DNA from: an uncultured Myxococcales bacterium
Lineage (GTDB): Bacteria; Myxococcota_A; Polyangia; Palsa-1104; JAEUJZ01
Assembly (NCBI GenBank): GCA_964554495.1
Contig: CAZKOY010000012.1
Span: 1,665 to 65,664, forward strand
Direction of reading: 5' to 3'
Length of the DNA stretch: 64,000 nt
In this document: positions 1-64,000 of the stretch, piece after piece
Numbering within the stretch: position 1 is the stretch's first letter
Layout: each line of letters starts with the position of its first letter
Program-made: the position numbers and the translations under genes
The notes under the pieces: model-generated
What the model was told of the DNA's origin: nothing
Database searches by the model: none
What the model saw: the letters and a program-made list of their open reading frames with translations, nothing else

Positions 1-404
1 TGATCAGGCCCCTCTGGTTCTTCGCTGGACACGCGCTTTAGAAACGCACGTCGTCGCGTATTGGCCCGAATGTGATTGCGCGCCACATTGGCTGCGATAC
101 CAAACAGCCAGGTCTGCACAGACGACTGCTGACGAAAGGATGCCGCTGCTCGCAGCGCTTCCAAAAACGTTGTCTGGACAAGGTCGTCTACCTCGGCGCT
201 GGCGCCCCCCAGATAGCGCTGCAAGAAGCGCGCGATCTTCGGCTGAAACCGATCGAACAACAGCCCAAGTGCGGCGTGATCTCCGGCTGCGCAGGCCAGC
301 AGCAAAGACGCATCTGCTAGCTGATCCGAATCGGGCGGTGTGTTCTCTGACCACCGCTTGCCAATCGCCAGCGCGAAGACGAGAACCAAGAACAGACCCC
401 ACAT
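1..404 (-). CDS. ECF-type RNA polymerase sigma-70 factor (N-terminal part; runs off left edge)
   Basis: Not in the ORF track. Manual translation from ATG 404 (3 nt after the stop of 408..1421): MWGLFLVLVFALAIGKRWSENTPPDSDQLADASLLLACAAGDHAALGLLFDRFQPKIARFLQRYLGGASAEVDDLVQTTFLEALRAAASFRQQSSVQTWLFGIAANVARNHIR. The GDxxA..LFDRF, DDLVQxTFL and TWLFGIAxN pattern is sigma region 2. Confidence 0.9.
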   Translation of the reverse strand, partial: MWGLFLVLVFALAIGKRWSENTPPDSDQLADASLLLACAAGDHAALGLLFDRFQPKIARFLQRYLGGASAEVDDLVQTTFLEALRAAASFRQQSSVQTWLFGIAANVARNHIRANTRRRAFLKRVSSEEPEGPD

Positions 405-407
405 TGC

Positions 408-1421
408 TTAGGGTCCCATCCAGCTCAGGCCGACACTCCCTCGCAGGGAACCCCAGGCATTCTCGGGTACGGCGATCAGTCTGGGATCGTCAGAGCCTCG
501 GCCCTGGTGCCGGTCCGGTGGTTGATAGAGCACGTGAGCGCCGCTTTTGGGTGGCAGGTTCACGCCAAGCAGCAGCGAAAGATCGAGCCCAAGGCCACGG
601 CCCAGCAGGACGGACAAAATCAGTCCTGCTTCGCCGCGAAAGCTGCCATCGACCGTGCGTCCAGACAGGGGCGACTGCAACTGCGCACGCATCAGCCCAA
701 GCCCGGCGGCAAGCACCGGCTGCAAGGTCACGCGCCGCAGCGAAATCGGAAAGCCAAGGCTAGCGAGTAGATCGGCCGACAGCAGCGCAAAGCGCTCTTC
801 GGTGGGCCCGACCGCATCGGAGGCTGCTCCTGCAACGCGCACCACAAGCCCTGGGCATGCTGGGCCAGCCTGGATACAGCCCCTGAGCACTGCGCCCAGC
901 CACGCGGCGCCATGCGTATCCAAAGCGACGTCGAAGGCCATGCTGAGCCGTAGCTGAAGCTTGGTCTTCGCTGCGCTCGGCGGACGTAGGTACAGCGTCC
1001 TTGTCTGCAGAAGCGGAGCGCTGAGGTCATGTCGAGCCCACGACTCGATCAGCGCGGCAGCAGCCTCGACACCAGAGACTTGGCGCGGGCTGCCTAGCTC
1101 GCTCGATGGCGGCGTTACCTGAAGCGACGTTCCAGCACGCTCCACGTAAACGATCGATGTCGTGCAACCGGGCTCTGCTGCTGATCGCACACCGCGCGCG
1201 GACAGGGCTCGCGAGACAGCGCTGGCAAGCCTGGCTTCGCCCTCGACGCGTGCCGCTGGACCGCAGCCGGTTGCAGCATCCTCGGTCATCGGATGCGAAA
1301 GAAGCAGAGCCAAGCTCAACGGAACCATCAGCACGGGCTTGCTAGATACCACGGTGATCGCGCAGGTGATGCGACCATTTCGATGCGCGATGTCGACGTT
1401 CGCGGCACGAACCACGGGCAC
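408..1421 (-). CDS. Hypothetical exported protein upstream of the ECF sigma factor
   Basis: 337-aa ORF. Hydrophobic signal-like segment MVPLSLALLLS suggests the true start is ~90 nt inside. The C-terminal half has alternating, beta-strand-like sequence. Directly coupled to the sigma gene. Confidence 0.6.
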   Translation of the reverse strand: MPVVRAANVDIAHRNGRITCAITVVSSKPVLMVPLSLALLLSHPMTEDAATGCGPAARVEGEARLASAVSRALSARGVRSAAEPGCTTSIVYVERAGTSLQVTPPSSELGSPRQVSGVEAAAALIESWARHDLSAPLLQTRTLYLRPPSAAKTKLQLRLSMAFDVALDTHGAAWLGAVLRGCIQAGPACPGLVVRVAGAASDAVGPTEERFALLSADLLASLGFPISLRRVTLQPVLAAGLGLMRAQLQSPLSGRTVDGSFRGEAGLILSVLLGRGLGLDLSLLLGVNLPPKSGAHVLYQPPDRHQGRGSDDPRLIAVPENAWGSLRGSVGLSWMGP

Positions 1422-1508
1422 GGCACAGCCCAGAGCAGCCTAGAACTTCTGTCCGATCTGCCGTCGAGCGTGAGCGCTGGGATGCGAAGCGCATCACTTG
1501 TGCGGTCG

Positions 1509-2378
1509 TCATGGCAGCACGATGCGACCTGGCGCGCCGTTTATGCCGTTCTGTGTGTGACAGCCGTTGCAGTCGCCGTCTTGCTGCGGTGTCGCCATGG
1601 CTCGCACGCGTCCCTGATGCAGGACTCGCGCGCGGTACGGCTTGGCCAGCACGCTGCTGCCTTCCAGGAAGAAATTTCCCACGCTATTCACCGGCAGCCG
1701 ACGCACGACGCCGTCGGACCCCGTTAGCTCGACGATGGCGCCGGCAACGACAGCGCTCGGTGCATTGCACAGATCGGGCTCATGCGCGGTGGGATAGACC
1801 GTGCCGGCCGCTAAGAAGCGCGGGGCTTCGCGATCCGTTTGGTGACAGGCGATGCAGGCTTTGCCTGGGTTCATCTTGGGCGACTCGCGATTGCCACGAT
1901 TCCACGAAGTGCCCGATGTGCAGATCGGCGGCGAGGCAAACGGATCGTCCATCTTGATATCGCAGCGCGTCATGGGCAGTCCGCTTGTGACCCAGGCAGA
2001 AAACATGGCGATCTCGGTAGCCGAGACCGCTGGAGCTGGCTTCGGTGGCATGGGACGCGTCGCATCTTGCATGCGTGCCAACGATCGCGCGGCCCAGGTC
2101 CCGCCTTGCGGCGCCGCCTTGCTGAGATCGGCGTACGTCACAAGTGACACAGGCGCCCCTCCCGCCGGGGTCACGCCATGGCAAGTCGTGCAGTTCTTTT
2201 GAAGAAGCGCTGTTACCTCGCACGGCAGGCCTGCGGCACTGCCCGGCCCCGCGTCGCTGGACGCGCTGCCACCATCCGCGCGATTGGGATCGCTGTCATC
2301 GATCAGCTGGCCGCTGCCACAGCCCAGCAGCATGGAGAGAACCAGCAGCGCGATCCGCGTCGTGTTCCTGTTTTTCAT
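1509..2378 (-). CDS. Tri-heme c-type cytochrome lipoprotein
   Basis: ATG 2378 with GAGG RBS; lipobox LLGC; three CXXCH motifs (CTTCH, CIACH, CNGCH). Confidence 0.85.
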   Translation of the reverse strand: MKNRNTTRIALLVLSMLLGCGSGQLIDDSDPNRADGGSASSDAGPGSAAGLPCEVTALLQKNCTTCHGVTPAGGAPVSLVTYADLSKAAPQGGTWAARSLARMQDATRPMPPKPAPAVSATEIAMFSAWVTSGLPMTRCDIKMDDPFASPPICTSGTSWNRGNRESPKMNPGKACIACHQTDREAPRFLAAGTVYPTAHEPDLCNAPSAVVAGAIVELTGSDGVVRRLPVNSVGNFFLEGSSVLAKPYRARVLHQGRVRAMATPQQDGDCNGCHTQNGINGAPGRIVLP

Positions 2379-2481
2379 GATTGACCTCGCCTCGTTGTGT
2401 CCAGCCCTTGGGCCCAAAAGAGGAATGACGGAATGACCGGTCGTAAGTAGCCGCAGCGCGCCAACCCTTCACCGCCATGCG

Positions 2482-2499
2482 TTTTTTTCTTTTTTTTTT
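2482..2499. repeat. T7-C-T10 homopolymer tract in a divergent intergenic region
   Basis: gtttttttcttttttttttg read directly between the divergent starts at 2378 and 2535. Confidence 0.8.
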
Positions 2500-2534
2500 G
2501 AAGGCTCGCGGGCGAGCGGCCACTCACCCAGCAA

Positions 2535-3203
2535 ATGAGCAAGACGCTTCTCGTTCGACTTTTCAGCGGCCTTTTGAGTTGCCTGCTGCTTGTGCAAGCC
2601 CACGCTCACGCGGCGCCGACTGCTTCCTCATCCGCCGCATCGACATCGGCTGCCTCGCCGGCACAGGCCCCTGATCTGTCGTTCGATCTGTTGGACGACG
2701 CGTCTAAGCCAAGCTCGCCCGCGCAGGCGCAGCAGGAAGCTCAGCGCATCCTCGATATTGAGCGCCAAGTCCGCCTTCGCCGCAGCATGCTGGGGGCGCA
2801 TCAGATCGTCGGCATTGCCAGCCTCGTGGCGCTTGCTGCGACGGTGGTGATCGGTCACCTGAACTATGTCGACAAATACACAAGCGGCGACATCAGCCTG
2901 CGCTATGCCAAGGCCCACCTGGGACTGGGCATTGCGACCACTGGGCTGTTCGCCACAACGGGGGGACTGGCGCTGTTTGCTCCAACGCCGTACCCCAAGA
3001 AGCGGAAGTTCGACACGGCCCTAGTGCATAAGGCGGCGATGGCGCTCGCGACGGCGGGCATGGTGACACAGATCCTCTTGGGTCCCATCACCGCCAGCCG
3101 CGATGGGCATCGTGATCAAGCCGACTTGGCCTTGGGCCATGTCATCACCGGCTACGCCACGTTCGCCTTCATGACGACGGGCGTAGTCACCTACCTGTTC
3201 TAG
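2535..3203 (+). CDS. Four-helix membrane protein, cytochrome b561-like (putative di-heme b)
   Basis: Signal peptide (AHA), Ala/Ser/Pro linker, then four hydrophobic helices each starting with a His (GAHQIVG, KAHLGLG, LVHKAAM, LGHVITG). Adjacent to YceI, as in yceJ-yceI. Confidence 0.6.
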   Translation: MSKTLLVRLFSGLLSCLLLVQAHAHAAPTASSSAASTSAASPAQAPDLSFDLLDDASKPSSPAQAQQEAQRILDIERQVRLRRSMLGAHQIVGIASLVALAATVVIGHLNYVDKYTSGDISLRYAKAHLGLGIATTGLFATTGGLALFAPTPYPKKRKFDTALVHKAAMALATAGMVTQILLGPITASRDGHRDQADLALGHVITGYATFAFMTTGVVTYLF

Positions 3204-3220
3204 CTCGAAAGGAATCCACC

Positions 3221-3787
3221 ATGCGCGCACTCACGTCCTTTGCCTTGTTGCTTGCCTTGGCCAGTCCGCTTCGCGCTGAGCCCGCTGCCACTGCACTGTC
3301 GGTTGATAGTGGCGCGAGCAAGCTCGTCTATCAGATCGTTCACAAGCTGCACAAAGTATCGGGCACATCGATCAAAGTGGAAGGCAAAGGGCGCATCATG
3401 CCCGACGGAAAAGCCCAGGTCATGGTGCGCGTGCCCGTTGAAAGCTTCGACTCGGGCAATGCCAACCGCGATGCGCACATGAAAGAAACCGTGGAAGCAG
3501 CGCGCTATCCCACGGTTGAGCTCAAGGCCGCTGCCGATGCCATCGCGCTGCCCACGAGCTTTCCCAGCACAGTCGACAAGACCTTTCAAGCCGAGCTGAG
3601 TTTTCACGGTGTAAAGAAAACGCTGTCGCTGCCAGTGCGTCTGATCTTCGAGTCTAGCGACCGCGTCCACGTCACCAGTCGCTTTGCGGTAAGCCTGGAT
3701 GAATTCAAGATCGAGCGCCCCAGCCTGATGTTCGTCAAAGTCGATGACGCGGCGCAGATCGACGTCGACATGATCCTTAAGAAGTAA
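3221..3787 (+). CDS. yceI: YceI family periplasmic lipid/polyisoprenoid-binding protein
   Basis: Signal peptide; H..V.G, SFDSGNANRDAHM, YP...F, LSFHGVKK and F.V.L.EF.I motifs of YceI. Confidence 0.9.
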   Translation: MRALTSFALLLALASPLRAEPAATALSVDSGASKLVYQIVHKLHKVSGTSIKVEGKGRIMPDGKAQVMVRVPVESFDSGNANRDAHMKETVEAARYPTVELKAAADAIALPTSFPSTVDKTFQAELSFHGVKKTLSLPVRLIFESSDRVHVTSRFAVSLDEFKIERPSLMFVKVDDAAQIDVDMILKK

Positions 3788-3801
3788 GACGGGAGCATTC
3801 G

Positions 3802-4299
3802 ATGCGCTGCATCCGATCCCTTCTGCTGTCATCTGGGATGGCTCTGTTTTCGTGTGGTGAAGTCGATCTGAACGCTGTGCCCAGCGCCAAGGCGCTCTGC
3901 GAATCGTCGACAGAAGATCTGCGTCAACCTAGCGCTCGCATGCTGCCTGGCCGTCGCTGCCTGAGCTGCCATGCACCCGGTGGGCAAGCGTCTCGACTTC
4001 TGTGGACTTTAGGCGGCACCGTGTATTCAAGCCCTAGCTCGGACTGCAACATCAATGGCGTTGATGGTGCGCTCGTCGAGCTACTCGACGCTAGCGGCAC
4101 GGTCGTGACAAGCCTGCTAACAAACCGCAGCGGCAACTTCTTCACCGCAGACTCGATTGGATCGCAACCACTGCGCGCCCGCGTACGCTTGCCAGGCAAG
4201 CCACCGCGCGAGATGCAGCAGCTTCAGCTTCCTCCCATCGATTGCGCCGCGTGCCACTATCCCGGCGGCCCAGCAGGTGGTCGCATCTACATCGACTAG
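3802..4299 (+). CDS. Di-heme c-type cytochrome lipoprotein (paralog of the C-terminal module of 1509..2378)
   Basis: Lipobox LFSC; CLSCH and CAACH; shares GTVY, GA.VEL, N..GNFF, RARV and GRI motifs with 1509..2378. Confidence 0.85.
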   Translation: MRCIRSLLLSSGMALFSCGEVDLNAVPSAKALCESSTEDLRQPSARMLPGRRCLSCHAPGGQASRLLWTLGGTVYSSPSSDCNINGVDGALVELLDASGTVVTSLLTNRSGNFFTADSIGSQPLRARVRLPGKPPREMQQLQLPPIDCAACHYPGGPAGGRIYID

Positions 4300-4416
4300 C
4301 CGACGCTCTCGCTGGTGCGGCGTTCTGCCGTGCGTTGCGTACAAGACAAACGAGCGCGCGATTGGCCAGAACAGCATCGCGATGAGCGCATCATTGGGCG
4401 TGATAGAAAGAGGCCC

Positions 4417-5109
4417 GTGAAGATTCTGGTCGTAGAAGATGAAGAGTCCATGGCCCGTTTGCTGCGTCGTGGACTGCAGGAAGAAGGGCACAAGGTCGAT
4501 CACTGTGCGACGGCGGATTCGGCGGCGCAGCAGGCGTTGGATATCTCATACGACGTAATCCTGCTGGACTGGATGCTGCCGGATCAGGATGGCCTTGCGT
4601 TGCTGCGTAGCTGGCGACAGCGAGGCCTGCGTACGCCCGTCCTGATGCTGACCGCGCGCGGCACGACCGGCGAAAAAGTCACGGGCCTGCGCGCTGGGGC
4701 GGACGACTATCTGGCCAAGCCGTTTGACTTTGACGAGCTTTTGGCTCGCTTGGAAGCGCTGCATCGTCGCGGTGGCTCGCATGAGCCGCTGACGCACCTT
4801 GGCACGCTGAGCCTGGATGCCAGGCGGCGAGTGCTCACCGGACCGGCCGGCGAGCGGCCACTTACCGCGCGCGAGTTCGAGCTGATGTCCGAGCTGATCG
4901 GCCACCGCAGCGAGGTACTCACGCGCTCGCGCCTGTTGAACACAATCTGGGGGACGGACTTTGAAGGCACGCCGAATGTCGTCGACGTGTATGTCGGCTA
5001 TCTGCGCGCCAAGATCGATCAGCTTGGCGGCAGCGGCGTGCAGATTCAGACCGTACGCGGCATCGGCTATCGCTTGCTTCTTGAGCGTGAACAAGAGACG
5101 CAGCGATGA
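4417..5109 (+). CDS. OmpR/PhoB family response regulator
   Basis: GTG 4417 after GAAAGAGG; KILVVEDE, ILLDWMLP, LTAR, GADDYLAKPF; winged helix with NVVDVYVGYLRAKI and TVRGIGY. Confidence 0.95.
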   Translation: MKILVVEDEESMARLLRRGLQEEGHKVDHCATADSAAQQALDISYDVILLDWMLPDQDGLALLRSWRQRGLRTPVLMLTARGTTGEKVTGLRAGADDYLAKPFDFDELLARLEALHRRGGSHEPLTHLGTLSLDARRRVLTGPAGERPLTAREFELMSELIGHRSEVLTRSRLLNTIWGTDFEGTPNVVDVYVGYLRAKIDQLGGSGVQIQTVRGIGYRLLLEREQETQR

Positions 5110-6548
5110 GGCTTGCGACTCGCATGTGGCTGCTCGGCGCGGTGGTGCCGGTGCTCGGCGTATTTTTCGGCGTCAGCGTAGCTGGGCGGTGGTTTCGTCA
5201 TCATCTAGAGGCGGCCGTCGATCGCGCGCTGCTGGCACAGGCAGCAGTCGAGAGCGTCAGCTTGTTCGATGGCCCAGGTGGGCGGGTACATCTGCACATG
5301 GCGACCTCTCCACTGATCGAGAGCGTGCGCCTGTTTGCTCCCACGGGTGATCTGTTTGGGCCTGATGGCCACCTTGTGATGAGCTATCCACCACATGCGC
5401 AGAAATCGGATGCCAAGGCCGAGCTGCTGCTGCCAGGGGGATCGGGGCAGCCGCCACGCTTGACGACGCGACTGGGGGCTGATGGGGAACGCTTTCGCGA
5501 GCTGATCGTGACGGTTGCAGCGCCGCGCGGCGGCCTGTACACGCTGCGGCTGGCTGCATCGCTGGCTCAGCTCGACGGATCGGCACAGGCGTTCTATCGC
5601 ACGACGCTTAGCCTGGCGCTGCTATTTGGTGTGCTGCTTTTCGTGCTGCAAGCGATTCAGGCCCGCCGCCTGCGAGCCCGGCTTGCCTTGCTGAGCGCAC
5701 ACATCGCTGCGCTGCGTGAAGGGCACCTCGATCGGGATCTGGCCAGCGATACTCAAACAGATGAGATTGGCGAGCTATACCGCGTGCTGCGTGAAACCAC
5801 CGCCAAGCTGCGCGGGGCACGACAAGGGCAAGAACGCTTGCTCGCGGATGCCGCGCATGAGCTACGTACGCCGCTGGGCTTGATGCGAACCCACCTGGAT
5901 TTGGCGCTGCGCCGTCCCCGGCCGCCTGAAGAGCTGCGCGCAACGATGGAGGAGGTGCGAAGGGAAGTCGTACGCTTGGGAATGCTGTGCCAGCAGCTTC
6001 TTGACCGCTTCGCGCTGGGACAAGTCGACTGGGATCCTGTGCCTGTGCATCTGGGCGCGCTCGCCAATGAAGCGGCGCAGGCGGCACGCGCGGAAGCAGA
6101 GTCGCGCGGTGTGCTGATCGAGATCTGCGGCATGGAGGAAACGCAAGTAAACGGCCACGCTCCGGCCTTGCGACAGGCGCTGGACAACTTGCTCAGCAAC
6201 GCACTGCGCTACGCCCCACGCGGCAGCAGCATCCGCGTTGAAATCGCAGCATCCGACGAGCTGGCTCGCATCACGGTGGCGGATGCCGGGCCTGGTGTCG
6301 CTCCAGCGCTTCGGGCTAACTTGTTTGCTCCGTTTCGTCGCGAGCGACGAGATTCTGCAACGTGCCGTACGCCACAACCTGCCGCATCGCAAGCTGAAGT
6401 GACTGCAGATCACCGCGATAGCTATGGTCTGGGTCTGCACATCACGCACGAGATCGTGGTCCGGCACGGGGGGCGAATCTATCTGGACGAAGCGGCCTCT
6501 GGGGCGCGCTTTGTGATCGAGCTACCGACGAACGGATCGACACGCTGA
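5106..6548 (+). CDS. Membrane sensor histidine kinase (2 TM, HAMP, HisKA, HATPase)
   Basis: 4-nt overlap with the regulator; H-box AAHELRTPL, N-box NLLSNALRY, DAGPG, GLGL. Confidence 0.95.
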   Translation: MRLATRMWLLGAVVPVLGVFFGVSVAGRWFRHHLEAAVDRALLAQAAVESVSLFDGPGGRVHLHMATSPLIESVRLFAPTGDLFGPDGHLVMSYPPHAQKSDAKAELLLPGGSGQPPRLTTRLGADGERFRELIVTVAAPRGGLYTLRLAASLAQLDGSAQAFYRTTLSLALLFGVLLFVLQAIQARRLRARLALLSAHIAALREGHLDRDLASDTQTDEIGELYRVLRETTAKLRGARQGQERLLADAAHELRTPLGLMRTHLDLALRRPRPPEELRATMEEVRREVVRLGMLCQQLLDRFALGQVDWDPVPVHLGALANEAAQAARAEAESRGVLIEICGMEETQVNGHAPALRQALDNLLSNALRYAPRGSSIRVEIAASDELARITVADAGPGVAPALRANLFAPFRRERRDSATCRTPQPAASQAEVTADHRDSYGLGLHITHEIVVRHGGRIYLDEAASGARFVIELPTNGSTR

Positions 6549-6604
6549 GAGATTTCTTAGACGTCCCTCATGCAGATCTGCAGCCCTTGCCGTAGCGATG
6601 AGGC

Positions 6605-7864
6605 ATGCAGCACACCGCATGGCTTGGGACGCTGACGATCACGCTGAGCTTGGCGCTTGGCGCTTCCGCACAGCCGCAGGCGGCGACGCTCGATTTCGCC
6701 GAGGCGATGGCTCGCAGCCGCGAGGCGCCCGCAGTTCGTGAAGTTGCGGGGGCGCTGACGGCGAAGCGAGCCGCGGATCGTCGCTTGGCTGCGCTTTCGC
6801 ATAACCCGCAGATCACCATCGACGCCGGCTATCGCAACGATACGGGAGGGCAAGGCGCGGTGCTTCAGGTTGCAGTGCAGCAAGGCATCAACCTGGCTGG
6901 ATACATCGCCGCCCGCCGTCGCAGCGTCGAGCATGAAGAGGCAGCGCTGGCTCTTGAGCTGAGGGCGACACTCTTGCGTCAGCACCTGGGAGCCGCCCGG
7001 CTGTGGACCGATCTGTGGGGAACCGCGCAGGCTCTGGAGCGGACGCGGGAGGAAGCAGAGCTAGCCAAGCAGTCGCTAAGCCGAACCGAGCGCCTTTACC
7101 AGATCGGAGCCGCCACGCAGGTCGATGTCAGCTCGGCTCGCGCGTACCTGGCCGAAGTCGAAGTACGCCGCATCGGGATGGAAGGTGAAGCGGTGGAGCA
7201 AGGGCTGACGCTGGGACGCTTCCTTGGGCTGGCCGATGCGGTGCAGATCAAAGGCGCACCTGTCCTGGCTCGCTTGCCTGCGCTTTCAGAGACGCTGCAA
7301 GCGGAATCTTTGCGTCGCTGTTCATCGCTGCCAGAGCCGGCACTGCGCCGCAACGCCGAGCAGGTCGAGCGCGCTCGTGCCGACGAGACGGCAGCCCAGC
7401 GAGGTACGCAGCTTTGGATCGGAGCCACGGGGCTGCACGAACCCACCGCACCATGGGCTGCCTTCGGCTCGTTGAGCGTGAGCCTGCCCATGTTTGAGCG
7501 CGGTCAGCGCGAGCGAGCCGACCTGCTGGCTTCGGCCGCACGGCTGCGCGTCACGGCTCAAGCGGCAGAGAGTAGTGCGCAGATCGAGCTGCGAGCACTG
7601 TTTCATGAGGTCGAACACTTCAGCGAGCTAAGCAAGCTCATTGACGACACGCTGGTTCCCTCCAGCGCACGCGAAGTGGCCCAGCGCGAGCGTCTACTCG
7701 CGGTCGGTGATGGCACGGTTCTGGAAGTCCTATTGGCTCGCCGCGGATTGATCACGGCGCAGATTCAGGCCGCGCGGTGTCGCGCAAGCTTGCTGGGCAG
7801 CCGCTACCGCTTGTCGCTGTACCTATCTTCCCTTGGCTTGATCCACGAGGAGGAATCGCCATGA
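6605..7864 (+). CDS. czcC: TolC/CzcC family outer-membrane efflux protein
   Basis: Signal peptide; helical OEP repeats (LSVSLPMFERGQRE, G..T.LEVL.ARR); first gene of a CBA operon. Confidence 0.8.
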   Translation: MQHTAWLGTLTITLSLALGASAQPQAATLDFAEAMARSREAPAVREVAGALTAKRAADRRLAALSHNPQITIDAGYRNDTGGQGAVLQVAVQQGINLAGYIAARRRSVEHEEAALALELRATLLRQHLGAARLWTDLWGTAQALERTREEAELAKQSLSRTERLYQIGAATQVDVSSARAYLAEVEVRRIGMEGEAVEQGLTLGRFLGLADAVQIKGAPVLARLPALSETLQAESLRRCSSLPEPALRRNAEQVERARADETAAQRGTQLWIGATGLHEPTAPWAAFGSLSVSLPMFERGQRERADLLASAARLRVTAQAAESSAQIELRALFHEVEHFSELSKLIDDTLVPSSAREVAQRERLLAVGDGTVLEVLLARRGLITAQIQAARCRASLLGSRYRLSLYLSSLGLIHEEESP

Positions 7865-8994
7865 TCCGCTGGTTGCATGTGCTGATTGGATCGACTGTGG
7901 GCCTGGCATGTGGCTGCGCAGACAAGCCACCCACCACATTGCCAGTCGTGGCATCGCAGGTTTCCAGTGCCAGCGATCCGCCACCGATCGCAGATGCAGC
8001 GGATGGACCGTCAAGTGCGTGGGCTCCGCTGCGGGCGGCGCACGGGGCAGAGCTTTTAGATGTGCCGGCCCAGGTGCTGGGATCAGCAGCGCATCGCGCT
8101 ACAGTAATGCCGGCGTTTCGCGCACAGGTGCTGCAAGTACTCGTCGAGCCAGGGCAGAGCGTGGTGAGTGGGACCCCGCTTGTCGTTGTGCGCATGCCCG
8201 AGGTCGTGCGCGCGGCTGGGGCCTATGTCGCCGCTGGCCTGCGCTGGGCCGCATACAACCAGCGCCGCGAACAACTTCAGACTCTGCGCGGCGAAGGCTT
8301 GGCTCGTCTGTCTGATCTGGCCGAGGTCGCGGCATCGCTTTCCGAGGCCAGCGCTGCGCAGCGAGAAGCACTGTCGGTTCTGCAAGGCGCCGGCTTGTCC
8401 CCAGCCGATGCCGGCCCGCTCTCAGAAGGGGGCGGCAAAGTGACTCTGCGCAGCCCAATCGCTGGGGTGGTGACCCAGATCAGCGCCAGCATTGGCCAGA
8501 TGGCAGAGCCCAGCGGCTCGCCGCTTCTACACATCGTGGGTGAGGGTGACACGCGCATCGAAGCACGCTTGCCGAGCTTGGATCCGGCTGCTCTGCGATA
8601 CGAGCTTGTGACCGGACCGAGAAGCGTGCCGCTGACCCTTCTGCAGCGGGCGCCTGCGCTGGATCCGCGTGATGGTACGGCGCTGTGTTGGTTCTTGCCG
8701 CCGAGCGGAGCCGGGCTCTTGCCGGGTCAGACCGGGCGCCTACGCGTACGCGCTGCCGAAGCCACAGACAAGCCAATCCCGCTATGGCTAGTTCCGACGC
8801 GGGCGCTGGGTCTGGGCAGGGAACAGATCCATGTTCTGCGCCTGCGCAACGGCCGAACGCAGACCGTTCCGATCGTCGTCGTGGCCAGCACAGCGGGTCA
8901 TGCCCTTGTGCAAGCCGAGAAGGCTTCTGATCTGGCCACTGCCGACCGCGTTGCGGTGGCGACGCAGCTTGTACGCGGAGAGAAGGCGCCATGA
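7861..8994 (+). CDS. czcB: RND periplasmic adaptor (CzcB-like membrane fusion protein)
   Basis: ATG 7861 overlaps the czcC stop; lipoyl-like half motifs VLVEPGQSVVSGTPL and LRSPIAGVV; lies between OMF and RND genes. Confidence 0.8.
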   Translation: MIRWLHVLIGSTVGLACGCADKPPTTLPVVASQVSSASDPPPIADAADGPSSAWAPLRAAHGAELLDVPAQVLGSAAHRATVMPAFRAQVLQVLVEPGQSVVSGTPLVVVRMPEVVRAAGAYVAAGLRWAAYNQRREQLQTLRGEGLARLSDLAEVAASLSEASAAQREALSVLQGAGLSPADAGPLSEGGGKVTLRSPIAGVVTQISASIGQMAEPSGSPLLHIVGEGDTRIEARLPSLDPAALRYELVTGPRSVPLTLLQRAPALDPRDGTALCWFLPPSGAGLLPGQTGRLRVRAAEATDKPIPLWLVPTRALGLGREQIHVLRLRNGRTQTVPIVVVASTAGHALVQAEKASDLATADRVAVATQLVRGEKAP

Positions 8995-11900
8995 GCGGCG
9001 GACGCATCTCGACCTGGGTTCAAGCGACCGTGGAGCGGCGCGGCCTGGTGCTGTTCGTCACCTGCGTGCTCGTCGCAGTGGCTATGGTGATGGCGTCGTG
9101 GCTGAAGCTCGATGCCCTGCCCGATGTCACCAACAATCAAGTGCTGGTCCTGACCCGCGCACCAGGTCTTGCTCCCGAGGAAACCGAGAGCCTGGTGACC
9201 CGTCCGATCGAGGCAGCGCTGGGCGGAATGCAGTGGCTCAAAGAGCTGCGCAGCATCTCGCGCTATGGCATCTCGGCGGTGACCGCGGTTTTTGAAGACG
9301 AAGCCCCTCCCTTGGTGGCGCGTCAGATCACGGCAGAGCGCCTAGCCACGATCAGCCTGCCGCCTGGCGTCGATGTACCAGCGCTGGGGCCTCTGACCGG
9401 CGGCTTAGGTGAGGTGTTTCACTTTTCAATCACCTCGACGACCCGGACACTGCCTGAGCTATTGGAGCTGGCGACGCTGCGCATTGCACCACGACTGCGC
9501 ATGGTGCCAGGCATCGTCGAAGTGAACACCTGGGGCGGTGCCGAGCGGCGCCTGGAAGTACGCGCCGATCCGCTGCGCCTAGCCACTTCTGGAGTGTCGA
9601 CGGACTCGCTGGTCGAGCGACTGCGGCAGAGCATCGGATCGACCGCGGGCGCCAGCATCCCCGCCGGAGATGGCCAAGCGCTGCTGCGCGGCGTATTTCG
9701 CCCGCAGCGCCCCGAAGACCTCTCGTCCTTGCTGCTGCCTTCGGATCTCAGCACCACGGCGACCAAAGATGCGCCTTCTCGGCTGCGCCTGAGCGACGTG
9801 GCCAGCGTTACCGAGGGCGAATCGCCGCGACTGGGGGCCGCGACACAAGATGGTCGTGGCGAAGTGGTCTATTTGATGGCGCAGATGCTGCGTGGTGAGA
9901 ACGCCCTGGAAGTCCTGCGCAGCCTGCACGCACGGATGGACGAGGTGCGCGCGACGCTGCCCGCGGATGTTCAGGTCAAGGTCATCTATGACCGCAGTCT
10001 GCTGGTGCATGCAACGCTACGCACGGTTGCCAAGAACCTGCTCGAAGGTGGATTTCTCGTCGCCGTGGTGCTGCTGCTGACCTTGGGCAGCCTGCGGGCC
10101 GGCCTGCTGGTCGCGGCTGTGATTCCGCTTTCGATGCTGGGGGCCAGCGTGGCCATGGTCGTGGCCGCTGTGCCTGGAAACTTGATGAGCCTGGGGGCCG
10201 TCGATTTCGGCTTGCTCGTCGACGGGGCCGTGGTGATGGTCGAGCACTTGTTTCACACTCCAGCGGAACGCGATGGGCCCGAGCTCAGTGTGGTTCAGAT
10301 CGTTCGTGAGCGGGCCGGTGAAGTGGCAAAACCGGTCCTCTTTTCCGTGCTGATCATTCTGTTGGTCTACGTGCCGGTGCTCATGCTCGGGGGCGTCGAG
10401 GGCAAGATGTTTCGCCCAATGGCCATCACGGTGGTCTGCGCGCTGTTCACATCGCTGATCTTGGCCTTGCTGGTGGTTCCCGCCGCCGCTGCCCAGCTTC
10501 TGCGTCGCCGCGATCTGTACGAATCACGCCCGCCGCTACTGATCCGCGGCCTTAAACGCATCTATCAGCCGCTGCTGGAACGCGCGGTGGCTCACCCAGC
10601 GATCGTGGCTGTGCTCGCGGGGCTTCTGCTTGCCAGTGGCGTGCTGCTGCTTCTGCGCAGCGGCAGCGAGTTTGTGCCCCAGCTAGATGAAGGCGATCTG
10701 GTGATCCAGACCACTCGCCACGCTGACATCTCGCTAGAGACGGCGGTTTTTCGCGCGCAGGGTATGGAATCGCTGCTGCGTCAGCGACCCGAAGTCGAAG
10801 GAGTGGTCTCGCGCATCGGCAGTCCGGCGGTGGCCACGGACATCATGGGCTTGGAGCAAGCCGATGTGTTTGTGCGCCTGAAGCCTATCGCGTCGTGGCG
10901 GCCCGGTCTGCAGCGCGATGCCCTGATCCGCGAGATCGAGGAGCAGTTGGCCAAAGACGATCCAGGAAGCGAGCCTTCGTTCACCCAGCCCATTCAGATG
11001 CGCTTCAACGAGATCCTTGCCGGGGCCGTGACCGATGTCGTGGTCAGCATCTATGGCGAAGACTTGGCGCTGCTCGATCGCTTGGCACGCGCTGTGGCCA
11101 GGTCCTGCGCCGCCGAGCCCGGTGCGGAAGATGTCCGCGTCATGGCTCCGCCCGCCGTGCCGCTGGCCGAGGTGCGTCCGCGCGCCATCGAGGCTGCACA
11201 GGCTGGCCTTTCGCCGGGGGAAATTCTGTCTGCGGTCCAAGCGGTACGCAGCGGCATTCCGTTGGGCAACACCTTTTTCGGGCCGGTGCGCCTGCCCGTG
11301 GTGCTGCGATTGGGTGAGGCAGCACCTGAAGCCGCCAGCCTGCATGCTCTGCCACTTCCGCTGGCTGGCGGTGGCATCGTGCCCCTCGGACGGGTCGCCG
11401 ATGTGTCTTTTCTGCGCGCCCCAACCTTGATCCTGCGCCACAACGGCGAACGTCGCTTGATGGTCGGCTTCAACGTGCGAGGTGTCGATCTAGGCACGCT
11501 GCTGCAGCGCGCCGAGCGCCGCGTACGCGACCAGGTGCCAATGCCTGCCGGATACCGCTTGGTCTGGGGTGGACAGTACGAGACCTTTGCAGCGGCGCGG
11601 GCGCGACTTGGCATCTTGATCCCCGTCGTGCTGCTGATCATTCTTGGCGTTCTGTGGCGCTTGTTCGGCAGCCTGCGTCCGACTTTGATCTTGTTCTCTG
11701 CCGTGCCTTTTGCCGGGACCGGTGGAGTGCTCGCGCTATCGGCGCGCGGCATGCCGATCTCGATCTCGGCTGCGATCGGCTTCATCGCGCTGTCCGGGAT
11801 CGCCGTGCTGAATGGCGTCGTGTTGATGGTGCGCCTGTTGGATCTCGAACAAAAAGGGCTCTCGCCACAGCACGCTGCGCTGCAAGCTGCCAGCACGCGC

Positions 11901-12125
11901 ATGCGACCGGTGCTGGTCACGGCTCTGGTGGCGGCGCTGGGCTTCGTACCCATGGCAATGGCGCAAGGTGTTGGGTCCGAGGTGCAGCGGCCGCTTGCGA
12001 CGGTCGTCGTCGGTGGCTTGGTGACATCGACCGTGCTGACCCTGCTGATCTTGCCGGCCATCTACCCATTTCTGTCGCGCCGCCGCACGCCTTCACTCCC
12101 CTGTGATACGCCGCACTCGCCGTGA
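8991..12125 (+). CDS. czcA: Heavy-metal efflux RND permease, CzcA type
   Basis: 1044 aa; LDALPDVTNNQV, GNLMSLGAVDFGLLVDGAVVMVE (the DFG..D signature of CzcA-type divalent-metal exporters), RMRPVL, GSEVQRPLATVVVGGL. Confidence 0.9.
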   Translation: MSGGRISTWVQATVERRGLVLFVTCVLVAVAMVMASWLKLDALPDVTNNQVLVLTRAPGLAPEETESLVTRPIEAALGGMQWLKELRSISRYGISAVTAVFEDEAPPLVARQITAERLATISLPPGVDVPALGPLTGGLGEVFHFSITSTTRTLPELLELATLRIAPRLRMVPGIVEVNTWGGAERRLEVRADPLRLATSGVSTDSLVERLRQSIGSTAGASIPAGDGQALLRGVFRPQRPEDLSSLLLPSDLSTTATKDAPSRLRLSDVASVTEGESPRLGAATQDGRGEVVYLMAQMLRGENALEVLRSLHARMDEVRATLPADVQVKVIYDRSLLVHATLRTVAKNLLEGGFLVAVVLLLTLGSLRAGLLVAAVIPLSMLGASVAMVVAAVPGNLMSLGAVDFGLLVDGAVVMVEHLFHTPAERDGPELSVVQIVRERAGEVAKPVLFSVLIILLVYVPVLMLGGVEGKMFRPMAITVVCALFTSLILALLVVPAAAAQLLRRRDLYESRPPLLIRGLKRIYQPLLERAVAHPAIVAVLAGLLLASGVLLLLRSGSEFVPQLDEGDLVIQTTRHADISLETAVFRAQGMESLLRQRPEVEGVVSRIGSPAVATDIMGLEQADVFVRLKPIASWRPGLQRDALIREIEEQLAKDDPGSEPSFTQPIQMRFNEILAGAVTDVVVSIYGEDLALLDRLARAVARSCAAEPGAEDVRVMAPPAVPLAEVRPRAIEAAQAGLSPGEILSAVQAVRSGIPLGNTFFGPVRLPVVLRLGEAAPEAASLHALPLPLAGGGIVPLGRVADVSFLRAPTLILRHNGERRLMVGFNVRGVDLGTLLQRAERRVRDQVPMPAGYRLVWGGQYETFAAARARLGILIPVVLLIILGVLWRLFGSLRPTLILFSAVPFAGTGGVLALSARGMPISISAAIGFIALSGIAVLNGVVLMVRLLDLEQKGLSPQHAALQAASTRMRPVLVTALVAALGFVPMAMAQGVGSEVQRPLATVVVGGLVTSTVLTLLILPAIYPFLSRRRTPSLPCDTPHSP

Positions 12126-12413
12126 AGACGCAGCGCCTTTGGCCCTTGCCTGGGCGGCATATCCGTCGCGACACGCAGTCAGCCAAGCGCTCAGCGCGCC
12201 GCTCCATTGCCACATAAAATCGCGCTTCTGTTCCGCATATTCCGCGCCGCGCAGCGACGAATCTCTGTCCTGAACTTGCCCTGCGCCGCGCGCTCTGCGG
12301 GGCAGCGCGCAGAGGAATGATTCGGTTTGACGTCCCTAGTCGGGAGCTAGGACGCCCGTCATGCGCACACCAGGCCACACCTGCGCGCTTCGCGGGGCAA
12401 TCATCGAGGTGGA

Positions 12414-15400
12414 TCAGCTTGCGGGCGCGCTGGACGCAGCGGTGCCGATCGCTTTGGGCAAGAGGCCGGTGCGGACAAAGTAGTCCAGGTAGCGGCGCAT
12501 CAGAGCCGCATCAATGGCCGGGAACGCGATGCCGCTTCCGGCCAGCGCCTGTCGCGCAAGCTGGTTGCCGCACGTGGCAGACCGATAGTGGACTTCGAGA
12601 ATGGTATTGCGACCTTCATGCACCTTTTCGAGCAGGAACGGCGTGACGGGATACAGCGCATTGTCGGTCTTGCACGTGGCCAGCGCCTCGAACCACGCTG
12701 CGGGTTCCACCGCGCGAACTGGAAACCCCAGGTCGTGGATCATGCGGAACAGATCCAGGTGACTTGGCTCTTTGTCGCGATCGACGACCCACTGAAACGG
12801 ACCACGTAGCTCGCGAACAGCGACGGTCGCCATGGCCTGCGCGACAAAGTCCACCGGAATCGGACACCAGTACTTGCGAGGCAGATCGGGATAGCAGCCA
12901 AGCTGGATACAACCGACAACCAGCCGCGACATCAAATCGGAAAGCTTGACGGCACCAGTCTGTGTGCTGCCCGTGAGAAAACCCGTGCGATGAATCGTCA
13001 CCGGGAGTCCCTGATCGGCTGCTTGCTGGACGACGCGTTCGGCCACCCACTTGGACTTCGTGTAGCCATTTTCGATGTCCAAGATCGAGACACTCTGCTC
13101 GATGTCGTAGTCCTCAGGAATGTGGCGGATGCCGAGCAAGATATCCGCCGACCCGGTGACTCCCAGCGTCGAGGCGAAGTGAAAGCGCTTCGTGCGGGCG
13201 GAGAATGCGAAGCGCAGGGCATGGCGAGTCCCGTCGACGTTGGCAGCGCGCAGCGCCGCGTACGGCTTTAGGTGATTCACATCCGCCCCGCAGTGGAACA
13301 CGGTGTCGACGTCCCGCGCGAGCGCCATGTATCGCTCTGCCGATAGCCCCATCCTCTCGTCCCGCAAGTCCGCCGCGAGGACCTCTACTCGTTCGGGAAG
13401 GGTCAAGGTCAGGCCGTACTCGGCAAGCTGTGCGGTCAGACGTTGGTGCGCCTGCGCGTCGGAATCTGCCCGGACCGCGCAATAGATCCGCGGTGCGTCG
13501 GGTATTCGCAGTAGCTCGACCAACAGGAACGAGCCGAGAAATCCATTGGCTCCGGTGAGCAGCACAGATCGCATCGGGCCGCTTGCGGCCGGGGCTCTTG
13601 GCTCTGGCCACGGCTCGGGGTAGGCGGCTTCGCGGACATCGACGACTTCGGCGGCTGCTTGACGATAGGGCGAAGCCAACATCGCATCGACAACCCGCAT
13701 GAGGCTAGCGGGTGTCGGGTGTTGGTAAATCTGGCGGGCCGGCATGCGGATTCCGAACTCGGTCTTGATCGCCAGGATCAAGTGGGCAACGGCCATCGAG
13801 TTGCCGCCCATTTCAAAGAAGTGGCCCTGCACATCGAATGTTCCAAGCGGCAGGCCAAGCGCCTGATCGAAAAGCGCCGCCATCTCTGTCGCGCGCGTCG
13901 AGTTCGGGGTCACAACGCGGCGACGCGTCGATGGCAGCGGCAGCGCCGACCGATCGATCTTGCTGCGATTGGGCATCATCGGCATCGCATCCAAAGCGAC
14001 ATAGACCGGCGGCACCATGAAGTTCGGCAAGCGCTGGTCGAGAAAGCGCGCCAGCGATTCCTGCGTCAGCAGGTCGGGATCAGCACCAGGCCGTGCAACA
14101 AAGTAGCCAACCAGCGATCGCGTGGGTTCCGCGCCATAGCCCACAAGCTCAGTGGCGATCACCGCAGCCGACAGGATCGCAGGATGCGAGCCGAGAGCAT
14201 TTTCGATGGCGCTAAGCTCAACGCGGAAGCCATGCACCTTCACTTGATCGTCGCGGCGTCCGATGAATTCCAAGACGCCGCCTGGTTCGCGTTGAACCGC
14301 GATGTCCCCCGTTCGATACAGGCGCCCTGGGCCCCATGGATTGGCGACGAACACCGCGTTCGAAAGGGCGGGCTTGTGCAAGTAGCCGCGGGCCACACCG
14401 ATGCCACCGATGCAAAGCTCGCCAGCTTGCCCTGGGGGAACCTGCCGCAGCGCTTCGTCCACCAGGTACACCGAGACGCCAGGAAGTGGCATGCCGATAG
14501 GAGCCGTCTGCTCGTCGCCGACAAAGCGATGCATGGTTGCGCAGACCGTGGCTTCCGTCGGGCCATAGGCGTTCCACAGCGTGCGTCCGCCACCTGCCCA
14601 GTCGCGAACCACCGACACAGGGCATGCTTCGCCCGCCACGACAACGGTGCGCAGACAGGGCAGATCGTCGCGCGCGGACGTGAGGGTGGCGAGCAGCGAG
14701 GGCGCGATGCAGATCATCGTCACCTGCTTGTGCGCCAAGAAGGCCCCGAGCGCGCGGCCGGGAATCATGTCTTCCTTGCTGCCCAAGACCAGCGTCCCGG
14801 CCCCGGCGAGAACACTGAAGATCTCCCAGGCCGCAGCATCGAAGCTCAAGGAAGCAAACTGGATCAGCCGTGTGCGGCCATCTATTCCGAAGGCAGCGAC
14901 ATTGGCCAGTGCCAAGTTCAGCAAGCCAGCGTGCTCGACCATAACCCCCTTGGGTTCACCGGTTGAGCCCGATGTGTAGATAACGTAGGCCAGGTCGCTT
15001 GGCTGCACTTCCTCTGTTTTCAGATTCACGCCAACCGCGCGTTGCCAGCTTAGATCCTGGTCCATAAGCAAAATGCTTAATTCGTCAATTCCATCGGTCG
15101 CCATGGTCATATCGATGCTATATTTTCGCTGAGTCAATATGACTTTGGGACGCGTCTCGCTTGCCATGTACTGCAGGCGACGCTTCGGCAGATCGGCGTC
15201 TAGCGGAATGTAATAGGCACCTGCTTTGAATGCGGCGATTAACGCCAATATCATGTTCAAATTTGAATCAATGCAAATACCAACACAATCGCCACGCCGC
15301 ACACCCATTTTTTCGCGTAAATAAAATGCAAGTGCATCTGTGCGCTGCCACATATCGCCATAGCTAATCGTCACGCCAGCCTGTTCGAGGGCAACGGCTT

Positions 15401-15470
15401 CTGGGTGCTGAGCGCATATGGCTCGCAAGTGCGAGACAATCGTTGGCTCGCAGCGGGTGGTACTTTCCAT
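12414..15470 (-). CDS. Stand-alone NRPS-like enzyme: adenylation-PCP-thioester reductase (A-T-R)
   Basis: A cores YVIYTSGSTGEPKGV, NAYGPTEAT, GELCIGGIGVARGY, LYRTGD, GRRDDQVKVHGFRVEL; PCP FFEMGGNSM; SDR reductase LLTGANGFLGS and YTKSKWVAE. No condensation domain. RBS AAGGGA. Confidence 0.95.
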   Translation of the reverse strand: MESTTRCEPTIVSHLRAICAQHPEAVALEQAGVTISYGDMWQRTDALAFYLREKMGVRRGDCVGICIDSNLNMILALIAAFKAGAYYIPLDADLPKRRLQYMASETRPKVILTQRKYSIDMTMATDGIDELSILLMDQDLSWQRAVGVNLKTEEVQPSDLAYVIYTSGSTGEPKGVMVEHAGLLNLALANVAAFGIDGRTRLIQFASLSFDAAAWEIFSVLAGAGTLVLGSKEDMIPGRALGAFLAHKQVTMICIAPSLLATLTSARDDLPCLRTVVVAGEACPVSVVRDWAGGGRTLWNAYGPTEATVCATMHRFVGDEQTAPIGMPLPGVSVYLVDEALRQVPPGQAGELCIGGIGVARGYLHKPALSNAVFVANPWGPGRLYRTGDIAVQREPGGVLEFIGRRDDQVKVHGFRVELSAIENALGSHPAILSAAVIATELVGYGAEPTRSLVGYFVARPGADPDLLTQESLARFLDQRLPNFMVPPVYVALDAMPMMPNRSKIDRSALPLPSTRRRVVTPNSTRATEMAALFDQALGLPLGTFDVQGHFFEMGGNSMAVAHLILAIKTEFGIRMPARQIYQHPTPASLMRVVDAMLASPYRQAAAEVVDVREAAYPEPWPEPRAPAASGPMRSVLLTGANGFLGSFLLVELLRIPDAPRIYCAVRADSDAQAHQRLTAQLAEYGLTLTLPERVEVLAADLRDERMGLSAERYMALARDVDTVFHCGADVNHLKPYAALRAANVDGTRHALRFAFSARTKRFHFASTLGVTGSADILLGIRHIPEDYDIEQSVSILDIENGYTKSKWVAERVVQQAADQGLPVTIHRTGFLTGSTQTGAVKLSDLMSRLVVGCIQLGCYPDLPRKYWCPIPVDFVAQAMATVAVRELRGPFQWVVDRDKEPSHLDLFRMIHDLGFPVRAVEPAAWFEALATCKTDNALYPVTPFLLEKVHEGRNTILEVHYRSATCGNQLARQALAGSGIAFPAIDAALMRRYLDYFVRTGLLPKAIGTAASSAPAS

Positions 15471-15509
15471 TGCGATTTCCCTTGGCCCTGATAGTTCAGA
15501 GCATATGGT

Positions 15510-18500
15510 TTATTCGCTAAGTTTTCCTGATAACCTCGGATCAGGATAATGCGGTGGCCAAGTCAGGCCAACTCGCGCAAGCTGCTCTCGCCCGTGTTGC
15601 TCATGGTAAGAGCGTTTCTGGCTGTCGCTGGGAGCTAATCGGCTTAGAACCAAATGCGCCAATGCCGTTTCATAAGGCATGCCAGCACGCTGGGCATGGC
15701 GCAGGCTCAAGCGGGCCAGCGCGCTTCCTCGGCGAACACGCCCCTCTAGCAAGGCGTGAGCGCTCTCTAGCAAGAGCGCTCGCGGCCGACCCACGCTGAA
15801 GATCGCCACAAGTCGGTGCATATGAGATCGTGTCTTGGCAAGTGGCGTATTGGCATCAGCCAAGGCCAAAGGCGTCGTATCACGTACTAGTCCGACACAA
15901 ACCTCGGCCAAGATTGTTACGGCTAGGAGTGATTCATGCGAAACAAAAAGATGTTTACTAAAGAGATCCAAGGCCCGGTCAATCCAGCGTTGTGCTTCAA
16001 TGGTATTGGTGGTTATCGTGTGATAATATGCTTGTACGCAGGAATGGAATAGCAAACAGTGCGGATCGTTTATGCGATCAAGGTTCTTGCGAGCTAGATC
16101 CAATTCGCTTCGCGACCGCGCAGGCTGATTCAGATTTAGAAGAGCCAGAGCGTTGAGTGTGTGTCCCCATGCTTGGAATTGCACAATGCCGTCGACAGTG
16201 GCTCGTGCCTGAAGCGCATTCGATTCGTGCAGTGCATCATTGAATAATCCGTAATAATAGTAGACAAATGCAATCTGCAGTAAACAAGATAAACTTTGTT
16301 GATCGTTGCCTTGCTTGATGCTGGTTTGTATCGATAATTGGAAATGCTTTAGTGCTTCATAAAAATGCCCATGCTGCAAGGAAAGTAAACCATCGAGCCT
16401 GTTGCGAAGATCGATCAATGTGTCATCGTTGATAGGCAAAGACGCTGAAAAATCTGTCTGTGATAAATCCAAATCTGGATCCGCATCGAACGCGTACAGG
16501 CGGTGAAGGTAATTGATATGAATGGCGAAGAACGGCCGCAGCGAAGGCAGCTCTAGCCGCCGCACGATGCCGAGCGCCAGCAAGCAGACGCGATAGGCGC
16601 TGCTGTGTTGGCTCAAGGGCAGGAAGGCGCCGATGCTCTGGGCGGCCAGCTCGATGGTCTCAAGCGCCAGGCGGATCGCGTCCTTCGATGTGTGCGGCCC
16701 AAAGTCCCGCTGCGCAAGCGTGGCCGAAACCTCGGCTCGTATGCTCTTGGCCAAGGCGGCTGTAAGCGGCTCGGGTGCTGGCAGCGGATAACCCAGGGTG
16801 GCCCACGCCAGCTCGCAGCGTTCGCCGCTCTCGGTGAGTCGGCCCAGCGCCAGCAGAGCGCTGGCTGCGAGTCGGTAGCCAGGCGCCAGCGCGGTCTTCG
16901 CTTCAAGCTGCTCTTGCCAGCGGCGCAGATCGTTCAAGTAGGTCAGCGACTTCTCGATCGCCCCCTCGCGCAGCGCGCGTTCACCCGCCATGGTCGCATA
17001 GTGAACAGCCAAGCTCGCGACGCCCGCTTCGCCATAGTGATAAGCCAGCCGAGACGGATCGAGCTCGGCCGGCGAGACCGACCGCTCAAGCAGCTCAGCG
17101 ACCTTGCGGTGTAGCTGGCGGCGCTCATCAGGGGACAGCTCTTCGAGCAGACGCTCGCGAAGCTTGTCGTGCGTGAAGCGCCAGCCCTGGTTCACGGTTT
17201 CGAGGACCGCGACGTTGGCGCAGGCCTCAAGCCATGCGTTTAGCTGCGGCTCTTGCGATCGCAAAAGAGGCAGGTCGAGCTGACGCCCAGCCACGGCAGC
17301 CAAGTGCAGAAGCGGTCGCGCTTTCGCCGGCACGCGGCTGAGTCGTCGTTCCAGCACGGCGCGCATGCCGCCAGCAAAGACGCGATCGGGCAGTCGGTTC
17401 GAGGCAATCTCGCTGAGCATGCCGCGCTCTTCCGCCAGCGAGCGCAGGACCTCGACCATAAAGAACGCGTTTCCCTCGGTTTCTCGCAGCAGCAGCTCGA
17501 TGAGATCAGGGTGACCGCCGAGCGGACCCAGCATCGACTGACTAAGCGCGGTGACACTCGCTCGATCGAGCCGCGCGAGCCGAAGCGGCTCCATCGCGGG
17601 CAGCGCGGACGGAACCCACGGGGCCTCGTCATCACGGTAGCTGGCGATGATCACCAGCGGTCGCTTGCGGATGCTGCGCATCAGCCGGCTCAGCGTCAGG
17701 ATGACCTCGACCCCGGCCCAGTGGACGTCCTCGATGATCACCAGCGTCGGAGTGCGCACCAGGCCAAAGCAGTCGTCGATCGTCCGCAGCAAGCGCTCTT
17801 GCGCCGACTTGGCATCGACGGCCGGGCGCTCGACCAGCTCACGCTGCAGCAGCACGGGCAGGTCCGGGACCAGCGGCAAGAGCAGGCTGGCCAGGCTGTC
17901 ATCGCATTCGACTTGCAGAAGCAGAGCCCGCAGGACATCGCGGAATGCTTGATACGGGGCGGCGCCGGCTCGCAGTGTTTCACCTCGCAGCACCTGGATG
18001 CCGCGGACACGCGCCAGCGTGCTCACTTCATCGATGAGCCGCGACTTGCCAACGCCGCTCTCGCCGCCGACCAGCCACCCGCTGCCTCGTCCGGCCGCCC
18101 CTTCGTCGAGGGCGTCCATAAGAGTCGCGACCTCTTCATCGCGCGCGACAAAGGACGCCGCCTGCAGAAAGCTGTCCCGGATTGTGCTGGTCTCTGTCGG
18201 TACGCTCAGTCCGACTGCGCTCGCCAGCTTTACGCAGAGCTCGGACGCATCCTTGGGGCGGATCGCTGGATCCTTGGCCAGAAGCTGGTTTAGCAAGTCT
18301 CGCAGCGGCTCTGGCACGGCGAGCCAGCTGGTATCGGGCACGCGCGACAGAACCGCGGACACTAGGTCGCTGGTGGATGCGCCGGCAAACGGCGAACGTC
18401 GCGCCAAGAGCTCATAGGCCATGACGCCAAAGGCATATAGGTCGGTGGCTTCGCTGGGTCGCTCGCCCCACAGCAGCTCAGGCGCCATGAAGGCCAGGGT

Positions 18501-19175
18501 TCCGACGATGTTCTGCGCCGCCACATCCATGGACTTGGCAGTGGCCAGGCCGAAGTCGAGGACCTTGACGTGATAGCCCTGCGGTGTCGGCTGCGCGAGG
18601 ATGTTCGCGGGCTTCAAGTCGCGGTGCAGGACACCGCGGCGATGCAGATAGACCAGGGCCTGCGCCACTTGCAGGAGTAGCTCGACCTGCTGTGGATAGG
18701 CCATGTCACGGGCAACCGTCAGGATGGGCCAGGCATCGCTGAGCAGCTCCATCGTGAAGAACGGGGTGTGCTGGGCATCGAAGCCGTAGTCCAGCACGGT
18801 GATGATGTGCGGGTGACGCAGCGACGCGAGCGTGCGGAACTCTTGCGAAAGCGCGATGCGCAGCGCCACCGGGTCGTGCGAGTTTCTGATCTGCAGGGCC
18901 GAGCCCACGCCGAACTCGGTAATTCGGACGCTCATCGACGCGGTGGGCGGGGGGACTTGTGGCGCGGTTGCTTGCTGCTCGGTGTGGCTGGACGCGCTGA
19001 CGTTGCCGCTGTGGGTGACATCCAGCATCGGAGCCAGCGACGAGATGCTCTTGAGCGCGACCGGCTGGCTGCGCAGTCGATCTAGCGCGCGGTACACAAT
19101 CCCCATTCCTCCCTGTCCAAGCCGCGAGAGGATCTGATAGCGATTGCCGATAAGATTCGAGCGATTGGTGCTCAT
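15510..19175 (-). CDS. Ser/Thr protein kinase - AAA (STAND-type) ATPase - TPR-like helical protein
   Basis: Kinase LGQGGMGIVY, VALK, HRDLKPAN, DFG, GTLAFMAPE; Walker A GESGVGKS; Walker B LVIIEDVHW; helical C-terminus. Confidence 0.9.
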   Translation of the reverse strand: MSTNRSNLIGNRYQILSRLGQGGMGIVYRALDRLRSQPVALKSISSLAPMLDVTHSGNVSASSHTEQQATAPQVPPPTASMSVRITEFGVGSALQIRNSHDPVALRIALSQEFRTLASLRHPHIITVLDYGFDAQHTPFFTMELLSDAWPILTVARDMAYPQQVELLLQVAQALVYLHRRGVLHRDLKPANILAQPTPQGYHVKVLDFGLATAKSMDVAAQNIVGTLAFMAPELLWGERPSEATDLYAFGVMAYELLARRSPFAGASTSDLVSAVLSRVPDTSWLAVPEPLRDLLNQLLAKDPAIRPKDASELCVKLASAVGLSVPTETSTIRDSFLQAASFVARDEEVATLMDALDEGAAGRGSGWLVGGESGVGKSRLIDEVSTLARVRGIQVLRGETLRAGAAPYQAFRDVLRALLLQVECDDSLASLLLPLVPDLPVLLQRELVERPAVDAKSAQERLLRTIDDCFGLVRTPTLVIIEDVHWAGVEVILTLSRLMRSIRKRPLVIIASYRDDEAPWVPSALPAMEPLRLARLDRASVTALSQSMLGPLGGHPDLIELLLRETEGNAFFMVEVLRSLAEERGMLSEIASNRLPDRVFAGGMRAVLERRLSRVPAKARPLLHLAAVAGRQLDLPLLRSQEPQLNAWLEACANVAVLETVNQGWRFTHDKLRERLLEELSPDERRQLHRKVAELLERSVSPAELDPSRLAYHYGEAGVASLAVHYATMAGERALREGAIEKSLTYLNDLRRWQEQLEAKTALAPGYRLAASALLALGRLTESGERCELAWATLGYPLPAPEPLTAALAKSIRAEVSATLAQRDFGPHTSKDAIRLALETIELAAQSIGAFLPLSQHSSAYRVCLLALGIVRRLELPSLRPFFAIHINYLHRLYAFDADPDLDLSQTDFSASLPINDDTLIDLRNRLDGLLSLQHGHFYEALKHFQLSIQTSIKQGNDQQSLSCLLQIAFVYYYYGLFNDALHESNALQARATVDGIVQFQAWGHTLNALALLNLNQPARSRSELDLARKNLDRINDPHCLLFHSCVQAYYHTITTNTIEAQRWIDRALDLFSKHLFVSHESLLAVTILAEVCVGLVRDTTPLALADANTPLAKTRSHMHRLVAIFSVGRPRALLLESAHALLEGRVRRGSALARLSLRHAQRAGMPYETALAHLVLSRLAPSDSQKRSYHEQHGREQLARVGLTWPPHYPDPRLSGKLSE

Positions 19176-19227
19176 TCTGGCCTAACTGCTCGTGTTTATG
19201 ACATCCAAGGTGAGAGCAGTTTGTTTG

Positions 19228-19596
19228 TCAGACTCGACGAATCGAAACGTTTGCGAGGGTTGTACTAATCGACGCAACTGAGCGGAAGACGATGCGCTGC
19301 CATTCGATACTTGCGTCATAGACGATTTCGGTATAGATGCCAGCGGCGTTGTACTCTCTCATGATTTGCAGCAGCGGTTGAATGGTCGCTGAGTTCATGT
19401 ACTCAAGCGGCCTGAAGTCCATCGTGACACGCTTTTCTTGAATGGCGGGAATCAGGCTGCGCAGAAATCCGCCAATGCTCGCCGCGGGATCTTGAATCTC
19501 GCTGGTACCATGCCAGGTAATTAACGATTTGCCATCCTCTGTAGTGAAGCGAATCTGTAACTCATCCAGCGTCAGCGTGTGGTTCTCTGGACTCAT
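19228..19596 (-). CDS. SiaC-like / STAS-fold phospho-acceptor protein (DUF1987-like)
   Basis: 122 aa; WHGTSEIQDP, MDFRPLEYMNSAT (STAS D..L.YMNS phospho-site pattern), YDASIEWQR; 4-nt overlap with the upstream kinase gene. Confidence 0.75.
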   Translation of the reverse strand: MSPENHTLTLDELQIRFTTEDGKSLITWHGTSEIQDPAASIGGFLRSLIPAIQEKRVTMDFRPLEYMNSATIQPLLQIMREYNAAGIYTEIVYDASIEWQRIVFRSVASISTTLANVSIRRV

Positions 19597-20060
19597 GAAA
19601 GACCTCTCGTTGCCTTGATCGTCAAGATCTGGTTCACAAACGTGTAGCTGAGGTCAAACTCTCCCTCATAGCCAATACGATAGATGCCTAGCTGGCTGCC
19701 TTGGGACACTCCTGAGAGGAGTTCCTGCAGGCGCCGCAGGTAGAATTCTTCTTTGTTTGTTGAGCCAGCAAGTTCATCAATTCGCTTGGTGACTTGTTCT
19801 AGATGATCTACAGAGCGCACACCGTTAGATACTTCAATAACGACGTGACTATCCGTTACTGAAATTTCAAATTTGGCTTGAGGTGCAGACTCGGTTCGAT
19901 CGCCGTACTTGATAGCATTGCCAACCAGCTCTGAAGCAACCATGCCCGCGCTGTAGCGAATGTTATCTGGGTAACTCCGCAGGGTCTCTTCCACCATAAG
20001 CTTGACATTCTTGACGAACTGCCAAGCTACGGGAATATCCATTTTTATGGATTTATGCAT
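19593..20060 (-). CDS. SiaB-like / anti-sigma-type GHKL protein kinase
   Basis: 155 aa; N-box ASELVGNAIKYG, IEVSN, EFYLRRLQEL, G-box-like SQLGIYRIGYEG; lies between a PP2C gene and a STAS gene. Confidence 0.75.
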   Translation of the reverse strand: MHKSIKMDIPVAWQFVKNVKLMVEETLRSYPDNIRYSAGMVASELVGNAIKYGDRTESAPQAKFEISVTDSHVVIEVSNGVRSVDHLEQVTKRIDELAGSTNKEEFYLRRLQELLSGVSQGSQLGIYRIGYEGEFDLSYTFVNQILTIKATRGLS

Positions 20061-23000
20061 CGGACGACTCCAATGGCACGCGGCGAATGGCCACCAGGGT
20101 TAGATCATCGCTGATCACGAACTTGTTGGTTTCGTTGATAATTCGAGCCACGGTTTCTTCGGCAGTACTCATTGACTCAGCGGACTGCTGCAGTAATCGC
20201 GATAGACCGCTAGTCAATAGCATCGTACGTTTATTAATTTTGGCTTCTGTGATGCCATCGGTAAAGAGGAGCATGGTGTCCCCTGGCTCTAGGCGAACGC
20301 GGCCCTCTGGTAAGAGCGTGTCGATATCCGGCAGCACCCCGAGCCACACGCCGCACGTCTCGATCTGCTCGACGCTTCGCGTCGCGGCGCGATAGATCAA
20401 AAGGTCCTGGTGCTGTCCTGCAAATGCGATCTCACCGTCACGAAAGCAGAAGGCGGTGACGGTCATGTACTGATCCCGCCCGATGTGGGCGAGGTTGCCG
20501 TGGATGGCCGCGTTCACCAGAGCCAGGACCTCAGACGGCCGCGGCACGGTGGGGGCTTTCTGCAAGCTGGCGACGACGGAACGCACCGCCGTCTGCACCA
20601 TCATCATGCACAGCCCGGCGCTGATGCCATGGCCCGAGACGTCACCGATGAGCAGCCAGTCGGCGCCGGCCATGTGAAAGCAGTCGAAATAGTCGCCGCC
20701 GACATTCGCCGCTGGGCGCATGGTCGCGGCAAGCTGATAGCCAGGGATGGTTGGGCTCGTCGGAACCAGGACCGTCTGGATCTTGCGCGCCAGATCCATC
20801 TCGCTCCATAGCTCTTGCAGCGCCTTGCTGAGCTGGGCGGTTCGCTGCGCGACCTGCTGTTCCAGCGTGTCGTTCGCTTGACGCAGCTTTTCGGTCGCGC
20901 TCTGAAGGTTGTCAAACAGGAAGCCATTCTCAAGCGAGATCGTGGCTTGCGAGGACAGGATGCGCAGAAGCTCGACGCGATCGCTGGTGAACGCGTCGAT
21001 TGAGCTGTTGTTCTCAAGGTACAGGACCCCCGAGAGTCGCCCCTTGTGCTGCAGCGCCATGCACAAGATGGACTTAGGCCGCTGCGCTTGAATGTATGGA
21101 TCGGCCGAGAAGCGCGTGTCCTTGGCAGCATGGCCCAGCAGCACAAGCTCGCGCGTGCGCGCGACGTAATGAACCACGCTGGCTGCGAAGTCGTCGCGAT
21201 CGCCGATCGGTGTGTGGATGCCGATCTCGGCGCGCGGCGGGTTGAGTGTGAGCACCGCTTTTACCCACAGTGCGCCATCGCGTTCCAGCACCAAGAAGCC
21301 ACGCTGGGCCCCGGCGCTAGAGAGCACGACGCGCATGACGCGCTCAAGCACTTTGTCGAGGACGATTTCGCTAGAGATGGCTTGCGCCGCCTTCAGCGCA
21401 TGGTCCATGTCGATGCGTCGCCCTGGCATCCAGACGGTTGAGCTGCCTTCTGATGGCTCGGACGCAGGCGCTCGCGTGCTGGGGCGAGGACTGCCCTCGG
21501 CGAGCAGCGCGCCATACTTTTCTGAGATCTGGCGCACTTTGGCCGCCGCGCCCCAGCGCTCATATCCGTGACGGGCTTCGCTTAGAAAGAGAGCGGCGAC
21601 CTTTCTGCGGCCAAGCTGCAGATACAGGCGACCGCAGAGCTCGTTGGCCAGGGCTTCCTCTTGGGCCAGCCCACTGCGACCTGCCTGTTCGACGGCGCGA
21701 TCAAAAAGATCCAAGGCCCGGCCACGGTCACCGGTCGCGCGAGCGTGCTCAGCGTCAAGCAAGAGGAGCCGATGCTGCGCGTTTTCTGGACACGCGGCCG
21801 CCAGCGCGGCGACTTGTTCACGATGTCGAGAAAGCGATGCCCGCACAGCATCCTGAGGCAGATCCGTCCCTTCGGCGAGAGCCGATGCCGCCGCCAGACC
21901 GGCATAGAACGCCAGGTCCGTTGTCCAGTGCATCCCAAGAGCAGTGGCCAGGCTTTTCTCGGCGTGCTCGGCGAAAGAGAGCGCCGCCGCGTAGTCGCCA
22001 TGCAGGTACGAGAGCTGCAGCTTGTAGAGATGGAACAGACATCGGCCAGCCCCAAAACGCATAGCGTCCATGCGGGCCAGCCAGTCCGATTCATTGAAGT
22101 GCTCGTCGGCCAGCGAGGTTGGCGAGTGCGTCTGATCAGACAGCGCCGCAGCCACTTGCATGAGCAGCTCGTGCGCGCCCGTGTTGATCAGATCCTTGGT
22201 GCGCTTCATCGCCGCCATTCCGCGCTGCAGCTCGCGGCGCGTCGCTTCGAGAGGATCGCCCAAGCGCAGCTGAGTCAGCGGCAAGTAGGAAAACGCCAGC
22301 GATGCATAGAACAGATCACCTGTGTCGAGCCCGATCTGTTGCGCTTGGGCAAACTCGGTCAGCGTCTCGCGCAGCGGGTGCTTATAGGGCGCGTAGATCG
22401 CGTACATGAAGCGCACCTTGCAGGCCACTTCCGAGAAGCCGGTTCGCTCGACGAGCTGACGCGCCAGGCGGCCAAACGTATCGGCTTCGTCATAGCGCCC
22501 AAGAAGACCGGCCAAGATCAGCCCGTACGCCACATAGCCATAGGGTGAGAGTGCGGCATGGCCGTGATCCAAAGAGTGATGCGCCTGTTTGGCCATCACC
22601 AGCGCAGCCAGAGGTGGCGCCACTTGATACGCCGGCTGACTGAGCATGACCATCAGCTGCAGCACCGCGATCTTTTCGGGATCCTGCAGGCGCGGGGCGT
22701 CCAGCACAGCGTCGGTCGAGAGCGAAGCCATGCGCTGCTCAATGGCCATCACTTCGGCAAGCAGCGCGGCCTTGCAGCCCTCGGCTGTGGATGGCAGGGA
22801 CACACCCAAAAGAGCCAGGCCTTCCAGCCCCGCCTGCATTCCCTCTTCGAAGCGCCCTTGGGATGTGTACAGCATCAGGCGCAGCCCGAGGATGCTTGCC
22901 CGCTGAATGGTAGAGAGATCGCACGAGAGCAGGGCGCCCAGCTGTTGATCTGCGCGACCGAACTCTCCGACGAGATAGAGCGACTCAGCCAGGTCACGCC

Positions 23001-25398
23001 GCACCGAGAAGTCAAACTGCGGGTCGGCCGTCTGCGCATCTGCGCCAAGAAGCGACTGCGCGGCTTGCAGAAAAGACGTGGCCGCTGCGTACGCGGTCGC
23101 GCTGCGAGCCAGCCGCGCTGCGCGTTGATTGAGCGCTGCGAGGTCGCGACGTTCTGCAGCGTCTGCGATCTGCGCAGCCCCGGCGTTTAGATGGCTGACG
23201 ACATCAAAGAGCAGATCGGAACTTGAGTCGCTAGACAGTCGCTCATGCAGGTGACGACCAATGCGCAGGTGGGTGGCTACCCGATCCACCTCGCTTAGCC
23301 GCTGCAGAGCAACCTGCCGAGTGCGGTCATGAAGGAAGCGATACGTGATGATGGCCGCATCGGACCTGGTGTTTGCGTCGCTGGCTTCGCCCCCGGTAAG
23401 CAGGCGATAGTTGCTCGACAGCGGGATCAAAAGCCCGGCGCGAAGTGCGGGCCAAAGCACTGCGGCCGTGGCTGCGGGTGTCTGATCCAGTGTTCGTGCC
23501 AGCGTTCCCAGATCGAACTCGTACCCAATGCACGCTGAAACAGCCAGCGCGTGCTGGGTGTCTTGGCTGAACTGGTGCAGCTGTTCCGCGATGAAGTCCA
23601 TCACGTTTTCAGTCAGCGGCGCTGCAGCGATCTCTTTCAGGTTCCAGTTCCAGCGCCCCTGGTCGAGATCGGCCCACAACAGGGAACGCTGCACCAGCGT
23701 GCGCAGGAACTGCAGCAGAAAGAATGGGTTGCCATGGGTCTTGGTGAGCACCAGATGCGTCAGCGCATCAAGCTCAGGCGATGCTTCCTGCTGCAGGGTC
23801 TCGGCCAGCAAAAGACGGGTGCTTGCCGCGTCGAGCGGACCTAGCTGCAGCTGCGTTGGCGCGAGGCCGTGCTGTCGCAGCTTGTCGAGCGTGGCGGTAA
23901 GCGGGTGTGCCGCGTCGACTTCACTGCTGCGGTAGGCGCCGATCAGCAAGAGGTTTTGCCGCGCGGGATCCGAAAGCAGTGTCTGCACCAACCACAGGGA
24001 CGCCGAGTCCGCCCACTGCAGATCATCCAGGTAGAGCACGAGAGGATGCGCAGGCGAGCACAGAGATCGAACGAAGTCTTGCAGCACCAGGCCAAAGCGG
24101 TTCTTCGCCTCGGTGGGACCGAGCTCCTCGGGCGCAGCTTGCGCACCGATGATCAGATCGAGACCGGGGATAAGAGCGGTCAGAAGTCCGCCATTTGTGC
24201 CCAGGGCTGAGCACAGCGTTGTCTTCCAGGCCGCCAGTCGCTCGGGGCGCTCGCCCAGAAGCTGACGCACCAATTCCTGAAACGCGGCCACGAAAGCAGA
24301 AAACGGAGTGCTGCGATTGAGCGGATCAAACTTGCCCGAGATAAAGAGGCCGCCATACCGCGCGAGCGCCGGATGGACTTCGCCGATTAGCGATGACTTG
24401 CCAATCCCCGGCGGGCCAGTCACTAGGAGCAGCTCGACACCCCCTGCGCGCACGCGGTCAAATGCCGAGAGCAGCGTCGAGACTTGAGCCTCCCGACCGA
24501 TCAGCGTATGGGGAACCTGTAGCTCGGGGTTTAGATCCTTTCGTCCCAGATCGAACGCCTGGATCGTGCCGCTGGACTGCCATTCCGACAGGCAGTGCAT
24601 GAGATCCTGTGCAAGACCGCCCGCGCTTTGGTAGCGATCTTCGGCGTTCTTGGCCAGGAGCTTCATGACCAGCGCCGACAGCGCGGCAGGGATCTCTGGA
24701 TTCATGCGCTCTGGGGGCAGCGGCAGCTGGGCGATGTGGCAATGCACAAGCTCGCTGGCGTCGCTGCTGTGAAATGGCGGCGCCCCCGTGAGCATTTCGT
24801 ACAGCGTGACGCCCAGTGAATAGAAGTCGGTGCGGTGGCCGATGGGACGGTTCATGCGCCCGGTTTGCTCGGGCGACATGTACACCAGCGTGCCCTCTAG
24901 CGACTCGGCAGGAACCACGGCCTGTGTCTCCTGCGGCAGGCGCGCCGCAATGCCAAAGTCGATCAGGGTTACCTTGTCGGTCTCGTCTTCGACCAGGATG
25001 TTCTGCGGCTTGATGTCTTTGTGAATCACGCCCGCCTTGTGAACCGCAGCGAGTACCAGGGCCAGCGCATGCGCAAGCTTCAGGGCAGACTCGATGCCCA
25101 GGCGACCTTGCCGCAGTCGGGCGCTCAAGGGGCGGGCCGGAACCCGCTCCAGGATCAGCGCCAGCCCGCTTTGGTGGGGCTCCAGCGCGAGCGCCTTCAC
25201 TACATGCGGGTGCTTGAGATCACGAAGGATGGAATACTCATTCTGAAGTCTGGCTAGCTCGCGCGCGGATGGGTAGGCAGACTTTGGAACCTTTGCCACG
25301 ACAGGCAAGCCATCCTGATCGCGCTGGGCTTCATAGACCAGCGTCTCTGTGCCTTCGTGGAGCAGGTTCGTCAACGTGAAGTGGCCGGCATGAAGCAT
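20053..25398 (-). CDS. Multidomain Ser/Thr kinase - AAA ATPase - TPR-like - GAF - coiled coil - PP2C/SpoIIE phosphatase
   Basis: Likely ATG 25398 (ORF open from 25512). HKDIKPQN, DFG, GTLVYMSPEQTGRMN; GPPGIGKS, YLDDLQWAD; GAF (ISSEIVL, GVLYLENN); PP2C VGGDYFD, IGDVSGHG, LLFTDGITEA, DDLTLV. Confidence 0.92.
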   Translation of the reverse strand: MLHAGHFTLTNLLHEGTETLVYEAQRDQDGLPVVAKVPKSAYPSARELARLQNEYSILRDLKHPHVVKALALEPHQSGLALILERVPARPLSARLRQGRLGIESALKLAHALALVLAAVHKAGVIHKDIKPQNILVEDETDKVTLIDFGIAARLPQETQAVVPAESLEGTLVYMSPEQTGRMNRPIGHRTDFYSLGVTLYEMLTGAPPFHSSDASELVHCHIAQLPLPPERMNPEIPAALSALVMKLLAKNAEDRYQSAGGLAQDLMHCLSEWQSSGTIQAFDLGRKDLNPELQVPHTLIGREAQVSTLLSAFDRVRAGGVELLLVTGPPGIGKSSLIGEVHPALARYGGLFISGKFDPLNRSTPFSAFVAAFQELVRQLLGERPERLAAWKTTLCSALGTNGGLLTALIPGLDLIIGAQAAPEELGPTEAKNRFGLVLQDFVRSLCSPAHPLVLYLDDLQWADSASLWLVQTLLSDPARQNLLLIGAYRSSEVDAAHPLTATLDKLRQHGLAPTQLQLGPLDAASTRLLLAETLQQEASPELDALTHLVLTKTHGNPFFLLQFLRTLVQRSLLWADLDQGRWNWNLKEIAAAPLTENVMDFIAEQLHQFSQDTQHALAVSACIGYEFDLGTLARTLDQTPAATAAVLWPALRAGLLIPLSSNYRLLTGGEASDANTRSDAAIITYRFLHDRTRQVALQRLSEVDRVATHLRIGRHLHERLSSDSSSDLLFDVVSHLNAGAAQIADAAERRDLAALNQRAARLARSATAYAAATSFLQAAQSLLGADAQTADPQFDFSVRRDLAESLYLVGEFGRADQQLGALLSCDLSTIQRASILGLRLMLYTSQGRFEEGMQAGLEGLALLGVSLPSTAEGCKAALLAEVMAIEQRMASLSTDAVLDAPRLQDPEKIAVLQLMVMLSQPAYQVAPPLAALVMAKQAHHSLDHGHAALSPYGYVAYGLILAGLLGRYDEADTFGRLARQLVERTGFSEVACKVRFMYAIYAPYKHPLRETLTEFAQAQQIGLDTGDLFYASLAFSYLPLTQLRLGDPLEATRRELQRGMAAMKRTKDLINTGAHELLMQVAAALSDQTHSPTSLADEHFNESDWLARMDAMRFGAGRCLFHLYKLQLSYLHGDYAAALSFAEHAEKSLATALGMHWTTDLAFYAGLAAASALAEGTDLPQDAVRASLSRHREQVAALAAACPENAQHRLLLLDAEHARATGDRGRALDLFDRAVEQAGRSGLAQEEALANELCGRLYLQLGRRKVAALFLSEARHGYERWGAAAKVRQISEKYGALLAEGSPRPSTRAPASEPSEGSSTVWMPGRRIDMDHALKAAQAISSEIVLDKVLERVMRVVLSSAGAQRGFLVLERDGALWVKAVLTLNPPRAEIGIHTPIGDRDDFAASVVHYVARTRELVLLGHAAKDTRFSADPYIQAQRPKSILCMALQHKGRLSGVLYLENNSSIDAFTSDRVELLRILSSQATISLENGFLFDNLQSATEKLRQANDTLEQQVAQRTAQLSKALQELWSEMDLARKIQTVLVPTSPTIPGYQLAATMRPAANVGGDYFDCFHMAGADWLLIGDVSGHGISAGLCMMMVQTAVRSVVASLQKAPTVPRPSEVLALVNAAIHGNLAHIGRDQYMTVTAFCFRDGEIAFAGQHQDLLIYRAATRSVEQIETCGVWLGVLPDIDTLLPEGRVRLEPGDTMLLFTDGITEAKINKRTMLLTSGLSRLLQQSAESMSTAEETVARIINETNKFVISDDLTLVAIRRVPLESSDA

Positions 25399-25907
25399 GG
25401 TGATCGCTCTCGGCTTCGCAGAGAGTGGCGGGGTAGCTGCCCCCGAGCGCAGCACAGGAAAAATCATTTCATCGTACCACCCGCGATTCGCGGCTGTGAA
25501 GACGCGGGACATCCCTAGCCTGGGCTGTTGGAACCTGCTTTAAGTGCGCTTCCTCGCTGGATGTTGTCGTCGCGCCTGTGACGCCAGCGAACGACTGCGA
25601 AAGGCCATCGCGCAAGCGTGAGGCCGAATGGTACGGCGGTGGTGGCAGGCCCGCGGTTCGTGGCTGCCACCGGCCACAGCGATCCCTGCCAAGCCGCGCG
25701 GTCTGCGCTGCGGTCGATCTTGGGCGGCTGGACAGAACGACGGCTGCCCCCAGGCGTTCAGCTCGACCGAGTGCTTCGCCGATTCAGCGTTGTCGACGGA
25801 GCAAACGATTTCCTTGATCCGTCCCTGTCCAAGATTTTTTCGTTCAGACGAAAAAACGTTAATTCACCGCCTGCCGTGCCTATAGATAAATCTCCGCATG
25901 ATCTGCA

Positions 25908-25959
25908 TAGATATCTAAATTCGTACATAAATGAATTATTTATCAATCGATCTATTGAT
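25908..25959. promoter_or_regulatory. AT-rich region with two palindromes upstream of the kinase/Sia operon
   Basis: TAGATATCTA (25908-25917, perfect) and ATCAATCGATCTATTGAT (25942-25959, 18-nt palindrome with one mismatched pair). Function inferred. Confidence 0.4.
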
Positions 25960-26071
25960 GCATAATCCCGTGTGCGTTCCGCATATTCGGCGCTGCAAGC
26001 GGCGTTTCTTGGCCATGACCCTTGCATCGGCTGTGTGCCCTGTAGGTGCTGCAGCGAGGGCTTTAATTGGG

Positions 26072-27550
26072 TCAGGCGTCCGCCAAGGTGGGCACGGGCA
26101 TGGCGCCGCGGCGGGGGAGGGGAATGCGGTGCTGTAGGTTGCCGCCGGCATCGAGGATGAACAGCGCGCTCTTGTCTGCATCGGTCGAATAGCTGGTGAA
26201 GACCACTTCGGGAATGCCATCGCCGGACAGATCACCGATGGCGACGCCGCCGGTCAGCACGTTGGGGTCGCTTGTATAGCGATAGGACCAGCGCTCGCTG
26301 CGGGCCGCCGAGACGGCGTGGATGGTGCCGTCGAAGCCAGCAAAGACGATCTCGGGCCCTGGGCTGCTGGCATCGATGTCGGCAATGCTGACTTGGTTGG
26401 TGGCGGCGACGATGTTGGTGTTGCCGAGATCCCACAGACCCGAGACGTACTGGGGCACGTGCAGTGGTGTTTCCCAGCCAGGCAGACGACTGGCGTCGCT
26501 GCGCACCGCCCACAGACCCACGCCTAGCTCGCGCTGGCTCTGCTGCGCGTTCTGCACCGAGCCGAGCATCACGACCTCGTTTTTGCCGTCGCCGTCAAGG
26601 TCGGCAATGGCCGGCGCGGTGTTGGTGAAGTGGGCCTGCAGCGCTGTGGCTTCATTGCTGGCGTAGCCCTGCTGTGCTTCAGCAAGGCTGTGCAGATAGC
26701 GCACGCCGATGACCTTTTTCGGCTTGAACAGCGACGAAGAATCGAACGCCACGCCGCTGCCCTTGTGGAAGCTGGCATAGGCATTGTCGTGCGGCGCGAC
26801 CAGATCCAGCTTGCTGTCGCCATCGAGATCACCCAGCGCCAAGTTTTGGTCGTAGCAGCCGGCCAAATAGCACTTGCCGTCGACGGCGCAGCCGCTGGTC
26901 CCGGTCATCTGCGGTGGGAATCCGACGAGCACGCTGCCATCGCTGCGCACGGCGTGGACGACATCAGTCGGACCGCTGCGGCCCACCGATGCAACGAGAT
27001 CGAGCTTGCCATCGCCGTCGACATCGCCACCGGCCAGGGCGCGCATTTCGTTCTGCCAGGTCACGGGAAAGCCGGGCAACACCATGCCCGCGGCATCGAG
27101 AAGAACGATGCGATCGCGAGCCGCCACGGCCACTTCCAGCTTGCTGTCTCCGACGAAGTTTCCGACGACGGGGCTCGACCAGATGCGACTTTGGCCGGTT
27201 GGATAGCGCCAGGCCAGGCTGCCATCTTGGCGCCAGACCACCACCAGTCCACCGCGCGGCACGATGATCTCTTTCTTGCCGTCTCCGTCGAGATCGGCGA
27301 TCGCGGGCGAGCCGAGCCAGGCTTCTTCATAGCGGTCTTTGAGGGTTAGAAGCAGGGTCGGCGCCTGCGTCTTGGCCGCGCCGCCACCGGCTGCTGCCGC
27401 ACACGATGCGGCGGGAGGAAGCGACATAGGCCCCGGCCCACTGCCTGGAGGATCGCCGTTCATGTTCCCTTGTCCATCGCTGGAACAGGACATTCCCAGC
27501 GTCATCAGGCCACCCAGGACGCACCCCACAAGGCGACTTTGCTGCTGCAT
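26072..27550 (-). CDS. FG-GAP/VCBS repeat lipoprotein, probably truncated at the C-terminus
   Basis: Lipobox-like GMSC; repeated (A/G)DLDGDG motifs (ADLDGDGKKEI, GDVDGDGKLDL, GDLDGDSKLDL, ADLDGDGKNEV, GDLSGDGIPEV); ends abruptly at PTLADA*. Confidence 0.85.
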   Translation of the reverse strand: MQQQSRLVGCVLGGLMTLGMSCSSDGQGNMNGDPPGSGPGPMSLPPAASCAAAAGGGAAKTQAPTLLLTLKDRYEEAWLGSPAIADLDGDGKKEIIVPRGGLVVVWRQDGSLAWRYPTGQSRIWSSPVVGNFVGDSKLEVAVAARDRIVLLDAAGMVLPGFPVTWQNEMRALAGGDVDGDGKLDLVASVGRSGPTDVVHAVRSDGSVLVGFPPQMTGTSGCAVDGKCYLAGCYDQNLALGDLDGDSKLDLVAPHDNAYASFHKGSGVAFDSSSLFKPKKVIGVRYLHSLAEAQQGYASNEATALQAHFTNTAPAIADLDGDGKNEVVMLGSVQNAQQSQRELGVGLWAVRSDASRLPGWETPLHVPQYVSGLWDLGNTNIVAATNQVSIADIDASSPGPEIVFAGFDGTIHAVSAARSERWSYRYTSDPNVLTGGVAIGDLSGDGIPEVVFTSYSTDADKSALFILDAGGNLQHRIPLPRRGAMPVPTLADA

Positions 27551-27592
27551 ACAAAAAGTGTACGACGCGGAGCCCCCGCCGTGGGTACGTGC

Positions 27593-28237
27593 CTACAAGT
27601 GTGGCTCGCGCCTCATCAATGCGGCGTAGTCGACCTGGGATGCGCGAATGATGGCGTGCGCTTCGGCTGCGTCATAGACATGGCTGATCTCGCAGCGCCG
27701 CTTGCGCTCGCTGCCGAGCGGCTCGGGCAGATCTTTGTACGTCAGGAAGTAATGGCGCAGCCGATCGACGAGCGGCGTCGGCACCTGCCAGATGTCCGAG
27801 ATCGTCCCGTACGCTGGATCGTCGACCACGACGGCGATGATCTTGTCGTCGGCCTCTGAGCGATCGAAGAGCCGCAGTCCGCCGATGGGCCGGGCCCGCA
27901 GCAAGATGCCGCCGCGGTTGATGGTGTGCTCAGTCAGCACGCAGATATCCAAGGGATCGCCGTCGCCCACGACATCTTTTCGGCCGGTCTGCTGCATGGC
28001 CCAGGCGGCCACTTGCTGTCCGCAGTACGTGCTGGGCACAAAGCCATAAGGGGCAGGGCAGAAGTTGGAAAATTTCTGCGGCCGATCGAGCTTGAGGTGG
28101 CCGCTCTCTTTGTCGACCTCGTACTTGATGGTGTCGGTGGGGACGATTTCGATGAAGCAGTTCACGATCATCGGAGCCTGTTCGCCCGTCGCGATGCCGT
28201 GCCATGGATGCGCTTGAAGCGCCGGAGAAGATCGCAT
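27593..28237 (-). CDS. ppa: Inorganic pyrophosphatase, family I
   Basis: HPWH, KYEVDK, YGFVP, DGDPLDICVL, DDKIIAV, HYFLTYK; likely ATG 28237. Confidence 0.95.
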   Translation of the reverse strand: MRSSPALQAHPWHGIATGEQAPMIVNCFIEIVPTDTIKYEVDKESGHLKLDRPQKFSNFCPAPYGFVPSTYCGQQVAAWAMQQTGRKDVVGDGDPLDICVLTEHTINRGGILLRARPIGGLRLFDRSEADDKIIAVVVDDPAYGTISDIWQVPTPLVDRLRHYFLTYKDLPEPLGSERKRRCEISHVYDAAEAHAIIRASQVDYAALMRREPHL

Positions 28238-28300
28238 GAGGAATGACCTGGCCGGCATTTTCGCACAAGTCCGGCGCAGGCGTCGCGTGGCCTGGATTGG

Positions 28301-29527
28301 TTACGGCCCAAGCGCTGCGCGGTCTTCGTCACGCCATTCGCAGTGCGTGGTGCGCGGGACCAGGACGCTCTGCACTTCGCCGCAGCGGCAGGGTTGATAG
28401 ACGCTTTGCACAAAGGCGCGCAGGTCGCGGCGCGCTTCAAGCTCGTCTCCGTCGGGCAGGCACACGACGAAGCGGCGCGAGAGGAAGCGAACCGTCAGAT
28501 TGCCGACGGTGTGATCGCCGCGAAACGTCGGATGGTCAAAGGCGGCAAGCAGGCAGAACAGCCCGTGGTCGTGCAGCGACTGACGCTTCGCCGAGCGCAG
28601 CCCCTTGGACAGCGACAAGAGCGGCGCCAGCGTGGGCACATCACCCGAAGCCGGGATGCGCCGCGACGTCGTCAGCGCGGCATCGGTGAAGTAATGAATG
28701 CCAGGCCGCCCGTACAGCCGAAAGAAATAGGGGATGTCGCCGCGCTGAAGCTGTTCGCGTTCGGCCGCAAGCAGCGGCGGATCGAGCTGCGCAGTGGGGC
28801 GCAGATAGTCCCCCGTGCTGCGCAGGCAGACGCGCAGCGGCGCGCTGTACACATCGGGAAGCTCTGACAAAGTCGCAGCGATTGCATCGCCATGACGATC
28901 GAGCGCACTCAAGGTCTGGTGATACGCACGCACCATCACAAGCAGGTCCGAGATCACCACCGGCTTCCCCAAAAAAGGAAGGACGCGCCGCACGCCGCAA
29001 GCGTGTCGATACAGCGCTGCATAGTGCGCGTCGGCTTCCGGCAGAAGTCGCGTGGCCGTGGGCAGATCGTGATCGTCCAGCATGAGCTCGACATCAAGCG
29101 GAGCCAGCACGATCCGCCCCTGCGCGTCGGTCCCGAGCGCAAGGTTTTCCCAGTGCAGATCGCCCAGGCCCAGCCAGCTATACAGCGCGATGGCGCACCC
29201 GGTGATATCGGCAAGCTGCTGGCGCTGATTTGCGGAAACGGAAGAAAGCGGAGATAGCGCGATGTGCTCTACATCACCCGCCATGGCGCCGATTCCTTTT
29301 TCGCGCGCGTGCGCCATTCCGAATTCTAGGTTGGGCAGAAAGTCAGTACGAATTCCCTCGCCATCGCCCCGGTAAAGACGAGCCAAGAGCTGACGCAGCG
29401 GGCTTTCGCTCGACAGAAGCAGCCATTCCCAAAAGACAGTCCGCGGCTTGAAGATGCGCCCATCGCGCTTTTGGACGTGCCGACCAAAGTTGTGACTGTC
29501 ACCCAGTCTGTGCGTCTGCCGAGACAT
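28301..29527 (-). CDS. Stand-alone LanM-type dehydratase domain (DUF4135), no cyclase
   Basis: LGDSH, FKPR, GDLHWEN, LDVE, RVCLRST, E..QL.RGDIPYFF; no LanC-like domain follows; likely ATG 29527. Confidence 0.75.
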   Translation of the reverse strand: MSRQTHRLGDSHNFGRHVQKRDGRIFKPRTVFWEWLLLSSESPLRQLLARLYRGDGEGIRTDFLPNLEFGMAHAREKGIGAMAGDVEHIALSPLSSVSANQRQQLADITGCAIALYSWLGLGDLHWENLALGTDAQGRIVLAPLDVELMLDDHDLPTATRLLPEADAHYAALYRHACGVRRVLPFLGKPVVISDLLVMVRAYHQTLSALDRHGDAIAATLSELPDVYSAPLRVCLRSTGDYLRPTAQLDPPLLAAEREQLQRGDIPYFFRLYGRPGIHYFTDAALTTSRRIPASGDVPTLAPLLSLSKGLRSAKRQSLHDHGLFCLLAAFDHPTFRGDHTVGNLTVRFLSRRFVVCLPDGDELEARRDLRAFVQSVYQPCRCGEVQSVLVPRTTHCEWRDEDRAALGP

Positions 29528-29599
29528 GGCGCGCAGTGTGGCCCGCCACCAAACAGCAGACAAGGACGATGGCGCCGCAGTCTTGCTGTCGCGATCGGT

Positions 29600-30754
29600 C
29601 TAAAGCGGCTTCCCAACCGAGCGAAGTACCGCGGCAAGCTCGTCGGGGGACAGGGCAGAAAGCGCAGCCGATAGGCCCGTCAGGTCGATGCGGGCGGGGC
29701 TTGTCGCAGCCGTCGGGCTGGACAGCGCAGCCGACACTTTGCGCGCCTTGGTATTGGCCAGCGTGTCGGGGTGAACATAGTGGCGCGCCGTGACGGCAAA
29801 GCTGCCATGACCCAGCGCCGCTGCGACGACGCCCGACGTGGCGCCGCGCTCCATCGCGATCGTCGAGTGCAGGCCGCGCAGGCTGTGCGGACAGACCTTG
29901 GGCACACCCGCGAGCACGCAGTAGCGCTGCAGCCGATCCCACAGATAGTCGTTGGTCAGAAGCTTGCCGCTGCCAAAGAGCAGATCCTCGGGGCGCTTGC
30001 CCACTGTCTGACGCTGCAGAAGGGCGCGCAGCGGCTCGCTTTCGATCGACAGCGAGCGGCGGGCATTCTTCGTCTTGCCACCCGGAATGCACAGCGCGCG
30101 TCCGCCGTCGTCGAGATCGCGCACCCGGCGGCCCAGCACTTCCGACGAGCGCAGGCCCAGCACAAGCTGCACCAGCACCGCCGTCGCGCCTTCGTCGCCG
30201 GACTCGGCTCGCTGCAGCAGCCAAGCGTTCAGCGTGCGCGCTTCGTCGATCGTAAGCTGCGCCTTGCCGGTGTTGACGCGCCCGATGGGCTTGACCTTGT
30301 CGAAGGGGTTCTGTGACAGGTACCGGCGCTCGTCGATGACCCAGCGAAAGAACGCCTTGGTCTGCCGCAACAGCATGCGATGCGTGCAGGCTGCCACCGT
30401 GCGGCCAAACTTCGTCACGCGCTGCGTCTCGTCGTTGTACAGCGTCGCCGCGACATCCGGCGTGATCGCACTCAGCGCGGCATCCTGCGGCAGAAAGCGC
30501 GTCAGGCGGTTTTCGATGCACGCAATCGATGCATCTTTGAGCCCACTGCGCCGCAGATGGGTCAGGTATTCAGCCAGCACATCGCCGACGGTGCGAGTCG
30601 CCTGATCCGCAATCGTGCGCGCGATCTGGGCTCGCAGTGCCTCGGCCTCCTCTCGGCTGTGGCACCACAGCGATCGGCGCTCGGGCATGAACACGACCAA
30701 GCGAAACTTCCCGCCCTCGGAATAGGGGCCAATGACTCGGTACTCTTTGGCCAT
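29600..30754 (-). CDS. Tyrosine recombinase / site-specific integrase
   Basis: Catalytic pattern GLRSSE (R), KTK (K), HSLR (H-x-x-R), LGH, ARHY (Y); N-terminal SAM-like region; ATG 30754. Confidence 0.9.
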   Translation of the reverse strand: MAKEYRVIGPYSEGGKFRLVVFMPERRSLWCHSREEAEALRAQIARTIADQATRTVGDVLAEYLTHLRRSGLKDASIACIENRLTRFLPQDAALSAITPDVAATLYNDETQRVTKFGRTVAACTHRMLLRQTKAFFRWVIDERRYLSQNPFDKVKPIGRVNTGKAQLTIDEARTLNAWLLQRAESGDEGATAVLVQLVLGLRSSEVLGRRVRDLDDGGRALCIPGGKTKNARRSLSIESEPLRALLQRQTVGKRPEDLLFGSGKLLTNDYLWDRLQRYCVLAGVPKVCPHSLRGLHSTIAMERGATSGVVAAALGHGSFAVTARHYVHPDTLANTKARKVSAALSSPTAATSPARIDLTGLSAALSALSPDELAAVLRSVGKPL

Positions 30755-31009
30755 CGTCTGATTTTCGTTCAGAAAACCGCTTGCTGGCGACAGCTTTTGC
30801 AGGCTTTGTCTGCAGATTGTGGCCTCCAGTGTGCGACGGAGACACCGCCTGCGCACAGGCCCGCCGGCTGCACCCAGGCCGCCTCAGCCGCTGCTTTGCC
30901 GCCGGACTCGGGCTTTGGCGACGTTCCAGAAACCGCATACTGCACGAATGCATTGTTGTTTTGAGTTACATTCAAATCTCACGAAACAGAGACAGGGGAG
31001 GATGGACCC

Positions 31010-31273
31010 ATGGCGCTTTCGGCACTTGTGGTCTGGTTGCTGGTTGGCTTCATCGCGGGCTGGCTGGCGTCGCTGATCGTCGGGCGCGGTGGCGGCATTT
31101 TGTGGGACATCCTGGTCGGCATCCTGGGCGCGTACGTCGGTGGTCACTTGTTCCACTGGCTGGGACTGCGCGTGCCGCTGCGCGGTCTGCCGGGGACGAT
31201 CCTGGTCGCAGTGGTCGGCGCCGTCGTCTTTCTGCTGGTGCTGCGCTTCGTCCTGCGCCTGGTGCGCAGCTAG
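31010..31273 (+). CDS. GlsB/YeaQ/YmgE family (transglycosylase-associated) small membrane protein
   Basis: WLLVGFIAGWLASLIV, DILVGILGAYVGG, ILVAVVGAVVFL; GGAGG RBS. Confidence 0.9.
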   Translation: MALSALVVWLLVGFIAGWLASLIVGRGGGILWDILVGILGAYVGGHLFHWLGLRVPLRGLPGTILVAVVGAVVFLLVLRFVLRLVRS

Positions 31274-31389
31274 CGTCGTCTGGCGTCGAGCCTGAAGAAG
31301 ATTTGGAATAACAATAAAGTTTATGTTTGTTAATAACGAAAGCTAGTGAAGTACATGATGCGGGACGTGCCCATTTGCATAGCGCGCAG

Positions 31390-33213
31390 CTAGCTCTTGC
31401 CGGCGGCGCTGTCTTTGTCGCGAGCGTCGGTCGGATGCAGGCCATAGGCGCGCAGCTTTTCGTAGAGCGTCCGCAGCGGAATGCCCAGCAGCGAGGCGGC
31501 TTCTCGCACGACGCCTTGCGATTCGTTTATGGCCTCGCGGATGCGGGTCTTTTCTAGCTGCTGGATCTCGGCGGGCAGAGTCTGCCGTTTCCCCGGTTTC
31601 CCCGACGGGTCGAGCTGAGATTTCGCAGGGGCGCTCACGGGCCCGCCCGGCGGCTGGAGCTGCGCCGAAAGATGCCAGGGCTCGACGGTGACGTCTTCGA
31701 CGGTGGCCGCCCAGTATTCTGTCTCGTTCTTGAGCTGACGCACGTTGCCCGGCCAGCCATAGCGGAGGATGCATTCCATGGCGGCATCGGCGATATGCAT
31801 CGGGGCGCGACGCAGACGCTGGCAGGCGGCCCGCAAGAAGGTCCGAACCAGGATCGGCAGCTCGCGCGGACGCGCCCGCAGCGGCGGCAGAACGACGACA
31901 CCGGCCCGAATGCGATACAGCAAGTCCTCTCGAAAGCGCCCGCTGCGAATATCGTCATCTAGGTTCCGGTGCGTCGCTGCCACCAACCGAGCATTGAAGG
32001 CGCGCTCGTGCGTCGCTCCTACCGGCGTCAGCTTGTGCGTTTCCAGAGCGCGCAGCAGCTTGGCCTGAACCGCGAGGCTGATCTCGCCCAGTTCATCCAA
32101 GAAAATGGTGCCGCCGCTGGCGCTCTCTAGAAAGCCGCGGTGATCTGAGGTCGCTGACGTGAACGCGCCGCGGACGTGCCCGAACAACAGGCTCTCTGCC
32201 AGGGCATCCGGCAGCGTGGCGCAGTTCACCGAGATGAGCGGGCCAGCCCGTCGCTGCGACCAGATGTGCAGGGCCCGCGCCACCAGCTCTTTGCCGGTGC
32301 CGGTTTCCCCGGTGATCAGGACCGGAATGTCGCTCATCGCCAGCCGCTCGACGAGCTTGTAGACACGCTGCATCGCTGGATCCGCGACGATGAGCTCGTC
32401 TTCGCCAATGCGACGCGACATCGGCATCGCATCGGCAGCGAGAAGCTGCCCCGGTGCTGCGCTCAGCGCGGCAGCGGATGCCGCATCAAGCAGGGTATCG
32501 GCGTCTCCCCCGTCGCTGGGACACTGGGCATAGCCCACCCGAGCCGAGCGACAGTGCGGAGCCAGCGTGTGCAGGATCTTGGCTGCATGGTCGGCGACTT
32601 CATCGCGGGTCATCTCGGGAGCGACCACCGCCAACTGGTTCGGGCTCAGCCACGCCGACAGATCGACGCGCCGCAGCGCGGTTCGCAGCAGCGCCACCAC
32701 GCCGCTGTCGGGACGGACCGGCTCGCCAAGCTCGGCAACCAACAGGGCCATCGGGCGGTGATAGCGCATCGTCCGTTCGACTTCGTCGGCCAAGCAGACC
32801 CGCAACTGCGCCACGTCCAAGACAGGTCGACGGCCGGCCGTGGCCTGGTGCTGCAGCAACAGCGTCGAGCCGCAGATCGTGACGACATCGCGCGAGGTCA
32901 GCACCCGCGGCTTGGTCACTTTCTCGCCGTTGACATAGGTGCCGTTGTGGCTGTCGAGGTCGACGATGCGGACCTCGCTGGGGGTCAGAATCAGACAGGC
33001 GTGTCGGCGAGACGCCGTCGGATCGGCGAGTCGTATCGGCGCATCCTGGGCTCGCCCGATCACCCACTCGCCGATGTCCGGCAGAGGCTGCAGGCGCGAG
33101 GTGACCCCTTCGATCAACAGCAAAGAGGACGCCCCCGCGGTCCCGCCTGCCCCTGGCAGTGTGTGAACCGTCAGCGTCTCGGCCAGTTGCTCTTTCGGGT
33201 TGGCAATGGACAT
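31390..33213 (-). CDS. FHA-domain sigma54-dependent enhancer-binding protein with a degenerate GGDEF-like middle domain
   Basis: FHA (IGR..., ASRRHA, DLDSHNGTYVNG); AAA+ GETGTGKEL, GAFTSA, FLDELGE, RFREDLLYR, WPGNVRQL; HTH AASLLGIPLRTLYEKL. Confidence 0.92.
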   Translation of the reverse strand: MSIANPKEQLAETLTVHTLPGAGGTAGASSLLLIEGVTSRLQPLPDIGEWVIGRAQDAPIRLADPTASRRHACLILTPSEVRIVDLDSHNGTYVNGEKVTKPRVLTSRDVVTICGSTLLLQHQATAGRRPVLDVAQLRVCLADEVERTMRYHRPMALLVAELGEPVRPDSGVVALLRTALRRVDLSAWLSPNQLAVVAPEMTRDEVADHAAKILHTLAPHCRSARVGYAQCPSDGGDADTLLDAASAAALSAAPGQLLAADAMPMSRRIGEDELIVADPAMQRVYKLVERLAMSDIPVLITGETGTGKELVARALHIWSQRRAGPLISVNCATLPDALAESLLFGHVRGAFTSATSDHRGFLESASGGTIFLDELGEISLAVQAKLLRALETHKLTPVGATHERAFNARLVAATHRNLDDDIRSGRFREDLLYRIRAGVVVLPPLRARPRELPILVRTFLRAACQRLRRAPMHIADAAMECILRYGWPGNVRQLKNETEYWAATVEDVTVEPWHLSAQLQPPGGPVSAPAKSQLDPSGKPGKRQTLPAEIQQLEKTRIREAINESQGVVREAASLLGIPLRTLYEKLRAYGLHPTDARDKDSAAGKS

Positions 33214-33324
33214 GAGCCTGGCTTTCATACCATGGTCCGTCGCAGCAACGAAGCGAGCCTGCTTTGGGCTGCGTTCGGCGGGGCTTCAAGCGAAAATGAA
33301 GACCGCATCCCCGTGGAGGTTGTC

Positions 33325-34524
33325 ATGCGATCCCGTCCGCTCGCCGCTCTTGCGGTTCCCTGCTTGCTTGCGCCCGCCTGTTTCTGGGAGCGCCTGCCGT
33401 CGGCATCCACGCCGCCAAGCTGCGCCGAGGTGTCCACGATCCCAGCCGCAACCGCTTCCAGCATGGCGTCGCAGTTCGGCCACTATATATCAATGAACGA
33501 TCAATATGTGGCAATTAGCGGCATTGATCAAAGCCAAGGGTCGGCTTTTGCGCGAATTTATGTTTTCCAAATGAACGGAACGAATTCTGGTCTGTCACAG
33601 CCCGTCCCTAGCATACATGGTCGCGATGGATTCGACATTAAGAATGATACCATTACAGGTTTTCCTCCTGCCAATAATCCAAATTTTAACGTAAAGTCAA
33701 CGCAAATTACAACATTAGAGATCAGTACGTATGCGCGAGACCCTGTTACTAAATATTTCGGGGGCTATGGTCAAACGATCCTCAGTCGGCACGGACGGGT
33801 ATTCGTTAGTAACAATAATAATGATAGCGAAGGCCCCCCGATCCTTGAGCTCAGGGGCGCCCAGCTTGAGGGGCTGTTCGGCAAGGCCAACTTCCCTGGA
33901 ACCTGGGGGCGCCCGCTGCTCGGATCAAGCAAGTGGCTCGTGACCGGTGGCCAGGCTATGATCATCGGAAACAATTTTCAGTTTTCGCCATTAACTACCG
34001 CGAACGTTCAAGGTAGTTGGAAATTAGTCAGTGAAAATCTGCAAAACAGTAACTGTATATTTCAGGCAGCACATAATCCAGACGAGAATAATAAGTGGCT
34101 AGGTGCGCAGCCCAATGCCGCGCTGGCTGGGGATATGTTGGTGGCTCAGGCTACCTGCAACGGGGCGAACCATATTTTGATGTTCGCGTTGGCAGAAAGC
34201 GGCGCTCGGCGACTTGAGAGCCCGGTACTAAATACCATTCCAGACATCCTGGGTGCCTCGCGGCTGACGTTGGCCCGCGATACCGAACACGATGGCAGCC
34301 TGACGGCCATCGGTGCGCTTTATGTAAACCTCAGCGCGGGGACGGTCTGGGTGACCCGCATCAGCGCCGATGCGCCGGGGCTTGCCACGCCGACACCGCT
34401 GCGTTCGTCGAATGGTGCGCCGAGCAGCAACTATGGCGGTGGCCTGGCGGTCTCGGGCTCGCTGGTCGCGGTGGGCGATCCGACGCCGACCGGAGGCTCG
34501 GTCCACATCTTCCGCTGCCAGTAG
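33325..34524 (+). CDS. Putative lipoprotein with FG-GAP-like terminal motifs and a low-GC variable core
   Basis: ATG 33325 with GGAGG RBS (the ORF-track extension to 32176 is antisense shadow); signal ending APAC; FGHYISMNDQYVAISG and YGGGLAVSGSLVAVGDP. Confidence 0.7.
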   Translation: MRSRPLAALAVPCLLAPACFWERLPSASTPPSCAEVSTIPAATASSMASQFGHYISMNDQYVAISGIDQSQGSAFARIYVFQMNGTNSGLSQPVPSIHGRDGFDIKNDTITGFPPANNPNFNVKSTQITTLEISTYARDPVTKYFGGYGQTILSRHGRVFVSNNNNDSEGPPILELRGAQLEGLFGKANFPGTWGRPLLGSSKWLVTGGQAMIIGNNFQFSPLTTANVQGSWKLVSENLQNSNCIFQAAHNPDENNKWLGAQPNAALAGDMLVAQATCNGANHILMFALAESGARRLESPVLNTIPDILGASRLTLARDTEHDGSLTAIGALYVNLSAGTVWVTRISADAPGLATPTPLRSSNGAPSSNYGGGLAVSGSLVAVGDPTPTGGSVHIFRCQ

Positions 34525-34547
34525 GGCGCAGCGAAAAAGCGGTCAAT

Positions 34548-36080
34548 TTAGCGCTCGGCAGCCTGCGCCTTTCGGCCATAGCGGACGCTCTGCCAGCCAA
34601 GAAGCGCGGCGCCCGAGAGCAAGAGCGCACCGCCGGCCACCCCAGCGATGCCAGAAGGCCACGTGCGCAGCACTTCCGTGTCCTGGGGAAGGTCCGCCAC
34701 CGGGCGCGTGATCCGCTGATCCAGGGCCCAGGCTGTAATGCCCCCGGCCAGAGCCAGCACACCCAAGGTTCCCGAGAGCCACGCCGCCACGCGCAGGCGC
34801 TGGGCGGTGCGCGCGGCGGGGTTTACCTGCAGGACAAAAGGCGGGGGCGTTTGCACGCTGCTCGCCGGGACGTCTAGCTCGGCCCGCAGCGGCAGATAAC
34901 CGGACTTGCGCAGAAGCACGCGACGTGGGCCGCCAAGAACGGTCAGCAAGGCCGGGGTCTGGGCCTGGGCGCTCTCGGCGCCGTCGATCAAGATCTGCGC
35001 GCCAGACGGCACACTGCGTAGCTGCACCTGCGCCGTTGCACAGGAGTCGGCCGCGGCCAGCGCTTGACGCAGCGTGGCTTCGGCTTGTCGAAGCTCGGAC
35101 TCTTGCATGCACTGCGCACAAAGGGTCAGGCGGCCTTCGGTGCAGGCCACGCCAGCCGCCACCTGGATGACCTCGATGCCGAGCGGTTCCCCCGGCCCCG
35201 GCCCTGGTGACGAGAGCAGCCGAAACCACAGGCGAGCCCCCAGCGTGCGCGCGACATCCAGGGCACAGCGCAGATCGGCCAAGCAGTGGGCCCGCTGGCC
35301 CCGCAGCGCGACGAGCACGCGCGGCGACGAGATGGGCTGGCGATGGCTGCGCAGCAAGGTACGGGTGAGCAGCCCGGCAAGCGGCGTGGTCGGCACGATC
35401 GGCGAATCATCCAAGGTCACGAGCACCGGCTGTGCGCTTCCTGCGGTCGGCTCGCGGCCGGGAAAAAAGTCTTCGACGATCAGCGGCACGTCGAGCTGCG
35501 TCTGAATTTTCACCTGCAACGTGGGACGGTCGCAGCGCGGTCCGCCGAGCGCGATCTCGTGCTCTCCAGGGGTCGTCACGTGCGTGAAGTCCGACTGCAG
35601 CAGCCCAACCCACCTGCGGTCGATACAGAGCATTCGCTGATCCGCGCCGACGACGATCAGCTCGGCCGACTGCGGCAGCGCTTGATCAATCCGCTGCTGC
35701 AGCCGCCGCCGCACGTCATCCGACGGCTGTCCCAGCTTCAGGTACAGGCGCAACAAATCGACGGCGCGCAGGCGTTGTTCCGGTCGCGCGGTGGCGACGT
35801 CAAGAAGCTGAGCCAAGTACAAGATCAGCTCGGGATGGGCCTCGCTTAGGTAGGCGCGTTCGATGTGCTGATCGGCCTGCTCGATCTGTCCGCGGCGCAC
35901 CGCTGCTTGCGCGTCCGCCAGCGCCTGGCGTGCTGCGGGCGATTGCAGCCGCGGCTCGACGGCAACTGGCTGGGCTTGCAGGGGCTGCACGCTGCCGCAA
36001 AGCAGCACCAAAAAAAGACCGATAAGGGCACGCTGCGGCTGCCGGATGTATGACCGCGCGCGGCGCTTTTTCTTGCTCAT
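34548..36080 (-). CDS. TPR + PEGA domain exported/membrane protein
   Basis: Signal peptide; TPR-like helix pair (IERAYLSEAHPELILYLAQ); PEGA LRSVPSGAQILIDG...TP...LRKSGY; C-terminal hydrophobic hairpin; 4-nt overlap with the kinase gene. Confidence 0.8.
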   Translation of the reverse strand: MSKKKRRARSYIRQPQRALIGLFLVLLCGSVQPLQAQPVAVEPRLQSPAARQALADAQAAVRRGQIEQADQHIERAYLSEAHPELILYLAQLLDVATARPEQRLRAVDLLRLYLKLGQPSDDVRRRLQQRIDQALPQSAELIVVGADQRMLCIDRRWVGLLQSDFTHVTTPGEHEIALGGPRCDRPTLQVKIQTQLDVPLIVEDFFPGREPTAGSAQPVLVTLDDSPIVPTTPLAGLLTRTLLRSHRQPISSPRVLVALRGQRAHCLADLRCALDVARTLGARLWFRLLSSPGPGPGEPLGIEVIQVAAGVACTEGRLTLCAQCMQESELRQAEATLRQALAAADSCATAQVQLRSVPSGAQILIDGAESAQAQTPALLTVLGGPRRVLLRKSGYLPLRAELDVPASSVQTPPPFVLQVNPAARTAQRLRVAAWLSGTLGVLALAGGITAWALDQRITRPVADLPQDTEVLRTWPSGIAGVAGGALLLSGAALLGWQSVRYGRKAQAAER

Positions 36081-39000
36081 TTGCGAACCACTCCCACGCC
36101 CGCAGAGAGCAGGCTGGCGAAGTGACGACAGCTCACCATGTGTTGCTCGCTGGCTTGGCAGCAGTCACGAATGAAGTGCTCTCCGGCGCGAAGCTGGAAA
36201 CGCTCTGGGCTGAGCTGCAGCACGCTCATCTCGGGCTGCGGCAGGTGCAGCTCGTCATGCACGGTCTGGCAGCTCCGATCGGCGCGCGGTCGACGGATGG
36301 TCAGCCAGCTCAGCTTGCTGCCAAAGCGCCGCCAGGCATCGGCCCGCGACAGCCCCGCGGACGAATTTTGCAGGCTTGCCGCCGCGCTCCAGCGCCGCTT
36401 GAGGTAGTTCAGTCCCAAGGCTCGATCGGCCATGGCGTCGTCGGCGAGCAATAGCTCGCCAAGCAGGCTGCAGGCACGCATCGCAGCACTGCCTTGGCAG
36501 CGGCGCAGATCGGCGATCTGACGCAGGCGCTGGATGCCCTCGGACCGCGTGGCAGAAACCGCGGCCAGGCGCTGCGCCTCCTCGACTCGCTCCAGCTCGC
36601 TCGGCGTGCGCGTGGGACGTGTGCCCGCGGTTCCCACGGCAGGCTGCGGCCTCGGAGCATCCTGCGCTGCCGAGGGCGGATCCTGCCGAGTCCCCAGGTC
36701 AGCGCGCGGGGAAGACGGCGGCTCCGTCGATGGCTTCGGCGGGGCGATTGGGCCTCCGGCCTGGACGGGGCCTGCGGCAGACCCTGGCGATGGGGACTGG
36801 CCGGCCTCCGCTCGCTTTGCGGCGACGCTGGCGTTAAGCCCGGCTCGCAGACGCTGGGCGTACATGCGGACGCTGCCATCCTCATCACTCTGCAAGCGAT
36901 CGAGCAAGTCGAGCAGGCGCGGCGCTCGCGTGCGCGACCAGAGCTCGGCTGCGACCCGTGCTACTTGGCGACGGACGACCCCCGATAGATCGCGCCCCGC
37001 TCGCTCTAGCTCATGGATCGGCGGCGTGCCCGGTAGCGCACCCAAGATCTGCACCACTTGCACCCGCACATAGGCAGGATAGCTTCGCCCGAGCATGTCG
37101 ATCAGGTGACGTGGCGGGGCCTCGTCCTGCCCCAGTCGGCGCAGCAGCCAGTAGGCGATTAGCGACTCTTCTCCCTCGCGCGTGAGCATCTCGCGCAGCA
37201 CGGCGATGCCTTCCTTGCGGCCTCCGTCCGTCAAGCGGCGAGCCGCGAAAAAACGCACCCGCGGATCCGCGTCTTGCAGCGCCCGCAACAGCAGCGAATC
37301 CCGCGGTGACAAGAGCTCAATGAGCACGCGCTTTGCGACGGATGTGCCCGACGTGAGGGTCTGTTCCAGAGCCCGTTTTTGCCGGCCGTCGCCCAGCCAA
37401 TAAAGCAGCGTGCGCGCCACGCCTTGCGCCACTTCATCGTGGCTCTGCGACAGCAGGGAAAGCACCCGTTCGCGCAGCGCAGCGGCTTCGCTTTCAGGCG
37501 CGCTCTGTCCTTGCTGTTGCAGGGCATCCAGCAGGTACACGACGGCCTTCATCCCCGCGATCTGTGCATCGGTGTTGGCGTCGAGCAGCGCGTCCCGCAT
37601 CCAGCGCAGACGCGGCACCCAAGACTGCGCAGACAGCAGCCGCGAGCTTGCGTCCCGTACCCGCGGATCTTGGTCGCGCAGACCCGCCAAGAGCCAGCGC
37701 TTGCCGTCTTCTCCGGGGCCTTGGGCGGCTAGCTCGATGGCGCCGATGCGATCAGTTCCCCACAAGCCCGCGATCGCGGCATCCAGGCTAGAGCTCTGCT
37801 CGGCGATCTGCTCGGCGGGGCGACCGAGCGCTCGCAGCAGACTGCCGGCCAGTGTGACGCGCACCATCAGCGAGGCAGGGCTTTTCTCGGCCAGCAGATC
37901 GCTGATCGGTTCCAGGTGCTCAAACGGACAGAAGGCCACGTTGTCGGCTGCCTGTTTGCGCTCTAGCTCACTGCGCTCGCGGTCCGCCACCATCCCGCGC
38001 AAGAGCTCGCAGTCTGTCGTTATGCCGGCCAGCGCTACGTTTTGGCGCGCCACCACTCCGCGGTATTCCACATGCTGCTGTACGAAGCTCTCTGCCCACT
38101 TTTCTTGCTCGGGACGCAGGGCCTGGGCACGACGAAGCTGCGCCATCGCCTGCAGGGCATGCTCGGGAGTGTCGCGAAGCCGCGCGATCTGTTCCAGGGG
38201 TTCGCGCAGCTCGGGCCAGTCGTCATCCTGCCCTTCGGCTAGGCTGTGCAGCGCACGCAGGCGCTCGGGCGGGCTGATCTGTCGCGCGGTCAAGAGCCCG
38301 AGCAGGCTGGGTCGCAGCGGCCGCCGCTGCTCGGGTGCTGTCCGCAGATACAGCGCGGTCTGCAGCGCCAAGCGACGTCCCCAGGCCGGCGGTGTGTCCG
38401 CCATCAGTTGCGGTGACTTCTGAAAGATGTCGATCAGCTCACGCTCCGTCGAGTGCAAGGGCTCGACTTGTCCCCGCTGCAGCGACAACACGCACAGCAG
38501 GGCCCACCATTCGTGATCCGCAACGCGCCCATTTTGCTGACCGGCCCGCAGCCGTTCGCGCAGGGGCATCACGGCCCGCGGATCGCCCAGCTCGCTCAGC
38601 GCGAGCAGCGTCCCCTGCTGCACGACCTCGGAACTGTCGCTCAGCTGTCGCATCAGCAGATCGAAATAGCGCGGATCGCGTGAGCGTCCCAGTGCGCGGG
38701 CCGCCTCGGCGCGCAGCACAGGGTCGGTGCGCGGAGCGATCAAGACCCCTTCGAGCAGTCGCCGCGCTTGCTCACGCACTGCGGCTCGCCTGCGCTCGTC
38801 GGGGCGCTTGGGCTGGCTGGCCACGTACACCAGCCCGGCGATCACCAGCAGGGAAAGCAGACCTGCCGGAAGCAGCAGGGGATTGCGTCGGCGCTGCGGG
38901 CGCTGGATCTGCAGGATCTCTGCGCGCAGCACAGCAATCACCTGCGGCATGTCTGGTCGCAGCTGGGACTCGCCCTCCATCATCTGTGCGAGCAGCTGGG

Positions 39001-40723
39001 CCAGCCGCGGCGAGCTCTGTGCTGATCGGCCATCCGTCGGCAAGGCCTGCGCCTTTTTGCCCACGACCGAAAACGAGTTGGCCTCGCCAAACGGTGACCG
39101 CAGCGTCAGCATCTCGTAGATCAGCACGCCCAGCGCGAAGGTATCGGCCTTGCCGCTGACGCGACTAGCATCTCCGTACTGTTCTGGGGCCATATATGCG
39201 CAAGTCCCCATGACGGCCCCGGCTTCCGTCTGATCTTCCCGCTCAGAATCGTCTGGCCGCGTGGAATCCTGGCCCAGCTTGGCGATGCCGAAGTCGACGA
39301 TCTTGACGCGCAGCGTATCGGGTGCCAGCGGCTCTGCCAGCAGCATCAGATTGCTCGGCTTGATATCGCGATGCACGATGCCGCACTCGTGGGCTGCGGC
39401 TAGAGCCTGCGCGGCCTGCATGGCAATGGGCAGCGCCTCGCGCAGCGACAGCGGGTGCTGGCGACGAGCCAAGAGCGACTCCAGCGTGTCGCCGGGCAGG
39501 TATTCCATCACGATGTAGAGGAGGTCGTCTTCGACGCGCTGGCCGAACTCAAAGATTGAGACGACCCCCGGATGCTCAATGATGTTGACCGCGCGGGCTT
39601 CATCGAGGAAGCGCTTGACGTATTCGTTCCCCCCCATGCCCGCGGTCAGTTGGCGGCGAAGCACCTTGACGGCGGCCCGCGTGCCGATGACCACATGGCG
39701 CGCCTCATAGACTGCGCCCATCGCTCCTTTGCCGAGCAAGCGCAGCAAGCGGAAGCTGCCAAAGCACTGCCCGATAAGCGGGTCCCCGGCGTTGGCCGAG
39801 TCGCGCCCCTGGGTCGAGCCGACGGCTCGGGCATCCTTGATCCCGCTGAGCGTGGCAGGCACCAGCGTCAGGTTGTCGCGGGCCGAGCGCTGCCCGCTGA
39901 AGTCTCCCGACGTCAAGAGCGCATAGAGGCGCGTATTGACCTCGCTCATCGTCGGCCGCGTCGCTGGGTCTGCCCCCTGCATCGCCTGCAACAGCCCGCC
40001 CAGGGCCTGCGCCAGCGCCTGGTTGCGCTGCTGGCCGCGACCCCAGGGGGCTGCCGTCGCGCCCGCCATCGGAAGCTCCAGCCAGGCCCGTATCAGCGAC
40101 GCAAACCCATACACATCTGCAGCAGCCGGCAGGGCTGGGATGCCGCCGCCTGGTCGCTGCTCTGGGGCCAGCGCTGCCCGAGCGGCCGGGGCGAGTGCCT
40201 GCCCGTGGTCACCGAGCAGCTGATACCAGCCCAGACCCAGCAGCGCAGGCTGCAAGGTGCCGTCCGGCATCGCTCGCAGCAAGACCTGGCTCGGTCGAAG
40301 CAGCAGGTGATAGACCCCGTGCCGATGCGCCGCATCCAGACAGCCCGCCAGGCCCTGCAAGATGGCGAGTAGCTCGCCTGGGCCTAGCTTGGGCAGGTAG
40401 AGCGCGAGCGGCTGGCCCTCGATCCACTCGGTCGTTAGGTACGCCTGCCCAGCCACAGTCGTCCCGGACTGAAGCGGTAGCGGCACCAGGGGCAAAGCCA
40501 GCTTTTGCATCGCTTGCACATGTGCAGCCAGGCTTTGCAAGTTCTGCAAAGCCGCGTGCCCCCCCGCGGTCGGCAGGATGCGCAGAGCGACGCTCTGTCG
40601 ACTCTTGCTGTCCTCTGCGCGATAGAGCGCGCCATAGCACCCGTCGTGGACGTGCTGCAGAACGCGCAGCGAACCCATGCGCTCACCCGGTTGCAGAGCG
40701 TGTTCTGTGGACTCCCCTTTCAC
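36077..40723 (-). CDS. Pseudokinase - Ser/Thr kinase - TM - HEAT repeats - Pro-rich tail
   Basis: Domain 1 has HLLLRPSQ and LGLG where HRD and DFG are expected; domain 2 is intact (GKGAMGAVY, AVK, HRDIKPSN, DFG, APE); TM LLLPAGLLSLLVIAGLVYVA; HEAT-like LxDxDxxVRxxA repeats; RBS GAAAGGGAG. Confidence 0.88.
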   Translation of the reverse strand: MKGESTEHALQPGERMGSLRVLQHVHDGCYGALYRAEDSKSRQSVALRILPTAGGHAALQNLQSLAAHVQAMQKLALPLVPLPLQSGTTVAGQAYLTTEWIEGQPLALYLPKLGPGELLAILQGLAGCLDAAHRHGVYHLLLRPSQVLLRAMPDGTLQPALLGLGWYQLLGDHGQALAPAARAALAPEQRPGGGIPALPAAADVYGFASLIRAWLELPMAGATAAPWGRGQQRNQALAQALGGLLQAMQGADPATRPTMSEVNTRLYALLTSGDFSGQRSARDNLTLVPATLSGIKDARAVGSTQGRDSANAGDPLIGQCFGSFRLLRLLGKGAMGAVYEARHVVIGTRAAVKVLRRQLTAGMGGNEYVKRFLDEARAVNIIEHPGVVSIFEFGQRVEDDLLYIVMEYLPGDTLESLLARRQHPLSLREALPIAMQAAQALAAAHECGIVHRDIKPSNLMLLAEPLAPDTLRVKIVDFGIAKLGQDSTRPDDSEREDQTEAGAVMGTCAYMAPEQYGDASRVSGKADTFALGVLIYEMLTLRSPFGEANSFSVVGKKAQALPTDGRSAQSSPRLAQLLAQMMEGESQLRPDMPQVIAVLRAEILQIQRPQRRRNPLLLPAGLLSLLVIAGLVYVASQPKRPDERRRAAVREQARRLLEGVLIAPRTDPVLRAEAARALGRSRDPRYFDLLMRQLSDSSEVVQQGTLLALSELGDPRAVMPLRERLRAGQQNGRVADHEWWALLCVLSLQRGQVEPLHSTERELIDIFQKSPQLMADTPPAWGRRLALQTALYLRTAPEQRRPLRPSLLGLLTARQISPPERLRALHSLAEGQDDDWPELREPLEQIARLRDTPEHALQAMAQLRRAQALRPEQEKWAESFVQQHVEYRGVVARQNVALAGITTDCELLRGMVADRERSELERKQAADNVAFCPFEHLEPISDLLAEKSPASLMVRVTLAGSLLRALGRPAEQIAEQSSSLDAAIAGLWGTDRIGAIELAAQGPGEDGKRWLLAGLRDQDPRVRDASSRLLSAQSWVPRLRWMRDALLDANTDAQIAGMKAVVYLLDALQQQGQSAPESEAAALRERVLSLLSQSHDEVAQGVARTLLYWLGDGRQKRALEQTLTSGTSVAKRVLIELLSPRDSLLLRALQDADPRVRFFAARRLTDGGRKEGIAVLREMLTREGEESLIAYWLLRRLGQDEAPPRHLIDMLGRSYPAYVRVQVVQILGALPGTPPIHELERAGRDLSGVVRRQVARVAAELWSRTRAPRLLDLLDRLQSDEDGSVRMYAQRLRAGLNASVAAKRAEAGQSPSPGSAAGPVQAGGPIAPPKPSTEPPSSPRADLGTRQDPPSAAQDAPRPQPAVGTAGTRPTRTPSELERVEEAQRLAAVSATRSEGIQRLRQIADLRRCQGSAAMRACSLLGELLLADDAMADRALGLNYLKRRWSAAASLQNSSAGLSRADAWRRFGSKLSWLTIRRPRADRSCQTVHDELHLPQPEMSVLQLSPERFQLRAGEHFIRDCCQASEQHMVSCRHFASLLSAGVGVVRK

Positions 40724-40763
40724 GGATCTCTCCCTTTCAATCTACGTCCCGACGGCTTTGTTT

Positions 40764-40779
40764 TGCCAGAGAGATGCCA
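40764..40779 (-). promoter_or_regulatory. Possible sigma54 -24/-12 promoter for the pseudokinase-kinase gene
   Basis: Minus strand TGGCATC-TCTC-TGGCA: GG-N10-GC spacing is correct, but the -12 element is GGC rather than TGC. Confidence 0.3.
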
Positions 40780-40849
40780 ACGACCCCTGCAATGGGCCGC
40801 TTGCCCTGGCTCCGTCGCGGGCTGCGCAGAAAATCTCTGCACTTAGCGC

Positions 40850-40865
40850 TGGTATGCCGCATGCA
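40850..40865 (+). promoter_or_regulatory. Putative sigma54 -24/-12 promoter
   Basis: TGGTATG-CCGC-ATGCA versus consensus TGGCACG-N4-TTGCW; exact GG-N10-GC spacing; ~105 nt upstream of ATG 40969. Confidence 0.55.
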
Positions 40866-40968
40866 CAGCGTCTTCTTCCGCCCGCCGCGCAGCGTGATTC
40901 TTCTGGGCGCGCCCATGGGCGCCCATGCGCAGCCGGGCCTCAACCCTTCCAGATTCCAGGAGACGCCC

Positions 40969-42834
40969 ATGACCCGAATGCAGAAGAGCCTTTGCCTGCT
41001 TGGCCTGATTTCGTGGATGGCCGCTGTGGCCTCTTGCGGCGGCAGCGACAATCCCGACGGGGATGATCGCCTTGGGCCGGGCACCGTGCTCGGCAGCTTC
41101 CGCCTGGGACCGGCCGGTGGGCAGATCGCGCTGGACGGCGGGCATACCCAGGATCCGGCGCTGCAGGGCGTGCTGTTGCAGGTTCCGCCCGGTCTGATCC
41201 GCAGCGAGACCGTATTCACCATCGCGCAGATCGATCCCGCGCCGCCGCTGTCCGACCATGCCGAAGCCGTCGGGCCGACGCTGCGCATCACCGCCAAGCC
41301 GCCCTTGCCCCGCGGCGATGTCACCGTCTGGCTGCCGTATGAGCGCCAGCGCATCCACTACACCGACGCCTTCTTTGCCGCCCACAACGCCACGTCGCAG
41401 CCGCTTGAAAACCCGATGCAGCGCGTCGTGCTCAGCCAGCGCCCCGCCGTGCCGCTGGCGGTTCAAGAGCTTGGCTTGTTTCAGCTGCTCGTGCGCCGCC
41501 CAGATCCCGCAGTCATCATGTCGCTGCGCGACAACATCCGCGCCATTGATGTCCTATTCGTCATTGATAACTCGCCATCCATGGCCGATAAGCAGGGATT
41601 GCTAACATCAAAGATAAGTGTATTCGCCGAGAAGTTAATCGAATCTTTTAAGAAGATAAAAGATTACCACAAAAGCAATGGTCGAAGCCAAGAGTTAAGC
41701 ATCCATGTTGGCATTATTTCCACGAATGTCGGCATTGGCTATACCGCAGACCCAAGAATCTCACAGCTCAAGGACTGTACCAAAGACGGCGATGGCGGTA
41801 TGTTTCAACAAAAGTCATGTACGATGCGCGCCGATACAGCGAGCGATCCGCGCTGCACCAAGTATTGCGTGAATGAATATACCATAAATGATGGAAATCC
41901 ATTCATTCGTATCGAATCAGACAGTACTGGAGCAGTGTCAAGCAACATAAATCTTGCTGCTGCTGATAGTAAAGACATCAACAAGATCAGCGGTGCGTTT
42001 AGTACGATGATGTCCTGCCGCGCCTATCTTGGAGAGCACGGCTGCGGCCGAGAAGCTCCGTTTGAGGCGGTGCGTCGCGCGATCCAAAATAGCAAAGATT
42101 TTTTCCGCTATAACCGCGCACCCACGATGGATCTCAAGCGGAACTCAGATAACTCGCTGCTATTCCTTGTCCTGATATCAGACGAAGACGATCAGTCCCT
42201 GGCCGATCCAAGCAAGGCCGCGATGCTGTACGACTACAACACCACGCCTGGCACGTCGGGCGGAACCAAGCAGCCCAAGAACTTTCACTTGAACTTCCGC
42301 GGCTTTGCCATGAGCACAACCTGCAAAGAAGACTTCTTCAGCGCCGGAACGAAAAACGACTGCAAAGAAGATGCAAATCAGACATTCCTTTATCCTGTGC
42401 TCGGGCCCAAAGGCGCGATTCCAAGCGTGGTCAACGACATTATCGGCGCTGATCATAAGTACAATGTGCTTATGGCAGCCATTGTGCCACCAGGTCCCAT
42501 CAAGTTCTATGACGACACAGCGACGACCATGATGGTCTGGGATGATCTGTACGGTAAAATAAAGATCAACCCGGCAACGGTTGAGTTAGAGCTTGATCCT
42601 GCCCAGACGACCTGTGTGGCCACCGACCTGGACTGCCTGATTGAGAAACGTCATACCTGTACGACTCCTGGCGCGATGACGTATTCGGCGCAGCACCGAC
42701 TTAGCAAGTTTGCTTCGTTTGGCGCGCCCATGGGCGAAACGCTGGGCCCGCGGCAGAGTATCCAGGCCGATATCTGCGAAGAAAAAGAATACGAGCAAAT
42801 TCTGGCACTTCTGCCGCAGTCGCTCGGCCTGTAA
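40969..42834 (+). CDS. Lipoprotein with ZU5-like N-terminal domain and myxobacterial vWA-like domain
   Basis: ATG 40969 with CAGGAG RBS; lipobox VASC; IDVLFVIDNSPSM (DxSxS MIDAS), VGIIST, GEHGCGREAPFEA, LVLISDEDD. Confidence 0.75.
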   Translation: MTRMQKSLCLLGLISWMAAVASCGGSDNPDGDDRLGPGTVLGSFRLGPAGGQIALDGGHTQDPALQGVLLQVPPGLIRSETVFTIAQIDPAPPLSDHAEAVGPTLRITAKPPLPRGDVTVWLPYERQRIHYTDAFFAAHNATSQPLENPMQRVVLSQRPAVPLAVQELGLFQLLVRRPDPAVIMSLRDNIRAIDVLFVIDNSPSMADKQGLLTSKISVFAEKLIESFKKIKDYHKSNGRSQELSIHVGIISTNVGIGYTADPRISQLKDCTKDGDGGMFQQKSCTMRADTASDPRCTKYCVNEYTINDGNPFIRIESDSTGAVSSNINLAAADSKDINKISGAFSTMMSCRAYLGEHGCGREAPFEAVRRAIQNSKDFFRYNRAPTMDLKRNSDNSLLFLVLISDEDDQSLADPSKAAMLYDYNTTPGTSGGTKQPKNFHLNFRGFAMSTTCKEDFFSAGTKNDCKEDANQTFLYPVLGPKGAIPSVVNDIIGADHKYNVLMAAIVPPGPIKFYDDTATTMMVWDDLYGKIKINPATVELELDPAQTTCVATDLDCLIEKRHTCTTPGAMTYSAQHRLSKFASFGAPMGETLGPRQSIQADICEEKEYEQILALLPQSLGL

Positions 42835-42852
42835 GTCGGCATTTTTCGGGTC

Positions 42853-42868
42853 TGGCATAGCAAGTGCA
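42853..42868 (+). promoter_or_regulatory. Putative sigma54 -24/-12 promoter
   Basis: TGGCATA-GCAA-GTGCA; exact GG-N10-GC spacing; ~128 nt upstream of ATG 42996. Confidence 0.55.
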
Positions 42869-42995
42869 GTGGCTTAATGCCAGACCGACAACCCTGTATG
42901 TCGGTTCGCAAGGCCCTTTGGTATCGCCAGGGGGGCTCGATTGCGCAGTATGAATCCATGCCGCGCCCAAACGTGGGCTGCAAAGGGGAAGTCCT

Positions 42996-44813
42996 ATGCG
43001 TCAAGCTATGCGTAACCTGTTCGGCACCTCCTCGCTCGCTCTCGCCTCGCTGGTGGGAGGCTGCGGCACCGTCCTCGATATGCCCAAGACGACCGCACCG
43101 TTCGTCGAAGGCATTCAAGATCCCAGCTGGGTGACGCCGGCCGCCTATGTGAACAGCGATGCCCCAGCCGTGCTCGGGCGCAGCGGCCTTGCGGTCTCTG
43201 CCGACGGCAAGACGGCGCTGATCGCCGATCCAGATGACAACCGCCTGCTGTTTGCCCGGCTTCCCAGCGGGCCTGTGGCATCGATCCCGCTGGACGTACC
43301 GGGCAGCGCCCCGTTGCGACCGGTGCGCGACGCCAGCGGCACGTTTTATGTCGCGCTGGCCAACGCCGGACGCGTGGTCAGCGTGCGACCCGACGGCAGC
43401 CGTGGCCCATGGGGACCTGTCTGTCCGCAGCCGAGCAGCCTGGCCATCGACGAAGCCGACGGGCTGTGGGTGGCCTGTAGCCGCGGCCAGGTGATGCGTC
43501 TTGAGCGCGCAGGCGATCGTCTGAGCGTCGACCGCGTGCTATCGAGTCCGCTGTCGCAAGTCGCCGATCTGCAGATCGTCCAAGGCGAGCTTTGGCTGGC
43601 AAGTACGCGCAGCGCCACCGTGGCTCGTCTAACCCGCGACGGTAAGACGGTGTCCGTGCTGCGGCCGGGCGACTACCAAGCGGGCAGCCTACCCATGGTG
43701 CCGGCCGGCGTGTCGCGCATGATCAAGCTCGGCGACACTCGGCTGCTCATGGCCTATACCCAGCGCGTATCGCCGACGACTCTAAAGACGCCGCCCTATT
43801 ACGGCCCGCCGATTCCCATCATGCCGTTCTGGACGACGCTCAGCAGCAAAGAGCAGCAGGTCGGGATCGGTGTCACTCCTGGCGAAGCCACCGGGCCGCA
43901 GGACCTCGCTCTCAGCGAAAATGGCACATCCCTTCTGGCCATCGCGATCGGCAACGTGCCTATGCCAGGCAAGACCAGCCCCGAAGCGGGCCGCCCCCCT
44001 GCGTATGTCGCCAGCGTCGGAGCGGATGGCACGCTCGGCTCGGTGCGCCCGCTGCGCCCGAAGCTGGCCAGTGGTAAGGCGCTGTATCCGCTGGCCCTGG
44101 CGCCGCTGGGCAGCGACCAGTTCTTGCTTGTGGCGGATATGCCAGCCGCCCTGCACACCCTGCGCGCCGACGGCACCATCGTTTCCAGTCTGCCCCTGCC
44201 CGAGTCGCGCCTGCCGGCAGCCCAGCGCGAGGCCCGGACCGCCTTTTACACTGGCAACGCGCGTGGCCTGACCTGCGAGTCCTGTCACAGCCAAGGCGGC
44301 GAAGACGGTCACTTGTGGAGCACACCGAACAGCAGCGAAAAGCTGCGCACCATGTCCCTGTTTGGGCTGGCCAGCCGCTCGTCATTTCGCTGGGACGGCA
44401 GCGAGAGCTCGCTGCCTGAGCTCATCGAGAGTGACATGTCGCGCTTTGGCAATACGATCCGGCCCGAGCTAGCGGCCAACATCGCCACGTTCCTGCGCTC
44501 GCAGCGCCCGGCTTGGTCGCCGCCCGTCTCGCGACGTGAAGCCGAGCTGGCCGCGCGGGGGGCCGAGCTGTTTGCCAGTCACTGTTCCACCTGTCACAGC
44601 GGCGATGCCATGACCAATGGCCAGACGGCCAAGGTGCGCGGCAAAGAGCTCGTCGTGCCATCGCTCTTGCAGGCTTGGAAGCGAGCTCCCTATGGTCACG
44701 ATGGGCGCGCTCTGACGCTGTCCGCCTTCCTGCAGGATGCCACCGACACGGACCACTATGTGCCCGAGGCCAGCCGCCGCGACGCCCTGGTGACGTACGT
44801 TGATCACCTCTAG
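42996..44813 (+). CDS. Lipoprotein: beta-propeller (YVTN/YncE-like) fused to a di-heme cytochrome c (CcP/MauG-like)
   Basis: Lipobox VGGC; propeller-like repeats; CESCH and CSTCH; RT.SL, FRWDG, RGAELF, VPSL..W..APYGHDG, all typical of CcP-like di-heme domains. Confidence 0.8.
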   Translation: MRQAMRNLFGTSSLALASLVGGCGTVLDMPKTTAPFVEGIQDPSWVTPAAYVNSDAPAVLGRSGLAVSADGKTALIADPDDNRLLFARLPSGPVASIPLDVPGSAPLRPVRDASGTFYVALANAGRVVSVRPDGSRGPWGPVCPQPSSLAIDEADGLWVACSRGQVMRLERAGDRLSVDRVLSSPLSQVADLQIVQGELWLASTRSATVARLTRDGKTVSVLRPGDYQAGSLPMVPAGVSRMIKLGDTRLLMAYTQRVSPTTLKTPPYYGPPIPIMPFWTTLSSKEQQVGIGVTPGEATGPQDLALSENGTSLLAIAIGNVPMPGKTSPEAGRPPAYVASVGADGTLGSVRPLRPKLASGKALYPLALAPLGSDQFLLVADMPAALHTLRADGTIVSSLPLPESRLPAAQREARTAFYTGNARGLTCESCHSQGGEDGHLWSTPNSSEKLRTMSLFGLASRSSFRWDGSESSLPELIESDMSRFGNTIRPELAANIATFLRSQRPAWSPPVSRREAELAARGAELFASHCSTCHSGDAMTNGQTAKVRGKELVVPSLLQAWKRAPYGHDGRALTLSAFLQDATDTDHYVPEASRRDALVTYVDHL

Positions 44814-44886
44814 CGAGCACGCCACCGCCTGCACGGGGCCTGCGAAACACGGCGCGCAGCGAGACGAGCTGACTTGTAGACGCCCC

Positions 44887-45696
44887 TTAGGAAAACAGCG
44901 CGCGAAGGTGCTCGACCGCCAGAGTGGCTTCGCGCAGTTGTTTGCGCAGCCGCTCACTTTGCGACGTGTGCATGGCCTGAGTCGCGTCCTTCAACATCTG
45001 GGTCAGATCTTGGATCAGCTTGACAGCATCCCGCCTGCGCACGGCCGGCGACATCGTTGGATTGGGCGGCGAAACCCAGGGCTGCAGCAGCTCCAGTTCC
45101 TGCTTGAGCTGGGACTCGACGGCGCGCAGGCCGGCGCACTCTTTTTCGAGCTGCGCCACCTGGCTCCGCAGGTGCGAGACCACGCCCCCCTCGGCTTCGT
45201 GCGGTGGCTGGGGCACCCCCGCTATGGCGTCCAGCATCAGCGTGGGCAGATCGTGCAGCGCGGCCGCCGGCTCGTCGCTGGGCTCTGCGATCTCATCCGG
45301 CTCGTCTATCCCGACTGCGAGCCGCGTCGGCAGCGACCCCAGCGTCCGGCGAGAGCGCTTGATCTCAGTCGTCGCCGAGAGCGAGACCTGTGGCGTCGCC
45401 GCTTGCTGCCAGTACTGCAGGGTAACGGGGCCGATTTGCAGCTTGCCCGCGTCGACAAGTGCGGTTGGCGTCGCCGCGATCCGTCGGTCATCCAGCAGCA
45501 GCAGGTGCTCGGCCGACACGGGGGCCAGCCACCACTGCCCAGCGCGATAGGTCAGCTCGGCGTGCTGGCGAGACAGCGTCGGGTCGCTGAGCTGCACGGC
45601 ACACTCGGGCGCATTCCCCACCGCGCCCCCCGGTGGCTCAACGCATCGTTGTTCGCCCGTGTGATTGCCGCTAAGGACAAGAAGATTGAGCCGCAT
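44887..45696 (-). CDS. FHA domain protein with C-terminal coiled coil
   Basis: LSDPTLSRQHAEL, LQIGPVTL (FHA, with GN rather than GR); heptad segment LRSQVAQLEKECAGLRAVESQLKQELELL. Confidence 0.75.
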   Translation of the reverse strand: MRLNLLVLSGNHTGEQRCVEPPGGAVGNAPECAVQLSDPTLSRQHAELTYRAGQWWLAPVSAEHLLLLDDRRIAATPTALVDAGKLQIGPVTLQYWQQAATPQVSLSATTEIKRSRRTLGSLPTRLAVGIDEPDEIAEPSDEPAAALHDLPTLMLDAIAGVPQPPHEAEGGVVSHLRSQVAQLEKECAGLRAVESQLKQELELLQPWVSPPNPTMSPAVRRRDAVKLIQDLTQMLKDATQAMHTSQSERLRKQLREATLAVEHLRALFS

Positions 45697-45805
45697 AGGA
45701 CGAATCTACCTCGCGAAGGAAGGGCTATTCCCAAGACGGTGTATCGAACATCAGTTCACGAACCACGAGAAGCAAAAAAAGCAAACTCCTCACAAATACC
45801 GTGAT

Positions 45806-46630
45806 ATGACCGCGCCTATGTCCCCTCGGTGCTTGCCACCCATCCTCTTTTTGGTCTGGGCCTGCTTGGGTCCCGCCCGTGTAGAGGCCGGTAAGCGACC
45901 GCTGCTTGTGCTTAGCGTCGAAACCAAGGACCGCGCAACGCGTGAACGCTTGGCCCACTCGTCGCTCTCAGAGACCTTGACGAAGCGGCTGATTGCCCAC
46001 CTTGAGCTGATGGGCGAGCGGCCGATCCTCCCCAGCGTGCGAGAGGCCGGGCGGCTTTGCGATCGCGACTGTCAGGTGCGCCTTGCACAACGCAGCAATG
46101 GCGACATCCTGCGGGCGGAAGTGCTGCATGGCGTAGAATCCTATGATCTATCGGTTTGGTTATGGCGATTTGATAATGAGAAAAACCAACCCGCCACCGA
46201 ATACCCAATAGAAGAAAAGGCCATCTGTGAAGGGTGCAGCGAATCCCGGCTGATTGGCGCACTATGCGAGACCGCAGGAAGGCTTTTAGAGGCCAGCCCA
46301 TCCCGCGCGGAAGCGAGCGCCAAGCGACCGGCATCTTCCCCCGAAACCGAGGGTCAGTTGTCGTTTCCCCGTCGGCTCACCGCCGGTCTTTTGGGGGCAG
46401 GGGCCGCGCTGTCCTTGGGGGCGGCGCTGGTCTGGTTTTCCGTGCAGTCAACCGTGGGTGGCAAGACCGTTGATCCGCTCGTCCCCGGCCCGGCTCTCCA
46501 GTGGGATTTTTCTGTCCCGGCCGGGGCGGCCCTTGGGGTGGCCAGCGGGCTGGCGATTTCGGCCATCCTGACCGCCGCCGTTCCCTCACGCCGACGCTCG
46601 CCGGCACCCTATCTCGCGAGTCGGAGGTAG
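45806..46630 (+). CDS. Exported Cys-motif protein with C-terminal hydrophobic hairpin (PEGA-protein-like, lacking PEGA)
   Basis: Signal peptide (AEA-like cleavage); CDRDC and CEGC motifs; two C-terminal hydrophobic helices; same layout as the distal half of 34548..36080. Confidence 0.6.
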   Translation: MTAPMSPRCLPPILFLVWACLGPARVEAGKRPLLVLSVETKDRATRERLAHSSLSETLTKRLIAHLELMGERPILPSVREAGRLCDRDCQVRLAQRSNGDILRAEVLHGVESYDLSVWLWRFDNEKNQPATEYPIEEKAICEGCSESRLIGALCETAGRLLEASPSRAEASAKRPASSPETEGQLSFPRRLTAGLLGAGAALSLGAALVWFSVQSTVGGKTVDPLVPGPALQWDFSVPAGAALGVASGLAISAILTAAVPSRRRSPAPYLASRR

Positions 46631-46634
46631 TTCG

Positions 46635-47303
46635 ATGCAGATCCTGCGCCCCCTTTTCTTGTGTCTAATGCTTGTTCCTCTGCAGGCCTGCTTCGATCTC
46701 TATACGCGATCTGCCGATTCCCCACTAACCCCCGATTCCTCCACCGACATGTCGAGCGCGTCGCAGTCAGATGGCGCTATGTCAGACATGGCAGATCCCC
46801 TATTTGTGCAAAAGAAATATGTGCCAGATATTCGGAATCGAGAATCCTTGGCAGCGATTTCGACTGACACAAATGTCATAGTTACTTCATCTCAAATTGG
46901 TTCAGAAATCTATATTAAGTGTTATAGAAATAAGCCAGATTCCACAGAATGGAAGGATTCATGTACGTTCGATGGTGAGATGATGATTCAAGTCAATACG
47001 GACAGCAATTCAGGATTTCTCGCTGCATTTCTGCCCAATGGTTTACTCCTTGTGGCTAGAAAAAAGTCGGTCATTGGAAACAGGGAATATAATCTTGAAC
47101 TTTATTCTACGAAGGAAATATCCAACGGTAGGCTTGTTAGGGTAAAGGAAGTCTCGTCCGCATTAAAGTACCCTTCGTCCACCGTCAGCGCTATTCGATT
47201 ATCATCGGATGCGCAGAAGATTTTTGTTGAAACATACTCCACTTCTGACATGGGCACAGAGTCGCAGGTTGTTTCGTTGAATACTCCGCAGGCTGCGCCT
47301 TAG
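46635..47303 (+). CDS. Hypothetical lipoprotein with a low-GC core
   Basis: Lipobox LQAC; coupled to neighbours (4- and 7-nt gaps). Confidence 0.7.
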   Translation: MQILRPLFLCLMLVPLQACFDLYTRSADSPLTPDSSTDMSSASQSDGAMSDMADPLFVQKKYVPDIRNRESLAAISTDTNVIVTSSQIGSEIYIKCYRNKPDSTEWKDSCTFDGEMMIQVNTDSNSGFLAAFLPNGLLLVARKKSVIGNREYNLELYSTKEISNGRLVRVKEVSSALKYPSSTVSAIRLSSDAQKIFVETYSTSDMGTESQVVSLNTPQAAP

Positions 47304-47310
47304 GAACCAC

Positions 47311-48933
47311 ATGTTTGCACCGGGATATGTCTTAAACGGTGTCTATCGCGTGGTGCGGCCGCCCGCGCACGGCGGCATGGCGCTGGTGTACCAGGTCGAG
47401 CACATCCAGCTTGGCATCCATCGGGCGCTGAAGGTCTTGCAGCCCAAGTACAGCAACGACGAAGAGTGCGTGGCGCGGTTCAAAAAGGAAGCACAGCTTA
47501 TGGCGCACCTGCGCGATCCACACATCGCGCAGATTCACGACTTCGGCGTCACCGATCAGGGGCTTTTGTACCTGGTGATGGAATGGCTGGACGGCGAAGA
47601 TCTATCCCAACTGCGCCAGCGTCAGCCACGGCAGCCTTTGCCCTTCGTGCTGCACCTGTGTCGTCAAGTCGGGGCGGCGCTGACCGCCAGCCATCGCGTC
47701 GGTGTTGTCCATCGCGATCTCAAGCCGGCCAATATTTTTCTGTGTCAGTCCGAGCCTCCCCGCGAACCCGATACGCTCGACCACCAAGAGGGGGGCAGCT
47801 TCCATCGAAAACCCGCGCTGTATGCACCGCCCAGCGAGCCGCAGTGCAAGGTGGTCGACTTTGGCATTGCGCACTTGATGGGCCACTTCGCCGGCTCGGG
47901 ACCCAGCAAGCATCCGCATCCACCGACGCGAGCCGGGCTGATGCTGGGCACGCCGGGCTATATGGCCCCCGAACAGATCCTGTCCGCCCTGGGTTCTGTG
48001 GGGCCCTATACCGACCAGTTTGCGTTGGCGGTCATTGCCTATGAGCTGCTGATCGGCGAGCGGCTGTTCGTCCCGGAAGGTCGCGACATCGGCGCGCTGT
48101 ATGGCATGGCGCAGCGCATGATGGTCGGCACGCTTCCGCCGCTGCCACCCGAAGCCGAAGCGGCCATCGGCCCTGCGCTGCGGCGCGCTCTGCACCATCA
48201 GCCCGAACAGCGCTGGCCCTCGGTGGCCCAGTTCGTCGAGGCCCTGTCGCAGCCATCCTTGGACCGGCTGACTCAGCCGCTGCCCCGACTGCAGCCCTCG
48301 GCCCATACGCCCGAGCCCGCCGAGTCACTGCGCTTGTCGCCTGCGCCCAGGAGCACATTTGGACAGCGCGCTCGGTGGTTCGGATGGCTGGTGGGCGCGA
48401 TGCTGCTGACGGTGCTGGTGCTGGTTTATTGGCGTCGCAGCGTGTTCTTTGGCCCGCAGCCGCAGCCGCATCTTGTGCTGCGCGCCACCGCTGAGCACAA
48501 GGAACACAACCGTCGCCCGAAAGTGCCCGCCGTTATTCCGCCGCAAGCACCCATCCCAGATCCGGTCGTGACAGCACCGGTCAAGCCATCGCCCGTGGCA
48601 AAGACCTGCAAGCGACACGCCCTGGATATCATTCTGGAAGACGATCGCTCGTTTGGTGCCCAGCACCATCAGTGGATCGCTACTCGCAAAGGGGTTGTGC
48701 GCAAGTGCATTGATGACTTGCACTTGCGGAGCTTGGTTTATTCGCTGCCCGAATTGGTCTTGCGGCGTAGCGGTACGTTGATTGTCGCGAACGCTTCCTT
48801 TCCTCCCGCCAAAGCAAAAATGTTGGAGAGCTGCCTCGAAAACAGCTTAAAGCCGCAGTGGCGGCCACGAACGGTACGCATCAGGACGACCACCAGCATT
48901 GACCCACATCCATGTTCCAACAAAGCAAAGTAA
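47311..48933 (+). CDS. Membrane Ser/Thr protein kinase
   Basis: HGGMALVY, ALKVL, HRDLKPANIF, VVDFGIA, GTPGYMAPEQ; TM WLVGAMLLTVLVLVYW; Cys-containing C-terminal domain. Confidence 0.93.
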   Translation: MFAPGYVLNGVYRVVRPPAHGGMALVYQVEHIQLGIHRALKVLQPKYSNDEECVARFKKEAQLMAHLRDPHIAQIHDFGVTDQGLLYLVMEWLDGEDLSQLRQRQPRQPLPFVLHLCRQVGAALTASHRVGVVHRDLKPANIFLCQSEPPREPDTLDHQEGGSFHRKPALYAPPSEPQCKVVDFGIAHLMGHFAGSGPSKHPHPPTRAGLMLGTPGYMAPEQILSALGSVGPYTDQFALAVIAYELLIGERLFVPEGRDIGALYGMAQRMMVGTLPPLPPEAEAAIGPALRRALHHQPEQRWPSVAQFVEALSQPSLDRLTQPLPRLQPSAHTPEPAESLRLSPAPRSTFGQRARWFGWLVGAMLLTVLVLVYWRRSVFFGPQPQPHLVLRATAEHKEHNRRPKVPAVIPPQAPIPDPVVTAPVKPSPVAKTCKRHALDIILEDDRSFGAQHHQWIATRKGVVRKCIDDLHLRSLVYSLPELVLRRSGTLIVANASFPPAKAKMLESCLENSLKPQWRPRTVRIRTTTSIDPHPCSNKAK

Positions 48934-49619
48934 CCTTTGGGCCGGCCGGATGCCGACTGGCCGTTCTAATGTGCGTGGCCAGCGCGGCCCTTTCGTCCTG
49001 CGCCACGCAGAGTGCGGTGGATCGGCTGCGCGACGAGATGCGCGACATCTTGGCGATGACCTCATGCACCGTGGCGGATCGCGAGCTTTTCGACCGGCTG
49101 CGCGCCGAGTGTCCGCCCGAGACGGCAGCGTCGTGTAAGACGCAGCAGCTTCTGCCGGCCCTGCGCCGTCACGGCGGTCTAGAGGCGCTGTTTCGCGGTC
49201 AGAAGTTCCGCGTCGCGTTTTATCCGCCCCACAACGTCAAGTCGCTGCCCAGCTTTCGCTTGAACCAGCTTGAACGCTTGGTGCGCGGCGGACCGATCTT
49301 CGACACGACGCGCTTTGTTGTCGTCGCTCGCACCGACCCCAACGAATCGGCCCGCGAGTCCGATGCCATGGCGCGCAGTCAGCTTGTCGTCAAGCACCTC
49401 AAGGAGTACTTGAGCAAGTCTCGCCGTGATGACAACACCGACGATGACGAGCCAGCGAGCAGCCAGTCTCGTGGCGCCATCGACAAGATGATTTGGCGCT
49501 GGCGCTACGACGAAAAGTTGAAGCTCAAAGACATGGACGAGCTCGATCGGCCGCTCGACAACATCGGCGAGCCGCAGAACCTAAACCGCGGTGTCTGGGT
49601 GTTCCGTGTGGACTGCTAA
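48912..49619 (+). CDS. Lipoprotein, possibly with a divergent OmpA-like C-terminal domain
   Basis: Lipobox LSSC; VVARTD...ARSQLVVKHL...LNRGVWV loosely follows the OmpA_C GHTD...RA..V...NRRV layout. Confidence 0.45.
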   Translation: MFQQSKVTFGPAGCRLAVLMCVASAALSSCATQSAVDRLRDEMRDILAMTSCTVADRELFDRLRAECPPETAASCKTQQLLPALRRHGGLEALFRGQKFRVAFYPPHNVKSLPSFRLNQLERLVRGGPIFDTTRFVVVARTDPNESARESDAMARSQLVVKHLKEYLSKSRRDDNTDDDEPASSQSRGAIDKMIWRWRYDEKLKLKDMDELDRPLDNIGEPQNLNRGVWVFRVDC

Positions 49620-50193
49620 CCTGCTGGGCGCTCTTCTGCACTGGGTATTGTTTGCGTCGCTGCCGCTTGCCGCCACCGCCGCGCCCGATGAGCTAGAACA
49701 GCGCCGCGGCGAGGTCGCCTTGCTGCACCGAAGCGTGGACTTGTCGACCCTGCAGGTCTGGGCCCCCGAGCGCAAGGCTTGGCAGCCCGCTCGCGGCATC
49801 GCTGCCCCGGTGTCCGTCGTTCATTTCTGGGCCATCGAGTGTGCCCCCTGTGTCCGCGAGCTTCCGGTGTGGCGCGACATCGTGCTGGCCGCGCAGCGCA
49901 GCCCCTTGGCGCAGAAGATCGCGTTTGTCTTCATTACCGAGACCTACGACGACGAGAGCCTTTCTCAGTTCCTGCAAACCAAAAGCGACGAGTTCCCGCC
50001 CGTCGGGATCTATCGCAGCAAAGAGAGCGATCGTCGCCTGCGCAACGCCATCCAGACCGATAAGCTGCCGGTTACGCTGCTGGTCGATCAGCGTTCGGCC
50101 ATCCGGCATGCACTACTCGGCCCGATCGCCGACCGACGCGGAGAATTCGTCTCAGCCCTGACCCGCCTCATCGCATTGCGCTCTAGCAAGTAG
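49591..50193 (+). CDS. TlpA/ResA-like thioredoxin-fold disulfide reductase
   Basis: VHFWAIECAPCVRELP (CxxC) and LPVTLLVD (cis-Pro). Confidence 0.85.
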   Translation: MSGCSVWTANLLGALLHWVLFASLPLAATAAPDELEQRRGEVALLHRSVDLSTLQVWAPERKAWQPARGIAAPVSVVHFWAIECAPCVRELPVWRDIVLAAQRSPLAQKIAFVFITETYDDESLSQFLQTKSDEFPPVGIYRSKESDRRLRNAIQTDKLPVTLLVDQRSAIRHALLGPIADRRGEFVSALTRLIALRSSK

Positions 50194-50476
50194 GCACCAG
50201 CCAGCGCGCCCCAATGGCAGAGAATCTGCTTCGGCGCACGATTTGAAGAACGCATACGTGCCTGAAATCGCGCGTTTCCGACAGGTCCGCGCATGTTTCC
50301 CAATCGATCGACCCTGGTGGTGATTTTGCGCCAGTTCAACCGCTGGTAGCGGGGGGAACGCCTGCCGGACCTGCCCCAGCCCGGTCCCTGTTCCGCCTTA
50401 TCCGGTCAGCCTTTGGTGGCGAAAGCGGGCGCGGCTGCATTGACCACGCACGGGGTTTTGGCACACCCTGCCCGCC

Positions 50477-51484
50477 ATGCTTGTTCGCGTCCTGTACCAC
50501 GACAACTGCTTTGACGGCGCCACCTCGGCGGCGCTGTTTTCCGAGTTTTACCGTCGCTGCGTGCGCGCCGATGCCCGCTTTGAGTTTCACGGCATGTCGC
50601 ATGGACCGGGCGATGTGTTCAAGGGCGCGTTCCGCAACCCAGATGCATTTCCCGTCGGGGACGATGGGGCAGGGGGTGTGACGCATGCCTGCGTTGACTT
50701 CCGGTATTCGGCGGATCCGCGGCTGGACTTTTGGTTCGATCACCACCAGAGCGCGTTCATGTCGCCCGAGGACGAAGCGCACTTTTCTGCGGTCAAGAAC
50801 CCGCGGCACTTTTACGACCCCACGGCGCAGTCGTGCAGCAAGTTCTTGGCGGACTCTTGCGCGGCGGCGTATGGCTTCGACACGGCGCCGTTTCGCGAGC
50901 TGATCGAGTGGGCGGATCTGATCGACGGTGCCAAGTTCAAAGATCCGGCGCAGGCCGTGGAATGGAACGAGCCCGCGCTGCAGCTAATGACCTGGGTCGA
51001 AGCGAACCGCGAGCCCCACCTGAAGCGTCGCTTCATCGCCGATCTGACGACGCGCAGCCTGACTGAGATTGCCGCCCAAGACTATGTGCAGGATGCGCTG
51101 TCGCCAATTCGTCGCCATGCCGATCGCTTCTTGCAAGCGGTGCGCGAGCGGGCGCAGTACGAAGACGGCGTGGTGTTCTTTGACGTCAGCGACCTGTCGC
51201 TGCAGACGGTCAGCAAGTTCGTGCCGTATTACCTGCACCCGGATGCGCACTATGTCGTCGGGGTCATGCAGATGCCGGGGCGCACCAAGATCAGCGTCGG
51301 CAGCAACCCATGGCGGGCCGAGCGACGTACCGCGAACATCGCATCGATCTGCAGCCGACATGGCGGGGGCGGGCACCCGGCGGTGGGGGCGATCTCGCTT
51401 CCAGCCAGTGACATCGAAGGGACGCGCCGCATCGCCCGCGACATCGCGACCGAGCTACGCAGCGCCGCACGCAGCGAGCGCTAA
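50477..51484 (+). CDS. DHH family phosphoesterase (DHH + DHHA1)
   Basis: YHDNCFDG, VDF, WFDHH, GGGGHPAVG. Confidence 0.85.
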   Translation: MLVRVLYHDNCFDGATSAALFSEFYRRCVRADARFEFHGMSHGPGDVFKGAFRNPDAFPVGDDGAGGVTHACVDFRYSADPRLDFWFDHHQSAFMSPEDEAHFSAVKNPRHFYDPTAQSCSKFLADSCAAAYGFDTAPFRELIEWADLIDGAKFKDPAQAVEWNEPALQLMTWVEANREPHLKRRFIADLTTRSLTEIAAQDYVQDALSPIRRHADRFLQAVRERAQYEDGVVFFDVSDLSLQTVSKFVPYYLHPDAHYVVGVMQMPGRTKISVGSNPWRAERRTANIASICSRHGGGGHPAVGAISLPASDIEGTRRIARDIATELRSAARSER

Positions 51485-51555
51485 CCCACGGCATTCACCA
51501 CGCTCTAGAAGCTCGCAGGGCCGGTGCGACTGCGCTAGCGCGGGCTGGGAGCGTC

Positions 51556-52839
51556 CTAGACAGCGGGCTTGGTGGGCGGCTCGCTGCGGGCCTCGCTCGC
51601 CACAGGTGGAGCAAGCTGCAGACGTAGATCTTCCAGGCCGCTCAGAAGCTCTTTGGCGTCGCCATTGGCGCGCTGAGCCAGGCGGTTGCCCTTGCGAATG
51701 CCCTGGGCCAGCGAGCTGATCTGCGTGGCCAGGTTCAAGCTGGCGGTGCTGAGCTCGGCGGTGGCGTCGGCGATGCCGCGCACGGTGCTTTCGCTGCGCT
51801 TGGCGCCGCTGTGGATCTGTTCCAGCACTCGACCGGCTTGGCGCGACAAAGCCAGGCTCGATGCGACGCCCTGCAGGGCCTGCTGCATGGTCGAGACCGC
51901 GCGCTGTGTCTCGTGCTCGATGCCTTCGATGATCGTGGTGACCTGACGCGTCGACTGCGCAGTGCGATCGGCCAAGCGACGTACCGCATCGGCGACGGCA
52001 GAAAATCCCCCGCCATGCTTGCCGGCCCGCGCGGCTTCGATGGCCGCGTTTAGCGACAGCACCTTGGTCTGGTCGGCGACGTCTTTGATGACGCTGACGA
52101 TCGACGAGATGCTGGCGGTCTTTTGGCTGAGCGCAAGGAGGGTCTGCGCCGTCTGATCAACGACGGTCGAGACGTGCTGGATCTCGCGGCCAGCGGCTTC
52201 GACGACGCGTACGCCTTGCTCGGCATGGACGCGGGCGCTATCGGTAAACTCGTGGGCTTCTTTGGCGCGCTCGGCCAGGACGATGGCGTTTGAGGACGTG
52301 GTCTCGATGCTGATGGCGGTCTGATCGACGGGCTGCTTGGCGATCTGCGCGACTTGTTCGAGCGCCTGCAAAAGAGACTGAGCGTTCGTCGCAAGCTGCG
52401 TGCTTCGTTGCCAGGCGGACTGGCGCAGGGCTTCAAGCTGCTTCTGGGCGGCTTCTTGCGCGGCCTCGGCCTGGGCCAGCGCGTCATGGGCCAGCGACTC
52501 TTGCGAGTCCAGTGCGCTGTCACCCACCGTCGGGGATAGCTCAGATGGATCGGCAGAAAAAGGCAGAAGCGAGCCATGCGCAAGCTGACGCAGACGTTCG
52601 AGGCGCTGGCCAAGGCGACGGTGCGCTCGAATGGCGAGATGAAGCGCCGCGCCCACGGTGGCCGCCACGAACAGCAGCAGCAAAAGCAGCCGGCCGATGG
52701 CAAGCTCGGCGCCCGCAGGTCGCGCGCCTGTGGCCCACTCGGCAAGAAGCAGAGCGACGACAGACAGCAAGGCAAGAAGGACCAAGCCCAGGGCGGCCTG
52801 CTGCTGCAGCAAAAGTCGATGACGGCGCAGCCAGTTCAT
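51556..52839 (-). CDS. Methyl-accepting chemotaxis protein with minimal periplasmic loop
   Basis: Two TM helices ~12 aa apart; signalling hairpin LSLNAAIEAARAGKHGGGFSAVADAVRRLA. Confidence 0.88.
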   Translation of the reverse strand: MNWLRRHRLLLQQQAALGLVLLALLSVVALLLAEWATGARPAGAELAIGRLLLLLLFVAATVGAALHLAIRAHRRLGQRLERLRQLAHGSLLPFSADPSELSPTVGDSALDSQESLAHDALAQAEAAQEAAQKQLEALRQSAWQRSTQLATNAQSLLQALEQVAQIAKQPVDQTAISIETTSSNAIVLAERAKEAHEFTDSARVHAEQGVRVVEAAGREIQHVSTVVDQTAQTLLALSQKTASISSIVSVIKDVADQTKVLSLNAAIEAARAGKHGGGFSAVADAVRRLADRTAQSTRQVTTIIEGIEHETQRAVSTMQQALQGVASSLALSRQAGRVLEQIHSGAKRSESTVRGIADATAELSTASLNLATQISSLAQGIRKGNRLAQRANGDAKELLSGLEDLRLQLAPPVASEARSEPPTKPAV

Positions 52840-52916
52840 CGCAAAGGTCTATCGCAGAGCCCGATCGAGAGCCGCGCTCGCAAGGCTCGTGGAATCGATC
52901 GATCGGCGCCGGGCGG

Positions 52917-53387
52917 CTATGCGCCCTGTTCCTTGAGGGCAGCCTGGTAGCGCGCGTACCAGTCATCGAAGTCGCGATACATCTCATAAATGCCGCGGTC
53001 GCCGATCTTCATGCTGACGACGGCCATGCCCATTTCGACGACGGCCGAGTCGACAAGCAGGTGGATCGACGCAATGCGATCCCAGCAGCCATAGACCCAC
53101 TGCTCGAACGCCTGCCGATAGGCAGGTTCATAACCCTTCAAGCCGCGGTCGTCGGTAAAGATGACGATGGGGCGACCGGCGCGCAGGCCGGCTTCGTCCA
53201 TCTCTTTGGTGATGAGCGCCACAAGCGGCGCTTCGCCATAGCCGAAGGCAGCCAGGCGCATGACAAAGGGACTGGGCTGCCAGATGTGGAAGGTTCCCTT
53301 GCCATACGAAAGCTGGCGCTCAGGAGGGATCGAAGCGAGAGGATTTTCCATGGTTGCCATTTTCCAAAGTCGCGAAAAGAGCGTCAA
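52917..53387 (-). CDS. Hypothetical protein, STAS/SpoIIAA-like
   Basis: 156 aa; IVIFTDDRGLKGY, IHLLV..AVVEMG pattern of small myxobacterial STAS-like proteins. Confidence 0.5.
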   Translation of the reverse strand: MTLFSRLWKMATMENPLASIPPERQLSYGKGTFHIWQPSPFVMRLAAFGYGEAPLVALITKEMDEAGLRAGRPIVIFTDDRGLKGYEPAYRQAFEQWVYGCWDRIASIHLLVDSAVVEMGMAVVSMKIGDRGIYEMYRDFDDWYARYQAALKEQGA

Positions 53388-53448
53388 TGCGAATCACGAG
53401 CGTGGCTGTGACCTGCGTGTGGGCAGCCGTGTCGCGCACCGCTTTTGG

Positions 53449-54063
53449 CTAGCTGGGTGGGCCGCCCGCGCGCGAAGCAGGACGAGCCGCAGCGGGTGCG
53501 GCCGGCGTGGCTGCTGGATAGGCCGGACGCTGCGCGCTCTGCGCCGGAGTCGTCGCGGCGGGCTTCTGCCCCTTGTTTCCCAGCTTGCCGGCGACGGTGC
53601 GCACGGCTCCGACGGCTTTTTGTGCCAGGGTCGGGTTTTGACCTTGGGGCTGCTGACCTTGGGGCTGCTGACCTTGGGGCTGCTGACCGGCGACGGTACG
53701 CACGGCTCCGAGCGCGGTCTGCGTCAAGGTCGGGTTTTGGCCTTGGGGTTGCTGGCCTTGCGGCTGGCCTTGCGGCTGGCCTTGCGGCTGACCTGCAGCA
53801 GGACTGCCGCCGCGCACGGCTTGCACGGCCTGGCCTGCGACGGGTGCGACCTTGCCGGCGAAGCCCTGAACCGTACCCAGCAGGCCACCCGACTGCGGCT
53901 GCGCAGGGGCTGTGGCGGACCCGGCGCTCTGCGCAGGCGCAGGGCCACCGGGCGGACCTTGGGCGAAAGCGGGGTTGGGTTGAATCAGGGCGGCCAGGCT
54001 CAGCGCACAGGCCGCTGCCATGTGAAGCAGGCTCTTTTCGGCGAAGAGCGGTGTTGATTTCAT
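53449..54063 (-). CDS. Secreted low-complexity Gln/Pro/Gly-rich repeat protein
   Basis: ATG 54063 with GGAGG RBS; signal peptide ending AFA-Q; QPQG/QQPQG repeats; duplicated NPTL.Q.A.GAVRTVAG. Confidence 0.75.
   Translation of the reverse strand: MKSTPLFAEKSLLHMAAACALSLAALIQPNPAFAQGPPGGPAPAQSAGSATAPAQPQSGGLLGTVQGFAGKVAPVAGQAVQAVRGGSPAAGQPQGQPQGQPQGQQPQGQNPTLTQTALGAVRTVAGQQPQGQQPQGQQPQGQNPTLAQKAVGAVRTVAGKLGNKGQKPAATTPAQSAQRPAYPAATPAAPAAARPASRAGGPPS
53641..53685. repeat. 3 x 15-bp perfect tandem repeat (codes QQPQG)
   Basis: accttggggctgctg three times. Confidence 0.9.
53755..53790. repeat. 3 x 12-bp perfect tandem repeat (codes QPQG)
   Basis: gccttgcggctg three times. Confidence 0.9.
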
Positions 54064-54125
54064 GCGTCCTCCCGTCGCGATCTTATCACCGTGAGCCGGC
54101 GGGGCGGGGACTTCCAAGGCCGCAG

Positions 54126-55100
54126 CTAGGCCGAAGCGGGAAGGAATGCATCAGCCAGGATGTCGCGCCGACTGGCTCCGGCCAGAAAAACGAGCCGTCG
54201 CAGGGTCTGCACAAGCTGCGGATCGCCGCACAGAAAGATCCGAAAGCCGGCGAGCTTGGGATACTGCTGCAAGAGCACATCAGAGAGCGAGGCGACCTGG
54301 ACCGTCGGTGGCTGATGGGCGCTGGGCTCCAGAGCAAATGCTTGATAGCGAACCTGCGGCTGTGCTTGGGCCAGCGTCTGTAGTTCGTCCTGGTAGTACA
54401 GACCTTGCGCGATGCGGCTTGCATGTAAGAGCACGATGGGCCCCTTGTGCCCCTGGCCGAGCGCATCGCGAAGGATGCCCCAAAGAGGGGCGAGGCCCGT
54501 ACCGCTGCCGATGAGCAGCAGCGGCTGCTCAGGCCGACCACCGACATAAAAGCACTCGCCAGCCGGACCGCGCAGCGAAAGGACATCGCCCGGCGTGAGC
54601 GTCCGCAGCCAGCCCGACATACGACCGTGGGGATACAGGCGGACATGAAGCTCTAAATAGGAATCCTGGCTGGGTACGCTGGCCAGGGAATAGCTTCGGG
54701 TCAGTCCGTCGTCGCGCTGGATATTGATGAACTGCCCAGCGCGATAGGAAAAATCGCGCTCGGGGACCAGGCGCAGGCGCAGCACGCTATCGGAAAGCTG
54801 CACGGACTCGCGCAGCTCAGCTCGGACCTGTAAGCCGTCGCTGTCGGTGGTGCTAAGCCCCAGATCGCAGTCAGCCGGCGTGATGCAGGAAAGGAAATAA
54901 CCACGCTCGCGAAGGCTGTCTTTCAGGCCTTGCTGACCGATGGAATTGGGAATTCCCACGGTGGCTCGCAGCAGACAGGATTGACAGGCACCGGCTCGAC
55001 ACGAGCTGGGAACCGTGGCACCGGCCCGCAAAAGGGCCGTAAGCACAGTCTCGCCGGGCTGTGCATCAACGACATGGTCACCGAGCGTGAGGCGGGCCAC
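54126..55100 (-). CDS. 2Fe-2S ferredoxin / FAD / NAD(P)H oxidoreductase
   Basis: CRAGACQSC...FLSC (plant-type 2Fe-2S), RSYSLAS, G.MS, GSGTGLAP, FLCG.P. Confidence 0.92.
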   Translation of the reverse strand: MARLTLGDHVVDAQPGETVLTALLRAGATVPSSCRAGACQSCLLRATVGIPNSIGQQGLKDSLRERGYFLSCITPADCDLGLSTTDSDGLQVRAELRESVQLSDSVLRLRLVPERDFSYRAGQFINIQRDDGLTRSYSLASVPSQDSYLELHVRLYPHGRMSGWLRTLTPGDVLSLRGPAGECFYVGGRPEQPLLLIGSGTGLAPLWGILRDALGQGHKGPIVLLHASRIAQGLYYQDELQTLAQAQPQVRYQAFALEPSAHQPPTVQVASLSDVLLQQYPKLAGFRIFLCGDPQLVQTLRRLVFLAGASRRDILADAFLPASA

Positions 55101-55103
55101 CCG

Positions 55104-55487
55104 TTAGGCCTGCTCGGCGGGTTTGTCGCGGCTTAGGACTGCATCGCGTACCGAGTTGGCCAAGGCGGCCACTTGCGCAATCTGTTCGTCTTTGGCGCCT
55201 AGCTCGCGCAGGGTCGAGCCCAGGTGCTCGATCACGACATCAACATGGGAATCATTCAGCCCGTGCTGAAGCAGCTTGGCATGCGCTGTTCGCATGTCTC
55301 GGCCGGTGTAGTGATTGGGACCGCCACAGACCATCGTCAAAAAGGCCTTCTGCTTGGCCATCTGGCGATCCATGTCAACGTCCGAAAAGAAGCGCGCCAC
55401 GCGATCGTCGCTGAGCATCTTCCGATAGAAGATCTCGACCGCGGTATCAAAGGCAGCAGCTCCCCCCAGCTCTTCGTACAGACTCAT
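55104..55487 (-). CDS. glbN: Group I truncated hemoglobin (trHbN)
   Basis: ATG 55487 with GGGGGA RBS; SLYEELGG, FYRKMLSD, FF, QKAFL...GGP..YTGRDMRTAH, L.DSH. Confidence 0.9.
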   Translation of the reverse strand: MSLYEELGGAAAFDTAVEIFYRKMLSDDRVARFFSDVDMDRQMAKQKAFLTMVCGGPNHYTGRDMRTAHAKLLQHGLNDSHVDVVIEHLGSTLRELGAKDEQIAQVAALANSVRDAVLSRDKPAEQA

Positions 55488-55536
55488 TTCATCCCCCTTG
55501 TTGTTTGACTTGGCCTGCTCATCCGCGTGCAAGCGG

Positions 55537-55563
55537 ATATTACGCATCCCAGAAGCGTAATAT
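55537..55563. promoter_or_regulatory. Perfect 9-bp inverted repeat upstream of the globin operon (candidate operator)
   Basis: ATATTACGC-N9-GCGTAATAT, ~50 nt upstream of the globin ATG. Confidence 0.5.
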
Positions 55564-55706
55564 ATCGCGCCGCGCAAACGCAGAGCAAGGGGGCTGTTTA
55601 GGAGTCCGAATTCCGAAGCACAAGATCCGCTTTCAGAATCGGGAGTTAGGAGTGAGCGGGAGCGGAGAGCGGACTGCAGGGCGAGCGTGTGGCCGCTCGC
55701 GCGACT

Positions 55707-57056
55707 TCACTGTCGCGGCAAAGAGACGCCCAGCAAGCTGACGCACATCTCGTCGCCGCTGCCTTCGCCCCAGATCACATCGCGCGGCATCTGCTTTTGG
55801 CCGTCGAGCGTCGGCTGGTTAGCATGGCTATTGTCCCAGTGACATTCCAGCGTCAGCAGATCGCTGGACCTGGCGCGCACCGGCTGCTGCAGGGAATACG
55901 TCTGCTGCCAGCCAAACTGCCAGCGATCGATATCAAGCAGCGTCTGGCTGTTGATTCCCGTCGAGATCGTCTTGCCGAGCATGTGCATATGCGGCAGCAC
56001 CGAGGTGATCGAAAACTCGGTCACACTGGGCATGCGCAGGTACTTGAGGATCTGCGAGACCGGCGCGACCACCACCTGCTTGGCGTCGGCATCGCCGGCT
56101 TTGAGCTTGAGCCCCGGTGGATTGAGCAGCGGCAGGTAACGGACGAGATACTCAGGCGGCGTGCTGGCGAATTCCAGGCGGGTCTGTGTGCGATCGCCGA
56201 CGCCGCGATAGTTGGCCAGGTTGTAGTGCATCTGCACGACGAAGATCGAGCCTTTGGCGATCGGCGTACCTTGGTTGTCGGCCAAGCGATTGACGCCGCC
56301 TCCGACGGCCCAGGCAAGGACGATCTGCGCGCCGCCGACTCCGGCGCCACCGAAGCAGGTATAGCCGGGACCAGCTTCCGCAGCGTCTTTGGCCACAGCA
56401 TCGGCGACGTGAGCTGCATCGACTTCAAAGACGACCACGTGATGCGCGATGGCTTTGTTATCGGGCAGGACTTCGCCCGCGCGCAGATAGCGCACCTCGG
56501 GCAGGCCAGGGCTGGTGGGAGTGCCGGGGTCGACGATGAAGCAGCGATAGTCATCGGCGGCTTTTGTGGCGGGCTGATAGGTCGCACCGATGTCGAGCAC
56601 GAGATCGCCGCGCGCTTGTGCCGCTCGCTCGGCTTTGGGAATCTGCACGCGCGGGGTGGCTCCGGCTTCACCGGGCTCAGCCCCTTGCTGCAGCCAGTCG
56701 AGGAGGATCTTTTTGTGCGCAGGCTGCATGTCGCGGGCATAGCGCAGCGGAACACCCACCGGGGTCGGCAGCCAGGGCGGCATGCGGCCTGCCTCGACGG
56801 AAGTGCGGATGGCCGAGGCGGCGCCTTTGACCTGCGAGTAATCCGACAGAGCAAAGGGCGCAATGCCATCCTTGACGTGGCAGTCCCCGCAGTAGTGGTC
56901 GACGATGGGCTTGGCATCTTGCACATAGCTGAGCCGCTGGCCCGCTGTGTCGTTGGGTGGGGCGTCGTTCGCAGTCGGCGAGCATGCGAAAAAGGGTAGG
57001 GCGAAAAGCGACGAAAGACAGACGAACGAAGCGGGAAGGAAGCGTCGGATGGTCAT
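55707..57056 (-). CDS. Copper type II (PHM/DBH-like) monooxygenase lipoprotein with N-terminal heme c domain
   Basis: ATG 57056 with AGGAG RBS; lipobox FFAC; CGDCH...MPP; copper ligands HHVVV, QMHY, PHMH, EMC. Confidence 0.85.
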   Translation of the reverse strand: MTIRRFLPASFVCLSSLFALPFFACSPTANDAPPNDTAGQRLSYVQDAKPIVDHYCGDCHVKDGIAPFALSDYSQVKGAASAIRTSVEAGRMPPWLPTPVGVPLRYARDMQPAHKKILLDWLQQGAEPGEAGATPRVQIPKAERAAQARGDLVLDIGATYQPATKAADDYRCFIVDPGTPTSPGLPEVRYLRAGEVLPDNKAIAHHVVVFEVDAAHVADAVAKDAAEAGPGYTCFGGAGVGGAQIVLAWAVGGGVNRLADNQGTPIAKGSIFVVQMHYNLANYRGVGDRTQTRLEFASTPPEYLVRYLPLLNPPGLKLKAGDADAKQVVVAPVSQILKYLRMPSVTEFSITSVLPHMHMLGKTISTGINSQTLLDIDRWQFGWQQTYSLQQPVRARSSDLLTLECHWDNSHANQPTLDGQKQMPRDVIWGEGSGDEMCVSLLGVSLPRQ

Positions 57057-57115
57057 TGCGGGCTCCTGTGCGGAGCCGGGACTATAGCAGCGGCATTGCG
57101 GGACGATGTGGCGCG

Positions 57116-58936
57116 TCAGCCAAAGGCGATGGGCAGGACGCGGGCGACGAAGCGCGAGATGAGATCTTCGATGTCCTCGGCGCGGGCCATGGCCTGACGC
57201 CACGGCTCAGGAATCGCGCTGACGCCATAGCACAGACCGGCGAGGCCTCCGGTGACGCTGGCGATGGTATCGGTGTCGCCACCCAGGTTGACGGCGCGCA
57301 AAACGGCGTCTTCGTACGACTGCGTCGAAAGCAGACACCACACGCCGGCCTCCAGGGTCTGCACGACTTGACCACTCGACTGCACCTGATCGCGGGCCAG
57401 AAGCTCGATGCGTCCATCAAGCAGGCGATGGTAGTGCTGCAGCTCATCGGCATAGCGCGAGCTGTCGTAATAGGCGCGGGCGAACTGGTTGGCGCGCCGA
57501 TAGCCACCATGCGGCGATTCTCCGTCGAGAAGTGCCTTGGTGAGCACGGCATAATAGCCGCAGCCGATCTGCACACGGCTGTGGCGATGCGTCAGGGTCG
57601 CGGCTCGCTGTGCATAAAGCGCCAGGGTCGAATCGGACTCGCGAGGAAAGCGCAGGGCTAGCGGCAAGACACGGCTTAGGGGCCCGTTGTCGGTATCGCT
57701 TTCACTGCCCGCTTCTTCAGGTGGCACGCCGCTGCGCATGCGCCCGATGGCCGTGGCGGTGACGCTGCTGATGTCAAAGACCTGTCCGGCCGGCGTCATG
57801 TACGCGTGATCGAGAAAGCGCACGAAGCGCTGGGCGAGATCCGCGAGATCCAGCCTCTGCTGCAGCAGGCTGTACAGAGTGCAGAGCAAAAGCGTGCTGT
57901 CTTCTGACCAGGTACCCGGCGGGACCTTGTACGTGCCATAGCCTTGCAGATCGCGCACCGGGGCCTGATCGAGCACAGAGCGCAGCTTGAATTCGACGGG
58001 AACACCAAGTGCATCGCCGACGATCGCGCCCCAGAGCGCACCGCGGACGCGCTCTTCAAAGCGGGCGCGTATAAGCGGCGAGGCGTGCGGCGGGTTCGAT
58101 GGCTGAGGCGGGCGCAGATAGCCGGGCGGCACCGAAGACGCAGCGGGCGGGACCGCGGACGGCACGCGCAAGTGACCACTGACCGAGGTCGGTGGCTGCG
58201 AAGGGCGAGGCTCTGTGGGACCAAGAAGTAGCTCTGCGCTGTTTTCCTGCGCGAGCACGCTTTGATAGGTCTGGTACGTTGTGCGATCGAAGCAGACGAA
58301 GAGGACTTTTTTCAGGCTGTCGCTGCGTCGCAGCGCGCTTGCGACTTCGCGCACGGCGATGCGAGCCGCCGGCAAGAGCGGATAGCCATAGACGCCAGTG
58401 CTGATGGCGGGGAAGGCAAGCGTCTGAACACCGTGTGCCAGGGCCACTTCGATGCAGCGACGATAGCAGCGCGCCAAGAGCTCTGGTTCGTTGCGGCTGC
58501 CGCCGTACCAGACGGGCCCGACGGTGTGGATGATGTGGCGGGCCGGCAGGTTGTAGCCGCGCGTGATCTTGGCATCGCCCGTGCTGCAGCCGCCGAGGGT
58601 GCGGCATTCCGCGAGCAGGGCAGGGCCTGCCGCGTGATGAATGGCACCGTCCACGCCGCTGCCGCCAAGCAGCGAGTTGTTGGCTGCGTTGACAATGGCA
58701 TCGACGGGCAGGGTGACGATGTCTCCGAGCAGCACTTCGATTCGCTGTCGGGCGTCGGCGAAGCCCGAGCCCTGCTGACTCGGCGGGCCCAGCGTGCCGC
58801 TTGCTTCCTTGCCGCCATCCTTGGCTGGCGTCGGAACACTTTGGCCAGCCGCCGATGTGCCTGCCCCGTCCCCTGGCTGGCCCCCCGAACTTGTCGTTCC
58901 GGGGCTGGAAGCCGGCCGCTCGTCGCGAACACCCAT
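57116..58936 (-). CDS. MacroD-type macrodomain fused to ADP-ribosylglycohydrolase (ARH/DraG family)
   Basis: Macro: GDIV, VNAAN, GGSGVDGAIH, IHTVGP, FPAISTGVYGYP. ARH: GAIVGDALG, NG...R, AVNLGGDTDT...GGLAG. Pro-rich linker between them. Confidence 0.9.
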   Translation of the reverse strand: MGVRDERPASSPGTTSSGGQPGDGAGTSAAGQSVPTPAKDGGKEASGTLGPPSQQGSGFADARQRIEVLLGDIVTLPVDAIVNAANNSLLGGSGVDGAIHHAAGPALLAECRTLGGCSTGDAKITRGYNLPARHIIHTVGPVWYGGSRNEPELLARCYRRCIEVALAHGVQTLAFPAISTGVYGYPLLPAARIAVREVASALRRSDSLKKVLFVCFDRTTYQTYQSVLAQENSAELLLGPTEPRPSQPPTSVSGHLRVPSAVPPAASSVPPGYLRPPQPSNPPHASPLIRARFEERVRGALWGAIVGDALGVPVEFKLRSVLDQAPVRDLQGYGTYKVPPGTWSEDSTLLLCTLYSLLQQRLDLADLAQRFVRFLDHAYMTPAGQVFDISSVTATAIGRMRSGVPPEEAGSESDTDNGPLSRVLPLALRFPRESDSTLALYAQRAATLTHRHSRVQIGCGYYAVLTKALLDGESPHGGYRRANQFARAYYDSSRYADELQHYHRLLDGRIELLARDQVQSSGQVVQTLEAGVWCLLSTQSYEDAVLRAVNLGGDTDTIASVTGGLAGLCYGVSAIPEPWRQAMARAEDIEDLISRFVARVLPIAFG

Positions 58937-58990
58937 GGACGCATTCTATCATCTTGCTCCCAGGCCCAAGCGCCGTGATGATGCCGCGCC

Positions 58991-59986
58991 ATGAACCAGC
59001 CGATCCTGCCATCCCGCGACGCTGCCCCCATCTCCCGTCGTCCCCTGTATCCCCCATGCGAGCCCTATGCCAGCGGTCACCTGCGCGTCTCGCCGGTCCA
59101 CGAGATCTATTACGAAGTCTCGGGCAATCCACAGGGTCTGCCGGTGGTCTTTGTTCACGGTGGGCCGGGCAGTGGCACCGAACCGAATCAGCGTCGGTTC
59201 TTTGATCCTTCGGCCTATCGCATCGTGCTGTTCGATCAGCGTGGCGCTGGTCGCAGCCGACCGCATGCGTCGCTGGTCGACAACACCACCTGGCATCTTG
59301 TCGCGGACATGGAACAGCTTCGCATGCACCTGGGCATCCAGCGCTGGGTGGTCTTCGGTGGCTCGTGGGGCAGCACGCTCAGCTTGGCCTATGCGCAGAG
59401 CCATCCCGAAAACGTCGCCGGTCTGATCCTGCGCGGCATCTTCCTGCTGTCGCGGCGCGAGACGCAGTGGTTCTATCAAGACGGCGCCTGCCAGCTTTTC
59501 CCCGAGGGCTGGGAAGAGTTTCTGGCCCCCATTCCGCCCGACGAGCGCGGCGATCTGGTCGCTGCCTATCACCGTCGCTTGACCTGCGGCGATCCGCAGA
59601 TTGAACAGAAAGCGGCGCATGCTTGGAGCCTTTGGGAAGCGCGCACCAGCAAGCTGCTTGAGGACCCAGCGGTGATTGCTCGCTTTACCGCGGATCATTT
59701 CGCCCTGTCGATCGCGCGGATCGAAGCGCACTACTTCATGAATGACGGCTTTCTGCGCACGCCGGATCAGCTACTCGATGACGTGGCGCGTATTCGCCAC
59801 ATCCCTGCGGTGATCGTGCAAGGACGCTATGACGTAGTCTGCCCAATGGAGGCCGCCTGGAAGCTGCATCGCGTCTGGCCAGAGGCTGATCTGCGCGTTG
59901 TCCCCGACGCTGGGCACGCCGCCAGCGAGCCCGGCATCCTGCACGAGCTTGTCAGCGCAACCGACCGCTTCCGCACGCTGCGCTAG
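58991..59986 (+). CDS. pip: Proline iminopeptidase (prolyl aminopeptidase)
   Basis: HGGPGSG, DQRGAGRS, GGSWGSTL, LRGIF, QGRYDVVCP, AGH. Confidence 0.95.
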   Translation: MNQPILPSRDAAPISRRPLYPPCEPYASGHLRVSPVHEIYYEVSGNPQGLPVVFVHGGPGSGTEPNQRRFFDPSAYRIVLFDQRGAGRSRPHASLVDNTTWHLVADMEQLRMHLGIQRWVVFGGSWGSTLSLAYAQSHPENVAGLILRGIFLLSRRETQWFYQDGACQLFPEGWEEFLAPIPPDERGDLVAAYHRRLTCGDPQIEQKAAHAWSLWEARTSKLLEDPAVIARFTADHFALSIARIEAHYFMNDGFLRTPDQLLDDVARIRHIPAVIVQGRYDVVCPMEAAWKLHRVWPEADLRVVPDAGHAASEPGILHELVSATDRFRTLR

Positions 59987-60140
59987 AAGCGGCTCTGCCA
60001 GCTATCCACACGACTCTCCGGTTGAGCGACGGGTAGGGGGCTCGTGATACGATCGTGCGGGTTTTTCCCTGCGCGCTTGCTGAGGCGAGGGCCTATCGCG
60101 GACCTGATGCCTCTGCGCAGCATCCAACCGGGGGTCGTTG

Positions 60141-62726
60141 ATGGGATTGTCTCGCTGTCTCGTGGTCTTTCTGCTGGCTGTGCTGGCATCGACTTGCTCT
60201 TCACAGTCCGTCATTGTGCTCAATATTGATCGCAGTCCTGATGGAGCGGTCGCACTTCGCGTCCGTGCGACGCTTGAGGGCCAAGCGGATCACGACGCGA
60301 GCTATGGACCGCATACGCGGCGCATCGAAATCCACGTGCCCGAAGGAGCAAGTGGCACGGTCAAGATCGAGCTACAGGGGCTGGATGCAGAAAAATGCAA
60401 AGTGGCGCTGGCCTTCCTGCGCGTACCGGTACCAGACGGCTTGAACCGAACCAGCGAGCACAACGTCGAGTTCGTGAAGCTGTTCGAGACGCTGTGCCCC
60501 CTTACCGTGGGCGTATCTGGGTCAGAGGGAGCGACGGGGCAGGTTCGCTCGGACCCGCCGCGTATCCAATGCACAGGCAGCGAGGCGACGTGCAGCGCGG
60601 ACTTCCCCAAAGGCGCCTCGGTGACCTTGACCGCCACCTCGCCGACGGCCTATCCCATCTTTGAGGGAGCCTGTGAAGGTCCATCCTCGACGTGCCTGCT
60701 GGCGATGGGTCGGGCGCAGCAGGTGCAGGCGACATTTTCTCCTTCAGTCTGCAGCCAAGACAAGTGGTGCTGGCTGAATCCTCTGCCCCAAGGCAACTCG
60801 CTGTCGGCAGCGCGCCGCGTACAGAATGGCGCCGTCGTTGTCGCGGGCCGAGCCGGACAGCTTCTGCGCTGCAGCGGGTCCTCGTGTACGCGGCAAAACG
60901 CGGGCACGTCACAGGCTCTTCGAGCTGTCTGGGGCAGCGGTACAGACGAGTTCTATGTGGTCGGCAGTGCCGGTACCGTGATGCGCTGCGGCGATGGCTC
61001 CAGTCCCTGCACGCGCCTCAGCTCTAGTACCGTGCAGGAGCTTCTTGCCGTCTGGGGAAGCGACGCGGCCAATGTCTACGCCGTGGGCACAGGAGGAACC
61101 ATCGTTCGCTGCGAGGCCGCATCCACCGTCTGCACCCTGCTTTCGTCCGGCACAGCAGAGACTCTTAACTCGGTGTGGGGGAGTGACGCGGCCAACGTCT
61201 ATGCCGTCGGTGAAAATGGTGCCCTGGTGCGCTGCTCAGCCGGATCCACCACCTGTACTCCTTTGAGCACGGATGTTCCGTTCCCACAGTCGTTCAATGC
61301 CGTCTGGGGCAGCGACGCGGCCAATGTCTATGCCGTGGGCACGCGCGGTGCGGTGGTGCGCTGCGCGGCTGGGCTAGGCACCTGCAGTGAGCTGTCAACG
61401 GGAACCCTTGGGTCGTTCAACGCCGTCTGGGGAGTCGATGCACACCAGGTCTATGCCATCGGGGATAGCGATGCGATGGTGCGCTGTTCTGCCGGGTCGA
61501 GCACCTGTACCGCGCTGTGGACTCCCGACCCGCAGTACTTCACGTCTATCTGGGGCAGCGACGCCGACCATGTCTATGCCGTGGGCATCGGCGGTGCAGC
61601 GATGCGCTGCTCGGCGGGGTTGAACGTCTGCACGCCGCTTTACTCGGGGACGTCGCGGTCTCTTTACTCGGTCTGGGGGGCCGACGCGGACCATGTCTAT
61701 GCCGTCGGTGAAAACGGTACGGTGGTGCGCTGCACAGCCAAGTCCAACACGTGTACTCCTTTGTCCTACAGTGGCTTGGACGGCTACACAACCACAGCGG
61801 AAGCAGAGGCCGGCAGCGTCATCGCTCTGGGCAGCAACGGCAAGGGGATGCGCTGCACAGCGGATAGCAGCCTCTGCACTCCGGTGAGCAGCGGCGTTTC
61901 AAGCTCGTTCGTTTCGTCGTGGGGAAGCAAAGCGGGCAACGTCTACGCCGCAGGCTTCTACGGGACCGTGATTCGTTGCGCGGCTGGCTCGAACGACTGC
62001 ACGCACTTAACTTCTGGCACGACGCGGCATCTCAAGTCCGTGTGGGGCAGCGATGACAGCAGTGTCTACGCCGTCGGCGATCTTGGAACGATCGTACGCT
62101 GCACATCGAAGTCCGATTTCTGCTTCGCGCTGAATTCCGGCACGACGGCCTTTCTGCAAGCGATCTGGGGCAGCGACGAAGGCAATGTCTACGCCGTCGG
62201 TACGGGTGGCACCTTGGTGCGCTGCGCCGCTGGCTCCAGTACCTGCACGCCCCTGTCTTCTGGCACGGCGGCCTCGCTATCTGCGGTGTGGGGCAGCGAC
62301 GCGGCCAATGTCTATGCGATTGGATCGGGCGGTGCGGTAGTGCGCTGCGCTGCCGGGTCCAGCACCTGCACCGTGTTGCCCACGGGTACCACGCAGGGGC
62401 TCAATGCGGTGTGGGGCAGCGACGCAAACAACGTCTACGCCGTCGGCTGGGATGGTGCAGTCGTGCGTTGTGCCGCGGGGGCCACGACCTGTGTCCCGCT
62501 GAACTCGGGCACGACGAAATACCTTCATTCGGTGCGGGGCAGCGACGCCGCCAACGTCTATGCCGTCGGAGATCAAGGTGCCATGGTGCGCTGCTCGGCG
62601 GGGTCCAGCACCTGCCCCCCTGTGCCTGCCGTCACGTCGGAGACTCTGCGGGCTGTTTGGGCGGACAGCACGGGCATCCTCTATGTCGTGGGCTATGGCG
62701 GCATCATCTTGCGACGCCGACCATAG
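60141..62726 (+). CDS. Exported protein with an InlB-B-like domain and 16 ~41-aa WG/beta-propeller repeats, most with a C-x6-C pair
   Basis: Signal/lipobox-like ASTC; SVTLTAT...GAC.G...C (B-repeat-like); repeat consensus SGTxxxLxxVWGSDAANVYAVGxxGxxVRCxAGSxTCTxL. Confidence 0.85.
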   Translation: MGLSRCLVVFLLAVLASTCSSQSVIVLNIDRSPDGAVALRVRATLEGQADHDASYGPHTRRIEIHVPEGASGTVKIELQGLDAEKCKVALAFLRVPVPDGLNRTSEHNVEFVKLFETLCPLTVGVSGSEGATGQVRSDPPRIQCTGSEATCSADFPKGASVTLTATSPTAYPIFEGACEGPSSTCLLAMGRAQQVQATFSPSVCSQDKWCWLNPLPQGNSLSAARRVQNGAVVVAGRAGQLLRCSGSSCTRQNAGTSQALRAVWGSGTDEFYVVGSAGTVMRCGDGSSPCTRLSSSTVQELLAVWGSDAANVYAVGTGGTIVRCEAASTVCTLLSSGTAETLNSVWGSDAANVYAVGENGALVRCSAGSTTCTPLSTDVPFPQSFNAVWGSDAANVYAVGTRGAVVRCAAGLGTCSELSTGTLGSFNAVWGVDAHQVYAIGDSDAMVRCSAGSSTCTALWTPDPQYFTSIWGSDADHVYAVGIGGAAMRCSAGLNVCTPLYSGTSRSLYSVWGADADHVYAVGENGTVVRCTAKSNTCTPLSYSGLDGYTTTAEAEAGSVIALGSNGKGMRCTADSSLCTPVSSGVSSSFVSSWGSKAGNVYAAGFYGTVIRCAAGSNDCTHLTSGTTRHLKSVWGSDDSSVYAVGDLGTIVRCTSKSDFCFALNSGTTAFLQAIWGSDEGNVYAVGTGGTLVRCAAGSSTCTPLSSGTAASLSAVWGSDAANVYAIGSGGAVVRCAAGSSTCTVLPTGTTQGLNAVWGSDANNVYAVGWDGAVVRCAAGATTCVPLNSGTTKYLHSVRGSDAANVYAVGDQGAMVRCSAGSSTCPPVPAVTSETLRAVWADSTGILYVVGYGGIILRRRP

Positions 62727-62761
62727 GCTGGCCCCTCGCCTATCACTGCGCACGCCGTCGA

Positions 62762-63769
62762 TCAGCGATTGGGAATTGTCTCTGCCTCGCGTCGCTTCGT
62801 ATCGTTTTCTGCGGACGCCTGCGGCGAAACGGACAGCGCCTGCCACGCGCTCGTCAGTCGGGCACTGCGCGCTTGGCCTGCGACGGCTAGCAAGCGCTGA
62901 TCCCGCTGAAAGCGAGCAGCGACGGCAGCATCGACCTGCGCCCACTGCGGCACCGTATCTTGCACGAAGCGCGCCGTCGCTGTAATCGCGCCCGAGAGCG
63001 CCACATGCACGACGGGCGAAAGCGGTGGAGCAGCGGCAAGTGGCAGCAGCGCACATACGATCGACAGCGCATCGGCCACCTGCTCGCGCGGCCAAGCAAA
63101 GCGGCGCGCGATCTGGATCAGGTAACCCAAGACAGCCGCATGCACGTGCAGATCTTCGATCGTGCGGAACGGCTTCAAATAGCGCAGGTATCCGTCGCCG
63201 GGCAGGACCTCGGCCGCTGCCACCTCAACCTGCAAGAATGAAACGCTGGCGTGGGGGATCTCGGGGACAAACGGGGTCGCGGGGGCTTCGTGCAACGTGA
63301 CGCCTGCGCGGTCGCTGGGAATGCACACCGCCGCGAGCTGACTGCGGCCCTGCTCGTCAAGTCCGCGGCGGGCGATCACCAAAAGCCAGCGGGCCAGCGC
63401 GCCCAGCGTCACAAAGCGCTTGCGACCGCTTAGCACCAGCGCTGAGTCGGCATCATCCGCCATGCGCGGGCCCAGGGTTGTCTGGATAGCCCGCGGCTGC
63501 ACACCGCCCTCTTCCGTCGCGCACAAGGCCATGGACGGCATGGACTGCGACTCAAGCGGCGTCCCCATGAGCAGTCGCCCCAGCGCTTCCTGATAGCCCG
63601 CCGCGAAGGCATAGCCCAGGCGATCGGCGAGAAAACCAGCGGCCGCCGCCCGCTCGATAGACGTCGAAAAGGGCAGCGCTTCGCGCGCAAGCAGCCACTC
63701 GTACGCGCTCGACAGCGGACGGATGGCATCGGTCGGCGAGTGCAACAAAAACGTGCAGAGCGCTTCCAT
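62762..63769 (-). CDS. Acyl-CoA dehydrogenase family protein
   Basis: ATG 63769 with AAGGGA RBS; ALCATEEGG, LSGRKRFVTLG, PEIPHA.V.F, FRTIED. Confidence 0.8.
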   Translation of the reverse strand: MEALCTFLLHSPTDAIRPLSSAYEWLLAREALPFSTSIERAAAAGFLADRLGYAFAAGYQEALGRLLMGTPLESQSMPSMALCATEEGGVQPRAIQTTLGPRMADDADSALVLSGRKRFVTLGALARWLLVIARRGLDEQGRSQLAAVCIPSDRAGVTLHEAPATPFVPEIPHASVSFLQVEVAAAEVLPGDGYLRYLKPFRTIEDLHVHAAVLGYLIQIARRFAWPREQVADALSIVCALLPLAAAPPLSPVVHVALSGAITATARFVQDTVPQWAQVDAAVAARFQRDQRLLAVAGQARSARLTSAWQALSVSPQASAENDTKRREAETIPNR

Positions 63770-63818
63770 GGCTTCCCTTTCTCGTCGCGCCACCCGACGA
63801 AGCGTCTCCGCGGGTCGA

Positions 63819-64000
63819 TCAGTTTTCCAGGTCGTCGTTGTCGCTGGGCGAGACCTCGGGGCGTCGGAAGCGATGCACCTTGCCACCGTCGACAGCGGTC
63901 AGCTCAGGGCGATCTTTGACCACGGCGATGACGACCACCTCACCCAAGGACACGGCCAGATCCGGCGGATCTTCGGGGCGCTCAGCCAGAAGCAAAAAGC
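63819..64000 (-). CDS. C-terminal end of an unidentified protein (runs off right edge)
   Basis: Open frame FLLLAERPEDPPDLAVSLGEVVVIAVVKDRPELTAVDGGKVHRFRRPEVSPSDNDDLEN* ending at TGA 63819, 49 nt before the acyl-CoA dehydrogenase start. Confidence 0.55.
   Translation of the reverse strand, partial: FLLLAERPEDPPDLAVSLGEVVVIAVVKDRPELTAVDGGKVHRFRRPEVSPSDNDDLEN

Follow-up and report, generated by a model that had tools for sequence, protein, structure and literature searches.

A diverged putative partner switch inherited together with a pair of STAND Hanks kinases and an A-T-R reductase in a family of Polyangia

The window, by which we mean the whole 64,000-nt stretch of DNA that was analysed, carries on its minus strand a block of five co-oriented genes of about 13 kb, in the order G1-G2-G3-G4-G5. 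The gaps between them, −8, −4, 52 and 39 nt, had been given in a first-pass annotation made from the letters alone, and were confirmed from the open reading frames. The features of the block are as follows:

12399–25565, minus strand: whole cassette, with limits set by homology with the congeneric genome G002
25513–25869, minus strand: leader and probable promoter region of the cassette, by homology to the G002 upstream DNA
20053–25512, minus strand: G1, longest ORF of 1819 aa, Hanks kinase-AAA_16 STAND-GAF-PP2C
about 24625–25374, minus strand: G1 Hanks-type kinase (Pfam Pkinase, 7e-42)
23941–24504, minus strand: G1 AAA_16 STAND NTPase (Pfam, 2.7e-40)
20929–21360, minus strand: G1 GAF domain (Pfam, 5e-14)
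20080–20658, minus strand: G1 PP2C/SpoIIE phosphatase (Pfam SpoIIE/PP2C, 1.2e-31)
19593–20060, minus strand: G2, 155 aa, small GHKL-fold protein
19228–19596, minus strand: G3, 122 aa, STAS-fold protein
15510–19175, minus strand: G4, 1221 aa, Hanks kinase-AAA_16 STAND-helical C-terminal region
17646–18152, minus strand: G4 AAA_16 STAND NTPase (Pfam)
about 15876–16478, minus strand: low-GC, fast-evolving patch within the helical C-terminal region of G4
12414–15470, minus strand: G5, 1018 aa, stand-alone NRPS-like A-T-R protein
13971–15422, minus strand: G5 A domain (AMP-binding, 5e-82)
13695–13877, minus strand: G5 T domain (PP-binding, 8.5e-13)
12459–13565, minus strand: G5 R domain (NAD_binding_4, 5.9e-62)

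The comparison with G002 (C32) by blastn gave one gapless alignment of 13,174 nt with 93% identity. Its ends are sharp, 53 nt upstream of G1 and 15 nt downstream of G5, and the flanks were unrelated; a recombinase gene is located near the cassette in both genomes. Upstream of the block the window carries a 133-nt segment (25566–25698) that is extra relative to the G002 leader, followed by positions 25699–25869, which are 81% identical to the DNA directly upstream of the G002 block. This leader homology ends beyond 25869, and an AT-rich stretch at about 25880–25960 lies just past it. No terminator-like site was found on the coding strand in the two intergenic gaps (52 and 39 nt), the search for terminators and promoters inside the gene cluster gave nothing above chance, and there is no tRNA gene that could serve as an integration site in the 64-kb window. 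None of the five proteins contains a DNA-binding domain, no GGDEF domain is present in the cassette, and no sigma factor is encoded in or near it. Tailoring genes are absent beside G5, as is any conserved transporter or receptor logic around the cassette. The patches of 37–43% GC noticed earlier at 15241, 16261 and 19801 were reproduced (37–44% in 60–120-nt windows, 42–54% in 300-nt windows), but the background was 63–65% GC (about 64%) and not the ~70% that had been stated. Sequence comparison supports the five genes as a real, conserved unit.

In G1 the kinase and NTPase motifs HKDIKPQN, DFG, SPE and Walker A GPPGIGKS are present and the metal-binding motifs of the PP2C domain (GGDY, GDVSGHG, FTDG, DDLT) are intact, while the kinase, of an atypical Hanks type, has no GxGxxG Gly-rich loop. 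A helical region of about 750 aa separates AAA_16 from GAF, and no TPR match in it was significant (best TPR_CHK1, E = 0.13). The true start is likely Met39 of the longest ORF, at 25398, because the orthologs are 1778–1785 aa long, which favours the cassette end given in the first-pass annotation. The same architecture recurs in many Myxococcota loci. The score of G1 against the SiaA model (prot_phos_SiaA) was 32 bits, with a cut-off of 700; the SiaA-like one among its paralogs in this genome, on C6, reached 66 bits.

The switch pair G2 and G3 was compared with family models and with known folds. G2 gave a weak Pfam match to HATPase_c (1.3e-3), and its best NCBIfam match was slr1658_superfam (NF047703) with 43.3 bits (cut-off 100), while SiaB_fam (NF038262) gave 18.1 bits (cut-off 85). 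Its AF2 model (pLDDT 91.3) matched SpoIIAB (E = 1.9e-6) and also RsbW in Foldseek, with the highest TM-score, 0.75, to SiaB (6kko_A). A GSQLG box is present in G2. The N-box (E44..N48) is invariant, and the Asp of the G1 box is replaced by Asn79 in every one of 18 homologues. Since this Asp of GHKL ATPases is missing, G2 may bind G3 rather than phosphorylate it. G3 gave a weak Pfam STAS match (4e-4) and none to DUF1987 at E ≤ 0.01, and its best NCBIfam match was slr1659_superfam (NF047705) with 23.7 bits (cut-off 100). Its AF2 model (pLDDT 92.7) has a STAS fold, for which Foldseek retrieved anti-sigma antagonists and SiaC at TM-scores of 0.58–0.66, SiaC being aligned full-length at 0.65. The profile of the G3 family matched TM1442 (E = 8e-7), with YMNS aligned to the YMDS that holds the phospho-Ser of TM1442; its match to SiaC had E = 1.7. 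Ser69 of EYMNSAT (codon 19390–19392), the YMNS serine singled out earlier, is the predicted phospho-acceptor, and both it and N68 are kept without exception across 24 homologues. When compared by eye, with no alignment, EYMNS69 matches the SiaC phospho-site motif LYLNT68 (PMC7647112), and the acceptor position, at the start of helix α2, agrees with that of SiaC.

With 43 and 24 bits, well short of the 100 bits required, G2 and G3 form a diverged slr1658/slr1659-type branch. Their folds are SiaB/SpoIIAB-like and SiaC/SpoIIAA-like, but they are not members of the SiaB/SiaC family. The description of the module as SiaABC-like therefore holds for the folds and the gene order, but not at the level of family models. 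We regard G2 as a putative switch kinase or anti-factor of a diverged slr1658/SiaB/SpoIIAB-like kind, and G3 as a putative STAS phospho-switch. DUF6272 is recorded on several homologues of the pair. At the sequence level, a search of the PDB did not connect slr1658-type proteins with SiaB.

The protein encoded next, G4, has a canonical kinase domain (Pkinase 9e-42) with an insert of about 60 aa after the β3 Lys, an AAA_16 domain (1.2e-20) and the motifs GQGGMG, VALK, HRDLKPAN, DFG, APE and GESGVGKS. Its C-terminal part of about 520 aa is helical, and the TPR repeats that had been assigned to G4 were not recovered from these 521 aa, where the best match, TPR_2, had E = 0.29. GC3 is 0.43 at residues 901–1100 versus about 0.8 in the rest of the gene, and DNA identity to G002 is 76–87% in the patch and about 95% outside it.

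The last gene encodes an A-T-R enzyme whose scores exceeded the curated cut-offs of TIGR01733 (390.5 bits; cut-off 317.4) and TIGR01746 (289.9 bits; cut-off 213.35). The specificity code, read by hand as DAWCVAAVCK in what we take to be GrsA numbering (Asp235, Lys517), is Phe-like, and the orthologs have DAWCVGAVCK, DAWCVCAVCK and DAGCIAAVCK. D235 and K517 of an α-amino-acid pocket are both present, as are the Ppant site GGNS and the R-domain motifs GANGFLG, for NAD(P)H, and YTKSK, of the YxxxK type. Hence, G5 probably reduces a Phe-like amino acid to a reactive amino aldehyde, and this product, which had been proposed before, is plausible because of the Phe-like code. Spontaneous dimerisation of amino aldehydes yields dihydropyrazines and pyrazines, of which 2,5-dibenzylpyrazine is one. 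The A-T-R enzyme ATRed of Xenorhabdus indica, which uses Phe, forms 2,5-dibenzylpyrazine via phenylalaninal (PMC7586950), and GupB performs the same chemistry with Tyr (PMC8179380). Pyrazines derived from A-T-R enzymes are reported to be signals in Pseudomonas, in the Pvf system (PMC10194917).

The distribution of the cassette was surveyed in 401 genomes of the class for G5, in 41 relatives for the GHKL clade, and in metagenome contigs, with at least 50% identity defining the G5 ortholog group. G5 orthologs were present in five of the 401 genomes, all at 52% identity or more, and the next best match was at 36%; the same five genomes were the ones among the 41 relatives that had this GHKL clade. 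Wherever a member of the ortholog group was found, G1, G4 and GHKL-STAS pairs either adjoined it or occurred in its genome, and four gene orders were seen. The order G1-pair-G4-ATR is shared by the window, G002 and L114, while pairA-ATR-G1-pairB-G4 is found in L002-4, L007/G014 and G021 (L099 plus L009), and the contig of L115 breaks off after pairA-ATR-G1-pairB. In L005 and L116 the order is pairA-orf96-ATR-G1-pairB, with a divergent G4 upstream in L005 and an upstream gene cut by the contig end in L116. In STL-MYX5 the set is split into ATR-G1-pairB and pairA-G4. The GHKL genes of all these loci form one clade (support 86/86). The synteny named as decisive in the first-pass annotation was thus observed, as the STAND kinase and the A-T-R gene are syntenic or co-occur with the switch wherever an A-T-R ortholog occurs. 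More distant A-T-R genes behave differently: metagenomic homologues at 45–48% identity lie in unrelated clusters with no switch, and there is no switch beside the A-T-R gene of G011 (36% identity). Within genera the cassette is patchy (two of seven and two of ten genomes). The genomes are MAGs or metagenome contigs of one family, and the lineages are few (about 4–6) and related. The best explanation of this pattern is a conserved and transferable cassette, so far found in only one family of Polyangia (Myxococcota), and, as its parts are always together in the relatives, the five components probably work as a single regulated system for a small molecule.

G4 lies directly 3′ of a STAS gene in the window, G002, L114, L001/L006, L009 and G014. 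Most relatives have two GHKL-STAS pairs and carry the A-T-R gene upstream of G1, after a different pair, so that neither G4 nor G5 is marked out by gene position as what the switch acts on. The G1-GHKL-STAS core itself is widely kept across phyla as a signalling module, mostly without an A-T-R gene. The idea that the wider family encodes a common output next to STAS was considered and rejected, because the 29 downstream neighbours scanned were heterogeneous. None of the 29 was a diguanylate cyclase or contained GGDEF, a methyltransferase-like protein is encoded there in a spirochaete branch, and cyclases are near only three loci of the wider family. Megasynthase domains were not found near the other 70-odd GHKL loci of the 79-locus PP2C-GHKL-STAS family, which indicates that the NRPS link is specific to the clade and not general to this switch family.

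Related modules are present in the same genome. On C34 a G1-like gene is followed by slr1658 (164 bits) and slr1659 (110.5 bits) genes, which both exceed the 100-bit cut-offs. Immediately after slr1659, the STAS partner, the slot that G4 holds in the cassette is taken by a gene for a class III nucleotide cyclase, and then comes one for a type I PKS of 4429 aa; modules of this type are kept in two genera. The N terminus of the C34 cyclase contains a DLETIIET motif, and a DLEILLET-like motif is absent from all five cassette proteins. On C155 a G1-like kinase gene lies directly after an R-terminated NRPS gene. Three of about seven G1-type genes abut a megasynthase gene, as compared with only 1.5% of the genome lying within 5 kb of one.

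Partner switches are known to control sigma factors and, in SiaABCD, a c-di-GMP enzyme. The SiaABCD system of Pseudomonas aeruginosa consists of the PP2C SiaA, the kinase SiaB, the phosphoprotein SiaC and the diguanylate cyclase SiaD, and it shares with the cassette the order of phosphatase, small GHKL-fold kinase and small STAS-like phosphoprotein as well as an output that is not a sigma factor. SiaA is, however, a TM-HAMP-PP2C protein, while in the cassette PP2C forms the C-terminal part of a cytosolic protein with kinase, STAND and GAF domains. In addition, the cassette encodes another STAND kinase plus the A-T-R enzyme, and it has no diguanylate cyclase. The families that scored best for G2 and G3 are those of slr1658/slr1659 of Synechocystis (NF047703, NF047705; Pfam DUF6272), in which slr1658 is a regulator whose mechanism is not established (PMC7555055); that cyanobacterial pair is not described as linked to Hanks kinases or NRPS genes. 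In RsbU/RsbW/RsbV and SpoIIE/SpoIIAB/SpoIIAA, a PP2C of the SpoIIE family likewise goes with a GHKL protein of the anti-factor fold and with a STAS protein that has Ser at the start of helix α2, and the Foldseek and HMM matches of the cassette proteins include SpoIIAB, RsbW, SpoIIAA and TM1442. The cassette lacks a sigma factor, has Asn for the G1-box Asp, and has its phosphatase in one polypeptide with a Hanks kinase and a STAND NTPase. BgrU/W/V of Sinorhizobium is a further partner switch, named in PMC7647112. With the A-T-R reductases ATRed, PvfC, GupB and the fungal LnaA/HqlA, G5 shares the domain order and an amino-acid code with D235 and K517, and with ATRed a Phe-like pocket, but none of them is described beside a partner switch or STAND kinases. 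The four-domain architecture of G1 is shared by LIC12324 of Leptospira interrogans (PK, AAA_16, GAF, SpoIIE), a likeness taken from the domain table of PMC5100919 only. In that study, transposon insertions in lic12324 reduced fitness in hamsters, and so did those in lic12327, a cyclase gene at a distance of three genes; no NRPS is mentioned. The lic12324–lic12327 spacing suggests the G1-GHKL-STAS-cyclase layout seen on C34.

The domain content, predicted folds, conserved catalytic and acceptor residues, cassette limits and exclusive co-occurrence of components were established directly. The best reading is a partner-switch variant that has a Phe-derived amino aldehyde or pyrazine either under its control or as its input. 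On balance we lean towards a conserved transferable cassette in which the G1–G3 switch would act on G4 and G4 on G5, with release of the amino aldehyde. Ser69 of G3 would be dephosphorylated by the PP2C domain of G1, a protein with sensors of its own (the STAND NTPase, GAF and the atypical kinase), while G2 would add phosphate to G3, bind it, or both. Unphosphorylated G3 would then bind and act on G4, encoded by the neighbouring gene; this output is proposed in parallel to the action of SiaC on SiaD and to the class III cyclase gene that follows the STAS gene on C34. The kinase/phosphatase network may in turn control G5 post-translationally, and G5 would load a Phe-like amino acid and release the aldehyde by reduction, leading to a pyrazine. 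The idea that G4 takes the output position agrees with its place after the STAS gene and with the cyclase in the same slot on C34; that it replaces SiaD is an analogy and not a derivation, as this switch family was not seen beside a diguanylate cyclase (0 of 29). The absence of the Gly-rich loop from the G1 kinase and of the G1-box Asp from G2 counts against this scheme, as do the lack of a DNA-binding domain in the five proteins and the location of the wider family (79 loci) otherwise away from megasynthases. A broader and rather unlikely proposal is that G1-type proteins and GHKL/STAS pairs in this family of Polyangia are in-cluster post-translational controllers of thiotemplate enzymes, in which the STAS protein would directly activate the next-encoded enzyme (the STAND Hanks kinase, or the class III cyclase by the PKS), which would gate the megasynthase.

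The A-T-R gene upstream of G1 in several relatives fits a product that is sensed by G1 as well as it fits the earlier suggestion that the switch gates production. G5 could then be a signal synthase whose aldehyde, pyrazine or a derivative is sensed in G1 by GAF, or in G4 by the variable C-terminal part, in an autoinducer-like loop, with the switch as receiver and the output elsewhere in the genome. We consider this flow unlikely, even though the A-T-R gene is directly upstream of G1 in three of the four gene orders, GAF is a small-molecule-binding domain, the Pvf pyrazines are a signalling precedent, and the cassette encodes no output domain such as a DNA-binding domain or sigma factor; the C34 cyclase following the STAS gene, which would make a GAF-type ligand, also suggests feedback from product to GAF. 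Most G1-GHKL-STAS modules are without an A-T-R gene, so that in general the ligand of GAF is something other than the product of an A-T-R enzyme, and no transporter or receptor logic is conserved. The two directions are also compatible, since a feedback loop would hold both. It is very unlikely that G4 and G5 are passengers of a G1-GHKL-STAS module in genomes rich in kinases and biosynthesis, uncoupled from it. Myxobacterial genomes have hundreds of Hanks kinases (PMC2887360), and the coupling rests wholly on comparative evidence from few, related lineages; against this, the linkage survives at least four rearrangements, the G5 orthogroup never occurs without other parts in 401 genomes and the metagenome contexts, the block limits are sharp, and only the 1.5% of the genome noted above is close to a megasynthase.

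The patchiness within genera, the unrelated contexts with adjoining recombinase genes and the low-GC, fast-diverging C-terminal patch of G4 are features that would fit an NLR-like (STAND) defence or conflict system, in which variable helical regions of G1 and G4 would sense an invader and a toxic aldehyde from the A-T-R enzyme would be the effector. This role, which had been raised earlier, received no specific support and appears most improbable: the kinase domains do match the PD-T4-6 and Mad6 models of PADLOC, but through the generic kinase domain only, and G2, G3 and G5 have no match. The genome also has about ten or more AAA_16 kinase paralogs, the G1-GHKL-STAS core is a signalling module across phyla, and no other defence genes are evident beside the cassette.

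Myxobacteria are major producers of natural products, and the regulation of their clusters is poorly understood. Here a diverged switch is inherited together with the A-T-R reductase, a minimal NRPS-like enzyme, and with both STAND Hanks kinases, and its sister module in the same genome with a cyclase and a PKS. A real coupling would mean phosphorylation-based control of small-molecule synthesis in myxobacteria, and a concrete read-out for the unstudied kinase-STAND-GAF-PP2C architecture, which is also found in Leptospira. If the broader proposal above is right, this would be the first partner switch with a eukaryote-like kinase as output, and the first shown to gate a pyrazine-type signal. 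Because the five genes fit in 13 kb, the system is amenable to heterologous expression.

The five co-oriented genes described in the first-pass annotation were found again on the minus strand of the window (C12:1665-65664, in a 6.27-Mb assembly of 430 contigs, about 74% complete), with gaps G1/G2, G2/G3, G3/G4, and G4/G5 of -8, -4, 52, and 39 nt.

ORFs of the cassette and their Pfam/NCBIfam matches
20053-25512, minus strand, G1: Pkinase, AAA_16, GAF, and SpoIIE/PP2C
19593-20060, minus strand, G2: weak HATPase_c match
19228-19596, minus strand, G3: weak STAS match
15510-19175, minus strand, G4: Pkinase and AAA_16
12414-15470, minus strand, G5: AMP-binding, PP-binding, and thioester reductase

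The searches with Pfam and NCBIfam agreed with the earlier domain calls, except that the TPR repeats assigned to G4 were undetectable. The upper coordinate of 25398 corresponds to Met39 inside the longest ORF and not to the ORF end; Met39 appears the likelier start of G1, because its orthologs are 1778-1785 aa long. No terminator-like sites were found in the two short intergenic gaps of the cassette. The kinase domain of G1 contains HKDIKPQN, DFG, and SPE, and lacks the GxGxxG loop; the protein also has a Walker A motif (GPPGIGKS) and the full PP2C motif set (GGDY, GDVSGHG, FTDG, and DDLT). G4 contains all canonical Hanks motifs and the Walker A motif GESGVGKS.

Relatives carry the names of Polyangia (Myxococcota) MAGs. 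Among 79 loci with this GHKL family, megasynthase domains were found near one clade only, and in that clade all five components recurred across four gene orders, so that the parts of the proposed system are indeed syntenic in other genomes.

Gene orders in the clade (pair, pairA, and pairB, GHKL-STAS gene pairs; ATR, G5 or its ortholog)
Order 1, G1-pair-G4-ATR: the window, the congeneric genome G002, and locus L114 (ATR 68% identical)
Order 2, pairA-ATR-G1-pairB-G4: G014/L007, L002-4, and genome G021 (L099 + L009)
Order 3, pairA-orf96-ATR-G1-pairB: L005 (divergent G4 upstream) and L116 (upstream gene cut by the contig end)
Order 4, at two loci: STL-MYX5, with ATR-G1-pairB at one and pairA-G4 at the other

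Locus L115 follows order 2 up to pairB, where the contig stops, and L001 also has pairA-G4. The GHKL genes of all these loci form a single clade (86/86 support). That of the window groups with the copies from pairs adjoining G4 (99/97 support), so the window version has lost one of two GHKL-STAS pairs. ATR orthologs at 52% identity or more and genes of this GHKL clade at 46% or more were present in the identical five genomes of the 41 relatives, and these five were the only ones with ATR orthologs among 401 genomes (162 genera) of the class, the next best match being 36% identical. In a collection of 5.8 billion proteins, the ATR homologues with inspected gene context carried the switch at 50% identity or more, and belonged to unrelated catabolic clusters at 45-48%. 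The components show an unusually clean coupling, and the small size of the cassette makes it testable. The orf96 of order 3, which occurs in one lineage of the system, is a conserved 96-aa ORF between the STAS and A-T-R genes (L005:5657-5947 and L116:1985-2275), which is without a Pfam match and is absent from the window.

The predicted structure of G2 has a GHKL anti-sigma-kinase fold (pLDDT 91.3); in Foldseek, its best matches by E-value were SpoIIAB and RsbW, while the top TM-score (0.75) was to the SiaB chain 6kko_A. The model of G3 has a STAS fold (pLDDT 92.7) that is as near to SiaC as it is to anti-sigma antagonists (TM 0.58-0.66). The identification of the two proteins as SiaB and SiaC was rejected by curated models, as G2 scored 18 bits against SiaB_fam (cut-off 85) and G3 had no DUF1987 match in the Pfam search. 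The best curated families were slr1658 for G2 (43 bits) and slr1659 for G3 (24 bits), both with cut-offs of 100. Judged from sequence, G2 and G3 represent a diverged branch of the slr1658/slr1659 pair, which is itself poorly understood; in Synechocystis slr1658 is a regulator with an unknown mechanism (PMC7555055). In the homologue alignments, E44 and N48 of the G2 N-box and N68 and S69 of G3 are invariant. The Asp of the GHKL G1-box is replaced by Asn79 in 18/18 aligned G2 homologues, which makes the use of ATP by G2 uncertain. A profile of 24 G3 homologues matched the Thermotoga antagonist TM1442 (E=8e-7), with YMNS aligned over YMDS, and the EYMNS of G3 resembles, when compared by eye, the mapped SiaC phospho-site LYLNT68 (PMC7647112).

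The 79 loci, collected by a pattern scan based on the GHKL alignment, belong to Myxococcota, Spirochaetota (mostly Leptospirales), and Desulfobacterota. They have in common PP2C, GHKL, and STAS, the PP2C being the tail of a G1-type protein in many Myxococcota loci. Nothing consistent follows the STAS gene across the family, and GGDEF was found in 0/29 downstream neighbors; therefore, the proposal that SiaD was replaced by a new output describes an analogy and not a history. In the spirochaete branch, a methyltransferase-like protein is encoded after STAS. Leptospira interrogans LIC12324 is listed with the domain architecture of G1. Transposon mutants of lic12324 were less fit in hamsters, as were those of lic12327, which encodes a cyclase and lies three genes off (PMC5100919). 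One Leptospirales MAG contains a tandem duplication of GHKL-STAS-PP2C units with an 859-aa PP2C protein (L037:10001-19901).

In G5, T and R domains come after an A domain of the regular amino-acid type. TIGR01733 and TIGR01746 score above their cut-offs, and neither the Ppant serine nor the motifs of the reductase are missing. Its specificity code, read at GrsA positions, is DAWCVAAVCK, which has 8/10 positions in common with Phe codes; the orthologs have DAWCVGAVCK, DAWCVCAVCK, and DAGCIAAVCK. A Phe-specific ATRed of Xenorhabdus makes an amino aldehyde that dimerizes to a pyrazine (PMC7586950), and the same chemistry was described for the Tyr-specific GupB (PMC8179380). Cyanobacteria (Nostoc, Rivularia, Brasilonema) and liverwort genomes (Marchantia, Riccia) also have A-T-R homologues, with 37-41% identity.

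The genome from which the window comes contains related modules. On contig C34 (15875-36939; locus L105, C34:15000-34999), a full-length G1 paralog (1808 aa) is followed by bona fide slr1658 (214 aa, 164 bits) and slr1659 (119 aa, 110.5 bits), a 425-aa class III nucleotide cyclase with an N-terminal DLETIIET motif, and a type I PKS of 4429 aa with a terminal TE. This full order is kept in three more genomes of the genus and one of another (G002, G004, G001, and G015). On contig C155 (3-10547; L106), an A-T-C-A-MT-T-R NRPS of 2946 aa, the second reductase-terminated synthetase adjoining this kinase type, directly precedes a G1-like kinase-AAA_16 gene cut by the contig end. Thus, 3/~7 G1-type genes abut a megasynthase, and 1.5% of the genome is within 5 kb of one; chance adjacency is unlikely, its probability being roughly 1e-3 to 1e-4 by a hand estimate. 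A third switch, on contig C6 (71117-73584; L107), encodes a SiaA-like membrane PP2C (528 aa), a 166-aa GHKL protein with 39% identity to G2, and a STAS protein (124 aa), with substrate-binding proteins and a TonB-type receptor upstream, an ABC exporter downstream, and no cyclase or synthetase neighbor.

The first-pass interpretation is thus partly supported: the synteny held, but the Sia identities did not. We slightly favor a reading in which G2 and the G1 PP2C domain would jointly set the phosphorylation state of Ser69 in G3. Like SiaC on SiaD, G3 would act on the next-encoded protein, which is G4 in the cassette and the cyclase in the C34 module. The ensuing kinase/phosphatase activity would govern G5, and a Phe-like amino acid would be reduced to an amino aldehyde able to dimerize to a pyrazine. 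The main alternative, that the G5 product is a signal sensed by the GAF domain of G1 or the variable region of G4, is rather unlikely as a whole; the order with ATR before G1 in most relatives favors it, and a feedback loop running in both directions could accommodate it. That the parts merely travel together is improbable, and a defense role slightly more so. SiaABCD is an established partner switch with a non-sigma output (PMC7647112, PMC8457831), and Bgr of Sinorhizobium is cited as another. A full-text literature search of incomplete coverage returned no paper in which an NRPS-like reductase or STAND kinases are combined with a switch of this type, which is weak evidence of novelty.

The window and G002 share one gapless block of 13,174 nt (93% identity; window 12399-25565), which extends from 53 nt ahead of the G1 ORF to 15 nt past the G5 stop. 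Upstream, ~170 nt more of leader is shared, broken by a 133-nt indel (window 25566-25698, absent from G002), and beyond these the flanks are unrelated. The AT-rich stretch at ~25880-25960 is probably the cassette promoter. The hand-counted low GC was reproduced in 60-120 nt windows (37-44%), but the background is 63-65% and not ~70%. Both genomes have the low-GC patches, and because GC3 of GHKL-STAS pairs was below that of their neighbors in every genome checked, their low GC is a family trait. The patch at ~15000-16560, which covers the G4 end and the G5 start (GC3 about 0.43-0.6), is the stretch most diverged from G002 (76-89% identity, about 95% elsewhere). In this lineage, both low-GC tracts are located at gene junctions (G1 to pairA, G4 to ATR) that are missing from other lineages, and they may be a trace of the rearrangement from which this gene order arose. 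The G4 gene of STL-MYX5 has no GC3 dip (0.9-1.0).

In G002, a serine recombinase gene is located ~290 nt beyond G5. In the window, a histidine kinase gene and an OEP-HlyD-AcrB efflux operon (4315-12125) converge on G5; in G002 they are not kept next to the cassette. Some 4 kb upstream of the window cassette (28301-30856), a tyrosine integrase (29600-30856) is adjacent to a 420-aa ORF with a faint DUF4135 (LanM-type) match.
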